A stretch of DNA of 64,000 nucleotides from Bdellovibrionales bacterium (GTDB taxonomy: Bacteria; Bdellovibrionota; Bdellovibrionia; Bdellovibrionales; JAUICD01), in assembly GCA_965203875.1 (NCBI GenBank), contig OZ241914.1, forward strand, positions 553,145 to 617,144, read 5' to 3'. The notes below the pieces were generated by a model. That model searched no databases. It was given only the letters and a program-made list of their open reading frames with translations, and was not told the DNA's origin. The position numbers were made by a program, and so were the translations under genes. This document shows positions 1-64,000 of this stretch, in pieces. Numbering within the stretch: position 1 is the stretch's first letter; every line of letters starts with the position of its first letter.

Positions 1-75
1 GTGGAAAATACCAGATAAAATGTTAATCAACATCAAAGCAACTTATCAAGGTATATTCTGACGGATTGTCTAAAC
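1..75 (+). repeat. Partial, degenerate right (R) module of the hairpin-repeat family at the window edge
   Basis: ...gataaaatgtt...tcaaggtatattctgacggattgtct resembles the R-module variant ...gataaaatgtttaccagctctcaaggtatattccaacagactatct at 50860-50906. It is interrupted and truncated by the window start. Confidence 0.35.
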
Positions 76-344
76 TATAAACACATTCAGTTCACAGTCA
101 CGGTGTATGTCATAAGTTTTGATAAAAACTTTAGACTTTTAATAAATTTTCGACACCATACTTTGTAATCCTTATCAAAGTCGGCCAATTTTTGTTCATC
201 CATTCAACTAAAGTTTACACTTCAGTAAACTTACTTGCTTTGTATGTGTAATGGGTATACCAAGATTTCACGGTGATCACAATTTTCTATCTTGATGTAA
301 CATTGAATGGTATAAGGCATAGCTTCTAACAAAGGCACTATTGA

Positions 345-1232
345 TTGGAATATTTTAACAATACAAAATCTGTTCTCAGCAAGTTTACTAAAATGGTTTA
401 CGGTCGCTTTGGATTCTACGCCACCTTTCATGATATCAAGAAAGATTTGTTAATTGATGATGAGCTAGCTAAGGTTGTAGAAGAAAATAAGTATGCAAAA
501 GTTATAGTGTTTAGGAATCATGTTCTGATGCCAATAGAGCAATTTGGTGTGGTTCATGGGTACGTGAAGATTGAAAATGGCATTAAACTTAAGCAAAATC
601 AAATAACGCAGGTAAGTGATCTGTCTGATCTTTTGGTAAAAACTATGGTTGTGTCTGAAAAAAACAAGAGGATACAGCTTGTAATAGAGGATATAATTCA
701 AAACGGTTTAGAATATCAGATGCCCGATGCATTTTGTGATACCAAAAAGGTAGATCATCTAACAGTTTTAAAACCTAACCTGCCGACATTAATACTTGCT
801 ACAACCCATTCATCAGCTAAAGGCCTGGCGTTAACGTTACATAATGAATATAAAAATAGACACTTTATAACTGTAGATGAATCCAACATGCATTACTTTA
901 TAGATTCAGAATCTATAAATAATTTTAAAAGCTCCACTATATACATACCAGAACTTGCTGATCTTGAAAAACAACCCCAATTAGCTTTTGAAATATTACT
1001 TAAAACAAATCCTACAAAAGCTCCTAAGATTGTAGCGAGCACAATATTTAACCCAGTTAATCTGATTGAAAAACAAATAGTCAGAAAAGAGCTTTTATGT
1101 GCATTATCTAGTAACAGAATCTTAAATCCAGAAGATGAGTGTAAGTTAAAAACCAGGTCTGTATTTACCAAATACCTACTTGAAAGCACAACCAAAAATA
1201 CATCTAAAATTTCCTTGTGGCCAAGCATTTAA
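345..1232 (+). CDS. Hypothetical protein with a degenerate sigma-54-activator-like (NtrC-type AAA+) region
   Basis: 295-aa ORF. By eye, TLILATTHSSAKGLALTLHNEYKNRHFITVDESN / STIYIPELADLEKQPQLAFEILL / KIVASTIFNPVNLIEKQIVRKELLCAL parallel the vLIxGExGTGKExxAraIH..pFvxvnC / TLFLDEIxxLxxxxQxkLLrvL / RiIAaTnxdLxxxVxxGxFRxDLyyRL blocks of bacterial enhancer-binding proteins. The Walker A GxxGxGK and the GAFTGA loop are missing. Confidence 0.4.
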   Translation: MEYFNNTKSVLSKFTKMVYGRFGFYATFHDIKKDLLIDDELAKVVEENKYAKVIVFRNHVLMPIEQFGVVHGYVKIENGIKLKQNQITQVSDLSDLLVKTMVVSEKNKRIQLVIEDIIQNGLEYQMPDAFCDTKKVDHLTVLKPNLPTLILATTHSSAKGLALTLHNEYKNRHFITVDESNMHYFIDSESINNFKSSTIYIPELADLEKQPQLAFEILLKTNPTKAPKIVASTIFNPVNLIEKQIVRKELLCALSSNRILNPEDECKLKTRSVFTKYLLESTTKNTSKISLWPSI

Positions 1233-1256
1233 TGTACAATACTCCTTAGTTAGTAC

Positions 1257-2171
1257 ATGCTTAAGGATATAGAAATATTTTTAGGAACAGATAATTTTGC
1301 CTTAGCACCTCTTTTGGGTGACGCCTCTAGCAGAAATTATTCTAGAATATCCTCAGATAAAAATTTTGTTTTAATGCAAAGCACAGATACGGAAACAAAT
1401 AAAAATTTTGTTAATGTGCTAAATATATTACAAACAAACCTAGTAAATGTCCCAAAGTTATTTTTAGAACGTTCCACATTTTTTATCTTAGAAGACTTAG
1501 GAGATGTAACTCTAGAGAGTTTTTTTTTCAAACAAGAAAAAGAGCTTATAATAAATTTTTATAAAAAAGCAATAGATCAACTAATACAAATTCAAAAAAT
1601 AGAACCTAAGCTAAGTAAAAAATTTGATGCACAAAAATTGTTAGAAGAGCTTATTTTTTTTAAAAACCAGTTTTTTAAAGAGTCTGACAAAATTTGTAAA
1701 GATTTAGATAGAGAATTTTTAGATCTAAGCCAGAGGCTTGACTTGAAAAATCATAGTAGATGCTTTGTTCACAGAGATTTTCATTCCAGAAATATAATGG
1801 TGCATAAGGGTCAACTGTACATAATTGATTTTCAAGATGCAAGGATAGGTATTCCTCATTATGATTTAGTAAGCTTATTGCAAGACTCGTACACAAACAT
1901 AGACTTCGAAAATCATTTGCTGGATTATTATTTTGAAAACTATCCTTTCAAATTAGAAAAAGACAACTTTATAGAAAATTATAAGATTTGTAGTATTCAA
2001 AGAGGTTTGAAAGCTTGTGGTAGTTTTAAAAGTTTTGATAATTTAAAGAATAACAAGAGGTACTTAAAATATATTCCAATTTGTTTGGATAATGTTCTTA
2101 ATAGTTTAAACTATTTTAGTGAGTATAAAGTTTTATTTAAAATTATACAGGATTTAAGAGCTAGTTTATGA
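1257..2171 (+). CDS. amgK: Aminoglycoside-phosphotransferase-fold kinase, AmgK-like (N-acetylmuramate/N-acetylglucosamine anomeric kinase)
   Basis: FVHRDFHSRNIMV...YIIDFQDARIGIPHYDLVSLLQDSY matches the HRDxHxxN / IDFQDA / YDLxSLLxD signature of AmgK-type kinases. The ORF overlaps the downstream nucleotidyltransferase by 4 bp (amgK-murU pairing). Confidence 0.65.
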   Translation: MLKDIEIFLGTDNFALAPLLGDASSRNYSRISSDKNFVLMQSTDTETNKNFVNVLNILQTNLVNVPKLFLERSTFFILEDLGDVTLESFFFKQEKELIINFYKKAIDQLIQIQKIEPKLSKKFDAQKLLEELIFFKNQFFKESDKICKDLDREFLDLSQRLDLKNHSRCFVHRDFHSRNIMVHKGQLYIIDFQDARIGIPHYDLVSLLQDSYTNIDFENHLLDYYFENYPFKLEKDNFIENYKICSIQRGLKACGSFKSFDNLKNNKRYLKYIPICLDNVLNSLNYFSEYKVLFKIIQDLRASL

Positions 2172-2887
2172 AAGCATTGGTTTTGTCTTCAGGTTTGGGT
2201 TTAAGGTTAAGGCCTATTACGCTTAAAACACCTAAGCCCATCGTAAAGATTTTGAATCTTCCAATGATTTGCTTTAGTATATATCCTGCACTTAGGTATA
2301 CAGAAACTTTTATATTTAACCTAAGTTACCTATCTTCTAAGTTAAAAAATGCTATTTTGGATATACGTCTTGATCAAGAAAAACAATTTCTTTTCGAAGG
2401 GAGTAAGCCTCTAGGAGTTCCAAAAGGAATATTGAACGCTAGGTCTTTTTTAAAAAATGAAGATGATTTTTTTGTAATAAATGCTGATACTTTATTTTTA
2501 CCTGAACAGAGAAATTTTTTAGAGCTTTGTTTTAGTTTTCATAAAAGTCATAATTCTATTGCTACATTTGTGGTTACTAATTTTAAATCGAATCATGATA
2601 AGTTGTTAATGGATGAATCTGGAAAACTATTAAAAATTGAAAAAGGATCAGGATTTCATTTTACAGGATATTATATTTTAAATAAAAAAATTTTTAATTA
2701 TCTGTCGTTTGATCAGGATTTATTTAAATGTGTTCTTAAAGCTGGCGAGCACCACAGTATAAAGTGTTTTTTTTCAGAAGGCTTGTGGTTTGAAACTGGC
2801 AACGAAGATTCTTTAACAAAGGCTAAAAATTATTTAGCACAAAATTCTAACTCATACTTGGATGAGATACTAAAGTATTATAGCTAA
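2168..2887 (+). CDS. murU: Sugar-1-phosphate nucleotidyltransferase, MurU-like (MurNAc-alpha-1-P uridylyltransferase)
   Basis: The N-terminus MKALVLSSGLGLRLRPITLKTPKPIV is the G-x-G-x-R-x-x-P...PK nucleotidyltransferase motif. The gene appears translationally coupled to the amgK-like gene. Confidence 0.6.
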   Translation: MKALVLSSGLGLRLRPITLKTPKPIVKILNLPMICFSIYPALRYTETFIFNLSYLSSKLKNAILDIRLDQEKQFLFEGSKPLGVPKGILNARSFLKNEDDFFVINADTLFLPEQRNFLELCFSFHKSHNSIATFVVTNFKSNHDKLLMDESGKLLKIEKGSGFHFTGYYILNKKIFNYLSFDQDLFKCVLKAGEHHSIKCFFSEGLWFETGNEDSLTKAKNYLAQNSNSYLDEILKYYS

Positions 2888-2895
2888 CTAAGGTT

Positions 2896-3284
2896 AAGGG
2901 TTTTCAATTTTTGATAAACACACATAGCGAAACGGTCCGACCGAAGGTCAAAGTGAAGCTAGTGTGTGTTTATTAAAAATGTTTACCAACGTTCAAGGTA
3001 GACTATAAAAGAACTGCCATAAGGGTTTTCAATTTTTGATAAACACACATAGCGAAACGGTCCGACCGAAGGTCAAAGTGAAGCTAGTGTGTGTTTATTA
3101 AAAATGTTTACCAACGTTCAAGGTAGACTATAAAAGAACTGTCATAAGGGTTTTCAATTTTTGATAAACACACATAGCGAAACGGCCCGACCGAAGGTCA
3201 AAGTGAAGCTAGTGTGTGTTTATTAAAAATGTTTACCAACGTTCAAGGTAGACTATAAAAGAACTGCCATAAGGGTTTTCAATT
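2896..3284 (+). repeat. Tandem array of 3 near-identical 125-bp hairpin-repeat units plus a trailing partial L-module
   Basis: Units start at 2896, 3021 and 3146, and a partial unit at 3271 (aagggttttcaatt). Unit: aagggttttcaatttttgataaacacacatagcgaaacggtccgaccgaaggtcaaagtgaagctagtgtgtgtttattaaaaatgtttaccaacgttcaaggtagactataaaagaactgccat. Only two substitutions separate the copies (3142 and 3186). Internal inverted repeat: ataaacacacatagc / gctagtgtgtgtttat. Confidence 0.95.
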
Positions 3285-3326
3285 AAACTAGCAGCTGGAC
3301 AGGACCACAAGTTTTATGTAAGTTGG

Positions 3327-4169
3327 TTATTGCTCTGACAATAGCATTCCTTTTAGTTTTCGTTCGCTATATTGTCTTTTGACCATGTCGAATATACTAT
3401 CTCCTGATACACCTATTTTTTCATTGCCGTAGATAACACTTAAACCTTTAACATCTGTTTGTTGTTTGGCAACTTTTGCCGTAAAAAAATGAGAAAGGTC
3501 AGGCATTTTAATAGGTTCTATAGTATTATTTGTAAAGGTGTTCGTTTTTAATTTATTTTGTCCTATTGCAGCCATTTTCACTTGGTGTTGTTTGATGCTC
3601 TTTTGATATTGTTTTTTATACTCTAGCTTAACTCTATTTGAGCTTTCTTTCATTTGAGCTTGTAGTGTATCAAAATCTTTAGATGTAAATCCTGCTTGTA
3701 TAAATTTACTTCTGTCTTTAAGTGAATTTACGTTAAGCGACTTGCCTGGTGGGATTGTTATGGTTCCTGCTTTTTGATCAATTGCATACCCTGTATCTTC
3801 TAATTGATCAATAATACTTGAAAGCTGTTCTGAAAGCTTAGGATGTAATTGATTAGGGTTTGATGGTATGCGTGTGCCTGAAAATATTGCTGGCATTTGA
3901 TAGCCATTTGGCTTTATTCCATCTGCTGTTTTAAAAGAGCGTATTGCTTGAGCGGCACTTGAGTATGCCTGTGTGCCATGTGCAACCATTAGTACACAAC
4001 TTAGTTTATTGTAGCTCATACATTTTTTGCCCTGTTTGATTGCTTCTTTTGTGTTAGTGACAGATCCTGCAGCTCCTGCGGCTCCTGTTTTAATAGCAGA
4101 ATCAAACATGTCGCTTGAGTAGGTATGTGCAGAGTATAAGATTATGATTGAAAAAATTATTTTTCTCAA
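3327..4169 (-). CDS. Secreted hypothetical protein
   Basis: 280-aa ORF with an N-terminal signal-like segment MRKIIFSIIILYSAHTYS. It overlaps the upstream ORF by 4 bp (operon). I recognise no family. Confidence 0.5.
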   Translation of the reverse strand: MRKIIFSIIILYSAHTYSSDMFDSAIKTGAAGAAGSVTNTKEAIKQGKKCMSYNKLSCVLMVAHGTQAYSSAAQAIRSFKTADGIKPNGYQMPAIFSGTRIPSNPNQLHPKLSEQLSSIIDQLEDTGYAIDQKAGTITIPPGKSLNVNSLKDRSKFIQAGFTSKDFDTLQAQMKESSNRVKLEYKKQYQKSIKQHQVKMAAIGQNKLKTNTFTNNTIEPIKMPDLSHFFTAKVAKQQTDVKGLSVIYGNEKIGVSGDSIFDMVKRQYSERKLKGMLLSEQ

Positions 4170-5371
4170 GGTAGAAGGATACCTCTTTTTTCGTTCATTG
4201 TTCTTGTGATTTTTTGGAAATTACTTTCTCCGTTTGCGGTTGATATTTTTTTTGAGCTAGTTACTTTACCTACACTTGCAATGCTTCGCTTTTTAGCTTT
4301 TGATCCTCCCGGAAGAAACTTTTTTAAATCAAAAAAACTGGATGATGATCCGAGACTACCTGCTTTTGTAGAAGAGGGATTTCTTGCGGACGTACTGCTG
4401 GCGTCTTTATATCCTCCTCCACCGCTGCCTCCTCCAGAGCCGCCGCCTCCACTGGCTGACTGTACTCCTCCTACAATATCTGTGTCGTATTCTGGGTCGT
4501 CTGATTTGCTGCTTGAATTTGAACTTGAGCTTCCACTACCACTAAGGCCGCCTCCTCCTCCTAGTGCTCCACCTCCACCTCCTGGAGGAGTGAATGATCC
4601 TGAGCCTTGTTGAGAAGAAGCGGAATCAAATTGATTTTCATCTTCAAAAAATTGATTGTCTCTGTAGTTGTCGTCAAATCCGCCTAAGTTGGGGTTTGGT
4701 ATATCGCCCCCTGCATCGTTGCATTGGACTGAGTTTGGATCTCTTAGACAGATGCAGTCTTTTTTATAAAAGTGTTCCGGTCTGTGGCAATCTTCTGTGG
4801 TAAAGTTTCTCTTTAGCGTGTTGGCTGACGCACCTGCATCTATTTGTTTGCAAGAGTCGTTTAGTTGTTTAAAGTTTAGTGCATTTGCTGCCATTTGTAC
4901 TAGCAGTTTATTTCTTTCTTGTCCCAGGTCGTTGCATGCTCCTAGGTGCGGTACGTTAGCTGCTACTGTTTCGTCACAGATTTGTCTACAAGCTCTTATT
5001 ACTCTTTCGCATTGAACTCCTATTACTGCATTGACTGTACCTGATATTCCTGCACTTGATTTCATAAAGTTACAGGTTTTTTTCATATCACCGGTTCCAA
5101 ACACTCTGGACATACCTGACAGTAGGGTTACCGCAAGGCTTATATCTGATCCGTCCGCACACCATCTTTGTGCTCTTTGTCTGGCACATGCACAAGGGTC
5201 CCCAACACATCCGTCCTGTTTAGGTGATTCTGGTGGCACAAGCATAGATGTAGATGTAGGTATGGGTGTGGGTATAGATTCTGATAGTGAAATAGAGGGC
5301 AAAAATAAAATTATGGTTAAAATGGCAAACTTATTCATATCTAGAATCCTACTGGGCTTTTCGGTAGGCAT
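4166..5371 (-). CDS. Secreted Cys-rich protein with a long Gly/Ser low-complexity region
   Basis: 401-aa ORF. The likely start is the internal Met at 5338 (MNKFAILTIILFLPSISLS signal). It has many Cys residues in the N-terminal half and GGGGGALGGGGGLSGSGSSSS / GGGGSGGGSGGGG tracts in the C-terminal half. Confidence 0.5.
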   Translation of the reverse strand: MPTEKPSRILDMNKFAILTIILFLPSISLSESIPTPIPTSTSMLVPPESPKQDGCVGDPCACARQRAQRWCADGSDISLAVTLLSGMSRVFGTGDMKKTCNFMKSSAGISGTVNAVIGVQCERVIRACRQICDETVAANVPHLGACNDLGQERNKLLVQMAANALNFKQLNDSCKQIDAGASANTLKRNFTTEDCHRPEHFYKKDCICLRDPNSVQCNDAGGDIPNPNLGGFDDNYRDNQFFEDENQFDSASSQQGSGSFTPPGGGGGALGGGGGLSGSGSSSSNSSSKSDDPEYDTDIVGGVQSASGGGGSGGGSGGGGYKDASSTSARNPSSTKAGSLGSSSSFFDLKKFLPGGSKAKKRSIASVGKVTSSKKISTANGESNFQKITRTMNEKRGILLP

Positions 5372-5619
5372 TTGATAAAATTAAAGAGGCTCTCAGAATT
5401 TTTATAAAAGAGCTTATGAATAAATGCATTCAGCTACAAGCGGGTACAAACTACAATTTGACCATTTTAAGTCTAGAGGTTGTAGCTGGTGTAAAGTGCT
5501 AAAATATTTTGTTATTAGAAAATGCATCTAACCGCCGGGTTGGTACAAAAGATTAGTTGTGTGGTTAAACGGTCAGTTTGTTTAATTTTTTTTAAAAGTA
5601 TTACCGAAATTCATGTCAG

Positions 5620-7926
5620 GTGTTAGGATTAATTAAAGTTCTTAAAAATCTTCTTAAAGATGCTCTTAAAAAAACCATGAGAGTCTTTAGTGTTTTAGCG
5701 TCCACAACCTGTCTGTTAGTCTTGTTTTTCCAAACGTCTGCACATGCCCAACAAGTTGTAGGTACTTACACCGATCCAACCATCAATGATATAAGCCTTG
5801 CTAATAAAGCTGTATCTTCTTGCGGAATTTTAGAAGAAGTAATTACTAAAAATAAAGACACAGCAGATATTCTAGCTTCACAAGCTTTTATAGAACTACA
5901 AAAAATAAAAGATGGAAAACTTTTAATAGATAACAAAACTTGCCAAGAGAGTATTTTAGAATTTGTTAAAAGTTTATGTTCATCTGAATCGCCTACAAAC
6001 AAACTTTATTGTGAAAGATTAGGCATTCAAAAAAGCACCGATACTGAAACAGACGGCTATAAAACATTTGGTCAATCTGCTATTGACGAGCTGGGTATAG
6101 ATTTAGCGGATGACATAGATTTTGAGCTAAACCAAAGCCAGCAAGATCAAAGTAGAATAAAGTTTCTTGCATCAGGAGCATTGTTTTATTTAAGCCCTGT
6201 GAAAAAATTAAGGTTTATTCCTACAGCCACAAGAGCAGTAGCTGCTAGGGTAAAGCCTGTACTTAGCGGAGCTTTATTGGTGTTAGCTACATTGGGATTA
6301 TCTTCTTGTGGTGATGCAGGCGGCATAGCAGAACCACCAGTCATTGTGGATACTCCTTGTACAAGAGAAGAAGATGGATACTTTGAAGCAGGTAGTGAAT
6401 GTATAAAACTTCCCTATGTAAGCTATACTTTTATTACTGAAGATGGCACGGAGTTAGAAGAGAGTGATGGTAGCCCAACCGCTACTATTAAAATTGAATT
6501 TGATTCTAAAATGTTGTTTTTAGGCGATGATGGTAAGTTCTCCGAGCTAACAAAAGGTAATGTTGTAGACATGCTTATTGTTGCACCTATCAGTGGTGGT
6601 AGTGATTTAGCAAGATTAAACGGCCCTATTAGTGAGGATCAAATATCGATCGCAACTACAGCCCAAGAAAAAACAGTAATTATCATAGAGCCGCCCAATT
6701 CTAAAGTTTATCAAGCTGACAGCTATAGGGCGATAGTTACCAATTACGTAAAAGAGGAACATGCAGCAAAAATACATTCAAATAGACTTTTAGCGTACCT
6801 ACAAACAGCACAAAGTTCTGCAGAGTTTTCCATATCTATTAATGAAAGTTTATTGTGCGAAGTTGAGACTGAGACATCTCAAAGTGCAGCATCGCACAAT
6901 CATGAACATATAAATTCAAATGATAATCAAGATGATCATTCTTTTTGTGCGTCACATTTGCTTGATCTTCCACGTCCAAGTGCACAGCCTGGTATTATGA
7001 AACAAGTAGAATATGAAAGGGCTGATCCTAATACTACCTACGTGATTGATGTTGCGTTTATTCTGTCTAGAAGCTACCGCATAGGTACATGGCGATCTCG
7101 TCTTATAGAAGAGATTATTCCTGCTGTGAATGATATTTACCAAAACTCAGGGGTCAATGTTAGATTTAGAGTGGCAGCTGTTAAACCGTCTGCCGATTGT
7201 ACACACTATTCGCCTTGTCAGATGCAGATTGCAGATATTGATGACTTGCCTCCAGAGGCAACAGTTGAGGCTGTTCAGAGAATGACAAAAGGTATGCAAA
7301 GAGACTATGGAGCTGATTTGGTCTACGGGTTAAGTCACTATTCAGGCGGCGGTGGAGGTGGAGGAGTTTGCGGAGTAGCTTATACTAGAGTTAATGGCTT
7401 AACAAAAGATATGGCAAAGGAATATGCGGCTGGTAGTGTAGATTTTAATTGTCAGGGGTTGTTTACTGATAGATCAGAGTCGTTTAAAATTTATTACGTC
7501 ACACAAGTTCTTGCACATGAAATTGGTCATAATCTGGGGTTATTGCACGATAGAGCAAATGACTCTGGTGACAATCAACCATTTTATCCTGGAGGTTATG
7601 GATATAAAGGTGCTGCCTTGATCCAGACAGGTAATTCACCTCCTACTTACGACTATCGTGGAATAGGAACAATAATGTCATATTCACAAAATGACGAATA
7701 CGTTCCTTTCTTTAGTGCTAATAAAGCGGTGAATAGAGATCTGTTATGTGGTGACAGAGATAGATTTGATCATGTACTAGATAATGGATTTTGTCCTGTA
7801 TACCAGGATTATCTGCCAGAAGGAGAACTTATTAGCATAGGTTATGAAGGTGCTAATGCTTCAGAAGCTCTTCTGTACACAATAAAGGATGCTTCCCAGT
7901 TTGTTTGTGAACCTGGCTCCTGCTAA
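5620..7926 (+). CDS. Secreted zinc metalloprotease (metzincin, reprolysin-like HExxHxxGxxHD)
   Basis: VLAHEIGHNLGLLHD (nt 7507-7551) is the extended metzincin zinc-binding motif. Probable start at 5677 (MRVFSVLASTTCLLVLFFQTSAHA signal peptide). Confidence 0.75.
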   Translation: MLGLIKVLKNLLKDALKKTMRVFSVLASTTCLLVLFFQTSAHAQQVVGTYTDPTINDISLANKAVSSCGILEEVITKNKDTADILASQAFIELQKIKDGKLLIDNKTCQESILEFVKSLCSSESPTNKLYCERLGIQKSTDTETDGYKTFGQSAIDELGIDLADDIDFELNQSQQDQSRIKFLASGALFYLSPVKKLRFIPTATRAVAARVKPVLSGALLVLATLGLSSCGDAGGIAEPPVIVDTPCTREEDGYFEAGSECIKLPYVSYTFITEDGTELEESDGSPTATIKIEFDSKMLFLGDDGKFSELTKGNVVDMLIVAPISGGSDLARLNGPISEDQISIATTAQEKTVIIIEPPNSKVYQADSYRAIVTNYVKEEHAAKIHSNRLLAYLQTAQSSAEFSISINESLLCEVETETSQSAASHNHEHINSNDNQDDHSFCASHLLDLPRPSAQPGIMKQVEYERADPNTTYVIDVAFILSRSYRIGTWRSRLIEEIIPAVNDIYQNSGVNVRFRVAAVKPSADCTHYSPCQMQIADIDDLPPEATVEAVQRMTKGMQRDYGADLVYGLSHYSGGGGGGGVCGVAYTRVNGLTKDMAKEYAAGSVDFNCQGLFTDRSESFKIYYVTQVLAHEIGHNLGLLHDRANDSGDNQPFYPGGYGYKGAALIQTGNSPPTYDYRGIGTIMSYSQNDEYVPFFSANKAVNRDLLCGDRDRFDHVLDNGFCPVYQDYLPEGELISIGYEGANASEALLYTIKDASQFVCEPGSC

Positions 7927-8004
7927 AAACAAAAAACCTTAATATTCTCGTACGTTAATTTTTAATATAATCGCACGTAGTCCATACATTTTATGCCTGT
8001 TATT

Positions 8005-9110
8005 TTACTGCATGCTGGAGTGCCGCTGACGTTTGAGTTTACTCACTCTTTGCTTAGAAACTCCAACTAATTTAGCAATATCAGACACGCTCACCTTATT
8101 TTTTAACATGTTTAGTATTACTTGTGTCAGACCCCGCTCTATACCCTGCTCTGCTGCTTCTTCAGCCAGCTCTTCTGCATAAGATTTATATTTCATCATA
8201 ACACGTTTCTCCTTGGACACACATTTGCTTTCTAACTTAGCTACTTCATCGTAAACAGCACTGTCATACAATCTAGCACTAGCACTGCATAACAACTCCA
8301 TACCTTCTTTGTACTTACTCAAACTTAACAGCTTACCAGCACGAGTAAACAGCTCTTTCAGCTCAGCTTTTATGCTGTTTTGCTAGTATTGTATAGTACA
8401 CCTTGAACGTTGGGCAACTTTTTCAATAAGTGTACACCTAGCTCCACTTTCGGCCTATAGCCTAATCGTTTCGCTAGTGTACGCTTATCGAAAACGAAGA
8501 TCTTGAATGCGACTGTCAATTTACCTATTAATCTGCAAACATCTAAATTGTGCAAATTTAACAACATATATTGAAAATTCAACACATGCTTTTCTAAAAA
8601 TGAATGCAGCCAACTAGGGTATTCTTTCAAACCCAACTGGTTATGAAATGATAAAGGAACATCCCAACTACGGCTCTTACCATGATACAAAACAACCGGT
8701 ATCACAACATAACCTTCCTTCTTATACTGCTTATATATAGAGGCCATATAAGATAATAGCTGGTAATGTACGTACTTATCTTTACTACTTTTGTGCTCAA
8801 TCAACACAAACACTCTTATTTTAACTTCTTGTAACAACAAACGAAAACACCATGTCTGCTATCGTTTCACCTGACGTGCCTACAAACGTACCAGATTCTA
8901 TTTTGAGACTTTTTTTATTCATCTTTGCAAGAATAGAACTAGGCAAGATTAAGCTCAATAATTCTAAAGCATACTTAGGACTACTCAGAAAAACATCCTA
9001 ACTATCTGATCACTTCTTTTAGTTGATTCTCTTTTTTTAGCTTTATGCTTAACGATAGGTTTGGTTACTTTTGACTTCTTGGTTTTATTTTTTGTCAGTT
9101 TCTTTTTCAT
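8005..9110 (-). pseudogene. Decayed Rpn/YhgA-like (PD-(D/E)XK, transposase_31-type) recombination-promoting nuclease gene
   Basis: Three frame fragments on the minus strand reconstruct one protein. (1) ATG at 9110: MKKKLTKNK...RSDQIVR, then a frameshift. (2) DVFLSSPKYALELLSLILPSSILAKMNKKSLKIESGTFVGTSGETIADMVFSF, then a stop near 8822. (3) VKIRVFVLIEHKSS...VIPVVLYHGKS (the hhhhEHxS core typical of the family), which runs into a repeat unit at 8504-8382. After the repeat comes KAELKELF...AEQGIERGLTQVILNMLKNKVSVSDIAKLVGVSKQRVSKL (typical C-terminal HTH-like tail). Confidence 0.6.
8382..8504 (-). repeat. Hairpin-repeat unit (L-hairpin-R) located inside the Rpn-like coding sequence
   Basis: Minus-strand reading: caagatcttcgttttcgataagcgtacactagcgaaacgattaggctataggccgaaagtggagctaggtgtacacttattgaaaaagttgcccaacgttcaaggtgtactatacaatactagc. 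The tail of ORF 8370..8840 (AKRLGYRPKVELGVHLLKKLPNVQGVLYNTSKTA) is a translation of the repeat. Confidence 0.85.
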
Positions 9111-9275
9111 AAGACTAATCATCCCAACATAACATCACTGATACTTACAAGATAAAAACACTGTTAAAACACAACACTGATAGAAAATACATATGGTAAA
9201 ATATTCCCTGTATTTATTTGAGAAAAATTAACATTTGATGACAGTTTTTACATATAAAATGTTTTCACTATCTTA

Positions 9276-9457
9276 CTTATGACCTTAGGTCGGTCTGTTT
9301 CGCTACGTGTGTTATTAACAAAGAAAACCTTGAGCTGATTCTTTTGTAGTTTACCTTGAACGTTGCACAACTTTTTTAATAAATGCACCCTGGCTTCACT
9401 TTCGGCCTTTGGCCTAATCGTTCCACCAGTGCACATTTATTAAAAACGAAGGGCCTT
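9276..9457 (-). repeat. One full hairpin-repeat unit (9332-9457) followed by a half unit (9276-9331)
   Basis: 9332-9457 is the reverse complement of ...taaggcccttcgtttttaataaatgtgcactggtggaacgattaggccaaaggccgaaagtgaagccagggtgcatttattaaaaaagttgtgcaacgttcaaggtaaactacaaaagaatcagctc. 9276-9331 matches the L-module plus the left half of the hairpin (aaggttttctttgttaataacacacgtagcgaaacagaccgacctaaggtca). Confidence 0.85.
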
Positions 9458-9530
9458 ATTCTAAAGTTCTTGGGCATCCTGGTCGATCTAAACCTACATA
9501 CAGCAACAAAAAACCAGAAAAGTAGGCCCC

Positions 9531-10031
9531 TTGGACACCACACAACAAAACAATATCGATCAAATAACAGAGTTTATTAAAAAATTCGATATAAAGCTAA
9601 AAACAGAAATTTCCGATAAGGGGAACCTAACAATAACACAAACCCTAGACAGTAAATCCATAGTAATAAAAAAAGATGAAATAAAAGACTTACTACAAAG
9701 AAACGACTCCAACGGACAATTCTTCATGCAAGTCAACTTCGAAAGCGGAAAAAGAATCCTACTAACCGATCTACTAATAGGTTTCGAACCCCACCCCATT
9801 GAAGGCCTAGAACCAAACATGCTACCAAAAGTTGTAACTACACAAGACCTACACAACGTGTTCGAAGCACTAGAAAACGTAGTATCAGATGAAACAACAT
9901 CAAAAAACGAAATATCAGCCTTAAAAAAAATATTCGATTCCATCATACAAGGCGGTGAAGCCATAGGGTTTAATTTAAAATCAGAAAAGTGCTGGCCACA
10001 CGGACTGGCATACACAAAAGCTTCAGCCTAA
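9531..10031 (+). CDS. Hypothetical protein (atypical A+C-rich coding strand, TTG start)
   Basis: 166-aa ORF with a protein-like sequence (…FFMQVNFESGKRILLTDLLIGFEPHPIEGLEPNMLPKVVTTQDL…). I recognise no family. Its 3' end converges on pilQ. The equally long antisense ORF is Ser/Cys/Phe-rich and looks spurious. Confidence 0.4.
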   Translation: MDTTQQNNIDQITEFIKKFDIKLKTEISDKGNLTITQTLDSKSIVIKKDEIKDLLQRNDSNGQFFMQVNFESGKRILLTDLLIGFEPHPIEGLEPNMLPKVVTTQDLHNVFEALENVVSDETTSKNEISALKKIFDSIIQGGEAIGFNLKSEKCWPHGLAYTKASA

Positions 10032-12238
10032 ATATCATCAAACTCTTCACTAAAATCTTCATCAGCAGCAACATCCTCTTCATCATCTTCCAACTGACTC
10101 AAATTCATACCAATAGCAGCACCTCTGTTTATAATGGTAGGAGTTAAAAAAATCATAAGCTCATTCTTACCACTAGATGTGGTACTATTTTTAAACAAGT
10201 TACCCAATAAAGGAAGCCTTCTAAGAAAAGGTACTCCTGATTCACTTACATCCCTGTCACTAGTATAAACACCGCCTATCACAGTAGTATCCCCATGTTT
10301 TACAAATACATCCGTTGAAATATCCCTTGAATATTCAGTGTCATCCGAACCAGAAGCATACTTTCTTTGCATTGCAACTTTCATGGTAACACCATCAGCA
10401 GAAATAATGGGTGTTACATCTAAACTGAGAGGCAAATCCCGGTACTCACGAGTCTGGGTAGTGGAGTTAATTTCATTGTTGACAGTCTCGTTAATTTTTA
10501 CACGTGTCTCGGTTTGACTTATTTTTGCAGCCTTATTATTTAAAGTTACAACTCTAGGAGAAGCCAATATCCTAGCCACACTTTTAGTCTCAAGAAAATT
10601 GAGCCTGGCCGTGAGATCACCAATGGATATGGCGGGCATATTAGAAATCGTCAGGCCTAAAGAGGCAGTACCTCCACCACTAAACGGCAAAGATATGCTA
10701 GGATCAGCATCTTCGTCAACTGTTTCTATCTGCATACCAAAAGATTTAGCAAATGATTCACTGGCTTCAATTATTTTTCCTTCTATTAAAACCTGTAAAG
10801 CAGGTCTATCTATTTTATCTTTTACAAGTTTTCTTATCTGAGCTATTTTCTTCACTGAATCTTTAACCAATAAAGAATTATTGTCCTTTAAAACATGAAT
10901 TGTGCCCTTATCAGTTAAAACTTTCAGACCGTTTATTGCTGCTACAACATCATCCGCTTTGGAGTTGTATATGGGTATAACATCGTTTTCCACAGGTCCT
11001 AGATCTTCGATCTGTCTTTCAGCTTCAGCCTGTTGCTTTTGAGCTTCTGCTTGCTGTTTTTTAAAATTGGCTTGAGCCTGCACAGCACTTTGCATGTCAG
11101 CCAACGGTCTAATTATAATCACTTCACCTTGTCTAGTGTAACCTAAACCATTTGATTTCATTAATATACTAAGTGCCTGATCCCAAGGTACATTCCTAAG
11201 CTTGAAAGTTACCGTTTGATTAGGGATATTGGACATGAGTATATTAGCACCACTTTCTTCTATGATAAGTCTAATGGCATCCACGATAGGAGAATTACGC
11301 AGCTCTATAGAAATCAAATGTCCATAAAATTTATCAGGAGATCCATCAGTCTCATCGGTTCTCAAAGCACGGTCATCAAAGTTTTCTTGCTCTTGGGTGT
11401 CTTGCTGAACACTTTCTTCTACAAAATTGTCACTAGACGTTTCTTCGTAACTAGCATTTGAACCTTGTGCAGCAATTCGTATACTATTTCCAGACTGAGT
11501 AATATTGGGTTCTATATCTTCTCTTAACTGTATGACAAATCTAGCAACAGAAGATCCTTCACCTTGGTACCCTTGAAAAAAGCCTATGTTACTAGAAAAC
11601 TCCTTAGTGTCATAAGGTCTTTTAAATCTGTCAGGTAATCTAGCATTGGAAATTTCAACAACAACTTGTTTTCCACTGTTTGTTCTTCTGGTGCTATACT
11701 CCACACTATCACTGGCTGTTATTATTATGGTTCCACCGTCTTCATTACCGTTAAATTCAACATTAATTATATCGACCGTGTCGGAACTAGAAAATGCTCC
11801 AGCATCACTCAAGTTTGATTCCGTTTCACTTACACTAAAATCGTCCTCGGATTCTTCAAACTCTTCTTCTATTTCATCTTCTATACCTTCTGACTCTGCT
11901 TCAATCTCAACTCCATCTGTCTCTTCTTCGACTTCTGTTTCAACTTCTGCTTCTTCTAAAACTTCCTCCTCATTAGAAATTTCACTTTCATTAGAAGTAT
12001 CTTCACTAGAAGATTCATCTTCTGAGCCTACTTGTTCTAATGCTGCTTCTATTTCATCTAATTCAGAATCAGCTGCGGTTGCTTCTTCTTCATCTTCCGA
12101 TAATTCATCTGCAAAATCTTGCTCATCAGGGTTATCAAATTCTACGTCGCTAGACGTAACAGTATCTTCCTGGGCTAGAGATCGTTTGCCTATGTCAAAG
12201 ATCAAAAATATAAACAGTAAAGTTAGTAATAATCTCAT
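10028..12238 (-). CDS. pilQ: Type IV pilus secretin PilQ
   Basis: 736 aa. It has a C-terminal secretin domain (…SPRVVTLNNKAAKISQ…VIGGVYTSDRDVSESGVPFLRRLPLLGNLFKNSTTSSGKNELMIFLTPTII), an AMIN-like region and an N-terminal signal. It lies last in the pilMNOPQ order. Confidence 0.9.
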   Translation of the reverse strand: MRLLLTLLFIFLIFDIGKRSLAQEDTVTSSDVEFDNPDEQDFADELSEDEEEATAADSELDEIEAALEQVGSEDESSSEDTSNESEISNEEEVLEEAEVETEVEEETDGVEIEAESEGIEDEIEEEFEESEDDFSVSETESNLSDAGAFSSSDTVDIINVEFNGNEDGGTIIITASDSVEYSTRRTNSGKQVVVEISNARLPDRFKRPYDTKEFSSNIGFFQGYQGEGSSVARFVIQLREDIEPNITQSGNSIRIAAQGSNASYEETSSDNFVEESVQQDTQEQENFDDRALRTDETDGSPDKFYGHLISIELRNSPIVDAIRLIIEESGANILMSNIPNQTVTFKLRNVPWDQALSILMKSNGLGYTRQGEVIIIRPLADMQSAVQAQANFKKQQAEAQKQQAEAERQIEDLGPVENDVIPIYNSKADDVVAAINGLKVLTDKGTIHVLKDNNSLLVKDSVKKIAQIRKLVKDKIDRPALQVLIEGKIIEASESFAKSFGMQIETVDEDADPSISLPFSGGGTASLGLTISNMPAISIGDLTARLNFLETKSVARILASPRVVTLNNKAAKISQTETRVKINETVNNEINSTTQTREYRDLPLSLDVTPIISADGVTMKVAMQRKYASGSDDTEYSRDISTDVFVKHGDTTVIGGVYTSDRDVSESGVPFLRRLPLLGNLFKNSTTSSGKNELMIFLTPTIINRGAAIGMNLSQLEDDEEDVAADEDFSEEFDDI

Positions 12239-13083
12239 TGTTTTCCCATTTTATCGATAGTATCTATTTTCAAAAGTTCTGTTTCATATGCACGTCTTCC
12301 TGTCGTAGAAGGTTTGCTGGTTGCAGTCTCTTCTTGTTTTGCTACCTTATCTGAGACATCGCTTTCAAGTCTCAAAATTTCGGTTTCGTATGAATGCCCT
12401 ACTTTCATAGAAGGTTCAATAACTACAACTTCTCCTTCTCTAATAGCGGCTATATATCCTTTATTGACTCCTATTCTTTCATTTTTTCTAGCTATGTAAG
12501 AAGAACCGTTTGGATCTAAAAATACCGCTCTAGGAGCAGCCGTGCGCCACAAAATTCCAGTCAACCTTAACTTTTCTATAGGAAAGCTTTCTAAAGGCAT
12601 TTTTGGATCCAAAAATTCTGTCACAATCTCTGTAACATTAGCAGGTGATCTTTGTGCAAAGGCTCTAGTAAAAGGATCTCTATTCAGATTCTCTTCTCTT
12701 ATTTTATAATTCAAAACTATTCCTTCAGCTCCAAATCCAACACCAGAAGGAATACCATCTTCAACCTCTGGAGATGGTGGTTCATCAGAACTACTTACCG
12801 TGGATGCATCCAAATCAGCTCCATTACTTACATCAGAATCAGGTGCATCGGAATCAGGCTCACTAACTATTTGAGTAGTAGAGGTAACAGAGGGAGTAGC
12901 ATCATCAGGATTTGAGTCAGGTGCAGGCGGAGGAGTACTCACAATCTCGGGATCAGAGTTAGGGGCAGGTGGAGGAGTATTCACAATTTCAGGATCAGAG
13001 CTAGTTTCAGTAACAGGAGGAGGGCTTGCCTCTTGAGCATTTACAATAACCGGAAAAATAATGAAAAATAAATACCTAATCAT
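12235..13083 (-). CDS. pilP: Pilus assembly protein PilP (with a Pro-rich tandem-repeat linker)
   Basis: It sits between pilO and pilQ with 4-bp overlaps. The C-terminal LESFPIEKLRLTGILWRTAAPRAVFLDPNGSSYIARKNERIGVNKGYIAAIREGEVVVIE fits the PilP beta-domain pattern. The N-terminal part carries the SDPEIV[NS]TPPPAP[ND] x2 repeat. Confidence 0.75.
   Translation of the reverse strand: MIRYLFFIIFPVIVNAQEASPPPVTETSSDPEIVNTPPPAPNSDPEIVSTPPPAPDSNPDDATPSVTSTTQIVSEPDSDAPDSDVSNGADLDASTVSSSDEPPSPEVEDGIPSGVGFGAEGIVLNYKIREENLNRDPFTRAFAQRSPANVTEIVTEFLDPKMPLESFPIEKLRLTGILWRTAAPRAVFLDPNGSSYIARKNERIGVNKGYIAAIREGEVVVIEPSMKVGHSYETEILRLESDVSDKVAKQEETATSKPSTTGRRAYETELLKIDTIDKMGKQ
12916..12999 (-). repeat. Two imperfect 42-bp in-frame tandem repeats within pilP
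   Basis: Plus strand: gtcaggtgcaggcggaggagtactcacaatctcgggatcaga / gttaggggcaggtggaggagtattcacaatttcaggatcaga. They encode SDPEIVNTPPPAPN and SDPEIVSTPPPAPD. Confidence 0.85.
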
Positions 13084-13715
13084 GTTGTCTTAGAACCGCC
13101 TTCGTCATTATTCTCAGCCAAAGATTTATAACCCTTTAACAATAGCTCAGCTCTCAGGTTATCAGTTCCTGGTAGCTTGACAAGATTCAAGCTTTCCAAC
13201 ACTATTAAGTTGTTGTGATTGGAAATAACGTTAATAAAAGATACCAAATTAGCGTGACTACCTTCTAAGACAAATTGTATTGGCAAGGTTTCATAAAATT
13301 CATGAGTGGTAACTTTATCTCTAGCAGGTACCCTAGAGATTTCTCTAATAGAAAATCTACTTAACTGGCTTTTAACAGTGCCGCCTAAATTGATAAAACT
13401 CTGTGTTCTAGGATAATATGACTCCAATTCACCTAGTGTAACTTTCTTATCATCCAAATATCTTTTCACTTCTTGTTCTTTACCAGCTTCACTCTGTTTA
13501 GCAGACATTTGTTCTTCAACGGCTACTATCTGTTCGTTTATAGATGTAATTTGTGTTTTAATTTCGTCATTGGAATAGACACCAAAGTAAAAATATAAAG
13601 CAGCAATTAACAAGCCAATGGCATTTGCATTCAAGTATGAAAGATCATTAATTCTGTGCATATTGTCTCCCAGATATTTTTGCTGAAATATCAAATTGTA
13701 TTGCATCAGAACCAA
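13080..13715 (-). CDS. pilO: Pilus assembly protein PilO
   Basis: It has a single TM (AIGLLIAALYFYFGVY), a coiled coil and a C-terminal domain, and lies between pilN and pilP. The likely true start is Met at 13661 (MHRINDL…). Confidence 0.7.
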   Translation of the reverse strand: MVLMQYNLIFQQKYLGDNMHRINDLSYLNANAIGLLIAALYFYFGVYSNDEIKTQITSINEQIVAVEEQMSAKQSEAGKEQEVKRYLDDKKVTLGELESYYPRTQSFINLGGTVKSQLSRFSIREISRVPARDKVTTHEFYETLPIQFVLEGSHANLVSFINVISNHNNLIVLESLNLVKLPGTDNLRAELLLKGYKSLAENNDEGGSKTT

Positions 13716-14247
13716 TACTCTCTCTGTCTAACAAAACTTGATCTTGATCAAAAGTAGAATCAGATCCAAGTTGACTAACAAACTGTTTTATAGCATCGCT
13801 AGATGCCGACAAACCTGATATTTTTAAGCTACCAGTGTTGTTATCCACGTTTAAGTTTTTTAAAAAAACCTGTTCAGGTATATTTACCCTCACAGCATCA
13901 ATGGCTCTCAGAGGTGATATTCTCAGTTCAAAAATTTCTTTTATCTTTTGAAGCTGTAAATCTATTTTTTGGCTCTCTTCACTCATGCCACTAATCATTT
14001 TTAGTTTATTTTCAATTTCTAATGCTTCATTGTTCTTTGAATCCAGGGTAGCTTGTCGCTCATCTCTATTCACAGTTTCAATTACGGAATACACTTTGCC
14101 AGCCCCAACACAAATAACAAGCCAAATCAATATGCAGAACATTTTCTTAATAGCGTCCGACATATCAACGCCAGAAACGTACTTCTTAACTGCATCACTC
14201 TTTGAAGCAGCGTCATCTAAATCTTTAAGCAAATTAACTTCAATCAT
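13648..14247 (-). CDS. pilN: Pilus assembly protein PilN
   Basis: N-terminal MIEVNLL (the conserved PilN INLLP-like motif), a single TM (MFCILIWLVICVGAG) and a coiled coil. It follows pilM. Confidence 0.75.
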   Translation of the reverse strand: MIEVNLLKDLDDAASKSDAVKKYVSGVDMSDAIKKMFCILIWLVICVGAGKVYSVIETVNRDERQATLDSKNNEALEIENKLKMISGMSEESQKIDLQLQKIKEIFELRISPLRAIDAVRVNIPEQVFLKNLNVDNNTGSLKISGLSASSDAIKQFVSQLGSDSTFDQDQVLLDRESIGSDAIQFDISAKISGRQYAQN

Positions 14248-14271
14248 AAGCTAACCTTTTTATCCATAAAA

Positions 14272-15300
14272 TTACCTCAACGACAGGCCCAATGAAACAC
14301 CAGCATATGGTTTGAATTCATCTATCTGTTCTTCACTAAAAGTTTTTTTATCATAAACAATTCGTCTAAAAGGATCAAAGAACTCTACTTCAAAACTTGC
14401 ATCAAAAGCTTTTATTACATACTCTTTTAGTCCATGTACCAGGGAGCTTCCTCCAGTAAGATATAACTTTGAAATAGCTGCATCTTTTTGAGACTGACAA
14501 TACTGATCAAAATAATTTGACAGTAATTCAACAAAGAAGTTATTTGATTCTTCAATCACCGGAAGAATTTCAGAGGCAATAGGTTGTGTCTTTTTTAAAC
14601 TCTCAACTTCACTAAGGGACATTCCATCACCAGACAAATGATTGTACATTGATGTAGTGTAATGGTGCCCACCAAAGTCAACATCTCTATAAAACGACAG
14701 CTCTCCACTTCTTAAAATAGCTAAAGCTGTGAATTGCTCACCAATATCTGCAATTGCTATAACTTCTCCATCTTGAGATTCGTAGTTGTATGTATAACAA
14801 TTTGCAAGTGCTCCTCCAACTATGTTCACTAGATCACATTTTAACCCCGCATTAGATATAGTTTCTACGTAACTTACAAGCATCTTCTTACTCACAGCGA
14901 ATAACATCATATATTCTTCATCTGATGTTTTAATCTTTTTGCACTGTAAATTGACTTCTTCTAAATCAAATGGAATGTGCACACTAGCCTCATCTCTGAT
15001 TATCTCTTTATCGTATATTCCATGACTAACTACTTTTCTTACAACAGTGTCAGGACCCCATGTACTAGTGTATACACTCTTTCGCTTAGACTTGGAAGTA
15101 GCTACAAGCTGTCTTATTATCGTACCTATTTCTTTAGTGTTCTCTATTGCTCCGTTCTTGATTTTACTCTTAGGAGTTTCTAGTTGTCCAAAAGATACAA
15201 GGCTCACTGAGTTTTTTTTAATGTTCCTGTCCAATTCACACATTTTGATAGTGTTGGTGCCTATGTCTATGCCTATGGGTTTAGAAAAAAGTGATTTCAT
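14272..15300 (-). CDS. pilM: Type IV pilus assembly ATPase-fold protein PilM
   Basis: Actin/FtsA-like fold signature (IGIDIGTNTIKMCEL…, …LYLTGGSSLVHGLKEY). It is first in the pilMNOPQ order. Confidence 0.85.
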   Translation of the reverse strand: MKSLFSKPIGIDIGTNTIKMCELDRNIKKNSVSLVSFGQLETPKSKIKNGAIENTKEIGTIIRQLVATSKSKRKSVYTSTWGPDTVVRKVVSHGIYDKEIIRDEASVHIPFDLEEVNLQCKKIKTSDEEYMMLFAVSKKMLVSYVETISNAGLKCDLVNIVGGALANCYTYNYESQDGEVIAIADIGEQFTALAILRSGELSFYRDVDFGGHHYTTSMYNHLSGDGMSLSEVESLKKTQPIASEILPVIEESNNFFVELLSNYFDQYCQSQKDAAISKLYLTGGSSLVHGLKEYVIKAFDASFEVEFFDPFRRIVYDKKTFSEEQIDEFKPYAGVSLGLSLR

Positions 15301-15471
15301 CTGTTTATCTCAAAAGTTCTTATCCAAAATCGCTTACACAGTTAGATTGACAGCCTCAGCGTATCATCAACCTAGATACTGAAACTCAACACTAGGAAGA
15401 GCGTAAGGCTACAACCACCCTTTAGTATTGGATAATATAACTAAAAAAATGTCAAATATATGGCATTGACC

Positions 15472-16281
15472 TTAGGGAAAAAATACTTCCCAGTACCAAG
15501 CAGTTATTTGTTTACCTACAAATAGGTACACGCAAGAGGCTAATGCTAAAAACGGACCAAATGGTAATACGGTTTTCATACCGCCTTTAGTCTTGAACAT
15601 GACTATTACGCCTATAAAAGTCCCCACGATGCTTGAAAACATAATTATAAAAGGTATACTCTGCCACCCCAAGACAGCACCAATCCATGCGAGCAATTTT
15701 ATGTCTCCACCACCAAGCCCATGCTCCTTTTTGATCATATGATACATAAACCCTGTGATCCAAAAAATTCCTCCACCTAGAACAATACCAAAAAAACTGT
15801 CCAAAATCATACGCTCAGGATTTATTAGTGCTCCTAAAACACCAATCAAAATTCCCGATATACTTAAAATATCTGGAATTAAAAAATGCTTAAGATCAAT
15901 TACAGAAATAGTTAAAAGTCCAAACACAAATATCAAATACTCTACACCTGTTATTGAAAGACCAGTTGTTAGATAGACTGCCAAAAACAATAATGCCATT
16001 AACAGTTCAACTATAGGATACATGGTAGATATTTTGCTTTTACAAAATCTACACTTTCCCTTGAGAAGAAGCCACGATATGACGGGAATGTTGTCTATGT
16101 TTAATATTTGTTTATCACAAGATCTGCATTTACTGCGTGGGATAACTATGTTCTCTTCCAAAGGCCATCTTACTATGATCACATTTGCAAAACTGCCAAA
16201 GATCGCTCCTAGTAATGGCATGACCACTAACAAGTAATCAAAATCAACCAATGTCTTTATCCTTGAACATAATAACTGCAA
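15472..16281 (-). CDS. pilD: Prepilin peptidase / N-methyltransferase PilD (A24 family)
   Basis: GSFANVIIVRWP, Cys pairs CRSCDKQI…CRFCKSKIS, multiple TMs and GGGDIKLLA (the A24 catalytic Asp motif). The track start is TTG at 16281; an alternative ATG lies at 16221. Confidence 0.9.
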   Translation of the reverse strand: MQLLCSRIKTLVDFDYLLVVMPLLGAIFGSFANVIIVRWPLEENIVIPRSKCRSCDKQILNIDNIPVISWLLLKGKCRFCKSKISTMYPIVELLMALLFLAVYLTTGLSITGVEYLIFVFGLLTISVIDLKHFLIPDILSISGILIGVLGALINPERMILDSFFGIVLGGGIFWITGFMYHMIKKEHGLGGGDIKLLAWIGAVLGWQSIPFIIMFSSIVGTFIGVIVMFKTKGGMKTVLPFGPFLALASCVYLFVGKQITAWYWEVFFP

Positions 16282-17011
16282 CGCTATTGAATATTAATAC
16301 CCAAGCAATACAGTAAAGAACAGAGAGTCCAAAATTAGATAAACTTAAAGTCTCTTCACTAAAAAGCAAGTTTTTCCAATCAAATCGACTAAAATTAGGG
16401 AATGTAAAACGAAGTATGTTTGCAAAATATTTGTAAAACTCCATGTCTGACTTGTTCATAAAAAATACTAGGCTAGACATAGATTTTCCAACCAAAAATA
16501 TCCCTATTGCTACTGGCACCGACAAATTGGGCCTAACCACAACTCCTAAAGCTATGGTTATGGCTACCAAAACAGCAGCCTCTTTGGCAAATCCGGATAT
16601 GACGTAAAAATAGTCAAAATTTAGCTGCCACCCCATAATCAAAAGCAAAGCCAGAAACAAAGCGGCTAACAAAAATAGAAGTACCAACACAAGCGACACT
16701 AATCCAACATACTTACCTATCAAAAATTGCCAACGATCGATAGGCTTAGTAAACAAAGTTAATACTGTACGCCTTTCTACTTCTCTAAACACAACTGTTG
16801 CACCTAAGAATATACTCAGTATCACAACACTAAGCTCTAAACCTGCCAAGCCTAAATCCATAGTAATTCTGGTTTTTTCTGTATAGCTTAACTGTGCTGA
16901 TATAAGGCTTAAAAACACCAATAGTACGGCAAATACCAGAATGCCGTACATGATTCTATCTCTGATAAGTTCCCTTATCGTGTTAGAAGCTATGATATAA
17001 ATTTCTTTCAA
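16244..17011 (-). CDS. ABC-2 type transporter permease (PilI-like position)
   Basis: 255-aa polytopic membrane protein that overlaps the ABC ATPase gene by 4 bp and lies immediately upstream of pilD. This matches the Myxococcus xanthus pilH-pilI-pilD arrangement (from memory of the literature). Confidence 0.65.
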   Translation of the reverse strand: MKEIYIIASNTIRELIRDRIMYGILVFAVLLVFLSLISAQLSYTEKTRITMDLGLAGLELSVVILSIFLGATVVFREVERRTVLTLFTKPIDRWQFLIGKYVGLVSLVLVLLFLLAALFLALLLIMGWQLNFDYFYVISGFAKEAAVLVAITIALGVVVRPNLSVPVAIGIFLVGKSMSSLVFFMNKSDMEFYKYFANILRFTFPNFSRFDWKNLLFSEETLSLSNFGLSVLYCIAWVLIFNSVAVIMFKDKDIG

Positions 17012-17886
17012 TCTGACCCATCTCCGTTAAATGACAGCGTAACAAATGCTTCTTCCAAAGTTTTTCTCTTAGCAGATACACTATAAATTGTAACTTTGTT
17101 GTTGATCAACTCTGCTATCTTTTCGTTGGCTTTCTTCAGCGAATCTACAACTATCAACTCCGCTCCGTCGTTCTTTTTAATCTTGATTTCATGCTCTGTA
17201 TGTATATCTTTGGTGAAATCTGCAATTGGACCCTCAAAAGCCAACCTTCCATTTTTTAAAATGACTAAGTCATCACATAAATCCTCTACATCGTGAAGCA
17301 AATGACTACTAAAAAAAATAGTGCACCCTTCTGACGATACTTTTCTAATAAGATCCTTTATCATAGAACGGCCATCGGGATCTAAGCCAGCCATCGGCTC
17401 ATCCAAAATGATAAGCTTTGGTCTGTGGATTATAGCTTGGGCAAAACCGACTCTTTGTAACATTCCCTTAGAATAAGATCTCAGAGGTTTTTTTCTAGCG
17501 TGGTCCAATTTTACTGTATTTAAAATATCCAAAACAGCACTGCTGATATCTCCAAAATCTGGGTTCCAGCTTAATTTTGCATAAAAAGTCAGAAATTCTT
17601 CACCAGTAAGATAGTCGTAAAAATACGGCCTCTCTGGCAAAAAACCAATATTTTCTCTATTATTTTTAAAAGTCCCTTGTTCAAAGAAAGAAAATTTACC
17701 AGCATCAGATTTTATAAACTCAAATATGCACTTAAATGTTGTGGTTTTACCAGACCCATTTGCTCCTAAAAAACCAGTTATGTTGCCTTGTTTTACAGAA
17801 AAACTTACATTCTTTAATACCTCGGTCTTACCTTGGTAATCGCCAAATGATTTACATAACCCATCAACAGAAATAGCATCCATCAA
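17008..17886 (-). CDS. ABC transporter ATP-binding protein (PilH-like position)
   Basis: Walker A GANGSGKTT, signature YSKGMLQRV and Walker B LIILDEP. Confidence 0.85.
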   Translation of the reverse strand: MMDAISVDGLCKSFGDYQGKTEVLKNVSFSVKQGNITGFLGANGSGKTTTFKCIFEFIKSDAGKFSFFEQGTFKNNRENIGFLPERPYFYDYLTGEEFLTFYAKLSWNPDFGDISSAVLDILNTVKLDHARKKPLRSYSKGMLQRVGFAQAIIHRPKLIILDEPMAGLDPDGRSMIKDLIRKVSSEGCTIFFSSHLLHDVEDLCDDLVILKNGRLAFEGPIADFTKDIHTEHEIKIKKNDGAELIVVDSLKKANEKIAELINNKVTIYSVSAKRKTLEEAFVTLSFNGDGSD

Positions 17887-18015
17887 TTAAGCTCCAGCTT
17901 GTACAGAGTGATTAATTATATCAATACAACTTTCAACCACAAACAATTTTATACCACATGACTCATATAGACCTAAATCTTAGCTAGGATAAATAAAAAG
18001 AATAGATGCACCGTA

Positions 18016-18043
18016 TTGACATGTATCCTTGATGTGATATAAA
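18016..18043 (+). promoter_or_regulatory. Sigma-70-type promoter for rpmI-rplT (and the downstream MVA genes)
   Basis: TTGACA (18016-18021), a 16-nt spacer containing TGa (extended -10), then TATAAA (18038-18043). It lies about 135 nt upstream of the rpmI ATG. Confidence 0.55.
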
Positions 18044-18177
18044 TGTCGGGTTTTTGGAATCTCTCTAGGGCTAGTGCCTTTAAGAAGTGGTCTTGATGAC
18101 TGATCATAAAAGCGGCATATGTCTGATCATGCCCGCCTTAAGGAGATAGAAAAGCTAGATAAATTTGGAGAATTATC

Positions 18178-18378
18178 ATGTCTGGTAAGATGAAGTCTCA
18201 TTCTGGTTCGTCCAAGAGGTTTACAGCTCTTGGTTCGGGTAAAATCAAGAGAAAACAAAAAGGTAAACGTCATCTGTTATCTAACAAATCTTCTAAAAGA
18301 AAACGAAAGCTTACTGGTACAGAATATGTCCACCCGTCTGATTCTAAAAGGGTGGGCAGAATGCTAAAAGGAGCCTAA
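18178..18378 (+). CDS. rpmI: 50S ribosomal protein L35
   Basis: 66-aa highly basic protein, MSGKMKSHSGSSKRF…, with an SD GGAG 7 nt upstream. It is followed by rplT. Confidence 0.9.
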   Translation: MSGKMKSHSGSSKRFTALGSGKIKRKQKGKRHLLSNKSSKRKRKLTGTEYVHPSDSKRVGRMLKGA

Positions 18379-18381
18379 CTT

Positions 18382-18726
18382 ATGAGAGTAAAAGCAGGTA
18401 CAACAAGAAGAAAGCGTCACAATAAGGTATTAAAAAGAGCCAAAGGCTATTATAGTGCAGCCAGCAGATCTTATAAAATAGCTGTCGAAACCAACGACAG
18501 AGCTATGGCCTATGCCTACAGAGACAGAAGGAATAAAAAAAGAACAATGCGTTCACTGTGGATTGTTCGCATCGGGGCAGCCGCAAGGGCAAATGGCACC
18601 AACTACTCAAAACTCATGGCATTACTTAAGACAAAAAACATCGATATAAACAGAAAAATGCTAAGTGATATGGCTGTTAGAGATCCAGAAGCTTTTTCTG
18701 GCTTAGTTCAACACATTTCGAACTGA
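18382..18726 (+). CDS. rplT: 50S ribosomal protein L20
   Basis: MRVKAGTTRRKRHNKVLKRAKGYYSAASRSYKIA…AYRDRRNKKR is the canonical L20 N-terminus. Confidence 0.95.
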   Translation: MRVKAGTTRRKRHNKVLKRAKGYYSAASRSYKIAVETNDRAMAYAYRDRRNKKRTMRSLWIVRIGAAARANGTNYSKLMALLKTKNIDINRKMLSDMAVRDPEAFSGLVQHISN

Positions 18727-18736
18727 AGATAAAACT

Positions 18737-19768
18737 ATGAGTGAAGTGGCCAGTTTTAAAATTAGAAAATCACAACACATAGATTTGGCTATGAATGACT
18801 CTAATCAGGCTGTTGGCTTGTCTGGGTTTGATAAAATTAAACTCCCTCATCAAGCACTACCAGAAATAAATTTTTCGGAAATTACTTTTGAAAATACAAT
18901 CCTGGGCAAAAAATTAAAAACTCCATTTTTTATAAGTGCAATGACGGCTGGAAACGACAGAAGCCTTGAAATTAATAAAATAATAGTAAAAGCATGCCAG
19001 AAACGAGGTTGGATGTTTGGTTTTGGCAGCCAAAGAAGACAACTTTTAGATAACTCAAACGCACTATATGATGAGTGCGAAGTTATCAGAAATTTAGCAC
19101 CTGATATAAATATTTTAAGCAACATAGGACTAAGCCAGTTGATCCATTTGGATCTAAACAAAGTTAGATCATTACTTGATTCTATACACACTGACATATT
19201 GGTAATACACACCAACCCTCTTCAAGAAGCTTTACAACCAGAGGGTACTCCTAATTTTAGAGGCGGTTTGAATGCAATAGAAAAAATTGTAAAGAATCTC
19301 GATGTTAATATAGTTTTAAAAGAGACAGGTTGTGGAATTTCCAAAAAAGCTGCTGCACAATTAGATGATGTGGGAGTGGATGCGGTCGATGTAAGTGGAT
19401 TGGGTGGTACACATTGGGGTAGAATAGAGGGAAAGAGATCGTCTGATAATTCAGTATTAGCCAAGGCATCTGAGACCTTTCAAGATTGGGGCATACCTAC
19501 CACAGAATCTATCAAAAATTCAGTAGGCCAAGGATATGAAGTATGGGCCTCAGGAGGAGTAAGGTCAGGATTGGATGCCCTAAAGTCATTTTATCTAGGA
19601 GCAAATGCCGTAGGTTTTGCTAAACCAGCTTTAACCTTGGCTACATCCAGTGGCTATGAAGCTCTGGAAAAATGGATGGAGACAATAGAGACAGAATTCA
19701 AAGTAGGCATGTTTTGTATGGGAAAAAGTCAAGCGAGCACAATAGGAGGAACCAGTGAAGAAAACTAG
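18737..19768 (+). CDS. fni: Isopentenyl-diphosphate delta-isomerase, type 2 (FMN-dependent)
   Basis: TIM-barrel FMN oxidoreductase pattern (…LKETGCGIS…VSGLGGTHWG…ASGGVRSGLDALK…). It lies in an MVA gene cluster. Confidence 0.8.
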   Translation: MSEVASFKIRKSQHIDLAMNDSNQAVGLSGFDKIKLPHQALPEINFSEITFENTILGKKLKTPFFISAMTAGNDRSLEINKIIVKACQKRGWMFGFGSQRRQLLDNSNALYDECEVIRNLAPDINILSNIGLSQLIHLDLNKVRSLLDSIHTDILVIHTNPLQEALQPEGTPNFRGGLNAIEKIVKNLDVNIVLKETGCGISKKAAAQLDDVGVDAVDVSGLGGTHWGRIEGKRSSDNSVLAKASETFQDWGIPTTESIKNSVGQGYEVWASGGVRSGLDALKSFYLGANAVGFAKPALTLATSSGYEALEKWMETIETEFKVGMFCMGKSQASTIGGTSEEN

Positions 19769-21014
19769 CCTGGAAGGTTTTTCCAAACTCACACAGTCAG
19801 AAAGATTTAAGAAACTTGCAGACCTTGGATATTTAACAAAAGAAGACTTGATTTTTTTAAAAGAAAAAACAGTTCCTGACTCCATTTCCGAACATTTGAT
19901 AGAAAATTCTGTTGGATACTTTCATATGCCTCTTGGGATAGCAACACATTTTGTTATAGACAAAAATCCCTACTGCATTCCAATGGCAGTAGAAGAAACA
20001 TCAGTTGTTGCTGCAGCCAGTAAGACAGCCAAGTGGATAAGTCAAAAAGGTTATGTAACAACAGAACAGAAAGGAAATTTAATCATAGGGCAAATACAAA
20101 TTGCAAAAACCAAGAACTTGGAAAAACTAAAGTCTATAATACAAGAACATAAACAAGATTTACTAAAGTATGCAAATAAACTGGCTAGTGGGTGGGTTAC
20201 TAGAGGTGGTGGATTTGTTGATCTAAAACTTCGTACTATCAAAAGGCAAGATGAACACATAATGTCTGTTATGCATGTGTACGCAAACCCGGTTGATTCC
20301 ATGGGAGCAAACATTATGAACCAGGTGTGCGAAGCAATAAAACCAAAGATAGAAGCTCTATCTGAAGAAAAGATCTCAATGTGCATACTATCCAACTTAG
20401 CTGACACAAAATTATTTGCTGCACAGGTTGTAATAGAAGATATTGATCCTGCTCTAGGTACAAAAATAGAAGAGGCATCTTTATTTGCTCAAGTCGATCC
20501 TTACAGAGCAGCCACAAATAACAAAGGTGTACTGAATGGAATCGATCCAATTTTAATAGCAACTGGTAACGACTGGAGAGCTGTTGAAGCTGGCATACAT
20601 GCTTACGCATCTAGAAATGGACAATACACATCTCTTACAACATGGAAAATGCAAGGAAGAAATCTTGTGGGTTATTTAGAAATACCAGTGTCGGTTGGAA
20701 TAATCGGTGGGGTAACTGGCGTACATCCCACAGCTAAATTAGGTCTAAAAATACTAAAAGTTAAAAACTCCAGCGAATTAAGTAGGGTAATAACAGCGGT
20801 AGGTCTTATACAAAATTTGGGTGCACTTAAAGCATTAGTAACGGATGGAATTGTTGTGGGACATATGAAGTTGCATGCATCTAACCTGGCATTACAGGCA
20901 GGTGCCAGCAAACTTGAAGTTAATATGGTTAAACAAGAACTAAACAAACTTTTACTTAAAAATAAAAAAGTTTCCACTAGTGATGCAACGAGTGTTTTAC
21001 AACAAATGAGATAG
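19755..21014 (+). CDS. mvaA: Class II HMG-CoA reductase
   Basis: ENSVGYFHMPLGIATHFVIDKNPYCIPMAVEETSVVAAASKTAKW, DSMGANIMN and GNDWRAVEAGIHAYA are typical class II HMGR blocks. Confidence 0.9.
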   Translation: MKKTSLEGFSKLTQSERFKKLADLGYLTKEDLIFLKEKTVPDSISEHLIENSVGYFHMPLGIATHFVIDKNPYCIPMAVEETSVVAAASKTAKWISQKGYVTTEQKGNLIIGQIQIAKTKNLEKLKSIIQEHKQDLLKYANKLASGWVTRGGGFVDLKLRTIKRQDEHIMSVMHVYANPVDSMGANIMNQVCEAIKPKIEALSEEKISMCILSNLADTKLFAAQVVIEDIDPALGTKIEEASLFAQVDPYRAATNNKGVLNGIDPILIATGNDWRAVEAGIHAYASRNGQYTSLTTWKMQGRNLVGYLEIPVSVGIIGGVTGVHPTAKLGLKILKVKNSSELSRVITAVGLIQNLGALKALVTDGIVVGHMKLHASNLALQAGASKLEVNMVKQELNKLLLKNKKVSTSDATSVLQQMR

Positions 21015-21017
21015 TAA

Positions 21018-21761
21018 ATGAGTCTACCAAGTAAGACTTTTCTTATTGGTGAATATGCGGTACTTAATAAAGGAGCCGCAATTATCTTAAACACAAAACC
21101 TAGGTTTGAAATGCAAAACGGTAAGTTTTGTGACCCTCACCATTCTAAAGGAGGTTTCGGAGCATCTAGTGCAGCTTGGATTTTTAAAAATAAAATTTTC
21201 GATAAAAATCCAAAAACTATCATATCCAAATATGTTAAAGACACCTGGAGTGGAGTAGGAATTCCGCCCAGCGGAGTAGACGTAATATCACAAATGGTAG
21301 GCAAGGTTTTTTCAATAGATTTATCCAGCATGAAAATTACATCTGACGACTGGAACTTCTATGATTTTTTTATAGTGAGAACCGGAAATAAAATACCAAC
21401 CTATAAACATTTGGAACAATTGGATAATGTATATCAATTTAATAACCTAACTGAGTTATCTAGAAAAGCTCTAGCTTTATTTATCAAAAAAGATAAAAAA
21501 TTTTTTGAATATTTAAAACAATTTGATCAGGAGCTTGCTAGATTGAATTTATATTTGAATGAATCTGCAAAACTAAAAAAGAAAATAATGAAGATAGATG
21601 GTGTTGTATACACCAGAGCTTGCGGAGCTATGGGTGCCGACACAATAATTGTATTTATACTTCCTGATAAAAATACAACAGTAGAAAAAGAGCTTTTAAA
21701 ACTAAATTTAGACATTGTAGCTACACAAAATGATATCTGCGAAGGTATGTATGATATTTAA
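21018..21761 (+). CDS. mvaK2: Phosphomevalonate kinase-like GHMP kinase (short, 247 aa)
   Basis: N-terminal KTFLIGEYAVLNKGAAII (PMK GEYxVL pattern) and the GHMP motif GGFGASSAA. It lies between mvaA and mvaD. Confidence 0.6.
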   Translation: MSLPSKTFLIGEYAVLNKGAAIILNTKPRFEMQNGKFCDPHHSKGGFGASSAAWIFKNKIFDKNPKTIISKYVKDTWSGVGIPPSGVDVISQMVGKVFSIDLSSMKITSDDWNFYDFFIVRTGNKIPTYKHLEQLDNVYQFNNLTELSRKALALFIKKDKKFFEYLKQFDQELARLNLYLNESAKLKKKIMKIDGVVYTRACGAMGADTIIVFILPDKNTTVEKELLKLNLDIVATQNDICEGMYDI

Positions 21762-22671
21762 AGCATCTGCTCCATCAAATTTAGCTTTGGTAAAATATAT
21801 GGGAAAAAGATCAAAGGATAATTTCCCAATAAATTCATCACTTTCCATAACTCTAGATCATTTGAAAACTACTGTGGAATTAGAACAAAGTAATGCTGAT
21901 CAATTTCAAAACAACGAACTAAAGCTTGAACAAAAAGAGTGTAAAAGATTTTTAGACCATCTAAAATTTCTAAAAGATAAATTCTGTGTTGATGAATGTT
22001 TTAAAATCAAATCCTATAATAACTTCCCTGCTAGCTCTGGATTTGCTAGCTCAGCCAGCAGTTTTGCTGCACTTACATTAGCTTTTGCAGAATTCTTACG
22101 CTCAAAAAACAGGCGTCCTGACATTGAAACATTATCTGCGTTAAGTAGAAGGGGTTCTGGGTCATCTTGCAGAAGTTTTTTTGCACCATGGTGTCTATGG
22201 GATCATGTAACCGGAAAAGCTAGCAAAATTGATTTGCCAGATTATAAATTTATATTTCTATCGGTTATAATTTCTAAAAAGAAAAAGATCTCCTCATCTT
22301 TGGCTCATCAAATAGTTCAAAGCTCGCTACTGTATGATGGAAGAGCAAAGAGAGCACAGGAGCGTTTAGATTTGATTATTGAAAATTTAAAAAAAGACAA
22401 CTGGCAAAATTTATTTCAATTAATAAAAGCAGAATTTTGGGATATGATGGGTTTGTTTCATACTTCCATGCCTGGATTTTTTTACATAGAACCTGGTTCA
22501 ATCGAAATATTAAAAAATGTAGAAAAAATTTGGCATGATCATAAAACAGGTCCATTAGTAACAATGGATGCAGCTTCAAGCGTACATCTAATTTTCAAAC
22601 CACAAGATAGTAACATTGCATTAAATATGAAAAACAATCTGAACTTTCCATATATATATCATGAAAGTTAA
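21730..22671 (+). CDS. mvaD: Diphosphomevalonate decarboxylase
   Basis: ASAPSNLALVKYMGKR (NIAxIKYWGK-like), the GHMP motif SSGFASSASSFAAL and RRGSGSSCRS. Confidence 0.85.
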   Translation: MISAKVCMIFKASAPSNLALVKYMGKRSKDNFPINSSLSITLDHLKTTVELEQSNADQFQNNELKLEQKECKRFLDHLKFLKDKFCVDECFKIKSYNNFPASSGFASSASSFAALTLAFAEFLRSKNRRPDIETLSALSRRGSGSSCRSFFAPWCLWDHVTGKASKIDLPDYKFIFLSVIISKKKKISSSLAHQIVQSSLLYDGRAKRAQERLDLIIENLKKDNWQNLFQLIKAEFWDMMGLFHTSMPGFFYIEPGSIEILKNVEKIWHDHKTGPLVTMDAASSVHLIFKPQDSNIALNMKNNLNFPYIYHES

Positions 22672-23521
22672 TGTTTTTGGAAAAGTCATTTTATCTGGAG
22701 AACACTCTGTGCTCAGGGGCAAGAATGCAATCTCTGTGCCTGTAAAGCAAAAAAAATTAGAGTTACAATTTGAACCAAATAGCTGTTTACAAATAGAGTA
22801 TAATCTAAATGGAAAACAAAATAAAAAAGCACAAGCCTTGATAGAAAATATTTTTCTTAAAGCATCTGAGCTACTAGATATAACAGTTGGCGGTACAGTT
22901 ATAATCAACAGCAATTTAAATTTAGGCCAAGGTATCGGGGGCAGTGCTGCTATGTGCACTGCTGTAGGTAAGGTTTTATTAAATTTAAATTTAATAAAGC
23001 AATATGATATCCTAGATTTTTGTACCAACCTAGAAAATATGTTTCATAAAGAAAGTAGCGGTTTAGATATAGCTGTATGCCTTGAAGAAAAACCTATTTT
23101 ATATAACAGAAAAGAAAAAGTTATAGAAATAATTAAACCTGTCTATCAACCTAATCTTGCCATAATTAATTCTGGAATAAATAGTAACACTTCGTATTGT
23201 GTAGAAATGGTAAAACAATTTTATAAAAACTCCAAGATTGCACCTGATATAGACGACAGGATGAACTCTGCTACAGAATATATATATAATTCATTAACAA
23301 GTGGTGATGAAAATAAATTGATAACAGGAATGAACATAGCTTTAGAATGTTTTACTCAATGGGGATTAGTTTCTAATATTAACAAAGTTATAAAACAAAC
23401 ATTTTTAGATGGAGCAGTTGCAGTAAAACCAACTGGTGCAGGTTTAGGTGGTAATGTACTTGCTCTGTTCAAAAGACCTGTCAAATTACCCTACACCGCA
23501 ATTAGCCTAGAAGTCCTTTGA
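22661..23521 (+). CDS. mvaK1: Mevalonate kinase
   Basis: FGKVILSGEHSVLRGKNAISVPV (MVK GKxILxGEHxV motif), the GHMP motif LGQGIGGSAAMCTAV, and C-terminal KPTGAGLGGNVLALF. Confidence 0.8.
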   Translation: MKVNVFGKVILSGEHSVLRGKNAISVPVKQKKLELQFEPNSCLQIEYNLNGKQNKKAQALIENIFLKASELLDITVGGTVIINSNLNLGQGIGGSAAMCTAVGKVLLNLNLIKQYDILDFCTNLENMFHKESSGLDIAVCLEEKPILYNRKEKVIEIIKPVYQPNLAIINSGINSNTSYCVEMVKQFYKNSKIAPDIDDRMNSATEYIYNSLTSGDENKLITGMNIALECFTQWGLVSNINKVIKQTFLDGAVAVKPTGAGLGGNVLALFKRPVKLPYTAISLEVL

Positions 23522-23564
23522 CTAGAAAGTCAAATCATATGACTAGAATGCCAGTAGTACATAT

Positions 23565-24074
23565 GTGAATCTACTAAGCAGTAAGTTAAAATTCATAGAT
23601 ATAGTTATGAAAAAAATATGTTTTTTAGCATGTGCTTTTACTCTTGTTTTAACTAATTCAGGTTGTAATAAAAGTAGAAACGCTGTGTACAAAGGTGGTG
23701 GGTATAGTCTAAACAGTATGTTTAGCATGTCTCCAAATAGTAGTGGGTATGTTCTACAGTTGGATACTATAGGCTGGGAAGCAAGTGTTATAAATGATAA
23801 AATAGAACCTCCAATAAAAAATATTTTCATAATGTTTAATCATGACAAAGTAGTAATTGGAGTTGAAGACAGTCACGATGATAATAATTACAGAGAGCTT
23901 CAAATGTCATTTAAAATTAACCCTTGGTCATGCGGAGTTTATCAAGATAATTTTGGAAAGGTTAAAGTAGAAAAGATTAATAATAAATACACTATTTCAT
24001 TTAGTGATAATCAAAATAATTGGTATATCTTAGGTGAACTTTATAAAAAACCGCCAATAGATTGCTTGCAATAG
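23565..24074 (+). CDS. Lipoprotein, hypothetical (paralog of the next gene)
   Basis: The likely start is 23607 (MKKICFLACAFTLVLTNSGC lipobox). The C-terminal half resembles ORF 24132..24662. Confidence 0.55.
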   Translation: MNLLSSKLKFIDIVMKKICFLACAFTLVLTNSGCNKSRNAVYKGGGYSLNSMFSMSPNSSGYVLQLDTIGWEASVINDKIEPPIKNIFIMFNHDKVVIGVEDSHDDNNYRELQMSFKINPWSCGVYQDNFGKVKVEKINNKYTISFSDNQNNWYILGELYKKPPIDCLQ

Positions 24075-24131
24075 ACTGAACTAAAGTAGCAATTACACAT
24101 GCTTAAAAACAAATCTTGAATATTAGAATCT

Positions 24132-24662
24132 TTGTTGTATACTTGGCGTATGATGTTTAAAAATTTATTTTCATGTCATTTAGTTTTGTTGGTGTTTTCG
24201 CTGTTTGTTACTAGTTGTGTTAGTAATCCTATGCCTCGTGGTAGTCATTATAGAAATGCAAGTGCGGTAAGAGGTAATCACAACTCTGGTCCTGGCGGTG
24301 GGAAACAATGTACAGTAATGCTGACCAGAGGTGCTGATGCAAATAATTTTGATGCAGCTAACATGGTAACTCCTGTTCGTGAGGTATGTTTGGAATTTTC
24401 TTCAAACTTTTTAACAGTTTGGATAGAAGATTCAGATACGACCGGAGCTGGATCATTACAGTATCCACTTCGTGCAGTTGGAGGTGGCAGTGGCTGTACA
24501 TATGAAGATGATTATGTCTCAGTTCAGATAATGCCCCGAATACATGATGGAATTACTTCTGTGTACTTTAGTTTTCGTGGTGAGGATTTTTTATACAGTT
24601 TAGGCGAGGTTCCTGACTCACAAAGACACAGACTACCGCCTTCTTGCTCAGGTACAATTTAG
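24132..24662 (+). CDS. Lipoprotein, hypothetical (paralog of the previous gene)
   Basis: Lipobox-like LFVTSC. LTVWIEDSDTTGAG…GCTYEDDYVSVQI…SVYFSFRGEDFLYSLGEV…PPSC parallels VVIGVEDSHDDNNY…SCGVYQDNFGKVKV…YTISFSDNQNNWYILGEL…PPIDC. Confidence 0.55.
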   Translation: MLYTWRMMFKNLFSCHLVLLVFSLFVTSCVSNPMPRGSHYRNASAVRGNHNSGPGGGKQCTVMLTRGADANNFDAANMVTPVREVCLEFSSNFLTVWIEDSDTTGAGSLQYPLRAVGGGSGCTYEDDYVSVQIMPRIHDGITSVYFSFRGEDFLYSLGEVPDSQRHRLPPSCSGTI

Positions 24663-24670
24663 AGTAGGTT

Positions 24671-25393
24671 TTGCGTTCTATTTTTGCTTCGTTTTTGGCT
24701 ATTATTTGGACGGCATTTTGTTCCTTCTTATGTCTATGGTTTGTATATACCAATAACAAAAAACAAAATTATTTTCTAAAAATGTGGTCCAGAGTTTTAG
24801 TAAAGATTTTTGGAATCAAGGCTACCATACGAGGTGAAAATAATTTACCTGACGGTGGGTGTGTGTTTGTGTTTAATCATCAAAGTCTATTGGATATACC
24901 TGTATTGGCTGCTTTTGTAAAAAAGCCATTTAGGTTTGGAGCAAAGCAAGAGTTATTTAAAATACCTGTGTTTGGTTTTGCAATGAAAAAAATTGGAATG
25001 CTACCTATATACAGAAGCAATAAACACAAAGCATTAAAACTCTACAGTAATTCTGTGGATAAAATACGTAGTGGAAAAAGTTATATGTTAGCACCTGAAG
25101 GTACTAGATCTATTAGTGGTGATCTGATAAAGTTTAAAAGTGGACCTTTTATTTTGGCAATAGAGGCACAAGCACCGTTGGTGCCAGTTGTAATTAAGGG
25201 AGTAGGTAAGATACTTGCTGGTAAAAAGATATTTGCAAACCTAGAGGACACAAATATTGAGATAGATATACTGCCGTCTTATTCAACTAGAGGTTTATCT
25301 AAGGAGCATAGGCATCAGGTTAAAGTCGATATCAGAAATATGTTTTTAGATGAACTACAAAATAGTAAAGACGTATCAAAACCTTGCAGTTAG
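24671..25393 (+). CDS. plsC: 1-acyl-sn-glycerol-3-phosphate acyltransferase
   Basis: HX4D motif FNHQSLLD and PEGTRS motif APEGTRS, with an N-terminal TM. Confidence 0.85.
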   Translation: MRSIFASFLAIIWTAFCSFLCLWFVYTNNKKQNYFLKMWSRVLVKIFGIKATIRGENNLPDGGCVFVFNHQSLLDIPVLAAFVKKPFRFGAKQELFKIPVFGFAMKKIGMLPIYRSNKHKALKLYSNSVDKIRSGKSYMLAPEGTRSISGDLIKFKSGPFILAIEAQAPLVPVVIKGVGKILAGKKIFANLEDTNIEIDILPSYSTRGLSKEHRHQVKVDIRNMFLDELQNSKDVSKPCS

Positions 25394-25513
25394 GTGAGTT
25401 GAATAAAATAACTGTATATTGAAGAAATGAAGTTACATAGTAGTTGAGTTACTTCAGTCTAGTTGTAAACCATAAGTTTAAAGCTTCTGTCCAGTGTTCC
25501 CGATCTTTAATAC

Positions 25514-26767
25514 ATGAAAGTCAACCAAATATATCATGGTGATAACCTTCATTTTATGCCTGATATGAAGCCTGAAAGTATAGATTTAATTTATATTGAT
25601 CCACCATTTGGAACACAGAGTTTATGGCAATCTAAAGCGTTTAGGGAAAAAGTACAAGAATTAAAGTTTTATGATATTTTTGGAGGCGGTGACTCAGGAT
25701 ATATAAATTTTATGGTCCCAAGGCTAAGGCAGATGCACAGGCTTTTAAAACCTACTGGCTCTTTGTTTGTTCACCTGGATTGGCGAATGAGTCATTGTAT
25801 TAAGATGGAGCTGGACAAAATATTTGGAGTTACAAATTCAGCTTCTTCAAAAACAAATTTTATTAATGAAATCATTTGGTTTTATCCAAATGGAGGGGGA
25901 AGAGGTAAATCTCGATTAAATAAAAAACACGACACCATACTATGGTACGCCAAAGATAAAGCACAATTCAAATACAACTGGAAAGACATTTCATTGACAA
26001 GGAACAAGGATCAAAAAACTTTTGGAGGATATTTTAAAAAAGATAAAAAAGGAACCTATCAGGAGGTAAGATCAAACAATAAAATCTACAAGTACTATGT
26101 AGATGAACCAAAAAATAATGACGATGTGTGGTTTTTAAATATCATCTCACAAAGAGATAAGACTGAAAGGCTAGGTTATCCAACTCAAAAACCTCTAGAT
26201 TTACTTAAAAGAATTATACTAATGGCCTCAGATAAAAATGATCTTATTGCAGATTTTTTTTGTGGCTGCGGAACAGCTATTGATGCTGCTCAAATATTAG
26301 ATAGAAGATGGATAGGAATGGATGCAAGTCATACAGCTTGTGAAGTTATGCAAAAAAGAATGGAAGATAGGCATAGTCTTTTTATTGGAATAGACAAAAA
26401 GCCTATGACTTATGAAGAATTTAAAAAACTTAAGCCTTTACAATTTGAAAAAGAAGCTGTCCGTTATATTGGCGGTGTGACAAATGATGTGCAAATTGGA
26501 GATGGAGGAATTGATGGCAGATTAGCTTTTGACGGAACACCAATACAAGTAAAAAAGTCTGAAAAACCAATGGGAGATACAGATCATTTTAGGAGTTTTT
26601 ACATGCCACTAAAAGAACATGGGAGAGGTATTTTTATTACTTTAAGCGGCTATACAAATCCAGCAAAACAGAGAGCCAATGATTGGCGTAAAGAAGGTTT
26701 AGATATTCAATTATTAGATATAAAAGATATTCTGGCTGGCAGATTCAGAGAACAACCAGCAGCATGA
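25514..26767 (+). CDS. DNA methyltransferase (N6-adenine/N4-cytosine, beta-class order) fused to a C-terminal Mrr-like PD-(D/E)XK domain
   Basis: Motif IV DLIYIDPPF near the N-terminus, YPTQKP, and motif I ADFFCGCGTAIDAA…WIGMD. In the C-terminal ~110 aa (nt ~26441-26767), GDGGIDGRLAFDGTPIQVKKSEK…GRGIFITLSGYTNPAKQRAN…IQLLDIKDIL parallels the Mrr catalytic-domain pattern D-GIDG…(i)Q-K…GvfiTTsxFtxxA…LiDgxxL. Confidence 0.75.
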   Translation: MKVNQIYHGDNLHFMPDMKPESIDLIYIDPPFGTQSLWQSKAFREKVQELKFYDIFGGGDSGYINFMVPRLRQMHRLLKPTGSLFVHLDWRMSHCIKMELDKIFGVTNSASSKTNFINEIIWFYPNGGGRGKSRLNKKHDTILWYAKDKAQFKYNWKDISLTRNKDQKTFGGYFKKDKKGTYQEVRSNNKIYKYYVDEPKNNDDVWFLNIISQRDKTERLGYPTQKPLDLLKRIILMASDKNDLIADFFCGCGTAIDAAQILDRRWIGMDASHTACEVMQKRMEDRHSLFIGIDKKPMTYEEFKKLKPLQFEKEAVRYIGGVTNDVQIGDGGIDGRLAFDGTPIQVKKSEKPMGDTDHFRSFYMPLKEHGRGIFITLSGYTNPAKQRANDWRKEGLDIQLLDIKDILAGRFREQPAA

Positions 26768-26806
26768 TTTTAACAGTCGCTTATTAGATATAGTTTAATT
26801 GTCAAT

Positions 26807-27550
26807 TTAAGGTGAGCCAAAGGTAATTCTATGTCTAGAACAATACCTAAGATTATGCATTTGATAGCCGCCACTAATCCCTGATGCATATTGGTCGGCC
26901 CTTTCAACAATTAGATCCATGTATACATATGGATTTCCTAAATTATATCCAGCAATAAAACTAGCTTCTACGCTTGGATTTATTGGCGTCATCAACAGTA
27001 CCACACCACCTGGGCCTTGAGCTACAAGTTGATAATTACCAAACGAAGTGCCGTGCATAGTTGCAGGGTATTCTACAAATACGTTGTATCGGCCTGCTGG
27101 TATTATGCAGTTGTTAAATGGTCTTAATGCACCTGGGTGGTAGCCTGATTGATATTGAAAACCACCATACATACCATTGAACAGATAAGTATTACCTAAA
27201 TCATACGCTAAAAGCAGTTCTGCTCTTATATCTACAGGACCGCTCCATGATATGCTCTTTAAAAATATAGGACTAAAAGCTTGTGGGTAATTATAATTCC
27301 CATGAGGTGAAAGTGTAAGATTAATTAAATGCCCGCCCGAGTGGTACCCTGTGGCTTGATATACTTGACCACCAGGATAGGCACCACCTAATGGACCATA
27401 CCCAGCACCGTATCCGCCGCCATATCCACCGTACCCGTATCTGTTTATTGGTTTTTGTCCACAACCAACTACCACATAAGAAGATATTAGAACACAAGCT
27501 ACAACAACAAGAGAGGTAATCAGTAAGCCAGACTTATACTTCTTCTTCAT
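26807..27550 (-). CDS. Gly/Tyr-rich lipoprotein, hypothetical
   Basis: Signal and lipobox (LISSYVVVGC), followed by YGYGGYGGGYGAGYGPLGGAYPGG. I recognise no family. Confidence 0.5.
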   Translation of the reverse strand: MKKKYKSGLLITSLVVVACVLISSYVVVGCGQKPINRYGYGGYGGGYGAGYGPLGGAYPGGQVYQATGYHSGGHLINLTLSPHGNYNYPQAFSPIFLKSISWSGPVDIRAELLLAYDLGNTYLFNGMYGGFQYQSGYHPGALRPFNNCIIPAGRYNVFVEYPATMHGTSFGNYQLVAQGPGGVVLLMTPINPSVEASFIAGYNLGNPYVYMDLIVERADQYASGISGGYQMHNLRYCSRHRITFGSP

Positions 27551-27556
27551 CTAAAG

Positions 27557-28666
27557 TTAATTCCTTTTATTCCTAACGCTTTTTCTTTTTGTAAGTACCA
27601 CCGCTATTACCAATACAAAAAATCCTCCCATAAGATAAAACATCCATACCCTGCTGGCGTTTTCAACCGATGCTAAACCTCTGGACAAATCTGTAGTTGA
27701 GAGTGAAGCAAAATAGTCGCTTTGAGCATCCAGTATATTAAAGTTATTAAATGAACCTAATCTGGTGTAATTTCTTTGTATGGTTCTTTTTTTACAAATA
27801 TATCTTCTTTGTTTTTTGTCGTACTTGGCTCCACCACCTGTACAATGATGCACTTGATAGGTAGAAGCACCTGATGAAGGGGATAACGTACTGGTGTGAC
27901 ATTGATAAGGGCCTGCTTTTAAGAGCCAACAATGTTGGTGCAGGCTCTTTTCTCCACATCCGTGCCATACTCCATTTATATAATCGCCCCCACCAGGACA
28001 ATATGGTGGAAGATAGTGAAGTGAACCTTGCATGGTTCCATTATCTCCTCTTTCATGTCCATAGAAAATAAATGCTCCTCCCATAAGATCGTAGTCTGCA
28101 CCCCATGGATCCAATATTTCAAATATTAGTCTTAAGCTTGCACCTTTTCCATAGGAGTGCCTTTTGGCTTCGTTTGATTCATTAAACAGAACTGTGCAAC
28201 CCTTCCACCAAGAACATTCTTTAACAGATGTTTGCATCATTACGGTTTCAGCTCTGGCTTTTATTTCTTGAAACTGGCCATCTGATATCCAGCCTATATT
28301 GAGATCTCCTTGGTAATGCTGTTGTTGTCCTTCATCTGCAACCACTATGGTTTGTAGCTCAAGGTTAATACTTAGTGACTCAAATTGATTTACACTTAGA
28401 CCAAGATCGGTGCCTAGAGTTTCCAAGGTTCTTCTAGCTGCACTACTTGGAAGTGACAATTCCACTGTTTCACCAAATTCCCACTCCGAGAATGTTTCTT
28501 CATCATCCGTACTGCTGCTTGAAGGATCATCAGAGGATGGATTGTTTATGGATGCTCCTTTACCACAGTTTACCAGTAATGCTGCTGAACATATTAGAAA
28601 AAATAGTTTTAAAATATTCACCCGATAACCCCCTGAATACTCAAGTTCTGCCAGGCTTTTCGGCAA
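27557..28666 (-). CDS. Hypothetical envelope protein (lipobox N-terminus, Cys/His-rich core, C-terminal TM anchor)
   Basis: The probable start is GTG at 28621 (VNILKLFFLICSAALLVNC). C-terminal VWMFYLMGGFFVLVIAVVLTKRKSVRNKRN. It ends 6 nt upstream of the Gly/Tyr-rich gene (operon). Confidence 0.5.
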   Translation of the reverse strand: MPKSLAELEYSGGYRVNILKLFFLICSAALLVNCGKGASINNPSSDDPSSSSTDDEETFSEWEFGETVELSLPSSAARRTLETLGTDLGLSVNQFESLSINLELQTIVVADEGQQQHYQGDLNIGWISDGQFQEIKARAETVMMQTSVKECSWWKGCTVLFNESNEAKRHSYGKGASLRLIFEILDPWGADYDLMGGAFIFYGHERGDNGTMQGSLHYLPPYCPGGGDYINGVWHGCGEKSLHQHCWLLKAGPYQCHTSTLSPSSGASTYQVHHCTGGGAKYDKKQRRYICKKRTIQRNYTRLGSFNNFNILDAQSDYFASLSTTDLSRGLASVENASRVWMFYLMGGFFVLVIAVVLTKRKSVRNKRN

Positions 28667-28791
28667 GTTGTGGTGTTTTGTTTAGTATCCTAAAGATTGT
28701 GTTCATCTTGTATCAAAGTTGCTCTGTTACCAGACTTTGGTGGAGGAAATTGTGTTGTACGGTTATCTCTTATGTAGAATAATACTTTTTA

Positions 28792-28880
28792 GCGCCAATG
28801 CTGGAATTGGTAGACAGGCTAGGTTGAGGGCCTAGTGGAGATTATTTTCCGTGGTGGTTCAAGTCCACCTTGGCGCACCA
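28792..28880 (+). tRNA. tRNA-Leu (anticodon GAG), CCA encoded
   Basis: Manual cloverleaf: acceptor GCGCCAA/TTGGCGC, D-loop AATTGGTAGA, anticodon arm CTAGG-TTGAGGG-CCTAG, a long variable arm, T-arm GGTGG-TTCAAGT-CCACC, discriminator A and CCA. Confidence 0.9.
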
Positions 28881-28955
28881 AACTATGACTACAGGTTTTT
28901 ATAACAATAAAAATAAGCGTGCTGTTTGTAGAATAGAAGCTTTGTTAGGTGTGAT

Positions 28956-29743
28956 CTAATAAGTGGGCAAATTAGGTTTCAACAACTTGCGTACTTTGGA
29001 TTTTCTCCCGAAACCAAGTAAACCAAGTGCAAAAGGTGGATTATAATAGTTGTATAAATCGATAGGTATCATATATCTAACATCATCACCAAGGACGCCT
29101 TGCATCTTTATATGTGCTGCTAAAGTAACATCAGCACCATTTTCAACAAATAGTTCAGCCGTTTTCCAATATTCAGACATAGCCATTTTGTGTAGTACTT
29201 TAGTCCGTCCTTAAAAGTAGTATTTACATTACTTCCGTAATCAATCAATAGCTGCATTTTATTAAGCTCTTGTTTGCTTTGACCAGATATTGCCAATGCC
29301 ATTAAAGCAGTAGCACCATCAAAGGATCTTCTTTGATCTAGCAGCACATCAATTTCATCTGACAGATCTATAAAAGTTTGAATGAATTCAAGTGAGATAT
29401 TCTTTCTTGCAGCGTAGTGCAATTTATTTTCACCCCATTTGTTTACTGACTCTATATTCAGACCATTTTTTGTTAATAAAATTAGTGCAGATACACTCTG
29501 TACTATGTGTGCAAGTGTGTTGTGAGAGTTATTAAATTTTGCATTTACATTAGCTCCTTGGTCAATGATATGCTTAATTTGATCTAGATCAGGTTTGCGT
29601 TTATTAACCGCATTAAAAAGTTGTTCATCTAATTTTTCCTGCTTTAACGTTAAGGCTCGAGCACAATCGTAGGATGTTGTACTAGCAGATGCATGTGATA
29701 CACATACTAGGAAAATAAAATAGACACCAAAACTTCTCATCAC
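28956..29743 (-). pseudogene. Secreted ankyrin-repeat protein gene split by a 1-nt frameshift (paralog of 29839..30678)
   Basis: ORFs 29120..29743 and 28956..29186 together align along the full length of the intact paralog. The frame changes near 29208-29216 (…NVNTTFK | GRTKVLHKMAMSEYWKTAELFVENGADV versus the paralog …NAAVKKNRTTALHKAAKYGYLKAAELLIENGASV). Confidence 0.7.
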
Positions 29744-29838
29744 GAGATGGTAACATACATCTTACAAAGTGTAAGTATTTTAATGATCTACGTTTATAAA
29801 TAATTTGTAAATATATAAGTAACTTTTTCAAGTTTCAG

Positions 29839-30678
29839 CTACCGTACTTTGTCACGATACGGTCTATACTCTGCATTAGAGTTTAATACTCTAGGTAGAG
29901 TAGGCCTCAGCAATGTACGTGCTTTGGAGTTTTTCCTGAAATCCTCAAAATGTGCGTGATACTGATACAAATCTATGGGTAGCACATGTCTAGCTCTATG
30001 ATCAAAGCCAAGCTTTAACTTTGCCATTGCATCAACACTTGCACCATTTTCAATTAATAATTCGGCAGCTTTCAAATATCCGTACTTGGCTGCTTTGTGT
30101 AGTGCTGTTGTTCTATTCTTCTTAACAGCAGCATTTACATCACTTCCGTTATCAATCAACAGCTGCATTTTCTCAAGCTTTTGTTTACTTTCACCAGATG
30201 ATGCTAATACCATCAAAGGAGTAGCACCGTCATAGGTTCTTCTTTGATCTAACAGTGCACCGCTGTCTTCGCTTGAAAGTTCTATGAAAGCTTTAATTAA
30301 TCCAAGTGGGGTATTTCTTTTTTCAGCGTAGTGCAGTCTGTTTTCACCCCCTCTATCTACTGATCCTAAATGTAGGCCATTTTCTGCCAATAGGACTAGT
30401 GTAGACACACCCTTTACTGCATGTGCAAGTGTTTTGCGAGACCGTCCAAACTTTGCATTTACATTAGCTCCCTGACCTATAAGATACTTAATTCGATCTA
30501 GCTTTGGCCTTCGTTTAGTAACTGCACTAAAAAGTTGTTCATCTAATTTTCTTTGTTCCAACATCAAAGCTTGAGTACAAGCGGAGGATGTTGTGCTACC
30601 TGAAACTGAGGTATGTGCACATACCAAAAAGAAAATACAAAATATAACACAATTTTTCACCGCAAAACAGTAACACAT
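29839..30678 (-). CDS. Secreted ankyrin-repeat protein
   Basis: Signal-like N-terminus (VIFCIFFLVCAHTSVSG) and ANK motifs (…TALHKAAKYGYLKAAELLIENGASVD…, GQGANVNA…). It is a tandem paralog of the downstream gene. Confidence 0.8.
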   Translation of the reverse strand: MCYCFAVKNCVIFCIFFLVCAHTSVSGSTTSSACTQALMLEQRKLDEQLFSAVTKRRPKLDRIKYLIGQGANVNAKFGRSRKTLAHAVKGVSTLVLLAENGLHLGSVDRGGENRLHYAEKRNTPLGLIKAFIELSSEDSGALLDQRRTYDGATPLMVLASSGESKQKLEKMQLLIDNGSDVNAAVKKNRTTALHKAAKYGYLKAAELLIENGASVDAMAKLKLGFDHRARHVLPIDLYQYHAHFEDFRKNSKARTLLRPTLPRVLNSNAEYRPYRDKVR

Positions 30679-30774
30679 ATCTTACAAAATGATAAATACT
30701 TTCATGATCAACGTTTGTAAAATGTGAGTAACTTTTTCAATAGATGTAGGTTATGGAAAACTCTAGACTTTGCA

Positions 30775-30902
30775 AAACTTGTTCACCATACGCAACAAAT
30801 CTTAGTGTAAGGCTTTCAAGCCAGTCGTAGACTGGCGTACCTCGGAAAGCCTTACACTAAGATTTGTTGTATTAAAAACTCGATCAAAAATGAATACCCT
30901 TA
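30775..30902 (-). repeat. L-module plus class-B long hairpin immediately 3' of rpoN
   Basis: Minus-strand reading directly after the rpoN TAG: TAAGGGTATTCATTTTTGATcgagtttttaatacaac…. A perfect 25-bp inverted repeat follows (30793-30817 caacaaatcttagtgtaaggctttc / 30845-30869 gaaagccttacactaagatttgttg) enclosing an inner hairpin ccagtc-gta-gactgg. Confidence 0.85.
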
Positions 30903-32351
30903 CTAATAAAACCTCTTCCTTCTCCTGGAAGAAGGTATCCCCAAACGCTCCCTATACTTAGACACAGTCCTTCTGGCTACGTCAATTCCACTGGCTCTTA
31001 ACATAGTCCAGAGCTTAGAATCCGAATAAGGTTTTTTTGGATCTTCATTATCTATAATATTTTTAATCTGTGATTTAACCTTGTTGCTAGCAACAAACTG
31101 ACCGCTATCACTAGATACACCAGAATTAAAAAAATACTTAAGCTCAAAAATACCTCTAGGAGTATGCATGTATTTATTAGTAGTCACTCTAGACACTGTT
31201 GACCCATGCAAACCCACGTCATGAGCTATATCTCTTAAAATCATGGGCCTAATAAAATCCTTACCTTTTTCAAAAAATTCCATCTGATGTTTCACTATGC
31301 TACTAGCCACCTTGTATATAGTTCGCTGCCTCTGATCAATAGAATTTATTAAAAAACGAGCAGACTTCAACCGCTCCCTTATATAATTCTTAGCCTCACT
31401 CTTTGCCAAAGAACTAGAACGAAAAGTCTTTTTATAAAAATTAGAAATTCTTATTCTAGGCACGCCTTCATCATTGAGTGATACGACATAGCCACCTCGT
31501 TGTACTTTATTAACATACACATCAGGAACAACATATTGAGTTTCGTTATTATCAGGTGAAAAAACAAAGCCAGGTTTAGGATCCATATCAAACACTATCT
31601 GACACAGCTCTTTTACATACTCGATGCTAAGTTTCATTTTTTTAGAAATGGTTTTATAATCCCTATTCTCCAAATTAGTTAGATGGTTTTGTACCAACTC
31701 TACCACATCCTTTGTATCTTCTTCCAAATGCTTGGCCTGGATCAAAAGACATTCTTTTAGATTCCTAGCACCTACACCAGGTGGATCAAATTCATGAAGC
31801 AAAACCAGATTTTCCTCTAAAGCCTCTAATTCAATACCCACCTCTTCAGATATTTTTTCAAGTGGAGTTTTTATATAGCCATCGTCCTCTACGTACTCAA
31901 CTAATTTACCTACAACATGAACTTCCTCATCACTGAAGCCGCTAAGCCCAACCTGCCAATTCAAATGATCAGAAAGAGTCCTAGAAGAAGATATTACGTT
32001 TTCATAACTCCTGGCTTCATCCTTGCTATATTTGGTCACGGTTTGATCTGTACCACCTGCACTATCTACATACTTTTCCCAATCGAAGTCGTCTTGATCT
32101 GCTTTTCTTGGATCATCATAAGACTCCAGATCACTTTCCTTAGAATCTCTTAACTCACCACCTTGTAGATCTTCTGCTTGAGTATCTGTTATTTCTTCTA
32201 AAACGGGATTTTCTTCCATCTCCTTTCTTATAGCTATTTCTAATTCAATCCTGGACATTTGCAATAATTTGATCGCCTGCTGAAGTTGAGGGGTAATCCT
32301 CAAAGTTTGTATCTGAGACGTATTCAAAGTCTGTTTAAATTGCTGAGACAT
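30903..32351 (-). CDS. rpoN: RNA polymerase sigma-54 factor
   Basis: N-terminal Gln-rich region I (LNTSQIQTLRITPQLQQAIKLLQMS), an HTH region and the RpoN box ARRTVSKYRE near the C-terminus. Confidence 0.95.
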   Translation of the reverse strand: MSQQFKQTLNTSQIQTLRITPQLQQAIKLLQMSRIELEIAIRKEMEENPVLEEITDTQAEDLQGGELRDSKESDLESYDDPRKADQDDFDWEKYVDSAGGTDQTVTKYSKDEARSYENVISSSRTLSDHLNWQVGLSGFSDEEVHVVGKLVEYVEDDGYIKTPLEKISEEVGIELEALEENLVLLHEFDPPGVGARNLKECLLIQAKHLEEDTKDVVELVQNHLTNLENRDYKTISKKMKLSIEYVKELCQIVFDMDPKPGFVFSPDNNETQYVVPDVYVNKVQRGGYVVSLNDEGVPRIRISNFYKKTFRSSSLAKSEAKNYIRERLKSARFLINSIDQRQRTIYKVASSIVKHQMEFFEKGKDFIRPMILRDIAHDVGLHGSTVSRVTTNKYMHTPRGIFELKYFFNSGVSSDSGQFVASNKVKSQIKNIIDNEDPKKPYSDSKLWTMLRASGIDVARRTVSKYRERLGIPSSRRRKRFY

Positions 32352-32622
32352 ACAAAAAACTCCTAGGCTTATTATAAGTCATATTCACCATATCTTCCAG
32401 AATAAAAGTTTTTATTAAAATAGCTGGCCCATCTGCTGTTTGATGGTTTAACAAAATAGAATGTGTGGCTTATAGAAAATTACTTAATTAAAACAACAAC
32501 ACTAACAGTCTAGTTTATTGGGCCTATATACTGGTTATTTGAGTATTAGGATGTTGCTAAAGTTTAAACTGCTCTTAGTTTTTTTGCGTAAGATTTGCAT
32601 TTTGTCATGGTACGTTTCTTAT

Positions 32623-33540
32623 TTAGAATAGAGCTTTTCTAGTTCCAATTTTTAGTTCTAATCTGTGACCTTGGTTGTTGCGTAATGTGATGCTACCTTT
32701 TTCTTTTATGAATTTCATTGCATCTTGCATTGCATTTTGCAATTCATAATCAAATGTGTGCCCGCCTAGATATACATAATTATAACTTGTACCTAAAGTT
32801 AGTGGACCTACATCAAAATCAACACCTGCTCCTACCTGACCAGCTGGTATTAATGCCCAATCACTAACCTTACCTAAATCCAATGTCAGATCAATAAAAC
32901 TATTTGAAACACCTACATTTGCAGATATGTAAGGGGTAACAATACTCCTGTTGTCAAAAGAAAAATTACCACCAACTGCCACTAGCACATTGTTTCTGTT
33001 ACCTTCAAACCCTATGTTTCTATAATTACAATTCCATTGTATGGGCTGAGTATTAGGCACAGGAGAACATCTGCGAACTTGCTGGATACCGTTTTCAATT
33101 TTGTGTCTAAAGTAAGCTGTCTCAAAATCAGCAGATAATCCTCTAAATGGTTTATATTCCAATCTAAGTGCTACAGATGGAAAAAGTGTTTCTTTCAGTT
33201 CAACAGGTGCCAGGTGATCATGTGTATGTATATCTATTGATCCAGCAGGCTCATTCTCATCACAAACTTTCTTACTAGCATTAAAACGTTCGTCATCACC
33301 GAAGCTTTGAGTACAATTATCGTCAAAAAATATATCCAGTTTATCCGCAAACATCGTGCCTAACTGTACAGACAGACGCCACCCATACTCATCGTAATAG
33401 AATACTCTGTTGTCGTTCACACGCTCCATACGCTCTCTAACTTGAGCATAAGAAACAGAACAGCCTAGAAAAACTGTAACAAGTAACACTTTTGCAAGAT
33501 AACCCTTCATACAGGATCCCTCCCCCACGCTTTTGGACAA
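32623..33540 (-). CDS. Outer-membrane beta-barrel protein, hypothetical
   Basis: Signal peptide (likely start at 33510: MKGYLAKVLLVTVFLGCSVSYAQ), an alternating beta-strand pattern and a C-terminal …KALF (terminal Phe). Confidence 0.55.
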   Translation of the reverse strand: MSKSVGEGSCMKGYLAKVLLVTVFLGCSVSYAQVRERMERVNDNRVFYYDEYGWRLSVQLGTMFADKLDIFFDDNCTQSFGDDERFNASKKVCDENEPAGSIDIHTHDHLAPVELKETLFPSVALRLEYKPFRGLSADFETAYFRHKIENGIQQVRRCSPVPNTQPIQWNCNYRNIGFEGNRNNVLVAVGGNFSFDNRSIVTPYISANVGVSNSFIDLTLDLGKVSDWALIPAGQVGAGVDFDVGPLTLGTSYNYVYLGGHTFDYELQNAMQDAMKFIKEKGSITLRNNQGHRLELKIGTRKALF

Positions 33541-33778
33541 TAAACCGACCAGGCTGGCATGTCAAAGATCACATCAAACAACTGAAAATAATATAAAATT
33601 AAAGCTGCGGCACACTCTGTGTAGGGTATGAGATTTTCTATGGTCAAATTTTAGTCATAGTGCAATGCTAGACTAAAGTTTATCATATGAATATCCGAGA
33701 CATATAGAAGCGGTGGTTGACGGTCTTCTTGTTTTAGCTGCTGATAAATATTTTACAAAACTATTTTAAAGGAGCGTA

Positions 33779-34963
33779 GTGCTTATGAATCACTCTATGA
33801 ATGAATTAAAACAGCGTTTGCAGGACTTAAAACAGAAGATTATAGAAACAGAACAAGCTCAGATAAAGCTAAGCGAACAGGACACCAGACAAGGATTGAT
33901 AAACCCGCTGTTTGAAGCACTAGGGTGGGATTTTTCTGACTTCAGATCTATCAGAAGTGAATTGAGACACAAAAAATACAATAACCCCGTGGATTATGCT
34001 TTCTACAACAGTCAAAAAAATTCCACAAAAAATCAGGATAAAAATACACAAGGCAACATTCCTATTTTATTGCTGGAAGCCAAGGCCCTTGGAACTGATC
34101 CGAATAAACCTAGAATAGTAAAACAGTTGTGTGCTTACTTAGGTGAGATGGGTGTTCAGTGGGGAGTAATAACAGATGGAAATAAGTATGTTATGTATAA
34201 CTCCAGGTCAGGTGCTTCTTTTGAAGATCAGAAGTTTATAACTTTACAGATAAAGACATTTGATACAGATGATGGTATCCCTCTACAAGCTCTAGCTGAA
34301 AAGTTTTTTGCTCTATTAAGTCGAAAATGTCTTGAAAATGTTGGAATCCAAGAAACATATGAAACTGTAGCCATGGACAGACAAATTGAAGATGCTTGGG
34401 AATCTCTTTTAACAGAACCTTTTGATACACTTGCCAGTGCAATAAGAAAAGAGTTTAAACAAGATAGGGTTAAAGTTGACCAAAATCTAAAAGTTACCCT
34501 GAAACAAATTATATCCTATTTTGAGAACAGAAAAGATGATGAGGGCCGAATACAGTTTGATTATAATAATCAGGGTAATTTGAGTGATGCTATAATGCAT
34601 AAAATTGTTGAGTTACAACAAGGATCTGATGGCAAGGTAGATACTAGTAAACTATCGGTAGTAGGTCCTAAGCGAATTTCAGTTAGAGATTTACTAAAAA
34701 GTGGTTTTTTAGAAGAAGGAGATCCTTTAAGGCTGGAGTTTAAAGGTGAAGTTGCCTGGGGTAGAGTTACTGGTAATGGAGAGATTGAAGTTGGTGGAAA
34801 GGTTTATACAAGTCCTTCAAGAGCTGGTCAGTCTGTCACTGACAGAAGTTGTAATGGATGGACGTATTGGCAATACAGAGACAAAGATGAATGGAAATCA
34901 CTAGGCCACTTGCGTACTCTGTATATGGGACAATCAGACACTGAGCCAAAGAAAGCTGTATAA
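33779..34963 (+). CDS. PD-(D/E)XK (HsdR-N-terminal-like) nuclease domain protein with a C-terminal RAMA-like domain
   Basis: N-terminal SEQDTRQGLINPLFEALGWDF…VDYAF…ILLLEAKALG…QLCAYL…WGVITDGNKYVMYN (D…ExK pattern as in type I R-subunit N-termini). C-terminal ISVRDLLKSGFLEEGDPLRLEFKGEVAWGRVTGNGEIEVGGKVYTSPSRAGQSVTDRSCNGWTYWQY matches my recollection of the restriction-enzyme/adenine-methylase-associated (RAMA) domain. Confidence 0.6.
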   Translation: MLMNHSMNELKQRLQDLKQKIIETEQAQIKLSEQDTRQGLINPLFEALGWDFSDFRSIRSELRHKKYNNPVDYAFYNSQKNSTKNQDKNTQGNIPILLLEAKALGTDPNKPRIVKQLCAYLGEMGVQWGVITDGNKYVMYNSRSGASFEDQKFITLQIKTFDTDDGIPLQALAEKFFALLSRKCLENVGIQETYETVAMDRQIEDAWESLLTEPFDTLASAIRKEFKQDRVKVDQNLKVTLKQIISYFENRKDDEGRIQFDYNNQGNLSDAIMHKIVELQQGSDGKVDTSKLSVVGPKRISVRDLLKSGFLEEGDPLRLEFKGEVAWGRVTGNGEIEVGGKVYTSPSRAGQSVTDRSCNGWTYWQYRDKDEWKSLGHLRTLYMGQSDTEPKKAV

Positions 34964-35105
34964 CTTAGTCTTTCTGAACCCATGCTTTATAATCTAAAAA
35001 TTTCTGCAACTAGCAGGTTATAAGTGTATCAGTCATCAGATTATAGGATTACTAACAGACTTTGTTGTAGACTACCTGGCTATACTTTGATAAAAAACGT
35101 AGATT

Positions 35106-35417
35106 ATGTTGGTCAGAAGGTGGCGTGCCCCAATCATGCCTACAAAAGAACAAATACAGCTTATGTTTATTCAGGAAGACCTAAAACCTCGAGTTGAGGT
35201 GTATCAATCTGGTGTAGAAGTAAAAGAACATAAACATCCATTTGATGAAATTTGTATGGTTGTTAATGGCCAGTTGTTTGTGAACGTATCAGGAAATCAT
35301 TTGTTGTTAAGATCTGGTGACAGAATAGAGATCCCTTCTAACACCAGGCATTCCACCATAAATAAACTAGGTACCGACTGTACTTGTGTATTTGCTAACT
35401 CTGTATTCAAGTCATAG
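35106..35417 (+). CDS. Cupin domain protein
   Basis: 103 aa. EHKHPFDEICMVVNGQLFV…GDRIEIPSNTRHS fits the two cupin motifs. Confidence 0.6.
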   Translation: MLVRRWRAPIMPTKEQIQLMFIQEDLKPRVEVYQSGVEVKEHKHPFDEICMVVNGQLFVNVSGNHLLLRSGDRIEIPSNTRHSTINKLGTDCTCVFANSVFKS

Positions 35418-36176
35418 AGTAAGATTTTTTATCTTGTTTGTTGCATGATCAAATTCTAGCTCATCTATTTTGTTGTATTTAAATAACTTTAATAGAATGT
35501 CGTGCATTCTTTCCGTATTAAATTCGGTCAATTCTTTCTTATTAAATCCTTCAGAATATAGTATTGGGTTTGGCAGTATGTGTGCCAAAAATACACTTTC
35601 GGTCAAAGACAAATATAGTGGGTGTTTTCCAAAATAATGCTGACTTGCCTGCTTAATTCCATATATTTTTTCTCCAAATTGCACAACATTGATATATTTT
35701 TCCAAAATCTGTTCTTTAGAAAGAATTTTTTCTATATGGTAAGTCATCATGGCTTCTTTTAATTTTCTGATAATAGATTTATCTTTACTTAAAAACACAT
35801 TTTTTACTAGTTGTTGTGTTATAGTGGATCCTCCTCTATATAATTTTTTTTTCTCAACATTTGTCTTTATGCTATTTTTGATTTCTTTTAAATCAAAACC
35901 ATTGTGAGTATAGAATCTTGCATCTTCTGAAACTATAATTGCATGCATAAGATATGAAGGTATAAATTGTAAATTTACATAGCCTGAGTTTGTGCTACAT
36001 AATTCCACCTGGGTCATGCTGGTCACCATACATGAGGTAATTTTTAATACTTTTCTTTTGTAGTAGATAGAAACCAAAGCACAAAATATGAATAAGAATA
36101 GTGTACATATTGATAGTGCATAAATAAGTTTTTTATTCTTAATAACAGTTTTCATTCTATAAAGTAGCGTTACCAT
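35412..36176 (-). CDS. mtgA: Monofunctional biosynthetic peptidoglycan transglycosylase
   Basis: GT51 motifs EDARFYTHNGFD and RGGSTITQQLVKN, a single N-terminal TM and no transpeptidase domain. Confidence 0.9.
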   Translation of the reverse strand: MVTLLYRMKTVIKNKKLIYALSICTLFLFIFCALVSIYYKRKVLKITSCMVTSMTQVELCSTNSGYVNLQFIPSYLMHAIIVSEDARFYTHNGFDLKEIKNSIKTNVEKKKLYRGGSTITQQLVKNVFLSKDKSIIRKLKEAMMTYHIEKILSKEQILEKYINVVQFGEKIYGIKQASQHYFGKHPLYLSLTESVFLAHILPNPILYSEGFNKKELTEFNTERMHDILLKLFKYNKIDELEFDHATNKIKNLTL

Positions 36177-36375
36177 CTTTTTTTAATAGCACGGTTTGTT
36201 AAAATAATTTTGTTGTTTTGGTTATGTTGAATATACCACACGCATACCACAATGACATATTGACATTTAATTTTAAAAAAGTATACTGACCCCTGACCAT
36301 TGTTGCGAGCAAGAAATATAAGCTTCGTGCTCTGGCTTAGGGGAATATATCCTATAATTCAATTAGGGTAACTTT

Positions 36376-37194
36376 ATGAGAAAACTAACTAAAGTATACT
36401 TTGCGATACTGCTGTCTTCCTGTCTCAACATTAGGACAGTACATACCGCTGAAAAAAGTTTGGGTAAAATTTACAAAAATGACTCTAAATTTACTTGTGT
36501 TAAGGCTCTTAGTGATGAAAGAGCGTGGGATGATTTTTTAGTAGCGGCTGTACGAGGTCACTTTGTTAGTGACAATGATATACTGAATATAAAGAGAAGA
36601 CTGAATCATTACAACGGGAATACTGAATATAAACAACAGCTATTGATGTATGCAGTTTCTAATGGCAATACAACGGTTGTTAAGATTCTACGTGAAGATC
36701 CAGATATTACAGATATGAATGTTCAAGATAAGCATGGATTCACGGCTTTTCACATTGCAGTGACCAAGGGGTTCAGTCGTACAGTTAGGGCAATGATAAA
36801 ATGGCCGGAGGTTGATATAAATAAAACAGATCACAAAGGTATGACTCCTCTTATGACTGCAATAAATACTAATCCATTCTTGGCACGTGATATAATTGAT
36901 AACTCTAATATAAAAATAAACATTCAAGATAAACAATTTAAAGCAACAGCACTTCACTACGCAGTCATAGTAGATAGTGAGGTCTTGGTTAAATTGTTAT
37001 TAGCAGTTCCAGGTATAGATACAAATATGAAAGATGTAAATGGTGAAGATGTGTTTCAACTTGCAGAACATCTCAATCGTGAAAGAATCAAAGAAATTCT
37101 GGATGATTATCGTACTAACAAATTTCAAATGACTACATATAAAGTTAAAAAATTTGTTGACGATGCATTAAAAAAGCTTCGGCAGAACAGGTGA
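36376..37194 (+). CDS. Secreted ankyrin-repeat protein
   Basis: Signal-like N-terminus and ANK repeats (GNTTVVKILRED…, GFTAFHIAVTKGFSRTVRAMI, GMTPLMTAI…, TALHYAVIVDSEVLVKLLL). Confidence 0.8.
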   Translation: MRKLTKVYFAILLSSCLNIRTVHTAEKSLGKIYKNDSKFTCVKALSDERAWDDFLVAAVRGHFVSDNDILNIKRRLNHYNGNTEYKQQLLMYAVSNGNTTVVKILREDPDITDMNVQDKHGFTAFHIAVTKGFSRTVRAMIKWPEVDINKTDHKGMTPLMTAINTNPFLARDIIDNSNIKINIQDKQFKATALHYAVIVDSEVLVKLLLAVPGIDTNMKDVNGEDVFQLAEHLNRERIKEILDDYRTNKFQMTTYKVKKFVDDALKKLRQNR

Positions 37195-37227
37195 TACATA
37201 TGATTGATGGGCTATATGTTTTTTAAT

Positions 37228-38178
37228 TCATATCAAATTATTATTTCTTGCCCATTCGACACTTGTTCTTAAAGCTTCTATGGCAGGTTTTGGATTAAAG
37301 CCAAATTCTTCTTTTGCTTTTGTGGAATCAAACCAATGAAACATAGTACCCAGCAGTGCCTTTTCATAACTTATTATTGTCTTTAATTTTATTTTTTTAA
37401 GTAAAGATTCTCTTGATCCAATAGATAGTAAAACTTTTTTTGATAGTGGTATAAATGGTTTTATCGAGTTTGCTATCTCTGCCAAAAGACAAAACATGTC
37501 CTTTGTATACATGTTTTCTCCAGACAAAACATACCGTTCACCACTAACTCCTTTACTTATCGCACTATAAGCAGTTTTGGCGACACTGGATATATCTACA
37601 ACACTGACACCGCCTGGTGGATAAAACAAAAATCTACCCTTAGCTATCTTTAGCTGTAGCGATTGTCTAGAAGGCTTGATCATGTCACCGGGTCCATACA
37701 CCTGAGTAGGGTTTAGTATCACAGCTTCAATTTCTTTTTTTTTAGCACTTTTTATAACAATTTGTTCGCTTAAGTATTTTGATTGAAAGTAATTTAAATG
37801 TTGTAGATTGAACTTAAAGTCTTCTGCAATGACCCTGGGTTTAAAGCTAGCACCTACAGCGGCAGTTGAGCTTATGTGAATTAGTCGTTGTACTTTACGC
37901 CTAATCACAGCAGATACAACATTCTGTGTTCCATCAACATTAACTTTATGAATCTGGCTATCTTGTGTGTCTGTCACTCCAGCTGCATGTATAACCAGAT
38001 CGATTCCTTTAAATGCACTTACTAAAGAGTCTATATTGGTTACATCTCCATATACGTAATCATTGGATCCTCCAGGATCACTTCTACACATAGACTTTAC
38101 TGGAATTTTCTTATCCTTTAGGTATTGGACTAAATGGCCCCCGATAAATCCGTTGGCCCCTGTAACCAAACAGTTCAT
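37228..38178 (-). CDS. NAD-dependent epimerase/dehydratase (extended SDR)
   Basis: N-terminal Rossmann motif LVTGANGFIGGHL and a YxxxK-like YFQSKYLSE. Confidence 0.8.
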   Translation of the reverse strand: MNCLVTGANGFIGGHLVQYLKDKKIPVKSMCRSDPGGSNDYVYGDVTNIDSLVSAFKGIDLVIHAAGVTDTQDSQIHKVNVDGTQNVVSAVIRRKVQRLIHISSTAAVGASFKPRVIAEDFKFNLQHLNYFQSKYLSEQIVIKSAKKKEIEAVILNPTQVYGPGDMIKPSRQSLQLKIAKGRFLFYPPGGVSVVDISSVAKTAYSAISKGVSGERYVLSGENMYTKDMFCLLAEIANSIKPFIPLSKKVLLSIGSRESLLKKIKLKTIISYEKALLGTMFHWFDSTKAKEEFGFNPKPAIEALRTSVEWARNNNLI

Positions 38179-38184
38179 AAGTTT

Positions 38185-38847
38185 TTATCTTTCGATTGTT
38201 ATTTTTTGGATAGTGACAGGTTCTACCGGTTTATCGGTTCTCATATCTCTTTCAACGGTGGATATCTGTCTTACAACATCCATTCCGGACACCACTTGTC
38301 CAAAAATAGAATGCCTACCATCTAGGTGCGGTGTAGGGCCTACTGTTATGAAAAATTGGCTTTCTCCTGTGTTAGGTCCAGCATTAGCCATTGATACAAC
38401 GCCTGGTTTATTGTGCTTCAAGCTACTATTGAACTCATCGGCTATCTTCGAACCACTACCGCCTGTCCCATTTCCTAAAGGGCATCCTGTTTGTACCATG
38501 AATCCAGGTATAACACGGTGAAAAGTTAGGCCGTTATAAAAAGGCTTTTTGCTAACTTTTTTTGTTTTCATATCATAATATTCTTTGGTTCCTTCTGCTA
38601 AGCTAACAAAGTTAGCTACCGTATTAGGTGCATACCTTGAATGTAATTCAACTCTAATATCACCTTTAGAGGTTTCAATTTTTGCAAACATAGTTGTATC
38701 CTTTTTCTTTTCAGTAGTAGTTTTTTTAGTAGCAACACTTTTTTTCTCTTCAGGGTTTTTCTCCTCAGCAACAAGATCATTGCTAAGTACACTGCTAAAT
38801 ATAACGACTAAAAATATCTTCACAAGGTTGTTAAAATTACTGTGCAT
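38185..38847 (-). CDS. Cyclophilin-type peptidyl-prolyl cis-trans isomerase (secreted)
   Basis: FHRVIPGFMVQTGCPLGNGTGG, SMANAGPNTGESQFFIT and HLDGRHSIFGQV. It has an N-terminal signal. Confidence 0.9.
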   Translation of the reverse strand: MHSNFNNLVKIFLVVIFSSVLSNDLVAEEKNPEEKKSVATKKTTTEKKKDTTMFAKIETSKGDIRVELHSRYAPNTVANFVSLAEGTKEYYDMKTKKVSKKPFYNGLTFHRVIPGFMVQTGCPLGNGTGGSGSKIADEFNSSLKHNKPGVVSMANAGPNTGESQFFITVGPTPHLDGRHSIFGQVVSGMDVVRQISTVERDMRTDKPVEPVTIQKITIER

Positions 38848-40204
38848 TGCTATGCCACCCCCACTTTGGTTTATAATAGTTATGATTATCCTTTATAACT
38901 CTGAACGTATTGTCTCCGTTTAAATCTGTTATATATAATTGTCTTTTACCAGAGCTATTGTTTACAAACATAATACTTCTACCGTCAGGAGAGAAAGTAG
39001 GTTCTTCGCTACTCGATCTCTTAGCTGAAAAGCTACTATACTGAGTTAATCTTTTCAAGTTGTTTCCATTAGCATCAATTATGAATATATCATAATATCC
39101 ACCTATGTTACTTGCAAAGCTAATTCGCTGTCCATCTGGTGACCACACAGGCGTTGAGTTATATCTTCCAGCATAAGTGAGTCTTTTTATATTTTTTCCG
39201 TCTATATCTGCGACATATATCATTGGTCGCCCTGATCTGTCTGAAGAAAAAGCTACTTTTTGTCCATTAGGGCTAATGTCTACTTCAATGTTCATAGCTC
39301 CTCTTGGGCCATTAGTTAATCTAGTTAGATTTCTCCCTGTAAGTGTATCGATACTAAAAATATTTGCATGCCCAAATGATGAAATGGTGAAAAATATATT
39401 TCTTCCATCTCTAGAAAAAGCACTTCCAGAGTTACTTCCTTTTCTAGCTGATAAAATTCTAGTTCTACCAGTTTCAAAACTATAAATTAGTAAATCTGCA
39501 TTTCTAATCTTTTGTTTTCTGTGTAAGATAAACGAAGTGTAGGTTATAAATTTTCCATCCGGTGACCAAGCTGGCGAAAAAGAACTAGTCTTATTATTAC
39601 TGATTTGCTTTACATTGTCTCCATTCCAATCCATAACAAAAATTTCTTTTTCTCTTGAATTTTGTATGCTTCTGGAAACAACAATTTGAGATCCAAATAT
39701 GCCTGGTTTTCCTGTAAGAGCTAGCATTACATCATTTGAGAATTTATCAGCCATCTTTTTTATATTGGATGTATTACTTGAATAGTTTTTACCCATAACT
39801 AGAGTTTCATTAGAAACATTGTAAACATAAATCTCCAAATTAATTGTATTTAAAGTGATGCTATATTCTGCCTTAACCAGTATGTCTGTGCCGATAGTTT
39901 TCCAATCATTGTATCTGAATCCATTAGCTACTACTGTGTCAGGTTTTATTGAAGAGGTTCTTACATCTTCAAGGTATGCTTTAGGATTTATAAAATTAAA
40001 ATAAAATGTGCTATTTAAGTTATTCAGTATATTTCTATATAAAGTATTTCCTATATCAAGACCAGATCTGGAAGTTTGTTTGTATTTTAGTGGAGTGAAC
40101 GCTACCGCCAGTTTTTTTGTTTTAGCTTGATTGACGTTTATGTAATAGTCATTCGCATAAGTATTTATTGTAAATAATGAAATAATTAATACTAAAATAT
40201 TCAT
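38837..40204 (-). CDS. tolB: Tol-Pal system beta-propeller protein TolB
   Basis: A signal peptide, an N-terminal TolB-like domain and repeated …PAWSPDGK…/…PVWSPDGQ…/…PTFSPDGR… propeller blades. Confidence 0.8.
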   Translation of the reverse strand: MNILVLIISLFTINTYANDYYINVNQAKTKKLAVAFTPLKYKQTSRSGLDIGNTLYRNILNNLNSTFYFNFINPKAYLEDVRTSSIKPDTVVANGFRYNDWKTIGTDILVKAEYSITLNTINLEIYVYNVSNETLVMGKNYSSNTSNIKKMADKFSNDVMLALTGKPGIFGSQIVVSRSIQNSREKEIFVMDWNGDNVKQISNNKTSSFSPAWSPDGKFITYTSFILHRKQKIRNADLLIYSFETGRTRILSARKGSNSGSAFSRDGRNIFFTISSFGHANIFSIDTLTGRNLTRLTNGPRGAMNIEVDISPNGQKVAFSSDRSGRPMIYVADIDGKNIKRLTYAGRYNSTPVWSPDGQRISFASNIGGYYDIFIIDANGNNLKRLTQYSSFSAKRSSSEEPTFSPDGRSIMFVNNSSGKRQLYITDLNGDNTFRVIKDNHNYYKPKWGWHSNAQ

Positions 40205-40373
40205 GTTGCCCTTATACTAAAACTATACACATCTTTTTGCAAGTTAGACTACAACAGATTTGGTCAAGGCGGCTGGCTATAGGCTAGCAAATTAATCCAA
40301 CCGAAGGTTAATGCCTAAGTTAATGTTGATAATATAGCATTAGATTTGGTAGTATGGCTTTTGGGTACACAAA

Positions 40374-41120
40374 ATGAATTTTAGACATGCTGATAAACTC
40401 AGACATATTCTTAACAGAACGCATAACTTTTGGGGTATTAAAGGTTCTGTTGGTATACATTTGTGTGCTTTTTTGTTGTTGATGGTAAAGCCTGTAGTTT
40501 TACCAAGTAAGCCGGTATCACACCCTCCAGCCATAAGAGTCGATATGGTAGCTTTGCCTGACAAAGAACCGCCAACTGAAACAAAGGCTCCTGAACCAAA
40601 ACCTATAGTAAAAGCCAAGAAACCTAAAAAAAAACCACAGACTAAGAAAAAAGTAAAGGTTAAAAAAACAGAAAAGTCTTCAAAACCTAAAGCAAATGAG
40701 TTTGGTAAAAGTGCCATAGAAAAAATAAAACAAATACAAGAACTAAAAAGTAAACTGGATGATGATTTGGTTGAAACACAAACGGTATATAAAGGTAACA
40801 GAATATCTCCAGGATCGTCCTTACAAGGTTTAGAAAAAATAGATTATGACAGATATATAGATGAATTAAGAAATCATGCCAAGCAATACTGGAGCATACC
40901 AGGATGGTTAATTGACTCAGAGCTTACCACTCAAGTCAGAGTATTTTTGGATGAAGATGGGTTTGTTATAAGACAAATCATGATAGAATCCTCTGGAGAT
41001 AGTAATTTTGATCAAAGTGTGGAAGTTTCAATCTCAAAGGCTTCACCATTTCCAAGGCCAGTGGAAAAATTTATTGATCTAGTAAGGGTAAAAGGAATAA
41101 TATTTTCGCTGACTCCTTAA
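40374..41120 (+). CDS. TonB/TolA-family energy-transducer-like protein
   Basis: N-terminal TM (IHLCAFLLLMV), a Pro/Lys-rich spacer (EPPTETKAPEPKPIVKAKKPKKKPQTKKKVKVKK) and a C-terminal TonB_C-like fold (…YWSIPGWL…VRVFLDEDGFVIRQIMIESSGDSNFDQSVEVSISKASPFP). Confidence 0.65.
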   Translation: MNFRHADKLRHILNRTHNFWGIKGSVGIHLCAFLLLMVKPVVLPSKPVSHPPAIRVDMVALPDKEPPTETKAPEPKPIVKAKKPKKKPQTKKKVKVKKTEKSSKPKANEFGKSAIEKIKQIQELKSKLDDDLVETQTVYKGNRISPGSSLQGLEKIDYDRYIDELRNHAKQYWSIPGWLIDSELTTQVRVFLDEDGFVIRQIMIESSGDSNFDQSVEVSISKASPFPRPVEKFIDLVRVKGIIFSLTP

Positions 41121-41175
41121 AGGTGTTGGTAATTTATCTTGACCTTAGGTCTGCCGTTTCGTTATGTACCAAATC
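41119..41175 (-). repeat. Degenerate, internally deleted hairpin-repeat remnant
   Basis: gtgttggtaatttat resembles the reverse complement of the R-module (acgttggtaaacattt). cttgaccttaggtctgccgtttcgttatgt resembles the reverse complement of the hairpin loop (ctttgaccttcggtcggaccgtttcgctatgt). Confidence 0.4.
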
Positions 41176-41214
41176 TGTTCGTAGTCTATTTTTAATGCTG
41201 CACAAGGGCTTTAA

Positions 41215-42513
41215 ATGAATTTTAATCTTAAATATGAATCACCATTTGATTTGAAAGTAACCTCCTCGGTGCCTTCTTCCAAGATAGACAGCATGTTCAA
41301 TGAAATTTACGCTGCTTTAGCACAGAATACTCAAGTTAAAGGCTTTAGAAAAAAGAAAATTCCAATCAATATAATAAAGACCAATTTTTCTAACAGAGCT
41401 AAAATTGAAGTATTCAAAACCTTAACCAACCAAGTTTATGGTCACTTAAGCAGCCAGCGTATAAATATCATTGAACTAACAGACGATCTATCCTCATATA
41501 CCCCTATGCCCGAAGAAGGAAAAGAGTATAAATTTACCCTGTCATTCAAGGTACAACCTATGCCAAAAATAAAAAGTAAAATAACAGGCATGGTACTAGA
41601 TAAACCTAACATCTCAACTATCACTCAAGAGGATATCCAAAGACAAATAGACATCTATAGAAGAGCAGGGAATAGTAAACAAATAGTAGAAAATAGAACA
41701 GTACAAGATTACGATATAATAGTTGCAGACATTTTGGTCGAATTAGATGGTATTTATTCCAAAGTTTTATCTAAAACTCCAGGTGCAATTCATCTAACCA
41801 AACAATCATGCCCACAAGAAATGATTGATGGTTTAATAGGTATGAAACTATCAGAAACCAGAACAATTAACCTCAACCCTAAAAGTGATCCTGACACCTA
41901 CATTGATAGAGTTAAAAGAAAATACACTGTCAAGTTATATAAGATAGTTGAGATTTCTGCATCTCAATTGGACGACAATCTTGCTAAAAAATTTAACTTA
42001 GACACTGTAGCATCTTTAAAAGATCAAGCTAGAAAAATGGTTGAGTTTGAAAATTCTATTATTACTAGGGATAATTTAAAAAAACAAATATGCGATATAT
42101 TACTAAAAGAACAAACTTTCGAAGTAGCTCCAAAGGATGTTGAAGCACAAAAGAATCTACTAAAACTTAATCTAAGTCAGAGTATGCAGATGTATGGAGT
42201 AACAAATAATGAAATAGAAAAACAATTAAAAAATATGGAAAATGAACTAGAAAAAAAGAGTTTAAACAAATGTAGTCTGGAGCTTATTATATCACAAATA
42301 ATAGCAGAGCTTGGAATAACAGTGACTGATCGAGATATAGAAGAACAAATAAGACAGATACATCTTAGAGAGGGTATTCCATTATCAAACCTTAAAAAAA
42401 GATACTCTAACAAGCAGGCCAGGTTTTCTTTGGAATTTTCTATAGCAAAAGAACGAGCCTTTGACCATATAATATCCAATGCTAAATTTAATCAAGATTC
42501 ATCTGGTGTATAA
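41215..42513 (+). CDS. tig: Trigger factor
   Basis: 432 aa. It has the N-terminal ribosome-binding signature VKGFRKKKIPINII (GFRxGxxP-like), a central FKBP-like region and a C-terminal helical arm region. Confidence 0.8.
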   Translation: MNFNLKYESPFDLKVTSSVPSSKIDSMFNEIYAALAQNTQVKGFRKKKIPINIIKTNFSNRAKIEVFKTLTNQVYGHLSSQRINIIELTDDLSSYTPMPEEGKEYKFTLSFKVQPMPKIKSKITGMVLDKPNISTITQEDIQRQIDIYRRAGNSKQIVENRTVQDYDIIVADILVELDGIYSKVLSKTPGAIHLTKQSCPQEMIDGLIGMKLSETRTINLNPKSDPDTYIDRVKRKYTVKLYKIVEISASQLDDNLAKKFNLDTVASLKDQARKMVEFENSIITRDNLKKQICDILLKEQTFEVAPKDVEAQKNLLKLNLSQSMQMYGVTNNEIEKQLKNMENELEKKSLNKCSLELIISQIIAELGITVTDRDIEEQIRQIHLREGIPLSNLKKRYSNKQARFSLEFSIAKERAFDHIISNAKFNQDSSGV

Positions 42514-43642
42514 CGTGACTTCCATTAATTTTGAAAAATTATCTAAATTTGAAATAAAACTAAAGGTTACTTTGTCTAAAAAAGAGCTTACCAGTTCAAA
42601 CAATAAAGGAAAAAAATCTAAAAATTTAAAAAACAACGATTATAAAACAGCTATAGTCAGTAATCTTCAAAAGATTGTGTGTAATGAATTTCTGGTTAAA
42701 AATAATATGGCTCCTACAGGTTTTGCAAAACTTAGATTCAACATAGTAGGTAATAAATGTGATGTGGAGTATACTACAGACGTAAACTTATTAACTCCCA
42801 TAAATAGTATAGAAGGTGTAAATTTAAATATTTCAAATCATGAAATTAATATAACTCAAAATATGATTGATTCTTATCTCTACAGCCTAAAAAGAGAAAG
42901 TGCTAAATATGTAGTTTTAGAAGAAGACCGCAAGGTTATACCTTCTGATCTAGCGTATGTAAAGATAGAAATCTCTGATGATTTCAATTATGATTTTTCA
43001 ATAGCTTTAGATCAGCCTTTTGAGATTATAAACTTACCAAAAGCTATTATTGGCATGCGTGTAGGAGAAACCAAAACTATAAATGATCGCTTACCATCTA
43101 ATCTAAAATATAAACAATATTCTGGTAAAAATGCACAGATAAAAGTAACGGTTAATCGAGTATTGGTAGGGGATATGCCTACTATAGATGATGAATTTAG
43201 TAAAGATGCTGGGTTTGATGATGTTGTTATACTTTTAAGTAATACAATTTCTTATTTGAGATTAAAGCAAGACAGATCCGTAAATGATAAATTAAAAGAA
43301 GAAATATGCGGCCAACTATCAAGCAAATTCCCTGTTGAAATATCAGATAAAGCGATTCAGGATTATAAAGAAATGCTTGAGGAAAAATTAAAAACCGATC
43401 TTGATAAATACAAATGGTCTCAAGATGAGATAGACAATTATATAAAAAATTCTTCTACAACTCTTACGGATCAATCCAGAAAAGAGCTTATGGAGGATAG
43501 TATTTTATCGCAGTTAGCATTGTATTTTAGAAAAAGTCATAATTTTGATTATGATTTTGCTAAACTCATGCCTTTTGATGATTTACAAAAAGAAATTAAG
43601 TATCAGCTCATTAAGCTGATTGTAGAATCACAAAACTCTTAG
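42479..43642 (+). CDS. Trigger-factor-like paralog lacking the GFRxGxxP ribosome-docking motif
   Basis: The likely start is GTG at 42515, 2 nt after the tig stop. The architecture is similar: an FKBP-like segment YVKIEISDD…IIGMRVGETKTINDRLPSNLKYKQYSGKNAQIKVTVNRV and a helical C-terminus. It has no GFR motif. Confidence 0.55.
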   Translation: MLNLIKIHLVYNVTSINFEKLSKFEIKLKVTLSKKELTSSNNKGKKSKNLKNNDYKTAIVSNLQKIVCNEFLVKNNMAPTGFAKLRFNIVGNKCDVEYTTDVNLLTPINSIEGVNLNISNHEINITQNMIDSYLYSLKRESAKYVVLEEDRKVIPSDLAYVKIEISDDFNYDFSIALDQPFEIINLPKAIIGMRVGETKTINDRLPSNLKYKQYSGKNAQIKVTVNRVLVGDMPTIDDEFSKDAGFDDVVILLSNTISYLRLKQDRSVNDKLKEEICGQLSSKFPVEISDKAIQDYKEMLEEKLKTDLDKYKWSQDEIDNYIKNSSTTLTDQSRKELMEDSILSQLALYFRKSHNFDYDFAKLMPFDDLQKEIKYQLIKLIVESQNS

Positions 43643-43750
43643 CAAATCTTTTTGTAGCTTTAAGCCTTGCGGCTTACCGCTTCGCTAATCAAACATTTGA
43701 TAAAATTTAAAGACCTTTAGGCTTTAGTCTGGCCTTGAACATAAATTAGC
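43641..43750 (-). repeat. Shortened hairpin-repeat unit plus a fragment, starting within the final two bases of the tig-like stop codon (43640-43642)
   Basis: aaatctttttgtagctttaagccttgcgg…cgcttcgctaatcaaacatttgataaaatttaaagaccttta is a reverse-oriented unit with a truncated hairpin and an L-module (rc: taaaggtctttaaatttt). It is followed by ggccttgaacat (a fragment of the R-module in reverse complement). Confidence 0.6.
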
Positions 43751-43796
43751 TTACTACATTGAAAATAAACATGCAGATATATAGACTTATAAAAAC

Positions 43797-44822
43797 ATGG
43801 AAGTTGTTAAGAAAACAGATTGGCTGTTAGTCGTTGTACTGCCTATATTGATTACCTTGGTACCTGACTTATACACTAAATATCATTTCTGTGGTGATTG
43901 CTACAAATTGGATAAACAGATAGAAGACATACCAGAAGATGTAAGTGCAGATGATTTTTTCAAAAACGACTCAAAAACACAAAATATATGTAGCGATAGA
44001 ATTCCAGAAAAAACATATAGCTTTCTTGGCACCAAGTTTGGAATAGAATGTCAAACTAATTCTGGAATAATATTAAGTACATTTTCTGATCTACCTCAGC
44101 TTCAAAAGGTTGTGTCGCTTTCTACTGTAGGTGCTTTGTTAATTTTTATTTTTATCATGATACAAATGTTTTTACCTCACAGAATGCTAGCTTTAAGAGC
44201 TGGTATATCTCTTTTATTAGGTAGCATCTTAGGTAATGTGGCAGACAGGATATTGAATAAAAAAATTACTGACTTTTTGTTCATCCAAGTTAAAATTCCA
44301 TGGGAGGAAGGCTTTAGTTATAAGTTTATATGGAATTTTGCAGATGCTTTCCAGTGGGTAGGCTGTGCAATAATAATTATCTATTTGTTGAAGGGTGGAT
44401 CTATTTTATGGCCTATAGATAATTTGAGAAAGAAATATGTAACAGATAAAGATTATCAATACAAGTATTGTGTAAGGATGATGTTGTTTATAATGGCATT
44501 TGCAATAGTAACTCTTGTATATTCATACACATTTTTAAGTGTTGTATTAGATGATCCAGGATCTATAACTGACAAAAAAGAATTTTTGATCTCGTTTGTT
44601 ATAATACATGCTATATTGAGTATGATATTTATGGGAGCTATGGGGTATATAGGTTTAATTTTATCTCATAGAACTGTTGGACCTTTATTTGCATTGGAAA
44701 GATTTTTGAAAAACTTATTAGCTGGAAAAAGTGATACTTTTGAAACCAGAAAAGGTGATTATATTTTTGGAAAGCTAAAAACTATTGCAGATGATTTTTC
44801 CAAACAGCTGAAAAAACGTTAA
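43797..44822 (+). CDS. lspA: Lipoprotein signal peptidase (SPase II)-like protein with an extra 2-TM + HAMP-like C-terminal extension
   Basis: LspA motifs PDLYTKYH (DxxTK), ECQTNSGIILS (N-x-G-x-x-F/L), GSILGNVADRI…ITDFL (GNxxDR…DF) and IWNFADAFQWVG (FNxAD). The C-terminal ~140 aa add two TMs, then HRTVGPLFALERFLKNLLAGKSDTFETRKGDYIFGKLKTIADDFSKQL, which resembles a HAMP linker. Confidence 0.6.
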   Translation: MEVVKKTDWLLVVVLPILITLVPDLYTKYHFCGDCYKLDKQIEDIPEDVSADDFFKNDSKTQNICSDRIPEKTYSFLGTKFGIECQTNSGIILSTFSDLPQLQKVVSLSTVGALLIFIFIMIQMFLPHRMLALRAGISLLLGSILGNVADRILNKKITDFLFIQVKIPWEEGFSYKFIWNFADAFQWVGCAIIIIYLLKGGSILWPIDNLRKKYVTDKDYQYKYCVRMMLFIMAFAIVTLVYSYTFLSVVLDDPGSITDKKEFLISFVIIHAILSMIFMGAMGYIGLILSHRTVGPLFALERFLKNLLAGKSDTFETRKGDYIFGKLKTIADDFSKQLKKR

Positions 44823-45270
44823 AGGTCTTCAATTTTATTTAAGGCCCTTCGTTTTTAATAAATGTACACTGGCGTAACGATTAGGCCAAAGGCCGAAAGT
44901 GAAGCCAGGATGCATTTATTAAAAAAGTTGTGCAACGTTCAAGGTATATTCCAACAGATTCCCTAAGGCCCTTCGTTTTTAATAAATGTACACTGGCGTA
45001 ACGATTAGGCCAAAGGCCGAAAGTGAAGCCAGGATGCATTTATTAAAAAAGTTGTGCAACGTTCAAGGTATATTCCAACAGATTCCCTAAGGCCCTTCGT
45101 TTTTAATAAGTACATATAGTTAAACGGTCCGGCCGAAGGCCAAAGTGAAGCTAGCTGTTATTTGATAAAATGTTGCCCAACGTTCAAGGTAGACTATAAA
45201 AGAATTGTCGTAAAGGTCTTCGTTTTTAATAAATGTTTACCAGCTCCCAAGGTAGATTATAAAAAAATTT
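44821..45270 (+). repeat. Mixed tandem array of hairpin-repeat units
   Basis: A truncated L-module lies at 44821-44840. Two identical 124-bp units start at 44841 and 44965. A third unit with a different hairpin starts at 45089. A hairpin-less L+R unit lies at 45212-45270. The first TAA of the array is the stop codon of the lspA-like gene (44820-44822). Confidence 0.95.
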
Positions 45271-45306
45271 ACTTTAAGTCTAAAGTTTTCCATTAATAAT
45301 AACAGT

Positions 45307-46770
45307 CTATTGCTTAAGGCTTACGTGGTATAGTGGAGAAAAATCTCCGTTTAGTGGAGGCTCATAATCTAAAACTCTCTTGCTTACTATTGCTACATCG
45401 GTGTTATACCACAACGGAATAATAGGAAGATCTTTGTGTACAATATCTTGTACTTTTAAATAATGTGTTATTCTATCATTTAAATTCTCAATAGTTCTTC
45501 CTTTTAATAATAATTTATCCAAGTCGTTATTGGAGTAAGAACCTCTATTTCTTCCTAATGGAGGTAGTTCTTCAGAATGAAGAGCCACCCTATAAATATC
45601 AGGATCACTGGCACCAACCCATCTCATAATAGCAGCTTGAAAATTACCAGATTTTATATCTTCATAAAAAGTACCCCATTCAAAGCTCTGAATGGAAGTT
45701 TTAAACCCTGCTTTGTTTAGTTGATTCGATATGACCTTACCATTTTCAACAGCACTAGAGCTGCTTGAGGTTTTTATAACTATATCATCTTCAACAGAGC
45801 TAGCTATTTGTTTTGCGTAGTCTAAATCATGCTTTATCCTCTTTAAATTAGAGTTGAAAAATTGATTTCCAGGAGTAAGAATACTAGTTGCTGGTATACC
45901 TAATCCAGATAACTTAAACTTAATAATAGAATCTATATCAATAGCACTTGCCATAGCCCTTCTAATATCTTTACTAAAAGTAAGATCTTTTAAATTTAGT
46001 AATATATAATTCATTTTCAATCCGGGATATTTGTAAATATGAAATTTTTTATTATTAAATTTATCCACCTTATTGGTTGGCATGTCTGATTGAACAATGT
46101 CCACTTCACCTTTTAAGGTTTTTAAAAAAAGAGTGCTTTCGTCTCTTATTACTTTAAACACAACTGCGTCTATTTTTGGTTTAATAACACTATGATCTTT
46201 TCTAGCTCTTAATATTATTTCATTTGGAGTTTGTTTTTGAAATACAAAGCTACCGGTACCTATTAAATTATTTTGTGTGCTTTTTTTAGATAAAATTTTA
46301 ACCACATTTAAATCTTCCAACAATGATGCACTAAATTCAGATAGCTCTAATACAACTTTAGGATTTTTTTCATCAGAAAAATCTGCTCTGACATTCTTTA
46401 TTATGCTCAAGGCTTTCTTGAACGGAACATTGTTTTTTTTATACTCATCAAAAGTAAATAATATGTCTTCTTCTGTAACAGGTTCTCCGTTAGAAAAGGT
46501 AAGTCCAGGGTGTAAATTGAATGTATACACCAGATTCTCATAACTCCATGTTTTGGCTGCATCGTTTTCAATTTTAAGTTTTGGCCCCATCCTTACAAGT
46601 GAATTGAAAATTAGATTAGAAATTCGTTGTCCATTTGCGTCTGTAGCAAATCTAGGATCCAAAGTTTTTGCTTCACTAGTCAGAGCAAATATAACTGTAT
46701 TTTCTGAATGCTTTTCTTTTTTTATGCAAGCTACTGCAAATATTAAAATAAAAAATATTCTGAATATCAC
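45307..46770 (-). CDS. ABC transporter substrate-binding protein, family 5 (peptide/nickel type), lipoprotein
   Basis: 487 aa with a lipobox-like FAVAC and the typical SBP_bac_5 layout (…LDPRFATDANGQRISNLIFNSLVR…). Confidence 0.75.
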   Translation of the reverse strand: MIFRIFFILIFAVACIKKEKHSENTVIFALTSEAKTLDPRFATDANGQRISNLIFNSLVRMGPKLKIENDAAKTWSYENLVYTFNLHPGLTFSNGEPVTEEDILFTFDEYKKNNVPFKKALSIIKNVRADFSDEKNPKVVLELSEFSASLLEDLNVVKILSKKSTQNNLIGTGSFVFQKQTPNEIILRARKDHSVIKPKIDAVVFKVIRDESTLFLKTLKGEVDIVQSDMPTNKVDKFNNKKFHIYKYPGLKMNYILLNLKDLTFSKDIRRAMASAIDIDSIIKFKLSGLGIPATSILTPGNQFFNSNLKRIKHDLDYAKQIASSVEDDIVIKTSSSSSAVENGKVISNQLNKAGFKTSIQSFEWGTFYEDIKSGNFQAAIMRWVGASDPDIYRVALHSEELPPLGRNRGSYSNNDLDKLLLKGRTIENLNDRITHYLKVQDIVHKDLPIIPLWYNTDVAIVSKRVLDYEPPLNGDFSPLYHVSLKQ

Positions 46771-48107
46771 AGCAAGCCTATTAGTTCATCCATGAACGAC
46801 AAAACATTTTTCTTTCCATTATAAATAATCACAAATACTTTTTCTGAATCATTTATATATCCTGCAATACCATATACATTATTTAACTGTCCTGTCTTGG
46901 CTCTAACGGCCTGTGATAAATTTCTATTTTTTAATGTTCCATCCAGTCCACCTATTGGCAATGAAGCCATAAATTCATAGTTATACTGTAATTTTTTATA
47001 TGCAAACAAAAGTTTAGCAAGTGATAATGGCTTAAAGCGATTTTTGTGAGACAGACCGGATACACTGTGTATAACAAAATCATTTGGACTTACGTTTAAG
47101 TCTTTATTTATTTTGGATACATGCAAATTTATTACTTTGATTCCTCCAGCTATATTTCCACGCAATGCTCTAGCTTTTATAGATAAATGTTTTGCCATCA
47201 TCTCAGCAATAAAATTATTAGAAAATTTCATCATCATTTTTACTATATCGCCTACGGTGGCACTGGGAGATGATGCTACTTCTACGGCATTTTTTGGTAC
47301 TTTAGATCTAATCACTTTTCCATCAACACTAATACCTCTTCTGGATAAGAATGACTTTAACGCTTTTCCAGCCCAAAGATTGTCTTTAACGGGTGTATAG
47401 TACAATTTTTCTTTGTCCGAACTTTGTACCCTTCCACTGATAGTTAAAAAATTATCAGATAAATCCGTGGCTACCCTGGAAGTATTTTTGGAAGTAAGAG
47501 TTTTGTTTTTGAAATTATTATTTTCAGGATCAACCGATACTATAGCTGGCTTTCCAATCTGTGACGGCTTTACAAATACGTTTAATGAGTTCCAATTAAA
47601 TGATAGTCCAAAGGCAGGGGAGTCATATGCTCTGTTGACTCTTGGAGTACTTCTGCCTGGATCAATCCAGTTGTCATCAAATATAAAGTCGTCAACTACT
47701 ATATTTCCATTTATATGAGTAATTCCTTGCCTTTTAAATTCATTGACCAAATACCACAATCTTTCTGAGGTAAAGGATGGATCTCCGTCACCTTTAATAT
47801 ATAAATTACCTTGCAACTTATTTTTTACAGGTTTTTTATTTATATAGAGTCTGGTTTTAAAAGTATGGTTTGGAGAGAAATTTTCTAGGATTGCTCCAGC
47901 AACCGGTATCTTTGTTAATGATGCGGGTATTTTGAATCTATTTTCATTTATTTGATATACACTTTCACCTTTTTTATCTAGCACTACTAAACCTATAGAT
48001 TTTTTTTTAATAGAATATTTTTTAAACAATCTATCCAAAGATTGTTCAGTGTTATTAGAAGCCATAGATAGATTTGTACTAATTATTAAGGCAATAATAG
48101 ATTTCAT
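46767..48107 (-). CDS. dacB: D-alanyl-D-alanine carboxypeptidase/endopeptidase (PBP4 family)
   Basis: S-x-x-K motif PASLTKIP, the S13-family size and layout, and an N-terminal signal. Confidence 0.75.
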   Translation of the reverse strand: MKSIIALIISTNLSMASNNTEQSLDRLFKKYSIKKKSIGLVVLDKKGESVYQINENRFKIPASLTKIPVAGAILENFSPNHTFKTRLYINKKPVKNKLQGNLYIKGDGDPSFTSERLWYLVNEFKRQGITHINGNIVVDDFIFDDNWIDPGRSTPRVNRAYDSPAFGLSFNWNSLNVFVKPSQIGKPAIVSVDPENNNFKNKTLTSKNTSRVATDLSDNFLTISGRVQSSDKEKLYYTPVKDNLWAGKALKSFLSRRGISVDGKVIRSKVPKNAVEVASSPSATVGDIVKMMMKFSNNFIAEMMAKHLSIKARALRGNIAGGIKVINLHVSKINKDLNVSPNDFVIHSVSGLSHKNRFKPLSLAKLLFAYKKLQYNYEFMASLPIGGLDGTLKNRNLSQAVRAKTGQLNNVYGIAGYINDSEKVFVIIYNGKKNVLSFMDELIGLL

Positions 48108-48649
48108 TTTAGTAAATCTGATGTGGCAATATAAGGTAGGTTTCTGAAATAACCTCTATAATCCATGCCATAACCTACGACAAATACATTTTTTATTTTA
48201 AAACCAACTAAATCTATTCCCAATTCTTCTATATTAGAATCTGGTTTGGATAGTAACACCACCTGATGTAGTGACTTAGGCTGTTTTGCCTTTACTAGAT
48301 TCCGGAGATACTTCAGTGTTTTACCATTATCCACTATTTCGTCTACAAGTATAATATGCTCGTCCTTAATTTTTGCAGTAATGTCCGTATCCAAATGAAC
48401 ATCTCTTTTGGCGGCAGTGGAACCGAGGTATGAAGATACTTTTACAAAATCACATTTTATATCTATGTCCATAGCTCTTATTAGGTCTGTGTAAAAAAAC
48501 ATGGACCCTTTTAAGGTACATATAACTAACGGACATAGATCTTTGAACTTATTAGAAAGCTTATCGGCCATTTCGGTGATCTTATCCTGTATCTTATCAG
48601 CCAAAATCAAAGGCTTTAATGTGTTTTCTATATCTTGTATGTCTTTCAT
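48104..48649 (-). CDS. hpt: Hypoxanthine phosphoribosyltransferase
   Basis: PRPP-binding motif HIILVDEIVDNGKTL, 181 aa, and a C-terminal …GYGMDYRGYFRNLPYI. Confidence 0.85.
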   Translation of the reverse strand: MKDIQDIENTLKPLILADKIQDKITEMADKLSNKFKDLCPLVICTLKGSMFFYTDLIRAMDIDIKCDFVKVSSYLGSTAAKRDVHLDTDITAKIKDEHIILVDEIVDNGKTLKYLRNLVKAKQPKSLHQVVLLSKPDSNIEELGIDLVGFKIKNVFVVGYGMDYRGYFRNLPYIATSDLLK

Positions 48650-48681
48650 TGTTACTATTTAGTTATTAGAAGCTAGTATTT

Positions 48682-49728
48682 TCATAAAGTAGAGTACTCC
48701 ACAAAAACTACAAAATCTCTATTGTTAATTAAAAATTCTCTTTGAAGCATAAATCTAGCGATCAGGTTTGGCATTAAATCTGCCTCAATAGCAGAAAGCT
48801 CTCTTCTAGGTATAATTCCTGATATTAGCAGAGCACTTCCTCTGTTAAGGTTTAGTTGATCTGAAGAAATACTATTTGTACTAGTACTGAACGTAATTGA
48901 AGGCTGTGGTGCGCTTGCAGGATCATTAATTTCTTCATCTTCTGTAGTTATTGCATCTTCGGCATTAATTTCACCCGCATCAGACGCTGTACCCATGTCT
49001 TCTGCATCATTAGATGCAGGTTGGTTTTGAACGTTTGGAATAGCTTCAACCGAAACAAAAGTTACCCCACCTGTCAAAGTTACAGATTCAGGTGAAATCT
49101 CTGCAACTTCCAACCTAAGATTTAATCCAGCACTAGCTTCAGACTCAGGAAGTTTTTTGGTAATACTGAATATCTTTACAATCCTACCAGCATTAGCAGG
49201 TACAGACCATGAATCCATATTAACAACGTTAACACTCCCTTCTGCCTCTGATGTTAAATAAGAAGATAAATCTGTAATTGTACCCACATTATTTGTCATA
49301 CTTGCATTTGCTAATATTGGACTAGTTCTGGATAATGATGCATAATATACATTCAGTTTGCCAGAATCAAACACCTCAGGTTCTTTAACAGTCATTTGAG
49401 TTGTGGCAGAGCTTAACTCAGCACTAGGTTCATTAAAGCTATTAGCCACAGTTGGTATAACTGGTGGAGATACCTCCACTAAATTTTCGTATGTTTGGGA
49501 TCCTGAAAGCTCTAAACTTTTTTGCTCTAAGATGTAGTCTTTCACTCTGGAATAGATAAATGAAGAGCTGATGCCTACAGCTAAAACAAGCAGTATCACA
49601 TATGCAACAGGCTCTTTTAAAATGTCTAACAGAGATCTCTTAGAGACATACGAAGACATATCAATACCACAGTTGGCACAGTAATCATCGTCTGGTTGGT
49701 CAAAACCGCAGTTAGGACAACTTGCCAT
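48682..49728 (-). CDS. Zinc-ribbon membrane protein, hypothetical
   Basis: N-terminal CPNCG…CANCG zinc ribbon, one TM (VAYVILLVLAVGISSSFIY) and an acidic Ser/Thr-rich extracytoplasmic part. Confidence 0.5.
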   Translation of the reverse strand: MASCPNCGFDQPDDDYCANCGIDMSSYVSKRSLLDILKEPVAYVILLVLAVGISSSFIYSRVKDYILEQKSLELSGSQTYENLVEVSPPVIPTVANSFNEPSAELSSATTQMTVKEPEVFDSGKLNVYYASLSRTSPILANASMTNNVGTITDLSSYLTSEAEGSVNVVNMDSWSVPANAGRIVKIFSITKKLPESEASAGLNLRLEVAEISPESVTLTGGVTFVSVEAIPNVQNQPASNDAEDMGTASDAGEINAEDAITTEDEEINDPASAPQPSITFSTSTNSISSDQLNLNRGSALLISGIIPRRELSAIEADLMPNLIARFMLQREFLINNRDFVVFVEYSTL

Positions 49729-49792
49729 AGTCTAAAAATTATATACTAAGTATGCTATATATATAACACTTTATTTGACGCATTAAGTTTTA

Positions 49793-50674
49793 GTGTCTAA
49801 TACTTACCAAGTGTTACACAAGCCAGTCTTATTAAACGAGATTATAAAAAGCCTAAGTGAAATGGATAGGGTCACAAGCATTTTAGACGCTACCTTTGGA
49901 AGAGGTGGTCATTTGGTAGCCATTCACAATGCATTTAGAAAAGCAAAAATAGTAGCTATCGATAGAGACTTAGAGGCCATACAATTTGCAAAGGATAACG
50001 TTTCAAAGTTATTTAACCTTGACAGTATTGAGATTCATCACATGAACTTTTCTAGAGCTTATACCCTAAAAAAAACTTTCGATGCAATTATTGTAGATCT
50101 AGGAGTATGCTCCTCACAACTGGAGAGTGCACATAGAGGATTCAGTTTTAGATTGGATGGGCCACTTGATATGCGGATGAATACCGAGGAAAAGTTATTG
50201 GCTTCACATTTAGTAAATAATTTAAACTATAAACAGCTCTGTGAGTTGTTTATTAAATATGGCCAGGTGACAAGACCACAAAAAGTAGTTAATGCTATTA
50301 TACATCATAGAAAAAATAAAAAAATAGATTCAACTCTTGAGCTTGCAAATATTATTACCACACAAAATAAAAAAACTAAAATGCATCCAGCTACAAACTA
50401 CTTTATGGCATTGAGAATTAAAGTAAATAATGAACTAGATAGTTTATCAGAATCCTTAGATTCTTTAATAGACCAACTACTACCTGGTGGTCGTTTGATG
50501 GTTATATCGTTCCACTCGCTTGAAGATAGAATTATTAAGTTTAATTTTAAAAATAGTAGAGTAGGAAAACAGTTAAATAAAAAAGTGATAAAGCCCAGCC
50601 AGGATGAGATCAAAGATAATCCAAGGTCTAGGAGTGCAAAACTAAGAATTTTTATTAAAGGCCCTTCGTTTTGA
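49793..50674 (+). CDS. rsmH: 16S rRNA (cytosine1402-N4)-methyltransferase RsmH (MraW)
   Basis: HKPVLLNE, DATFGRGGH, VDLGVCSSQL, ISFHSLEDRIIK and NPRSRSAKLR. GTG start. The last 5 codons and the TGA lie inside a repeat L-module. Confidence 0.9.
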   Translation: MSNTYQVLHKPVLLNEIIKSLSEMDRVTSILDATFGRGGHLVAIHNAFRKAKIVAIDRDLEAIQFAKDNVSKLFNLDSIEIHHMNFSRAYTLKKTFDAIIVDLGVCSSQLESAHRGFSFRLDGPLDMRMNTEEKLLASHLVNNLNYKQLCELFIKYGQVTRPQKVVNAIIHHRKNKKIDSTLELANIITTQNKKTKMHPATNYFMALRIKVNNELDSLSESLDSLIDQLLPGGRLMVISFHSLEDRIIKFNFKNSRVGKQLNKKVIKPSQDEIKDNPRSRSAKLRIFIKGPSF

Positions 50675-50998
50675 CAAATGCTTGCTAGTGTAGTGGAAAA
50701 ACCGAAGGTTTTGAAACGGAACTAGGCGAGCATTTGATCAAAACGTTGTGCAACGTTCAAGGTAGACTACGAAAGAATTGCCTAAAGGTCTTCAATTTTG
50801 TCAAATGCAAGCTAGCGTAGTGACAAGACCAGAGGTCTAAACGTAGCTAGGCTTGCATTTGATAAAATGTTTACCAGCTCTCAAGGTATATTCCAACAGA
50901 CTATCTAAAGGTCTTCATTTTTAATAAGTGCACATAGCGAAACGGCAAGGCCGAAGGCCTGAGTATAGTTATGCATGCTTATTAAAAATTGAAAACCT
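50657..50998 (+). repeat. Array of three hairpin-repeat units with three different hairpins, between rsmH and ftsL
   Basis: Units start at 50657, 50784 and 50907. The L-modules (aaaggcccttcgtttt / aaaggtcttcaatttt / aaaggtcttcattttt) and R-modules are conserved, and the hairpins differ. Unit 3 ends with aaaaattgaaaacctc, an inverted copy of an L-module. Confidence 0.9.
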
Positions 50999-51002
50999 CT
51001 GA

Positions 51003-51308
51003 TTGGAAATGTACCATACTACTGTGACCGTAGTAAGACCCTTGATCAGTTTTGTAATCATCATAATAAGCCTGCTTGTAGTTGTCTTTTTTAGAATGGA
51101 AGTGCGAAGACTCGGATACGAAGTGTTTAAACTTACTCAGATAGAAAAACAAGAGCTAGATGAGTATAGAAAAAAACAAATACACCTTTCAAGGTTAACC
51201 AGATCAGACAGAATAGAGGAATTTTCAACAAATCAACTTGGCCTAAGTCATGCTAAACCTGGCCAAATTATACAGTTGGTAGCAGACGGTGCTGCTATCG
51301 AAAGATAG
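51003..51308 (+). CDS. ftsL: Cell division protein FtsL-like
   Basis: ~100 aa with a single TM (ISFVIIIISLLVVVFF) and a short coiled coil. It lies between rsmH and ftsI. The likely start is ATG at 51009. Confidence 0.6.
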   Translation: MEMYHTTVTVVRPLISFVIIIISLLVVVFFRMEVRRLGYEVFKLTQIEKQELDEYRKKQIHLSRLTRSDRIEEFSTNQLGLSHAKPGQIIQLVADGAAIER

Positions 51309-51319
51309 GATGTAAAACT

Positions 51320-53233
51320 TTGTCCAGATTGAATGTTATAATGTCTTTGTTTGTACTTGCTTGGGCTGGGCTTTTAGTTAGGCTAGCTACAGTGCAAGTT
51401 TTGCCTAACAAAAAATTATCAGATCTAAGACATAAACAATACGAATCAAGCATCACTCTAAACGCTGTAAGAGGTAACATCTTGGATCGAAACGGTGTAG
51501 AGTTGGCTAGCTCAATATCTGTATATTCATTATTTGCAGACCCACATATAATAAAAAATCCAAAAACTCTAAGCAAAAAAATTTCTAAAAAATTAAACTT
51601 GCCATACAAAGATGTTTTAAAAAAGCTAAGTAATAAAGATTCAAGATTTGTCTGGATAAAAAGAAAGCTAGATGCTTCAGTCAGAGATAAAATAAACTCT
51701 TGGAAAGAGTATGGTATTGGATTCATCGAAGAGTCACAACGAATTTATCCAAAAGGAAGTGTTTTAAGTCAGGTGTTAGGTTTCGTTGGAAATGATGGAA
51801 AGGGACTCGAAGGATTAGAAGGTTACTATGACGATCTATTAGCGGGTAAAAGTTATAAAAAAGTAATACTAAGAGACGCAAAAAGAAGACCACTTCTAGG
51901 AGAAAGAAGTTTCTTTTTTGATAGACCTGAGGGAAAAAGCATACAACTAACAGTCGATCAGCAATTACAGTATAAACTTGCACAAGAACTAGATGGTACT
52001 GTTAGACAATTCAAGGCAGATTCTGCTTTAGGAATTATTTTAGATGTCAATACATCAGAAGTTATAGCTATGGGAAACTACCCTTTTTTTGACGCCAACA
52101 TGGCTTTGAAAACTCCAGCTCGTGCAAGAAGAAATAAGTCGGTCACGGATTCATTTGAACCAGGCAGTACTTTTAAACCGTTCACAATAGCTGCAGCTCT
52201 GGAAGAAAATTTAATATCACCTAATGATGAGTATGATTGCAAGATGGGTAGTATAAAAGTAGATGGTCATACAATATCGGAGGCAGAAGGCAGAGAATTT
52301 GGCAAACTTACTGTGATAGATATCTTGGCCAAATCATCCAACATATGCATAAGTAAAATTGCTCTAAAAATTAAAGATCAAGTTTTTAGAGAATATATAG
52401 ACCTATTTGGTTTTGGGCATAAAACCGATGTAGATTTTTGGGGAGAAAGTTATGGTATTTTACCCAAAACACCTTGGAAAAAAGTTAAATCTAGTACAAT
52501 TGCATTTGGACATGGAATAAGCGTTACTCCTATACAAATAGCTAATGCATACGCTATGCTGGCCAACGGAGGTATACTTAACCAACCTTATATCTTAAGA
52601 CATGTGTTAGATTCAGAAGGTAATACAATTACTGATAATACCAAAAATCGCTCACCTAAAAGAGTTTTAAGCAAAAAGACGGCAAAAAAAATTAAACTAA
52701 TGCTAATGGCTGCTACCAGTAAAGATGGAACAGGGGCTAAAGCCAGAGTAATTGGTTACCACGTTGCTGGTAAAACTGGAACAGCACAAAAAGTATCTCC
52801 AGATGGAAAAGGATATCTAAAGGACGAACATATATCCAGTTTTGCTGGATTTGTACCTGCAAACGATCCTAAGTTTGTTATATACATTGCAGTTGACAAT
52901 CCTAAAATAAAATACTTTGGCTCAGAAGTGGCGGCACCAATTTTTTCTAAACTAGCATACCAAGCTCTTTTACAAGAAGGAATTCAACCTGCTGTAATCA
53001 CTAAAGAGCAAATATATACTACTCCAACCACAACAATATCTAGAAAAATAGCTAGCACTCCAGCAGGCAAGCTGCCAGATTTAGAAGGCCTATCTTTAAA
53101 AGAAGTCATGCATTTGTTAAAAGGTGCTGATATAAAAACTACCGTAGTAGGAGCTGGTACCGTGGTTAGCATGAAACCCAAAGCCAACACGCCACTGTCT
53201 GAAATCCAGAATTTATACTTATTTTTAGAGTAA
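51320..53233 (+). CDS. ftsI: Class B penicillin-binding protein (FtsI/PBP3-like transpeptidase) with a C-terminal PASTA-like domain
   Basis: An N-terminal TM, a dimerisation domain, SxxK (PGSTFKPF), SxN (KSSN) and KTGT (GKTGTA). The C-terminal LPDLEGLSLKEVMHLLKGADIKTTVVGAGTVVSMKP is PASTA-like. Confidence 0.9.
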   Translation: MSRLNVIMSLFVLAWAGLLVRLATVQVLPNKKLSDLRHKQYESSITLNAVRGNILDRNGVELASSISVYSLFADPHIIKNPKTLSKKISKKLNLPYKDVLKKLSNKDSRFVWIKRKLDASVRDKINSWKEYGIGFIEESQRIYPKGSVLSQVLGFVGNDGKGLEGLEGYYDDLLAGKSYKKVILRDAKRRPLLGERSFFFDRPEGKSIQLTVDQQLQYKLAQELDGTVRQFKADSALGIILDVNTSEVIAMGNYPFFDANMALKTPARARRNKSVTDSFEPGSTFKPFTIAAALEENLISPNDEYDCKMGSIKVDGHTISEAEGREFGKLTVIDILAKSSNICISKIALKIKDQVFREYIDLFGFGHKTDVDFWGESYGILPKTPWKKVKSSTIAFGHGISVTPIQIANAYAMLANGGILNQPYILRHVLDSEGNTITDNTKNRSPKRVLSKKTAKKIKLMLMAATSKDGTGAKARVIGYHVAGKTGTAQKVSPDGKGYLKDEHISSFAGFVPANDPKFVIYIAVDNPKIKYFGSEVAAPIFSKLAYQALLQEGIQPAVITKEQIYTTPTTTISRKIASTPAGKLPDLEGLSLKEVMHLLKGADIKTTVVGAGTVVSMKPKANTPLSEIQNLYLFLE

Positions 53234-53318
53234 AAATAAAGAAAATATTTATTAATAAGAAAAGTATGCTAATATCACACGATTTGTGTAAACGTACTAA
53301 TATATAAAGGAGAGTTAT

Positions 53319-54605
53319 ATGACAGCTCTAGTTGTAATAGGTGTCATTGTTTCTGCCGTTGGAGTTATATATCTAATATTTTTTAATAGAGCTGGAGTAA
53401 ACCAGCCACAACTAAAGGAATTTATCGATAAAAATAAGGAGCTAGAAAAAGAGAAAAAAGATTTATATACTCAGTTAAGCAATGTTAGAGAAGAAAAAGC
53501 TAGGCTGGAAAGTGATAATAAAAATCTAAAGAATAACATAGAAGAGCGTGGAAAATTCTTAGATAGTGTGAAATCTGAGTTTGAAAATTTAACTAACACA
53601 ATTTATGACGAAAAAACAAAAAAATTTAAAGAAACTTCCAAAGAACACATGGACAACATCTTAAATCCTCTTAAATCAAAAATTGAAGATTTTAAAAAAG
53701 ATTTTGGGGATAAATTTACGGAAGAACAAAAAGAAATTGTTTCTTTAAAAACCCAAATCAAAAGCTTTGTTGACGAAAGAAAATCTCTGGTAGATACAAC
53801 AACTAAACTTACAGAGGCATTAACATCTGATCCTAAAAAGCAAGGTAACTGGGGAGAACTGAAACTTGAGAGAATTTTAGAATACTCTGGTCTTGAAAAA
53901 GATAGAGAATACACCATGCAGGCTAAAGGTATGGGATTAAAAAGTGATGATGGCACACATCAATTACCTGATGCTGTGGTATTTTTGCCTGATAAGAAAC
54001 ATGTAATAATAGATTCAAAAGTAAATATAAAATCTTACTTCGATGTTATTAATGCTGATAGCGACACGGAAGAAAAACTAAAAGAATTAATGTTATCTGT
54101 CAAAGACCACGTAGATAATCTGCATGAAAAAGAGTACCATCTTAATGAAAAATTATGTTCTCCTGAGTTCACCCTATTATTTTTTCCACAAGAAGGTGCG
54201 TTTGGTCTGGTGATGGATATGAGTGTTCCAAATCAAAACACAACCTTACTAGAGTATGCCTGGGATAAGTCCATAATCATTGTTACACCTTCCAACCTAA
54301 TAGCGACTCTTAGAACCATTGCTTCTTTATGGAGAATGGATAAACAAAATAAAAATGTTCAGGCAATAGTAAAGGAAAGTGGAAATTTATATGATAAATT
54401 TGTTGGATTTTTAGATAGTATGGATAGTGTAAAGAGAAATTTAAAAGAAGCTACAAGTGCCTATGACAAAGCAGAAGATAGGCTTAAAGAAGGCAGAGGA
54501 AATATTATAAACAGGTTGGAGAAGATAAAAAAACTGGGAGCAAAATCTGCAAAACAAATACCAGAAGAATGGACTGATAACACTAAACAAATTTTAGAAG
54601 AATAA
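53319..54605 (+). CDS. rmuC: DNA recombination protein RmuC
   Basis: An N-terminal TM, a long coiled coil, QGNWGELKLERILEYSGLEKDREY… and …VVFLPDKKHVIIDSKV… (RmuC nuclease-like core). Confidence 0.85.
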   Translation: MTALVVIGVIVSAVGVIYLIFFNRAGVNQPQLKEFIDKNKELEKEKKDLYTQLSNVREEKARLESDNKNLKNNIEERGKFLDSVKSEFENLTNTIYDEKTKKFKETSKEHMDNILNPLKSKIEDFKKDFGDKFTEEQKEIVSLKTQIKSFVDERKSLVDTTTKLTEALTSDPKKQGNWGELKLERILEYSGLEKDREYTMQAKGMGLKSDDGTHQLPDAVVFLPDKKHVIIDSKVNIKSYFDVINADSDTEEKLKELMLSVKDHVDNLHEKEYHLNEKLCSPEFTLLFFPQEGAFGLVMDMSVPNQNTTLLEYAWDKSIIIVTPSNLIATLRTIASLWRMDKQNKNVQAIVKESGNLYDKFVGFLDSMDSVKRNLKEATSAYDKAEDRLKEGRGNIINRLEKIKKLGAKSAKQIPEEWTDNTKQILEE

Positions 54606-54616
54606 ATAATACCCAC

Positions 54617-54691
54617 AACTAGGCCAGTAAAATGAAGCTTGTGTCAAAATACTAGACACTTCATGAATCTTTAGGCTAGTTATTTTTTTTT
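54617..54691 (+). terminator. Possible rho-independent terminator after rmuC
   Basis: Nested stems: outer aactag(54617-54622)/ctagtt(54676-54681), inner atgaag…gtgtc / gacacttcat (54632-54664). A run of 9 T follows (54683-54691). Confidence 0.4.
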
Positions 54692-54736
54692 CATTAAAAA
54701 GTTCAAAAAAACTGTCCGAATAAGTAGCTAGAAAGA

Positions 54737-57160
54737 GTGGATACTATGAACGAAGATGAAAAATCTAAAGAGATATTACCTCTATTACCAGTAAGAGATA
54801 TCGTTGTATTTCCATACATGATAGTTCCTTTGTTTGTTGCAAGAGAATCATCTGCAAGAGCTATAAAAGAAGCCCTGTCGACAGATAGACTAATTTTCTT
54901 AACAGCACAAAAAAAATCAACAGACGAACAAGTACCCAGACCAGACTCATTATATATGACAGGTATAGTAGCAACCGTAATGCGTACTAGACAATTAGCA
55001 GATGGCCGTATGAAAGTTTTAATTCAGGGTGTTTCAAAAGCCAAAATCAAAAACTTTGATAATGCTGATGGTTGTATGATGGTAGAAATAGAAAGATGTA
55101 CAGAAACAGAAGTTAATCACATGGAAACCCAACCATTAATAGAAACAATAAAAGATCAAGTGAATCAAATTATTTCTTATGGAAAAGTAATTTCACCTGA
55201 CATACTGAGTGTGCTAGAAGATCTAAAAGCTGAACCAAGTAAGATAGCGGAGATAGTTGCAAGTAATATATCTTTAAAAATTGCTGATGCACAAAAGGTG
55301 CTAGAGTCTGACAGCCCAGTAGAAAAACTAAAAATGGTTTGTAAATATCTAAGCAAAGAAGTTGAAGCTTTGAAAATGCATATAAGAATAAAAAACTCTG
55401 CCAAAGACGAAATTAATAAATCACAAAAAGAATATTTTTTAAGAGAACAGTTAAAAGCAATAAAAAGCGAATTAGGGGAATCAGATTCTAAGAACGAAGA
55501 AATTAATGAATTAAGGCAAAGAGGTGCAAAAGCTGGTATGCCAGATGAGCCAAAAAAAGAATTTACGAAACAACTAAATAGATTAGAAAAAATGCATCCA
55601 GAAGCTAGCGAAGCTTCCATAGTTAGAAATTATCTAGAGTGGATGGTAGAACTTCCTTGGAATAAATTAAGTGAAGATAACCTGGATATAAAACATGCTA
55701 GACAAGTTTTAGATCAAGATCACTATGATATAAATAAAGTGAAAGACAGAATACTAGAATTTCTAGCCGTTAGAAAATTAACAAAAAAAGTTAAAGGGCC
55801 TATATTATGTTTTGTAGGACCACCTGGTGTTGGGAAAACTTCGTTAGGGAACAGCATAGCAAAAGCAATGGGAAGAAAATATCACAGAATTGCTTTAGGT
55901 GGTGTCAAAGATGAAGCTGAAATCAGAGGTCACAGAAGAACTTATGTAGGAGCTATGCCTGGCAAAATAATACAAGCTCTAAAAATAACTCAAACAAAAA
56001 ATCCAGTTCTGGTTTTAGACGAGGTAGATAAACTTGGAAGTGATTATAAAGGTGATCCTAGCTCTGCTCTGTTGGAAGTATTAGATGCGGAACAAAATCA
56101 CACTTTCAGAGATCACTATTTAAACTTGGATTTTGATTTAAGTGATGTACTGTTTTTAGCCACTGCTAATGTTGTAGAAAATATTCCAGCACCTTTGAGA
56201 GACAGAATGGAAATAATCAACTTGAGTGGGTATACCGAACACGAAAAATTTGTAATAGCTAAAAAACATTTAATCAAACATCAACTTGTGTCTAATGGAC
56301 TTACAGAAAAACACATAGAGTTTAAAGATTGTGGTATACGATCTGTTATTTCTAACTACACCAGAGAAGCAGGACTGAGGAATTTGTCTCGTGAGTTAGG
56401 TGGAGTTTGTAGAAAAGTCGCAGCTAAAGTTGTGATGGGTGAGAACAAAGATACATTTGTTGTAACTTCAGATAGAGTTGAAGAGCTCTTAGGCCCTGCT
56501 AAATTTTTAAGAGATGAACTAAATCATGAGCACAGGGTAGGCGTAGCAACTGGATTGGCATGGACATCTGTAGGCGGTGAGATTCTATACATAGAAGCAA
56601 TAGGTATGAAGGGAAAAGGCAAGATCATTTTAACAGGTCAGCTGGGTGATGTGATGAAGGAATCTGCTCAAGCAGCCTTAGGGTATGCAAAGGCTAATGC
56701 AGCAGAACTAGGTATCAAATCAGAATGGTTTGATAACAACGACATACATCTACATATACCTTCAGGTGCAACACCAAAAGACGGCCCGTCAGCCGGTGTG
56801 GCTATTATAACAGCAATAGTATCTCTCATAACTAAAAGGCCGACCAAAAATCGTATATCAATGACTGGGGAAATTACCCTCACTGGTAGAGTTCTGCAAA
56901 TAGGAGGCCTGAAAGACAAAGCACTTGCTGCACTCAGACATGGATATAAAAATATAATAATACCAACACAAAATTCCAAAGACCTAATAGATATTCCTAC
57001 AGAATTTAGAAACAAGCTAAATTTTATGACCGTCAAATCTGTGGGTGAAGTTTTAAAGCTTGCCTTAGAAAAAGATCCAGTGGATAACGAAATAAAGAGC
57101 ATAGTGGAATTGGATTCTACCGACCCTGGGCTATCTTTGGTGTCTAAGTCTAACTCCTAG
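54737..57160 (+). CDS. lon: ATP-dependent Lon protease
   Basis: LON N-domain (LPLLPVRDIVVFPYMIVPLFV), Walker A GPPGVGKTS, Walker B VLVLDEVDK and the protease Ser motif PKDGPSAGVAI. Confidence 0.95.
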   Translation: MDTMNEDEKSKEILPLLPVRDIVVFPYMIVPLFVARESSARAIKEALSTDRLIFLTAQKKSTDEQVPRPDSLYMTGIVATVMRTRQLADGRMKVLIQGVSKAKIKNFDNADGCMMVEIERCTETEVNHMETQPLIETIKDQVNQIISYGKVISPDILSVLEDLKAEPSKIAEIVASNISLKIADAQKVLESDSPVEKLKMVCKYLSKEVEALKMHIRIKNSAKDEINKSQKEYFLREQLKAIKSELGESDSKNEEINELRQRGAKAGMPDEPKKEFTKQLNRLEKMHPEASEASIVRNYLEWMVELPWNKLSEDNLDIKHARQVLDQDHYDINKVKDRILEFLAVRKLTKKVKGPILCFVGPPGVGKTSLGNSIAKAMGRKYHRIALGGVKDEAEIRGHRRTYVGAMPGKIIQALKITQTKNPVLVLDEVDKLGSDYKGDPSSALLEVLDAEQNHTFRDHYLNLDFDLSDVLFLATANVVENIPAPLRDRMEIINLSGYTEHEKFVIAKKHLIKHQLVSNGLTEKHIEFKDCGIRSVISNYTREAGLRNLSRELGGVCRKVAAKVVMGENKDTFVVTSDRVEELLGPAKFLRDELNHEHRVGVATGLAWTSVGGEILYIEAIGMKGKGKIILTGQLGDVMKESAQAALGYAKANAAELGIKSEWFDNNDIHLHIPSGATPKDGPSAGVAIITAIVSLITKRPTKNRISMTGEITLTGRVLQIGGLKDKALAALRHGYKNIIIPTQNSKDLIDIPTEFRNKLNFMTVKSVGEVLKLALEKDPVDNEIKSIVELDSTDPGLSLVSKSNS

Positions 57161-57194
57161 TTTTTTGTCACAGAAAAGTTAAATATATGCCTTT

Positions 57195-58226
57195 TTGGTT
57201 TGGTGTCTGTGTTTGCAGAATCAAATTTTAGGTGTTGATTTGCACTTCGAACTGGGGGGAGAGTGCATGAAGCAGGTGGGATTGCTTGTTGTTTGTGTTG
57301 TTTTTTGCAAAACTGCCATAGCACAAAATATTGTACTCTTGGGTAATACATTTTCTGATAACTCTGCTTTTTCGTATCGCTTTGATGATGAAATACACGA
57401 AAGCTCAGGATTAGCTATTAGCAAAAAAAATCCTGGTATTTTTTGGACACATAATGACTCACAATCAGAGGCAATTATCTATGGCATAGACATTGAGGTA
57501 GGAATTGTAGCCAAGCTAACATTAAAAGATGTAATTAATTATGATTTTGAAGACATTGCACTGGCTTCTTGTTCCAAAGAAAATCTGGAGGAGCAATGTC
57601 TATTTGTTGCAGATATTGGAACAAATGTATTGTCTAGGACATATACAAAAATTCATTTGATTAAAGAACCTGATTTACTACATCTACCAAAGATTCTGAA
57701 AGAAGACTTAGAACCTCTAGCTACGGTAAAGTTAATTTACGAAGATAACAAAATTTACAATGCAGAAAGCTTAGCTATAACAGAAGATTTGGATTTTTTA
57801 ATAATAACCAAAGGCGATGATACAGCTAATGCTATGCTTTTTAGACTACCGTACGAAGTTTGGCATAACAACTATGCTGATGGGCCATTAACTTTGGAAT
57901 ATGAATTTACATTGTTTGACAACATAGATACAAGATTTGGCCAGGTTACCGCAGCCTCCTACCAGGATGGTATTTTGTCGGTTAAAACATATAGTCATGT
58001 TCATTTTTTTAATAAACCTAAGTCAAAAGGTCAGGGTTGGTTACAAAATAGAAAACCTTGTTTTATTCTTCACTTAGCAGTGATTGGTGAAGGATTAGAG
58101 TTTGATCAAAATAGAGTATATATTTCGAGTGAAAATCTATTAGCTCGTCATATTGGGCTTGGAAATTCTAATGTACTAATACAAAGAGGCGGTATCTTTT
58201 CTTTTATATGTCAACCTGTCAGATAG
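57195..58226 (+). CDS. Secreted hypothetical protein
   Basis: The likely start is 57267 (MKQVGLLVVCVVFCKTAIAQ signal). HESSGLAISKKNPGIFWTHNDS is reminiscent of beta-propeller SdiA-regulated/phytase-like families, but I cannot confirm this. Confidence 0.45.
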   Translation: MVWCLCLQNQILGVDLHFELGGECMKQVGLLVVCVVFCKTAIAQNIVLLGNTFSDNSAFSYRFDDEIHESSGLAISKKNPGIFWTHNDSQSEAIIYGIDIEVGIVAKLTLKDVINYDFEDIALASCSKENLEEQCLFVADIGTNVLSRTYTKIHLIKEPDLLHLPKILKEDLEPLATVKLIYEDNKIYNAESLAITEDLDFLIITKGDDTANAMLFRLPYEVWHNNYADGPLTLEYEFTLFDNIDTRFGQVTAASYQDGILSVKTYSHVHFFNKPKSKGQGWLQNRKPCFILHLAVIGEGLEFDQNRVYISSENLLARHIGLGNSNVLIQRGGIFSFICQPVR

Positions 58227-58229
58227 AAA

Positions 58230-59234
58230 TTATTTTATTGCCTCTCTTATGTAAGCAGAGGCGGTATCCATCACCCAAACTGCAATGACTATCAGTATAG
58301 CTAAGGTTCCAACTTCTCTCCATAAAGCTTGCCCCTGATATTGAATCAGCATAGTACCAATACCACCACCACCTACAAGACCAATGATAGTAGCCATTCT
58401 GACATTAATATCCCACCTGTATATGGTAAAAGATATATAAGGTAAAATTATCTGTGGAACTACACCAAACCAAATAACCTGAAGCCTGGAGGCTCCAGTA
58501 GACTGTATTCCTTCAATAGGCCCTTCATTTACACATTCAATAAATTCACTGTATTGTTTAGCAAGTGAAGCTACGGAGTGGATCATTAATGCTAACATAC
58601 CTGCAAACGGCCCTATACCAACCCAGACAGTAAAAACAATTGCCCAAATTAGAGGTTCAATGGATCTTACAATGTTTAATAATGCTCTTAGTAAAAGATA
58701 TATTAAAAAACCAACTGGTGTAGTGGCCATAATATTTTTTGCACATGCAAAACTTAACACAAACGCCATAGGTACAGCTATTGTAGTGGACATAAAGGCT
58801 ATTGCTATTGTTTCAAAAATTGAATTTACTCCCTCCGGCAATACAGATAATTCTGGATTAAATAAGCTTCTTAGAATTTTTATCGCCCCACCTAAGCCAT
58901 CAGGGTCTGTTAACTCGTATACACTAAAATCGGTTACCCTAACACCAAGGATCAAAGTTACTAAAAATAATACAGAAAGTTGAGTGCCGTAGAACGTCTT
59001 ATACCAAGGAATTGATGCAAACCTTGCTTTTTTGTAAGGTGGATCAAATATATACCTACCTAGCGACTTTATTTTAATTTTTGATAATAAAATACTAATT
59101 CCAAATCCAAGAGCTATACATCCTATTGACAGCAGTAAGTTTGTTTTAAAATTATCCCTTGAAACTCCGGATACAAATATACCTACCAAAATTAGGTAGC
59201 CCAAAGTTACTGAATCAAATAGCCTTGCTTTCAA
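58230..59234 (-). CDS. phnE: Phosphonate ABC transporter permease
   Basis: Polytopic permease with an EAA-like loop (…IEGIQSTGASRLQVIWFGVVPQ…). It overlaps phnC by 4 bp. Confidence 0.7.
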   Translation of the reverse strand: MKARLFDSVTLGYLILVGIFVSGVSRDNFKTNLLLSIGCIALGFGISILLSKIKIKSLGRYIFDPPYKKARFASIPWYKTFYGTQLSVLFLVTLILGVRVTDFSVYELTDPDGLGGAIKILRSLFNPELSVLPEGVNSIFETIAIAFMSTTIAVPMAFVLSFACAKNIMATTPVGFLIYLLLRALLNIVRSIEPLIWAIVFTVWVGIGPFAGMLALMIHSVASLAKQYSEFIECVNEGPIEGIQSTGASRLQVIWFGVVPQIILPYISFTIYRWDINVRMATIIGLVGGGGIGTMLIQYQGQALWREVGTLAILIVIAVWVMDTASAYIREAIK

Positions 59235-59998
59235 TTAACATGTACCTCTTTGGAATTTTCACCGTATATTTTTTTAAACCAATTTTGGTCAATTTCATTT
59301 GGTGATCCATTGTAAACAAGCTCACCATCATTTAATGCAATTACTCTAGTTGCATACTTTCTTACCAAGCTTAAAAAATGTAGATTACATATTATAGTTA
59401 TACCTAGCTCTTTGTTTACTTTTTCTAGATAATCCATAATGACATGACAAGTTGCTGGATCGAGGCTAGCAACCGGTTCATCTGCAAGTAACATTTCAGG
59501 GCTTTGCATAAGTGCTCTTGCTATTGCTACTCTTTGCTGCTGACCACCAGATAATTGATCAACTCTTATATGGGCTTTTTCTTTAATACCAACCAACTCT
59601 AAATATTCCAGTGCATCGTCTTTAGTTTTTCCAGGAAAAAGCCCCAATATACTTTTCATGTTGTCAGTTGATGCAAGTCTTCCCATAAGAACATTGCTTA
59701 AGACAGTATGCCTGTCTACCAAGTTGAAATGTTGAAAAATGAAAGCCATCTTTGTTCTGATTCTTCTAATAGATTTGGGATCCAAATAAGTTATATCCTC
59801 ATCTTTAAAAGTTATTTTTCCACCTGTAGGTTCTTGTAGGTGGTTAAGACACTTAAGTAAGGTAGATTTACCAGAACCACTAAGACCTATAACTACAAGA
59901 AATTCCCCCTTAGCTACATCAAAGTTTATATTCTTTAACGCAACAACTCCGTTAGGATATTCTTTTTCTAATCCCTGTACGGATAATATATAAGACAT
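59231..59998 (-). CDS. phnC: Phosphonate ABC transporter ATP-binding protein
   Basis: Walker A GLSGSGKST, signature LSGGQQQRVAIARAL and Walker B MLLADEP. The N-terminus resembles PhnC (LEKEYPNGVVALKNINF). Confidence 0.75.
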   Translation of the reverse strand: MSYILSVQGLEKEYPNGVVALKNINFDVAKGEFLVVIGLSGSGKSTLLKCLNHLQEPTGGKITFKDEDITYLDPKSIRRIRTKMAFIFQHFNLVDRHTVLSNVLMGRLASTDNMKSILGLFPGKTKDDALEYLELVGIKEKAHIRVDQLSGGQQQRVAIARALMQSPEMLLADEPVASLDPATCHVIMDYLEKVNKELGITIICNLHFLSLVRKYATRVIALNDGELVYNGSPNEIDQNWFKKIYGENSKEVHVN

Positions 59999-59999
59999 C

Positions 60000-60965
60000 T
60001 TAGCTTTTTTTCACTAGATCAGAAGCATTTACACTTAGCTGTTTGAGTATGGCTCTTATAGGATCATATTTGGCATCATTACTTTTTACAAAATCATCTG
60101 CACCGTAGAGATCTTTAAACACAGACTTGCCTTCTTCGGTTTTTATATATTTAATTAGTGCTTCTACAATCTTAGCTCTCATCTCATCTGTGATACCTTT
60201 TCTAAAAACAATAGGATCGTTTGGAACAGGATCAGTTAGTGTGACAATTTTAACTTCATCTTTGATATTGGGATACTGGGTGAGCACAAGCCTTCTTGCA
60301 TCGTTTATTGTTTCTCCGACTGGTGGAGAGTAAAACGTTGCACCTGCATCCACCTGTCTCTGATAGACCATGGTTATTACATTGTCGTGCTTTCTAGCAA
60401 ATACTGTTTCTTTTGGCTTGATATTTTTTTCCCTGAACATATTGGCCGGTAATAAATAGCCAGAAGTCGAAGCCGGATCAACATACGCAAACCTTTTATT
60501 CTGAATGTCTTCTATTTTATTGATATCGCTATCGGTTCTAGCAACTATTTGTGCCTTATAATCATGACGGCCATGCCTAGTCAAAGTCATAAGTGCATTA
60601 ACCCCATACTTTTCATGAGCCATTATGTAACCAAAAGTATTGATAACCGCAACATCAACACGTTTGGTTCCAAAAGCCTCCACAACTGCAACATAACTAG
60701 AAGGCACAGCTAATTTATATTTATATGGGGTATTTGATTCTAAAAAAGCTTCTACATTTACAATTCTACTGGCTATAAGCTGGGCATCCACGGAAGGCAA
60801 AAACATAAACTTTATCGGGTTACCTTCAGTACCAATTTCACCTTTTTTTCTAGTGCAAGATGCAGAAGAAAATAGAACAGACAATACAGCAATGAATAAT
60901 ACAAATACACGGGATACAGAAGAAATACAGAGCATACGAAAAGACTCCTTTAATGATTCGCACAA
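60000..60965 (-). CDS. phnD: Phosphate/phosphite/phosphonate ABC transporter substrate-binding protein
   Basis: Lipoprotein-like N-terminus (SSASC) and a PhnD-type layout (…IKFMFLPSVDA…YVDPASTSGYLLP…). It lies first in the phnDCE order. Confidence 0.7.
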   Translation of the reverse strand: MCESLKESFRMLCISSVSRVFVLFIAVLSVLFSSASCTRKKGEIGTEGNPIKFMFLPSVDAQLIASRIVNVEAFLESNTPYKYKLAVPSSYVAVVEAFGTKRVDVAVINTFGYIMAHEKYGVNALMTLTRHGRHDYKAQIVARTDSDINKIEDIQNKRFAYVDPASTSGYLLPANMFREKNIKPKETVFARKHDNVITMVYQRQVDAGATFYSPPVGETINDARRLVLTQYPNIKDEVKIVTLTDPVPNDPIVFRKGITDEMRAKIVEALIKYIKTEEGKSVFKDLYGADDFVKSNDAKYDPIRAILKQLSVNASDLVKKS

Positions 60966-61006
60966 GGCTTAGCACAGCTAATTTGCTATTGCAAAAGAAA
61001 TTTAAT

Positions 61007-61723
61007 TCAATGGCAAAATGACTTTATTCTAGGTGTTTTGTCACATGGCTCTGGTTTTCTGCCTGAATGCACGCTATCAAAAAACACCACTTTGACATGC
61101 GGAGCATCTTTATAGACAAGATGTATATTTTCTGGTTCATTTTCAAAAAACCATATGATATCATGTCTGTTTTCCGTTGATATAACCACATCCCTTTTAA
61201 ATTTTGAGTCGCTCATATCTTTGTGCGGTTTCATTACTAATGTTTCCAAAGAGTTTAAAAGGAAGCCTTCTTTTTTTAATCTGTCCAGGGTGCCGTCTTT
61301 CATTCTAATTTTATCTCTGCCTGTTAGGTACATCACTTCGATGTTGTGGTTTAATAGATCTGTTATAAATTCTAACGCCCCTTTGGTTAATATATCATAA
61401 CCTAAGTAATGGTTACTAAAAAACTTTTGTTTCCAGAATGTGATCAGTTCAGATACACATTGTTTAGATTTTAGCTCTAAAATATCTAGTGTATCTTTAA
61501 TGTGAAACAATACTGGTATGTTTTTCATTTCAGATATTTTCTTTGTGTCTTCAGGGTAGAGTTTTTTATTATTTGGAATTTTAGCAAAGTCTTGCATTAT
61601 TTTAAATGTTCTAGGCGTTACATCAAATAGTGTTGAGTCCAAGTCGAATATTGCCAAACCTCTTTTTATTTTGCTTGCTTGCTCTAGTATTTGCTTTAGC
61701 AAGAGTTGTTGTTTTGTATCCAT
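61007..61723 (-). CDS. HAD-superfamily hydrolase-like protein
   Basis: Motif I IFDLDSTLFD (DxDxT) and motif II-like MYLTGRD. Confidence 0.55.
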   Translation of the reverse strand: MDTKQQLLLKQILEQASKIKRGLAIFDLDSTLFDVTPRTFKIMQDFAKIPNNKKLYPEDTKKISEMKNIPVLFHIKDTLDILELKSKQCVSELITFWKQKFFSNHYLGYDILTKGALEFITDLLNHNIEVMYLTGRDKIRMKDGTLDRLKKEGFLLNSLETLVMKPHKDMSDSKFKRDVVISTENRHDIIWFFENEPENIHLVYKDAPHVKVVFFDSVHSGRKPEPCDKTPRIKSFCH

Positions 61724-61744
61724 AAAAAATTAAACTCTGAAGAT

Positions 61745-62542
61745 CTACTTATCTGGAGTTAGCCCTTCACCTTTGGTTATAAGGTTTTTCAGCCATTCCA
61801 GTAAGCTTTCATACCATGGAGGTATGTTTGTTCTAGGTTCTGCTCCGCTTTTTATCAGGTACTTAATATATTTTTTCATTGAGCTTTTGCTACCAGAATC
61901 ATGAAAAAACCTTACACCAAGTTTTTCTTGATAGGTGTGTACAACATCAAAGTTGATATTAAATTCAAAATCTTCATCTTTGAATTGTAAGACCATTGTT
62001 TCTGAACTGTTCAACTTTTTTTGATTGGTATCAAGCCTAGCTCCAGTGAGAGATATGTTCTCTATCGTGCAATCGGTAGTTTCGTTGTTATCAGTTTTTA
62101 TTGTGGCTTGTGTATTAACTTTGTATCTTTGTTTTTGTTCCCACCATCTAACATTTTTATCGTAGTAGACTCTGGATACTGATGGTACAAAAAAGTAAGA
62201 TACGCAGGCTATATTTATGCATGTTATTATAAGGAATATGGCAAAGCTTGCGTTAGTTGGATGTGCGTTGTGTTCTATGATATTGCACAGTACAACTATG
62301 ATCATTATTGATATGAATACGTAGTAACTCCATCTTTTAGTGATGTATATGGCAGCACCTGCTACTGGTAGCAGGATAAATCTTGAAATTACAGCGTAGT
62401 ACGCTCCTGTTTCTGCTAGTTGCTGATGATATTCGTATATGGATAGGCTGAACATATAACTTGATAGCAGATGGTAGAAAATTGGTATTATCAAAGCATG
62501 GATAAATGCCATTATTACTATGGGCCATGGTCTTCTAATCAT
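61745..62542 (-). CDS. Membrane protein with a C-terminal PilZ domain
   Basis: Four N-terminal TMs. The C-terminal QKQRYKV…CTIENISLTGARLDT…MVLQF…FDVVHTYQEKLGVRF fits the PilZ pattern (RxxxR-like … D/NxSxxG). Confidence 0.65.
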   Translation of the reverse strand: MIRRPWPIVIMAFIHALIIPIFYHLLSSYMFSLSIYEYHQQLAETGAYYAVISRFILLPVAGAAIYITKRWSYYVFISIMIIVVLCNIIEHNAHPTNASFAIFLIITCINIACVSYFFVPSVSRVYYDKNVRWWEQKQRYKVNTQATIKTDNNETTDCTIENISLTGARLDTNQKKLNSSETMVLQFKDEDFEFNINFDVVHTYQEKLGVRFFHDSGSKSSMKKYIKYLIKSGAEPRTNIPPWYESLLEWLKNLITKGEGLTPDK

Positions 62543-62895
62543 GCAAACCCTCCCGGTGCTTAGCTATACGCTTATTCTTAGTATCGGTGTGTTTTTTATG
62601 CGTACAACTCTATAGTGTATCAGTATAGAAACTATCTACTCTTGAAACAAGTTTTTAGTGAGATACATAGAGCATTGCATAACCAACCATAGGTTGGTAT
62701 TTCCAGGTCTATTATTTGGGTCAGTGCTAAGGTAGAGTACTATTTTGATACAAATTGGACCTGCCATTTAGTCAGGAAGTTTATTTTATACAACTAATAG
62801 TAGCAGAATTGTGGCAAAATAGTAGTGTTAGGAATTAATATTATATTGTTCTATAGGCTAAGTGAAGAAGAGTTATTGTAAAGGTGAGGAAGTAA

Positions 62896-63267
62896 ATGAA
62901 TAAGCGAAGTTCTGAAGAACTGCTATCATTGGTTAAAAAAAGAAACGATTTATTTGTTAAGTTTAGGAATATTAACGATAGAGAGTTAGATCAGGTCAGA
63001 AGCGGTGACTTTTCAAATTTGAAAGTGTTTTATGATGAAAGATCTGTTTTGTTATCGAGTGTTAGTAAATTAGATTCTAGTATTAGAAGTTTTTCTAAAC
63101 ACCCAGTGGCTAAACCAGTAAAAAATGACGTGCGTGTAAACTTGTTAAATGCGTTGGATAAAAAAGAAGAGTTGGTAAGAGAAATTTTAGAGCAAGATTT
63201 AGAGATTATTCATTTGGTAGATGAGCATCAGCTAAATCTAGAAAACCAACACAGTAAGTCTGCATAA
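62896..63267 (+). CDS. Hypothetical helical protein
   Basis: 123-aa ORF with a strong SD (aaggtgagg) 6 nt upstream of the ATG. Its TAA stop is the first triplet of a solo L-module. Confidence 0.55.
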   Translation: MNKRSSEELLSLVKKRNDLFVKFRNINDRELDQVRSGDFSNLKVFYDERSVLLSSVSKLDSSIRSFSKHPVAKPVKNDVRVNLLNALDKKEELVREILEQDLEIIHLVDEHQLNLENQHSKSA

Positions 63268-63285
63268 GGGTTTTCGATCACATTT
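63265..63285 (+). repeat. Solo L-module of the hairpin-repeat family, on a stop codon
   Basis: TAAGGGTTTTCGATCACATTT versus the array L-module TAAGGGTTTTCAATTTTTGAT (2895-2915). Confidence 0.55.
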
Positions 63286-63297
63286 AAAGATCTAGTT

Positions 63298-63385
63298 TGG
63301 TGCCTCCGGGGAGACTCGAACTCCCAAGGTGATGAACACCGGTGGATTTTGAGTCCACTGCGTCTACCAGTTCCGCCACAGAGGC
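63298..63385 (-). tRNA. tRNA-Leu (anticodon CAA), CCA encoded
   Basis: Reverse complement GCCTCTGTGGCGGAACTGGTAGACGCAGTGGACTCAAAATCCACCGGTGTTCATCACCTTGGGAGTTCGAGTCTCCCCGGAGGCACCA. Acceptor GCCTCTG/CGGAGGC (one G-U pair), anticodon arm GTGGA-CTCAAAA-TCCAC, a long variable arm and T-arm GGGAG-TTCGAGT-CTCCC. Confidence 0.9.
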
Positions 63386-63519
63386 ATTGAGCATTGTTTT
63401 ACTTAACACATAAATATACTTATTAAAAACTTTAGAGCGTTTAACTTCAGCACTACTGCTTTCTGCCATGCTAATCAAGCATTTGATAAGAGAAGATATT
63501 TAATAATTTAATATTTTCA

Positions 63520-63650
63520 TGTTCATCGAAGTTGAACTTACAATGAAGATAGATGTGTGGTTTGTAGAGGCTTTCAAGCTGCCCAAAAGAGCAGCGTACC
63601 CCAGAAAGCCACACACCCATCTTCGTTGTATTGAAAAACAAAGATTAAAA
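63520..63650 (-). repeat. Second class-B long hairpin element
   Basis: It shares with 30793-30869 the core ggctttcaagc-[inner hairpin]-gcgtacc-nnn-gaaagcc and the flank ttgttgtatt[ag]aaaaac. Its outer stem (acaatgaagatagatgtgtgg / ccacacacccatcttcgttgt) and inner hairpin (gctgc…gcagc) have different sequences. Confidence 0.75.
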
Positions 63651-63654
63651 ACTT

Positions 63655-63789
63655 TAGGCCTCAAGAAAATCTTTCGGAATATACCTTGAACGTTGGTGAA
63701 CATTCTATCAAATTCTTGCCTAGTTTAGTTACAAGACCTTCGGTCTTTCCACTACACTAGCAAGCTTTTGATAGAATCAAAGACCCTTA
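63655..63789 (-). repeat. Hairpin-repeat unit (class with ctag…cactac…ctagc hairpin)
   Basis: It is similar to the reverse complement of unit 50784-50906: ggaatataccttgaacgttggtgaacattctatcaaattcttgcctagtttagttacaagaccttcggtctttccactacactagcaagcttttgatagaatcaaagaccctta. Confidence 0.85.
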
Positions 63790-63823
63790 ATCAAAACACC
63801 CCTTGCCCTAAAAAGGGAAGGGG
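63790..63823 (-). terminator. Possible rho-independent terminator for a minus-strand transcript entering from the right
   Basis: GC-rich stem cccctt(g)ccc / gggaagggg (63799-63823) with an A5/T5 loop. On the minus strand it is followed by tgttttgatt. Confidence 0.4.
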
Positions 63824-63852
63824 TAAAGGAGCAACAGTGCCAGAAATCTTTA

Positions 63853-63864
63853 GGGGGGGGGGGG
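63853..63864. repeat. Homopolymeric G12 (C12 on the minus strand) tract
   Basis: Counted directly: tta-gggggggggggg-acg. It lies in an ORF-free region. Confidence 0.95.
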
Positions 63865-64000
63865 ACGATCCCTAGCACGTACTGGCTGATAAAAGATTCA
63901 GCCAATAGAAGTTTAGGTAACGGTCCTAAATTAACAAGTCAAACGCCAAAACTTGAGCAACCAATAGGTATGAACAGATTACACACGACTTACATACTTA

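Follow-up and report, generated by a model that had tools for sequence, protein, structure and literature searches.

Correia/NEMIS elements of Neisseria and BOX elements of Streptococcus pneumoniae are small repeats of modular build, transcribed together with the adjacent genes; the number of internal modules varies in BOX, and Correia has 26-bp terminal inverted repeats and a TA duplication. Elements of the IS200/IS605 type, which move by single-strand 'peel and paste', depend on a fixed left-flank sequence of four or five nucleotides. MIRUs (mycobacterial interspersed repetitive units), which Supply and colleagues reportedly described in 1997, consist of direct tandem repeats, tens to about 100 bp long, that lie between the genes of operons. 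Many REP sequences are found no more than 15-20 nt downstream of a stop codon and can affect translation and mRNA stability, and those of E. coli stall ribosomes when within 15 nt, according to the relevant passages of PMC12306157, which cite earlier work. In Coxiella burnetii, insertions of the small palindromic repeats QMITE1 and QMITE2 at the 3' ends of functional genes alter C-termini and provide or abut stop codons (PMC5896051). Here we describe a lineage-specific hairpin family that often touches stop codons, as other small bacterial repeats do. It was found in 64,000 nucleotides (hereafter the window) of a very compact, uncultured, ankyrin-rich Bdellovibrionales-like genome, where its arrays make up about a quarter (26%) of the non-coding DNA.

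The family resembles REPs and BIMEs in being extragenic, dense, non-coding and palindromic, in forming mosaic clusters, and in having copies that look homogenised within the species. It differs in its hairpin, which is ~75 nt long with internal loops whereas the REP palindrome spans 20-40 nt, and which has no GTAG or CGTC at its foot, the conserved 5' tag of REPs (PMC3733652). Its units are all head-to-tail, whereas BIME orientation alternates, and they carry, in addition, a TAA-initial unpaired leader and a conserved non-palindromic R block. Like MIRUs, the repeats sit in gene gaps with ends overlapping the flanking stop and start codons; however, MIRUs carry short in-phase ORFs and no long hairpin, whereas the frames here are mostly closed and the hairpin dominates. 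QMITEs share the small palindromic form and the reduced host genome, but have terminal inverted repeats and 2-11-nt flanking direct repeats (PMC5896051), neither of which is demonstrable here, and head-to-tail arrays are not reported for them. A small, modular build is shared with Correia and BOX, but BOX varies an internal module while this family repeats whole units, and neither BOX nor Correia is similar to it in sequence. With IS200/IS605-derived elements and REP/RAYT systems it has in common a strand-specific irregular hairpin and asymmetric ends without terminal inverted repeats or visible target duplication, but the flanks here are unconserved and each unit has a single hairpin, whereas those elements have a hairpin at both ends. 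The surroundings of the arrays showed no Y1 transposase, and no RAYT (Y1 transposase) gene was seen in ~130 kb of the 1.2-1.6 Mb genome.

Anatomy of the units and their arrays

Each unit, ~125 bases in all, opens with an unpaired 13-nt leader, TAARGGNYTTCRW (named the L-module in an earlier sequence-only reading of this DNA), followed by a 75-nt hairpin and a conserved R block, CAACGTTCAAGGTA. This order is present in 20 or more units, which occur solo or in head-to-tail arrays. The leader has the consensus TAARGGNYTTC and the core AAGGTCTTC; TAA opens it, and a TGA lies 17 nt further along. R ends usually run into TAA, which is either the next leader or a possible 3-nt duplication. Two of the three reading frames across the unit are shut by TAA or TGA within 7 codons, and the third is shut at the 3' arm in most units. 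There is no consistent ORF, and the element is short, non-coding, multi-copy and dispersed, as MITEs are.

Copies were located by nhmmer, a covariance model (CM), TRF, direct-repeat families and reading of the sequence, which together gave ten arrays in the window. A second strain, 99.6% identical, has two further arrays in about 50 kb, making 12 in about 115 kb of the species; the whole evidence base is about 130 kb of this species and about 50 kb of relatives. Diverged relatives of the hairpin family occur in two related metagenome genomes.

Table 1. Arrays and single copies in the 64-kb window
Array	Position	Strand	Composition	Surroundings	Basis
Z	1..70	+	3' part of a unit (end of hairpin arm and R block), then TAAACTA	cut by window edge	nhmmer match 16-69; direct-repeat family D8
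A	2885..3297	+	murU-like stop TAA 2885-2887, c, 6-nt leader stub TAAGGT 2889-2894; three 125-nt units, 2895-3269, 98-100% identical; decayed unit 3270 to ~3297	~30 nt to convergent gene's stop at 3327	TRF period 125, 3.1 copies; CM 87 bits per match
H	8379..8506	-	single unit; leader TCAAGATCTTCG	within YhgA-like (Transposase_31) pseudogene, whose reading frame is rejoined by excision of 3n+2 nt	nhmmer E = 4e-21; CM 93 bits; frame restoration; Pfam match spanning junction
B	9255..9458	-	unit B1 (93% identical to D1); half unit B2, leader TCAAGG	divergent gap; leader 73 nt from start of + gene 9531..10031	
C	30760..30905	-	rpoN TAG 30905-30903; leader TAAGGGTATTCATTTTTGAT; 'type-2' long hairpin; decayed leader-like tail	~80 nt left before next gene's start	fold -51.8 kcal/mol, z = -6.3
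I	43632..43718	-	stub TAAAGCC, then leader and hairpin, no R block	antisense to both flanking + genes; far end overlaps TAG stop (43640-43642) of gene 42479..43642; leader 80 nt upstream of start at 43797	CM 47 bits, E = 6e-8
D	44820..45297	+	stop TAA of 43797..44822 as first triplet of 20-nt leader stub; two identical 124-nt units; third unit of other subtype; unit 45211-45273 with hairpin precisely missing; decayed leader	end ~10 nt from convergent stop 45307	TRF; sequence; CM matches
E	50656..50997	+	three units, third without R	inside rsmH-ftsL division operon; end ~20 nt before ftsL ATG (51009)	CM 79-96 bits
F	63265..63295	+	leader TAAGGGTTTTCGAT, then hairpin-arm scraps (CACAT...CTAG)	end 3 nt short of tRNA-Leu (63298-63385, minus strand)	
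G	63560..63789	-	full unit 63789 to 63665; leader-like TAAAGTTTTTAATC; type-2 hairpin	divergent gap between tRNA-Leu and + gene ~420 nt away	

Several other identities were considered and rejected. The right end of the unit is the non-complementary R block and not a MITE terminal inverted repeat; what looks like an inverted leader after unit E3 is in part shared with the sequence upstream of ftsL in L001. Integron attC sites are excluded by the absence of RYYYAAC/GTTRRRY core sites, by the housekeeping neighbours (rpoN, rsmH, murU-like) and by the lack of an integrase in the window. The R block does not behave as a sigma-70 promoter, as TTTACC-N16-TATAAA is confined to one R subtype, the invariant part being CAACGTTCAAGGTA, and a promoter scan of array A was negative. 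An Rfam search returned only the tRNA at gathering score, with no match for the arrays at E <= 1. The R block as a 28-mer with IUPAC codes had 0 matches in GTDB genomes and a looser 21-base form 0 in JGI metagenomes, and the 22 metagenome matches to a leader...R pattern were all judged by nhmmer to be chance.

Fold and orientation of the hairpin

The ~75-nt stem-loop has a stem of 25 pairs, of which 17 show compensatory changes, with C(GNA)G triloops or GNRA tetraloops at its apex and a purine 3x3 internal loop. It is strand-asymmetric: G.U pairs fill 24 cells versus 4 for A.C, and the leader-to-R strand folds better in 13 of 14 units. From the base of the hairpin to the first base of the stop codon there are 12 nt where the TAA is shared and 15 nt where TAG precedes TAA. 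One of the three explanations put forward in the sequence-only reading was a 3'-end RNA module, and the part of it that stands is this conserved, strand-asymmetric structure. A module transcribed with the upstream gene and used by the host to block exonucleases, to direct processing or to slow terminating ribosomes, with its 12-15-nt spacing selected, would account for the pairing, the loops and the asymmetry, for a spacing within the range at which E. coli REPs stall ribosomes, and for the conservation of the leader core across three genomes.

The part that lacks support is the orientation. In same-strand gaps, three arrays or copies are co-oriented with the genes (C, E and H) versus four antisense (I and the copies in L001, L096 and L097), so that orientation there is unbiased, and four arrays occupy divergent promoter gaps, into which no ORF reads from upstream. 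The arrays also lack the features of simple terminators, a short G+C-rich stem with a loop of 3-8 nt and a T run behind it: a scan of A, D and E for intrinsic terminators was negative, and array E places three hairpins ~20 nt upstream of ftsL in an essential division operon, which is incompatible with efficient termination and argues against such a role. Since the copying of one DNA strand would give the same strand asymmetry, and Rfam offers no known RNA, we regard a host-used RNA module as unlikely. A replication-strand bias was likewise rejected, with five window arrays on each strand and a GC skew that tracks gene strand and reveals no origin or terminus.

Junctions between leaders and stop codons

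Five places where a leader meets a co-oriented stop codon had been listed from the sequence, and all five read as described. The ORF 62896..63267 ends gca TAA (63265-63267), the TAA being the first triplet of TAAGGGTTTTCGAT; it is a real conserved gene, and because four orthologues end at the same residue (an alanine codon before the stop), its TAA stands at the ancestral stop position. The ORF 43797..44822 ends cgt TAA AGGTCTTCAATTTT, but the name lspA given to it is better replaced by 'LspA-domain protein', because the product has 341 aa with a Peptidase_A8 domain; its 76%-identical orthologue in L003 has a tail 6-7 residues longer. In rpoN (30903..32351, minus strand), whose product has identifiable domains and the same length as in relatives, the TAG is directly followed by TAAGGGTATTCATTTTTGAT and forms an in-frame tandem stop with the TAA of the leader. 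The rsmH frame continues into the leader for six codons and then stops, reading att aaa ggc cct tcg ttt TGA (50672-50674), so that RsmH ends RIF-IKGPSF here, where relatives end RIF-EKNI and RIF-EKCLTGTSI. In the fifth case, the TAA of the NTP_transferase (murU-like) gene is followed by c, TAAGGT and TAAGGGTTTTC.

These cases do not make a general rule. Five further window arrays had not been listed, and none of them has its leader at a co-oriented stop. The accompanying statement that every internal junction reads TAA(A)GG is true of 12 junctions and not of the B1/B2 junction (TCAAGG), H (TCAAGA) or K2 (CCAAGG). Leaders facing gene starts halt 51-80 nt short of them (B, I and J).

Even so, leader and stop meet more often than uniform placement predicts. 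Our null model collapsed each array to one and placed it uniformly, in both orientations, in non-coding DNA plus 18-nt gene tails. Exact abutment or a shared TAA is seen in 3 of 9 window arrays (P = 4.8e-5) and a leader within -18 to +10 nt of a stop in 5 of 9 (P = 2.2e-3); these window tests are post hoc, because the hypothesis arose from the same window. Outside the window, 2 of 7 arrays have an exact junction (P = 1.4e-3, or P = 0.05 without the orthologue of 62896..63267), and the combined count is 5 of 16 (P about 2e-7 on the same uniform model). A chance origin, in a window rich in repeats, could appeal to the origin of the hypothesis and to native gaps so tiny that any insertion falls near a stop. 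However, L096 and L002 have exact junctions beyond the window, and 5 of 16 exact arrays keep P at about 2e-7 even with small gaps, making chance a very improbable account.

The proposal that the element supplies backup stop codons, and is kept since its TAA and TGA halt read-through, survives in one respect: three window genes terminate within the leader, 43797..44822 and 62896..63267 at its TAA and rsmH at its TGA, and a tandem stop follows rpoN. As a reason for keeping the element it is hardly credible. The majority of copies do not come after an ORF, a third frame can remain open over 27-45 codons (in copy H, for example), and AT-rich spacers already stop every few codons, so that any AT-rich sequence would serve as well.

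Aimed insertion deserves more weight. The target would be the nucleotide directly behind a stop codon or the first position of a leader already in place, so that junctions would be flush from the outset and arrays would grow by repeated hits. The exact junction TAG-TAA(A)GG recurs at two unrelated genes in two genomes, and the exact-abutment statistics favour it. In L002 an element directly follows a TAG, while the orthologous site in the close relative L001 is empty (48-nt gap) and the gene there encodes a protein of equal length. The orthologue of 62896..63267 has a leader on the same stop in L096, as in the window, and none in L097, a closer relative of L096, which implies that the same nucleotide position was hit twice independently or that a leader was lost precisely. 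Short leader stubs precede two arrays (TAAGGT-TAAGGG and TAAAGCC-TAAAGG), further stubs are stacked at an array edge (TAAGATTC-TAAAGTTTTTAAT-TAAAGG), and arrays D and J are mosaics of differing unit subtypes; stacking and mosaicism suggest repeated insertion into leaders.

On the other hand, a reading frame is invisible to a DNA enzyme, and a TAA target alone would not single out stops, TAA being abundant at 35% G+C. The 5' flanks of 16 array starts have no common sequence, which excludes a fixed left-flank target of the IS200/IS605 kind, and the nine arrays away from stops are preceded by GAA, GAT, GCC, AAC, GTA, AAT, TAT or CAT and not by TAA or TAG. The sequence-only reading had suggested a target-site preference for TAA or TAAGG, but the empty orthologous sites read TAG-TAC, TAA-AAT, TAA-AAT and TAG-TTC, with no TAAGG. 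The rsmH-ftsL gap of L001 was discarded as an empty site, as it contains diverged family members in opposite orientation. Neither a conserved target nor a target duplication is visible at the array sites examined. Compared with the intact homologue P0126, the decayed pseudogene that holds copy H has lost ~18-21 nt (about 6-7 codons) of target and shows no duplication; a reading of the TAA as a target duplication, which would leave the TAG-TAA junctions unexplained, is therefore not favoured. What may remain of the claim is some positional preference at insertion, because of the leader stubs before two arrays and the L002 element flush with its TAG. Taken as the cause of the exact junctions, aimed insertion seems to us possible, though doubtful.

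Copying, decay and compaction

The family is mobile or copied between loci, as seen from B1 and D1, which lie 35 kb apart and are 93% identical, from the interruption of the pseudogene by copy H, and from presence in L002 and absence in L001. It amplifies in place, with units 98-100% identical within arrays A and D and five units in tandem in L092, and it decays by deletion, leaving a hairpin-less unit, R-less units, leader stubs of 6-20 nt and terminal units with internal deletions. Neither a mobilising enzyme nor an intermediate or a fresh insertion turned up in ~130 kb of DNA from the species and ~50 kb from relatives. The host is compact: genes cover 88% of the window, same-strand gaps have a median of 7 nt with 15 of 38 being overlaps, and the median convergent gap is 33 nt.

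The reading that we prefer, with a probability of roughly 0.45, is that of a selfish REP/BIME- or MITE-like mosaic hairpin repeat in a compacted, deletion-biased genome, in which the flush junctions are products of deletion and selection. A non-coding element would spread between loci and amplify locally into head-to-tail arrays, the spacer DNA between the element and the nearest functional boundary would be lost as the genome compacts, and insertions into the last dispensable codons of ORFs would be tolerated. Surviving elements would then end flush with the stop codon on the 3' side of a gene and about 50-80 nt upstream of the start codon on the 5' side, or would be limited by the next gene's ribosome-binding site. 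With its opening TAA and a TGA 17 nt on, the leader could abut a stop (TAG-TAA), share its TAA, or replace it inside an ORF tail.

This history of compaction is supported by arrays that fill their gaps on both sides (the ends of E, D and F) and by copy I, which is reversed and lies flush with a stop by its far end. Insertion into ORF tails is supported by the shortened LspA-domain protein and the leader-encoded tail of RsmH; in Coxiella, the functional genes touched by QMITEs all carry the insertion at their 3' ends (PMC5896051). We infer from these features that flushness arose by deletion and selection and not by aimed insertion. Several observations stand against it. The exactness is striking, in that five or six separate junctions lie at 0 nt or share the TAA, among them rpoN, 43797..44822, 62896..63267, the orthologue of the last in L096, and the L002 gene; an unrelated palindrome likewise sits on the TAA of rpoN in L026. 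The L002-L001 and L096-L097 differences described above count against it too, as does the lack of any mobilising enzyme, intermediate or fresh insertion in the DNA covered. Finally, the leader is found in every remnant and is the module best conserved across genomes, which is unexpected if deletion is blind to it.

The core of the leader is kept in three genomes whose housekeeping proteins are only 66-69% identical. It might thus be more than the end of a selfish repeat, namely a clade-conserved gene-end signal read by a trans-acting factor. Such a factor could place the hairpin module at or after the stop, which would amount to stop-directed integration, or could work at the mRNA level, together with a ribosome that terminates 12-15 nt ahead of the strand-specific hairpin. 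Either would explain the recurrence of exact junctions at independent and orthologous stops, the survival of the leader in decayed copies and its conservation between genomes; we consider such a signal quite unlikely. If insertion does make the exact junctions, or selection maintains them, the family would offer a tractable example of coupling between a small repeat and the ends of translated frames.

The arrays offer natural markers of copy number and are likely sites of recombination. In the housekeeping genes for RsmH and the LspA-domain protein, the final codons are altered or provided by the family. Gene annotation should allow for C-termini encoded by the element and for spurious small ORFs within arrays; public gene sets contain two such ORFs.

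Anatomy and distribution of the repeat unit

The TAA-initial L-module is the leader of a modular, four-part unit of 124-126 nt. The unit opens with the unpaired 13-nt leader TAARGGNYTTCRW and continues with a ~75-nt stem-loop, whose outer arms are A/T-rich (TTTTTRATAAA and TTTATYAAAAA) and whose interior has arm sequence that varies among copies, followed by a symmetric purine internal loop (GAA/GAA and variants); a small apical hairpin with closing C(GNA)G triloops or GNRA tetraloops caps the stem, and the R block, with its almost invariant core CAACGTTCAAGGTA, ends the unit. The folding energy of a single unit is -37 to -44 kcal/mol (z = -4.2 to -5.8), and compensatory double changes occur at 17 of 25 stem pairs among 14 distinct units. 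The fold depends on the strand: there are 24 G.U pairs against 4 A.C mismatches, and the leader-to-R strand folds better than the opposite strand in 13 of the 14 units. A second hairpin type, GGCTTTC-YGRGGTACGC-stem-loop-CTTGAAAGCC, lies 3' of a leader at two places. No Rfam match resembled either type.

Profile and covariance-model (CM) searches located ten arrays or copies in the window, which make up ~2.0 kb of its 7.9 kb of non-coding DNA.

Repeat sites and related features (window positions unless a locus is named)
Feature	Position	Strand	Remark
Array Z	1-70	+	cut by window edge
Array A	2889-3297	+	profile/CM census
Copy H	8379-8506	-	profile/CM census
Array B	9255-9458	-	profile/CM census
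Array C	30760-30902	-	profile/CM census
Copy I	43632-43718	-	profile/CM census
Array D	44820-45297	+	profile/CM census
Array E	50656-50997	+	profile/CM census
Copy F	63265-63295	+	profile/CM census
Array G	63560-63789	-	profile/CM census
Type-2 hairpin	30780-30870 and 63560-63640	-	after leader
5' flanks of array starts	2885, 9461, 63791; L092 16651; L097 3586		stop triplet upstream of leader

The units of array A are 98-100% identical and units D1 and D2 are identical, near-identity extends between loci (B1 vs D1, 93%), and arrays D and E mix unit subtypes. Units decay by deletion: the hairpin is neatly absent from the unit at 45211-45273, E3 and copy I have no R block, terminal units carry internal deletions (3270-3297 and copy F), and some leaders are stubs of 6-20 nt. 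The leader is kept in every remnant. Copy H lies within a multiply frameshifted YhgA-like (Transposase_31) pseudogene, whose frame is rejoined on removing 3n+2 nt at the copy; compared with an intact homologue (75% identical), 6-7 target codons are gone and there is no duplication. This YhgA-like/Rpn gene (8005-9122, minus strand) is now split among at least four frames, and at least five intact paralogues (353-364 aa) occur in the fetched loci of this species, one of them ~180 nt from array K.

A further ~50 kb of same-species DNA (L092 past the window, L094, L095 and the near-identical L093) contained only two more arrays, J and K, each in a divergent gap; array J comprises five units, and 51 nt separate its leader from the start of a secretin gene. 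Over 11.1 kb, a metagenome contig (ENA ERZ25067941 contig_1, 1.24 Mb) matches the window at 99.6% identity. Six of the 39 inter-strain differences across those 11.1 kb fall in 18 nt of a type-2 apical part (63568-63585), which looks like a gene-conversion patch. The 11-G homopolymer at 63853-63863, a slippage-prone tract in a divergent gap upstream of a plus-strand gene just past the window, is 8 G long in L092, the strain at 99.6% identity. Tandem ankyrin-repeat paralogues (29120-29743 and 29839-30678, minus strand; DNA identity 75-81%) and further ankyrin genes just past the window (L092 12383-14190) suggest a host-associated lifestyle.

In GTDB, the relatives of RpoN come from MAGs labelled Bdellovibrionales (52-55% identity), one of them a 1.82-Mb chromosome. 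Diverged family members occur in two related genomes (RsmH 66-68% identical to that of the window); they have the leader core TAAAGGTCTTC in common with the window family, and the hairpin core GGCGTAACGATTGCACGAAGTGCAAGTGAAGCCAG of a diverged member is recognisably homologous (CM E = 1e-5). No member was seen in 17.6 kb of a related genome (L003) or in the more distant loci L026-L028, and searches of Rfam, GTDB representatives and JGI metagenomes returned none.

MIRU units are tandem and overlap stop and start codons, as here, and Correia and BOX elements are modular, as here, and transcribed with their neighbours. Stop proximity and mosaic clusters recall REP/BIME, and QMITE insertions in Coxiella are likewise confined to gene 3' ends (PMC5896051). 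However, the family does not have what defines any of these: it is without the 20-40-nt palindrome with GTAG tag and the alternating orientation of REP/BIME, and without terminal inverted repeats, clear duplication or an in-phase ORF. We file it as a new, lineage-restricted family within the broader group of mosaic hairpin repeats found between genes.

Junctions with stop codons

The sequence-only reading had placed the leader on or beside co-oriented stops in five cases, and direct reading of the sequence bears out all five. The stop of the 123-aa ORF 62896..63267 (gca-TAA) is the first triplet of TAAGGGTTTTCGAT; ORF 43797..44822 ends cgt-TAA-AGGTCTTCAATTTT; the TAG of rpoN (30903..32351, minus strand; three sigma-54 domains in the product) is directly followed by TAAGGGTATTCATTTTTGAT; the rsmH frame (49793..50674) enters the module by six codons to a TGA at 50672-50674; and the murU-like NTP_transferase gene ends TAA-c-TAAGGT-TAAGGGTTTTC. 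A weaker sixth case, pilD (TAA-GGTCAATGCC), has only TAAGGTC in common with the leader, and we do not count it. The 'lspA-like' product of 43797..44822 has 341 aa, signal peptidase II being about half that length. Its Peptidase_A8 domain (residues 69-198) is central, and both flanking extensions, N- and C-terminal, are long and conserved in a relative at 76% identity.

Under a null model that scatters arrays uniformly, in either orientation, across non-coding DNA (arrays collapsed) and 18-nt gene tails, exact abutment or a shared TAA in the window (3 of 9) has P = 4.8e-5 and a start within -18 to +10 nt of a stop (5 of 9) P = 2.2e-3, both post hoc. Outside the window, exact junctions in 2 of 7 arrays give P = 1.4e-3, or 0.05 without the orthologous case; the figures from arrays independent of the window are modest. 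For all arrays (5 of 16) P is about 2e-7. The link to stop codons is genuine, though partial. Among the 12 array starts whose TAA is not common to an ORF, 7 have a stop triplet (TAA, TAG or TGA) that ends 0-4 nt before the leader (composition expectation ~30%, binomial P ~0.04). Unannotated short ORFs may precede some arrays, such as 9456..9563 (minus strand), which ends on the leader's TAA.

Four orthologues of ORF 62896..63267 end at the same residue, placing the leader's TAA at the ancestral stop. In L096, a related genome, the orthologue likewise has gcc-TAA-AGGTCTTCC at its end, and two diverged units come next, whereas in L097, which is closer to L096 than the window is (protein identity 81-89%), it ends in TAG without the element. 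Another gene ends TAG|TAAAGGTCTTCG in the related genome L002, where a CM match is cut by the contig end; its L001 orthologue has TAA, an empty 48-nt gap and unchanged protein length. RpoN is equally long in the window, L026 and L027, implying that the leader begins exactly after the ancestral stop. Some junctions fall within what used to be the coding end of the gene: relative to an orthologue at 76% identity, the LspA-domain protein is shorter by 6-7 residues, and past ...RIF the RsmH tail is the leader-encoded IKGPSF* vs EKNI* and EKCLTGTSI* in relatives. The L001 rsmH-ftsL gap also holds family members, in opposite orientation. In L002, 2130-2301, 3' of rsmH, long TGCCTGA / TTGCCCGA heptamer-like tandem repeats run up to the contig end. 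In L026, a distant Bdellovibrionales MAG (RpoN 55% identical), the rpoN TAA is itself the start of an unrelated 125-nt palindrome (7420-7547; 25-nt arms GGACTGTCGAAAAGGTATCATCTAC), which is present once in the 13 kb covered.

Origin of the stop-codon association

Five array starts (A, C, D, E and F) meet a co-oriented stop. Arrays B and G occupy divergent gaps, with 73 nt and ~420 nt, respectively, from leader to facing gene start; copy I is antisense between two plus-strand genes: its far end covers the stop (TAG) of 42479..43642, and its leader lies upstream of the next gene, 80 nt from the start. Where informative, orientation is without bias: among arrays within genes or between genes on the same strand, C, E and H run with the genes, and copy I and those of L001, L096 and L097 run against them. 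Arrays are flush on both sides, 0-7 nt from stops, ~10 nt from a convergent stop, 3 nt from a tRNA end and ~20 nt from ftsL, at its ribosome-binding region, and those facing start codons stop 51-80 nt upstream, a distance that accommodates a promoter and a leader. The ORF that converges on array A (3327-4169, minus strand; 280 aa) weakly matches the RnlA toxin (RNase LS) at E = 0.002, short of the Pfam cut-off.

Compaction of this genome is extreme: 88% of the window is coding, the median gap is 7 nt on the same strand and 33 nt between convergent genes, and 15 of 38 same-strand gaps are overlaps. This compactness, together with flushness at any boundary and the lack of a visible conserved flank, target motif or duplication at the arrays, favours a selfish mosaic repeat that copies and amplifies itself in a genome biased towards deletion, a reading to which we give a probability of about 0.45. 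The spacer beside a repeat would be eroded down to a functional limit, and insertions into dispensable C-terminal codons would be tolerated, surviving because the leader closes two of the three frames within seven codons; a TAA-initial leader could abut, fuse with or replace a stop. The stop association thus most likely reflects compaction and tolerance, and the backup stop codons once proposed would be a side effect at best.

Compaction sits uneasily with the number of exact junctions, the leader's presence on one orthologous stop in two genomes, the L002/L001 polymorphism, and the leader's privileged survival and cross-genome conservation, and these observations keep two other explanations alive. 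Insertion aimed at stops or existing leaders is rather unlikely, given that no conserved flank, target motif or duplication is visible at the arrays. An RNA-level role, with the hairpin kept 12-15 nt from the stop, is a little less probable again; such a role is reported for E. coli REPs within 15 nt of a stop, in work cited by PMC12306157. Its terminator version is unlikely because three hairpins stand between rsmH and ftsL. The significance of the family would grow if exact junctions, genome-wide, arise at insertion or persist by selection.
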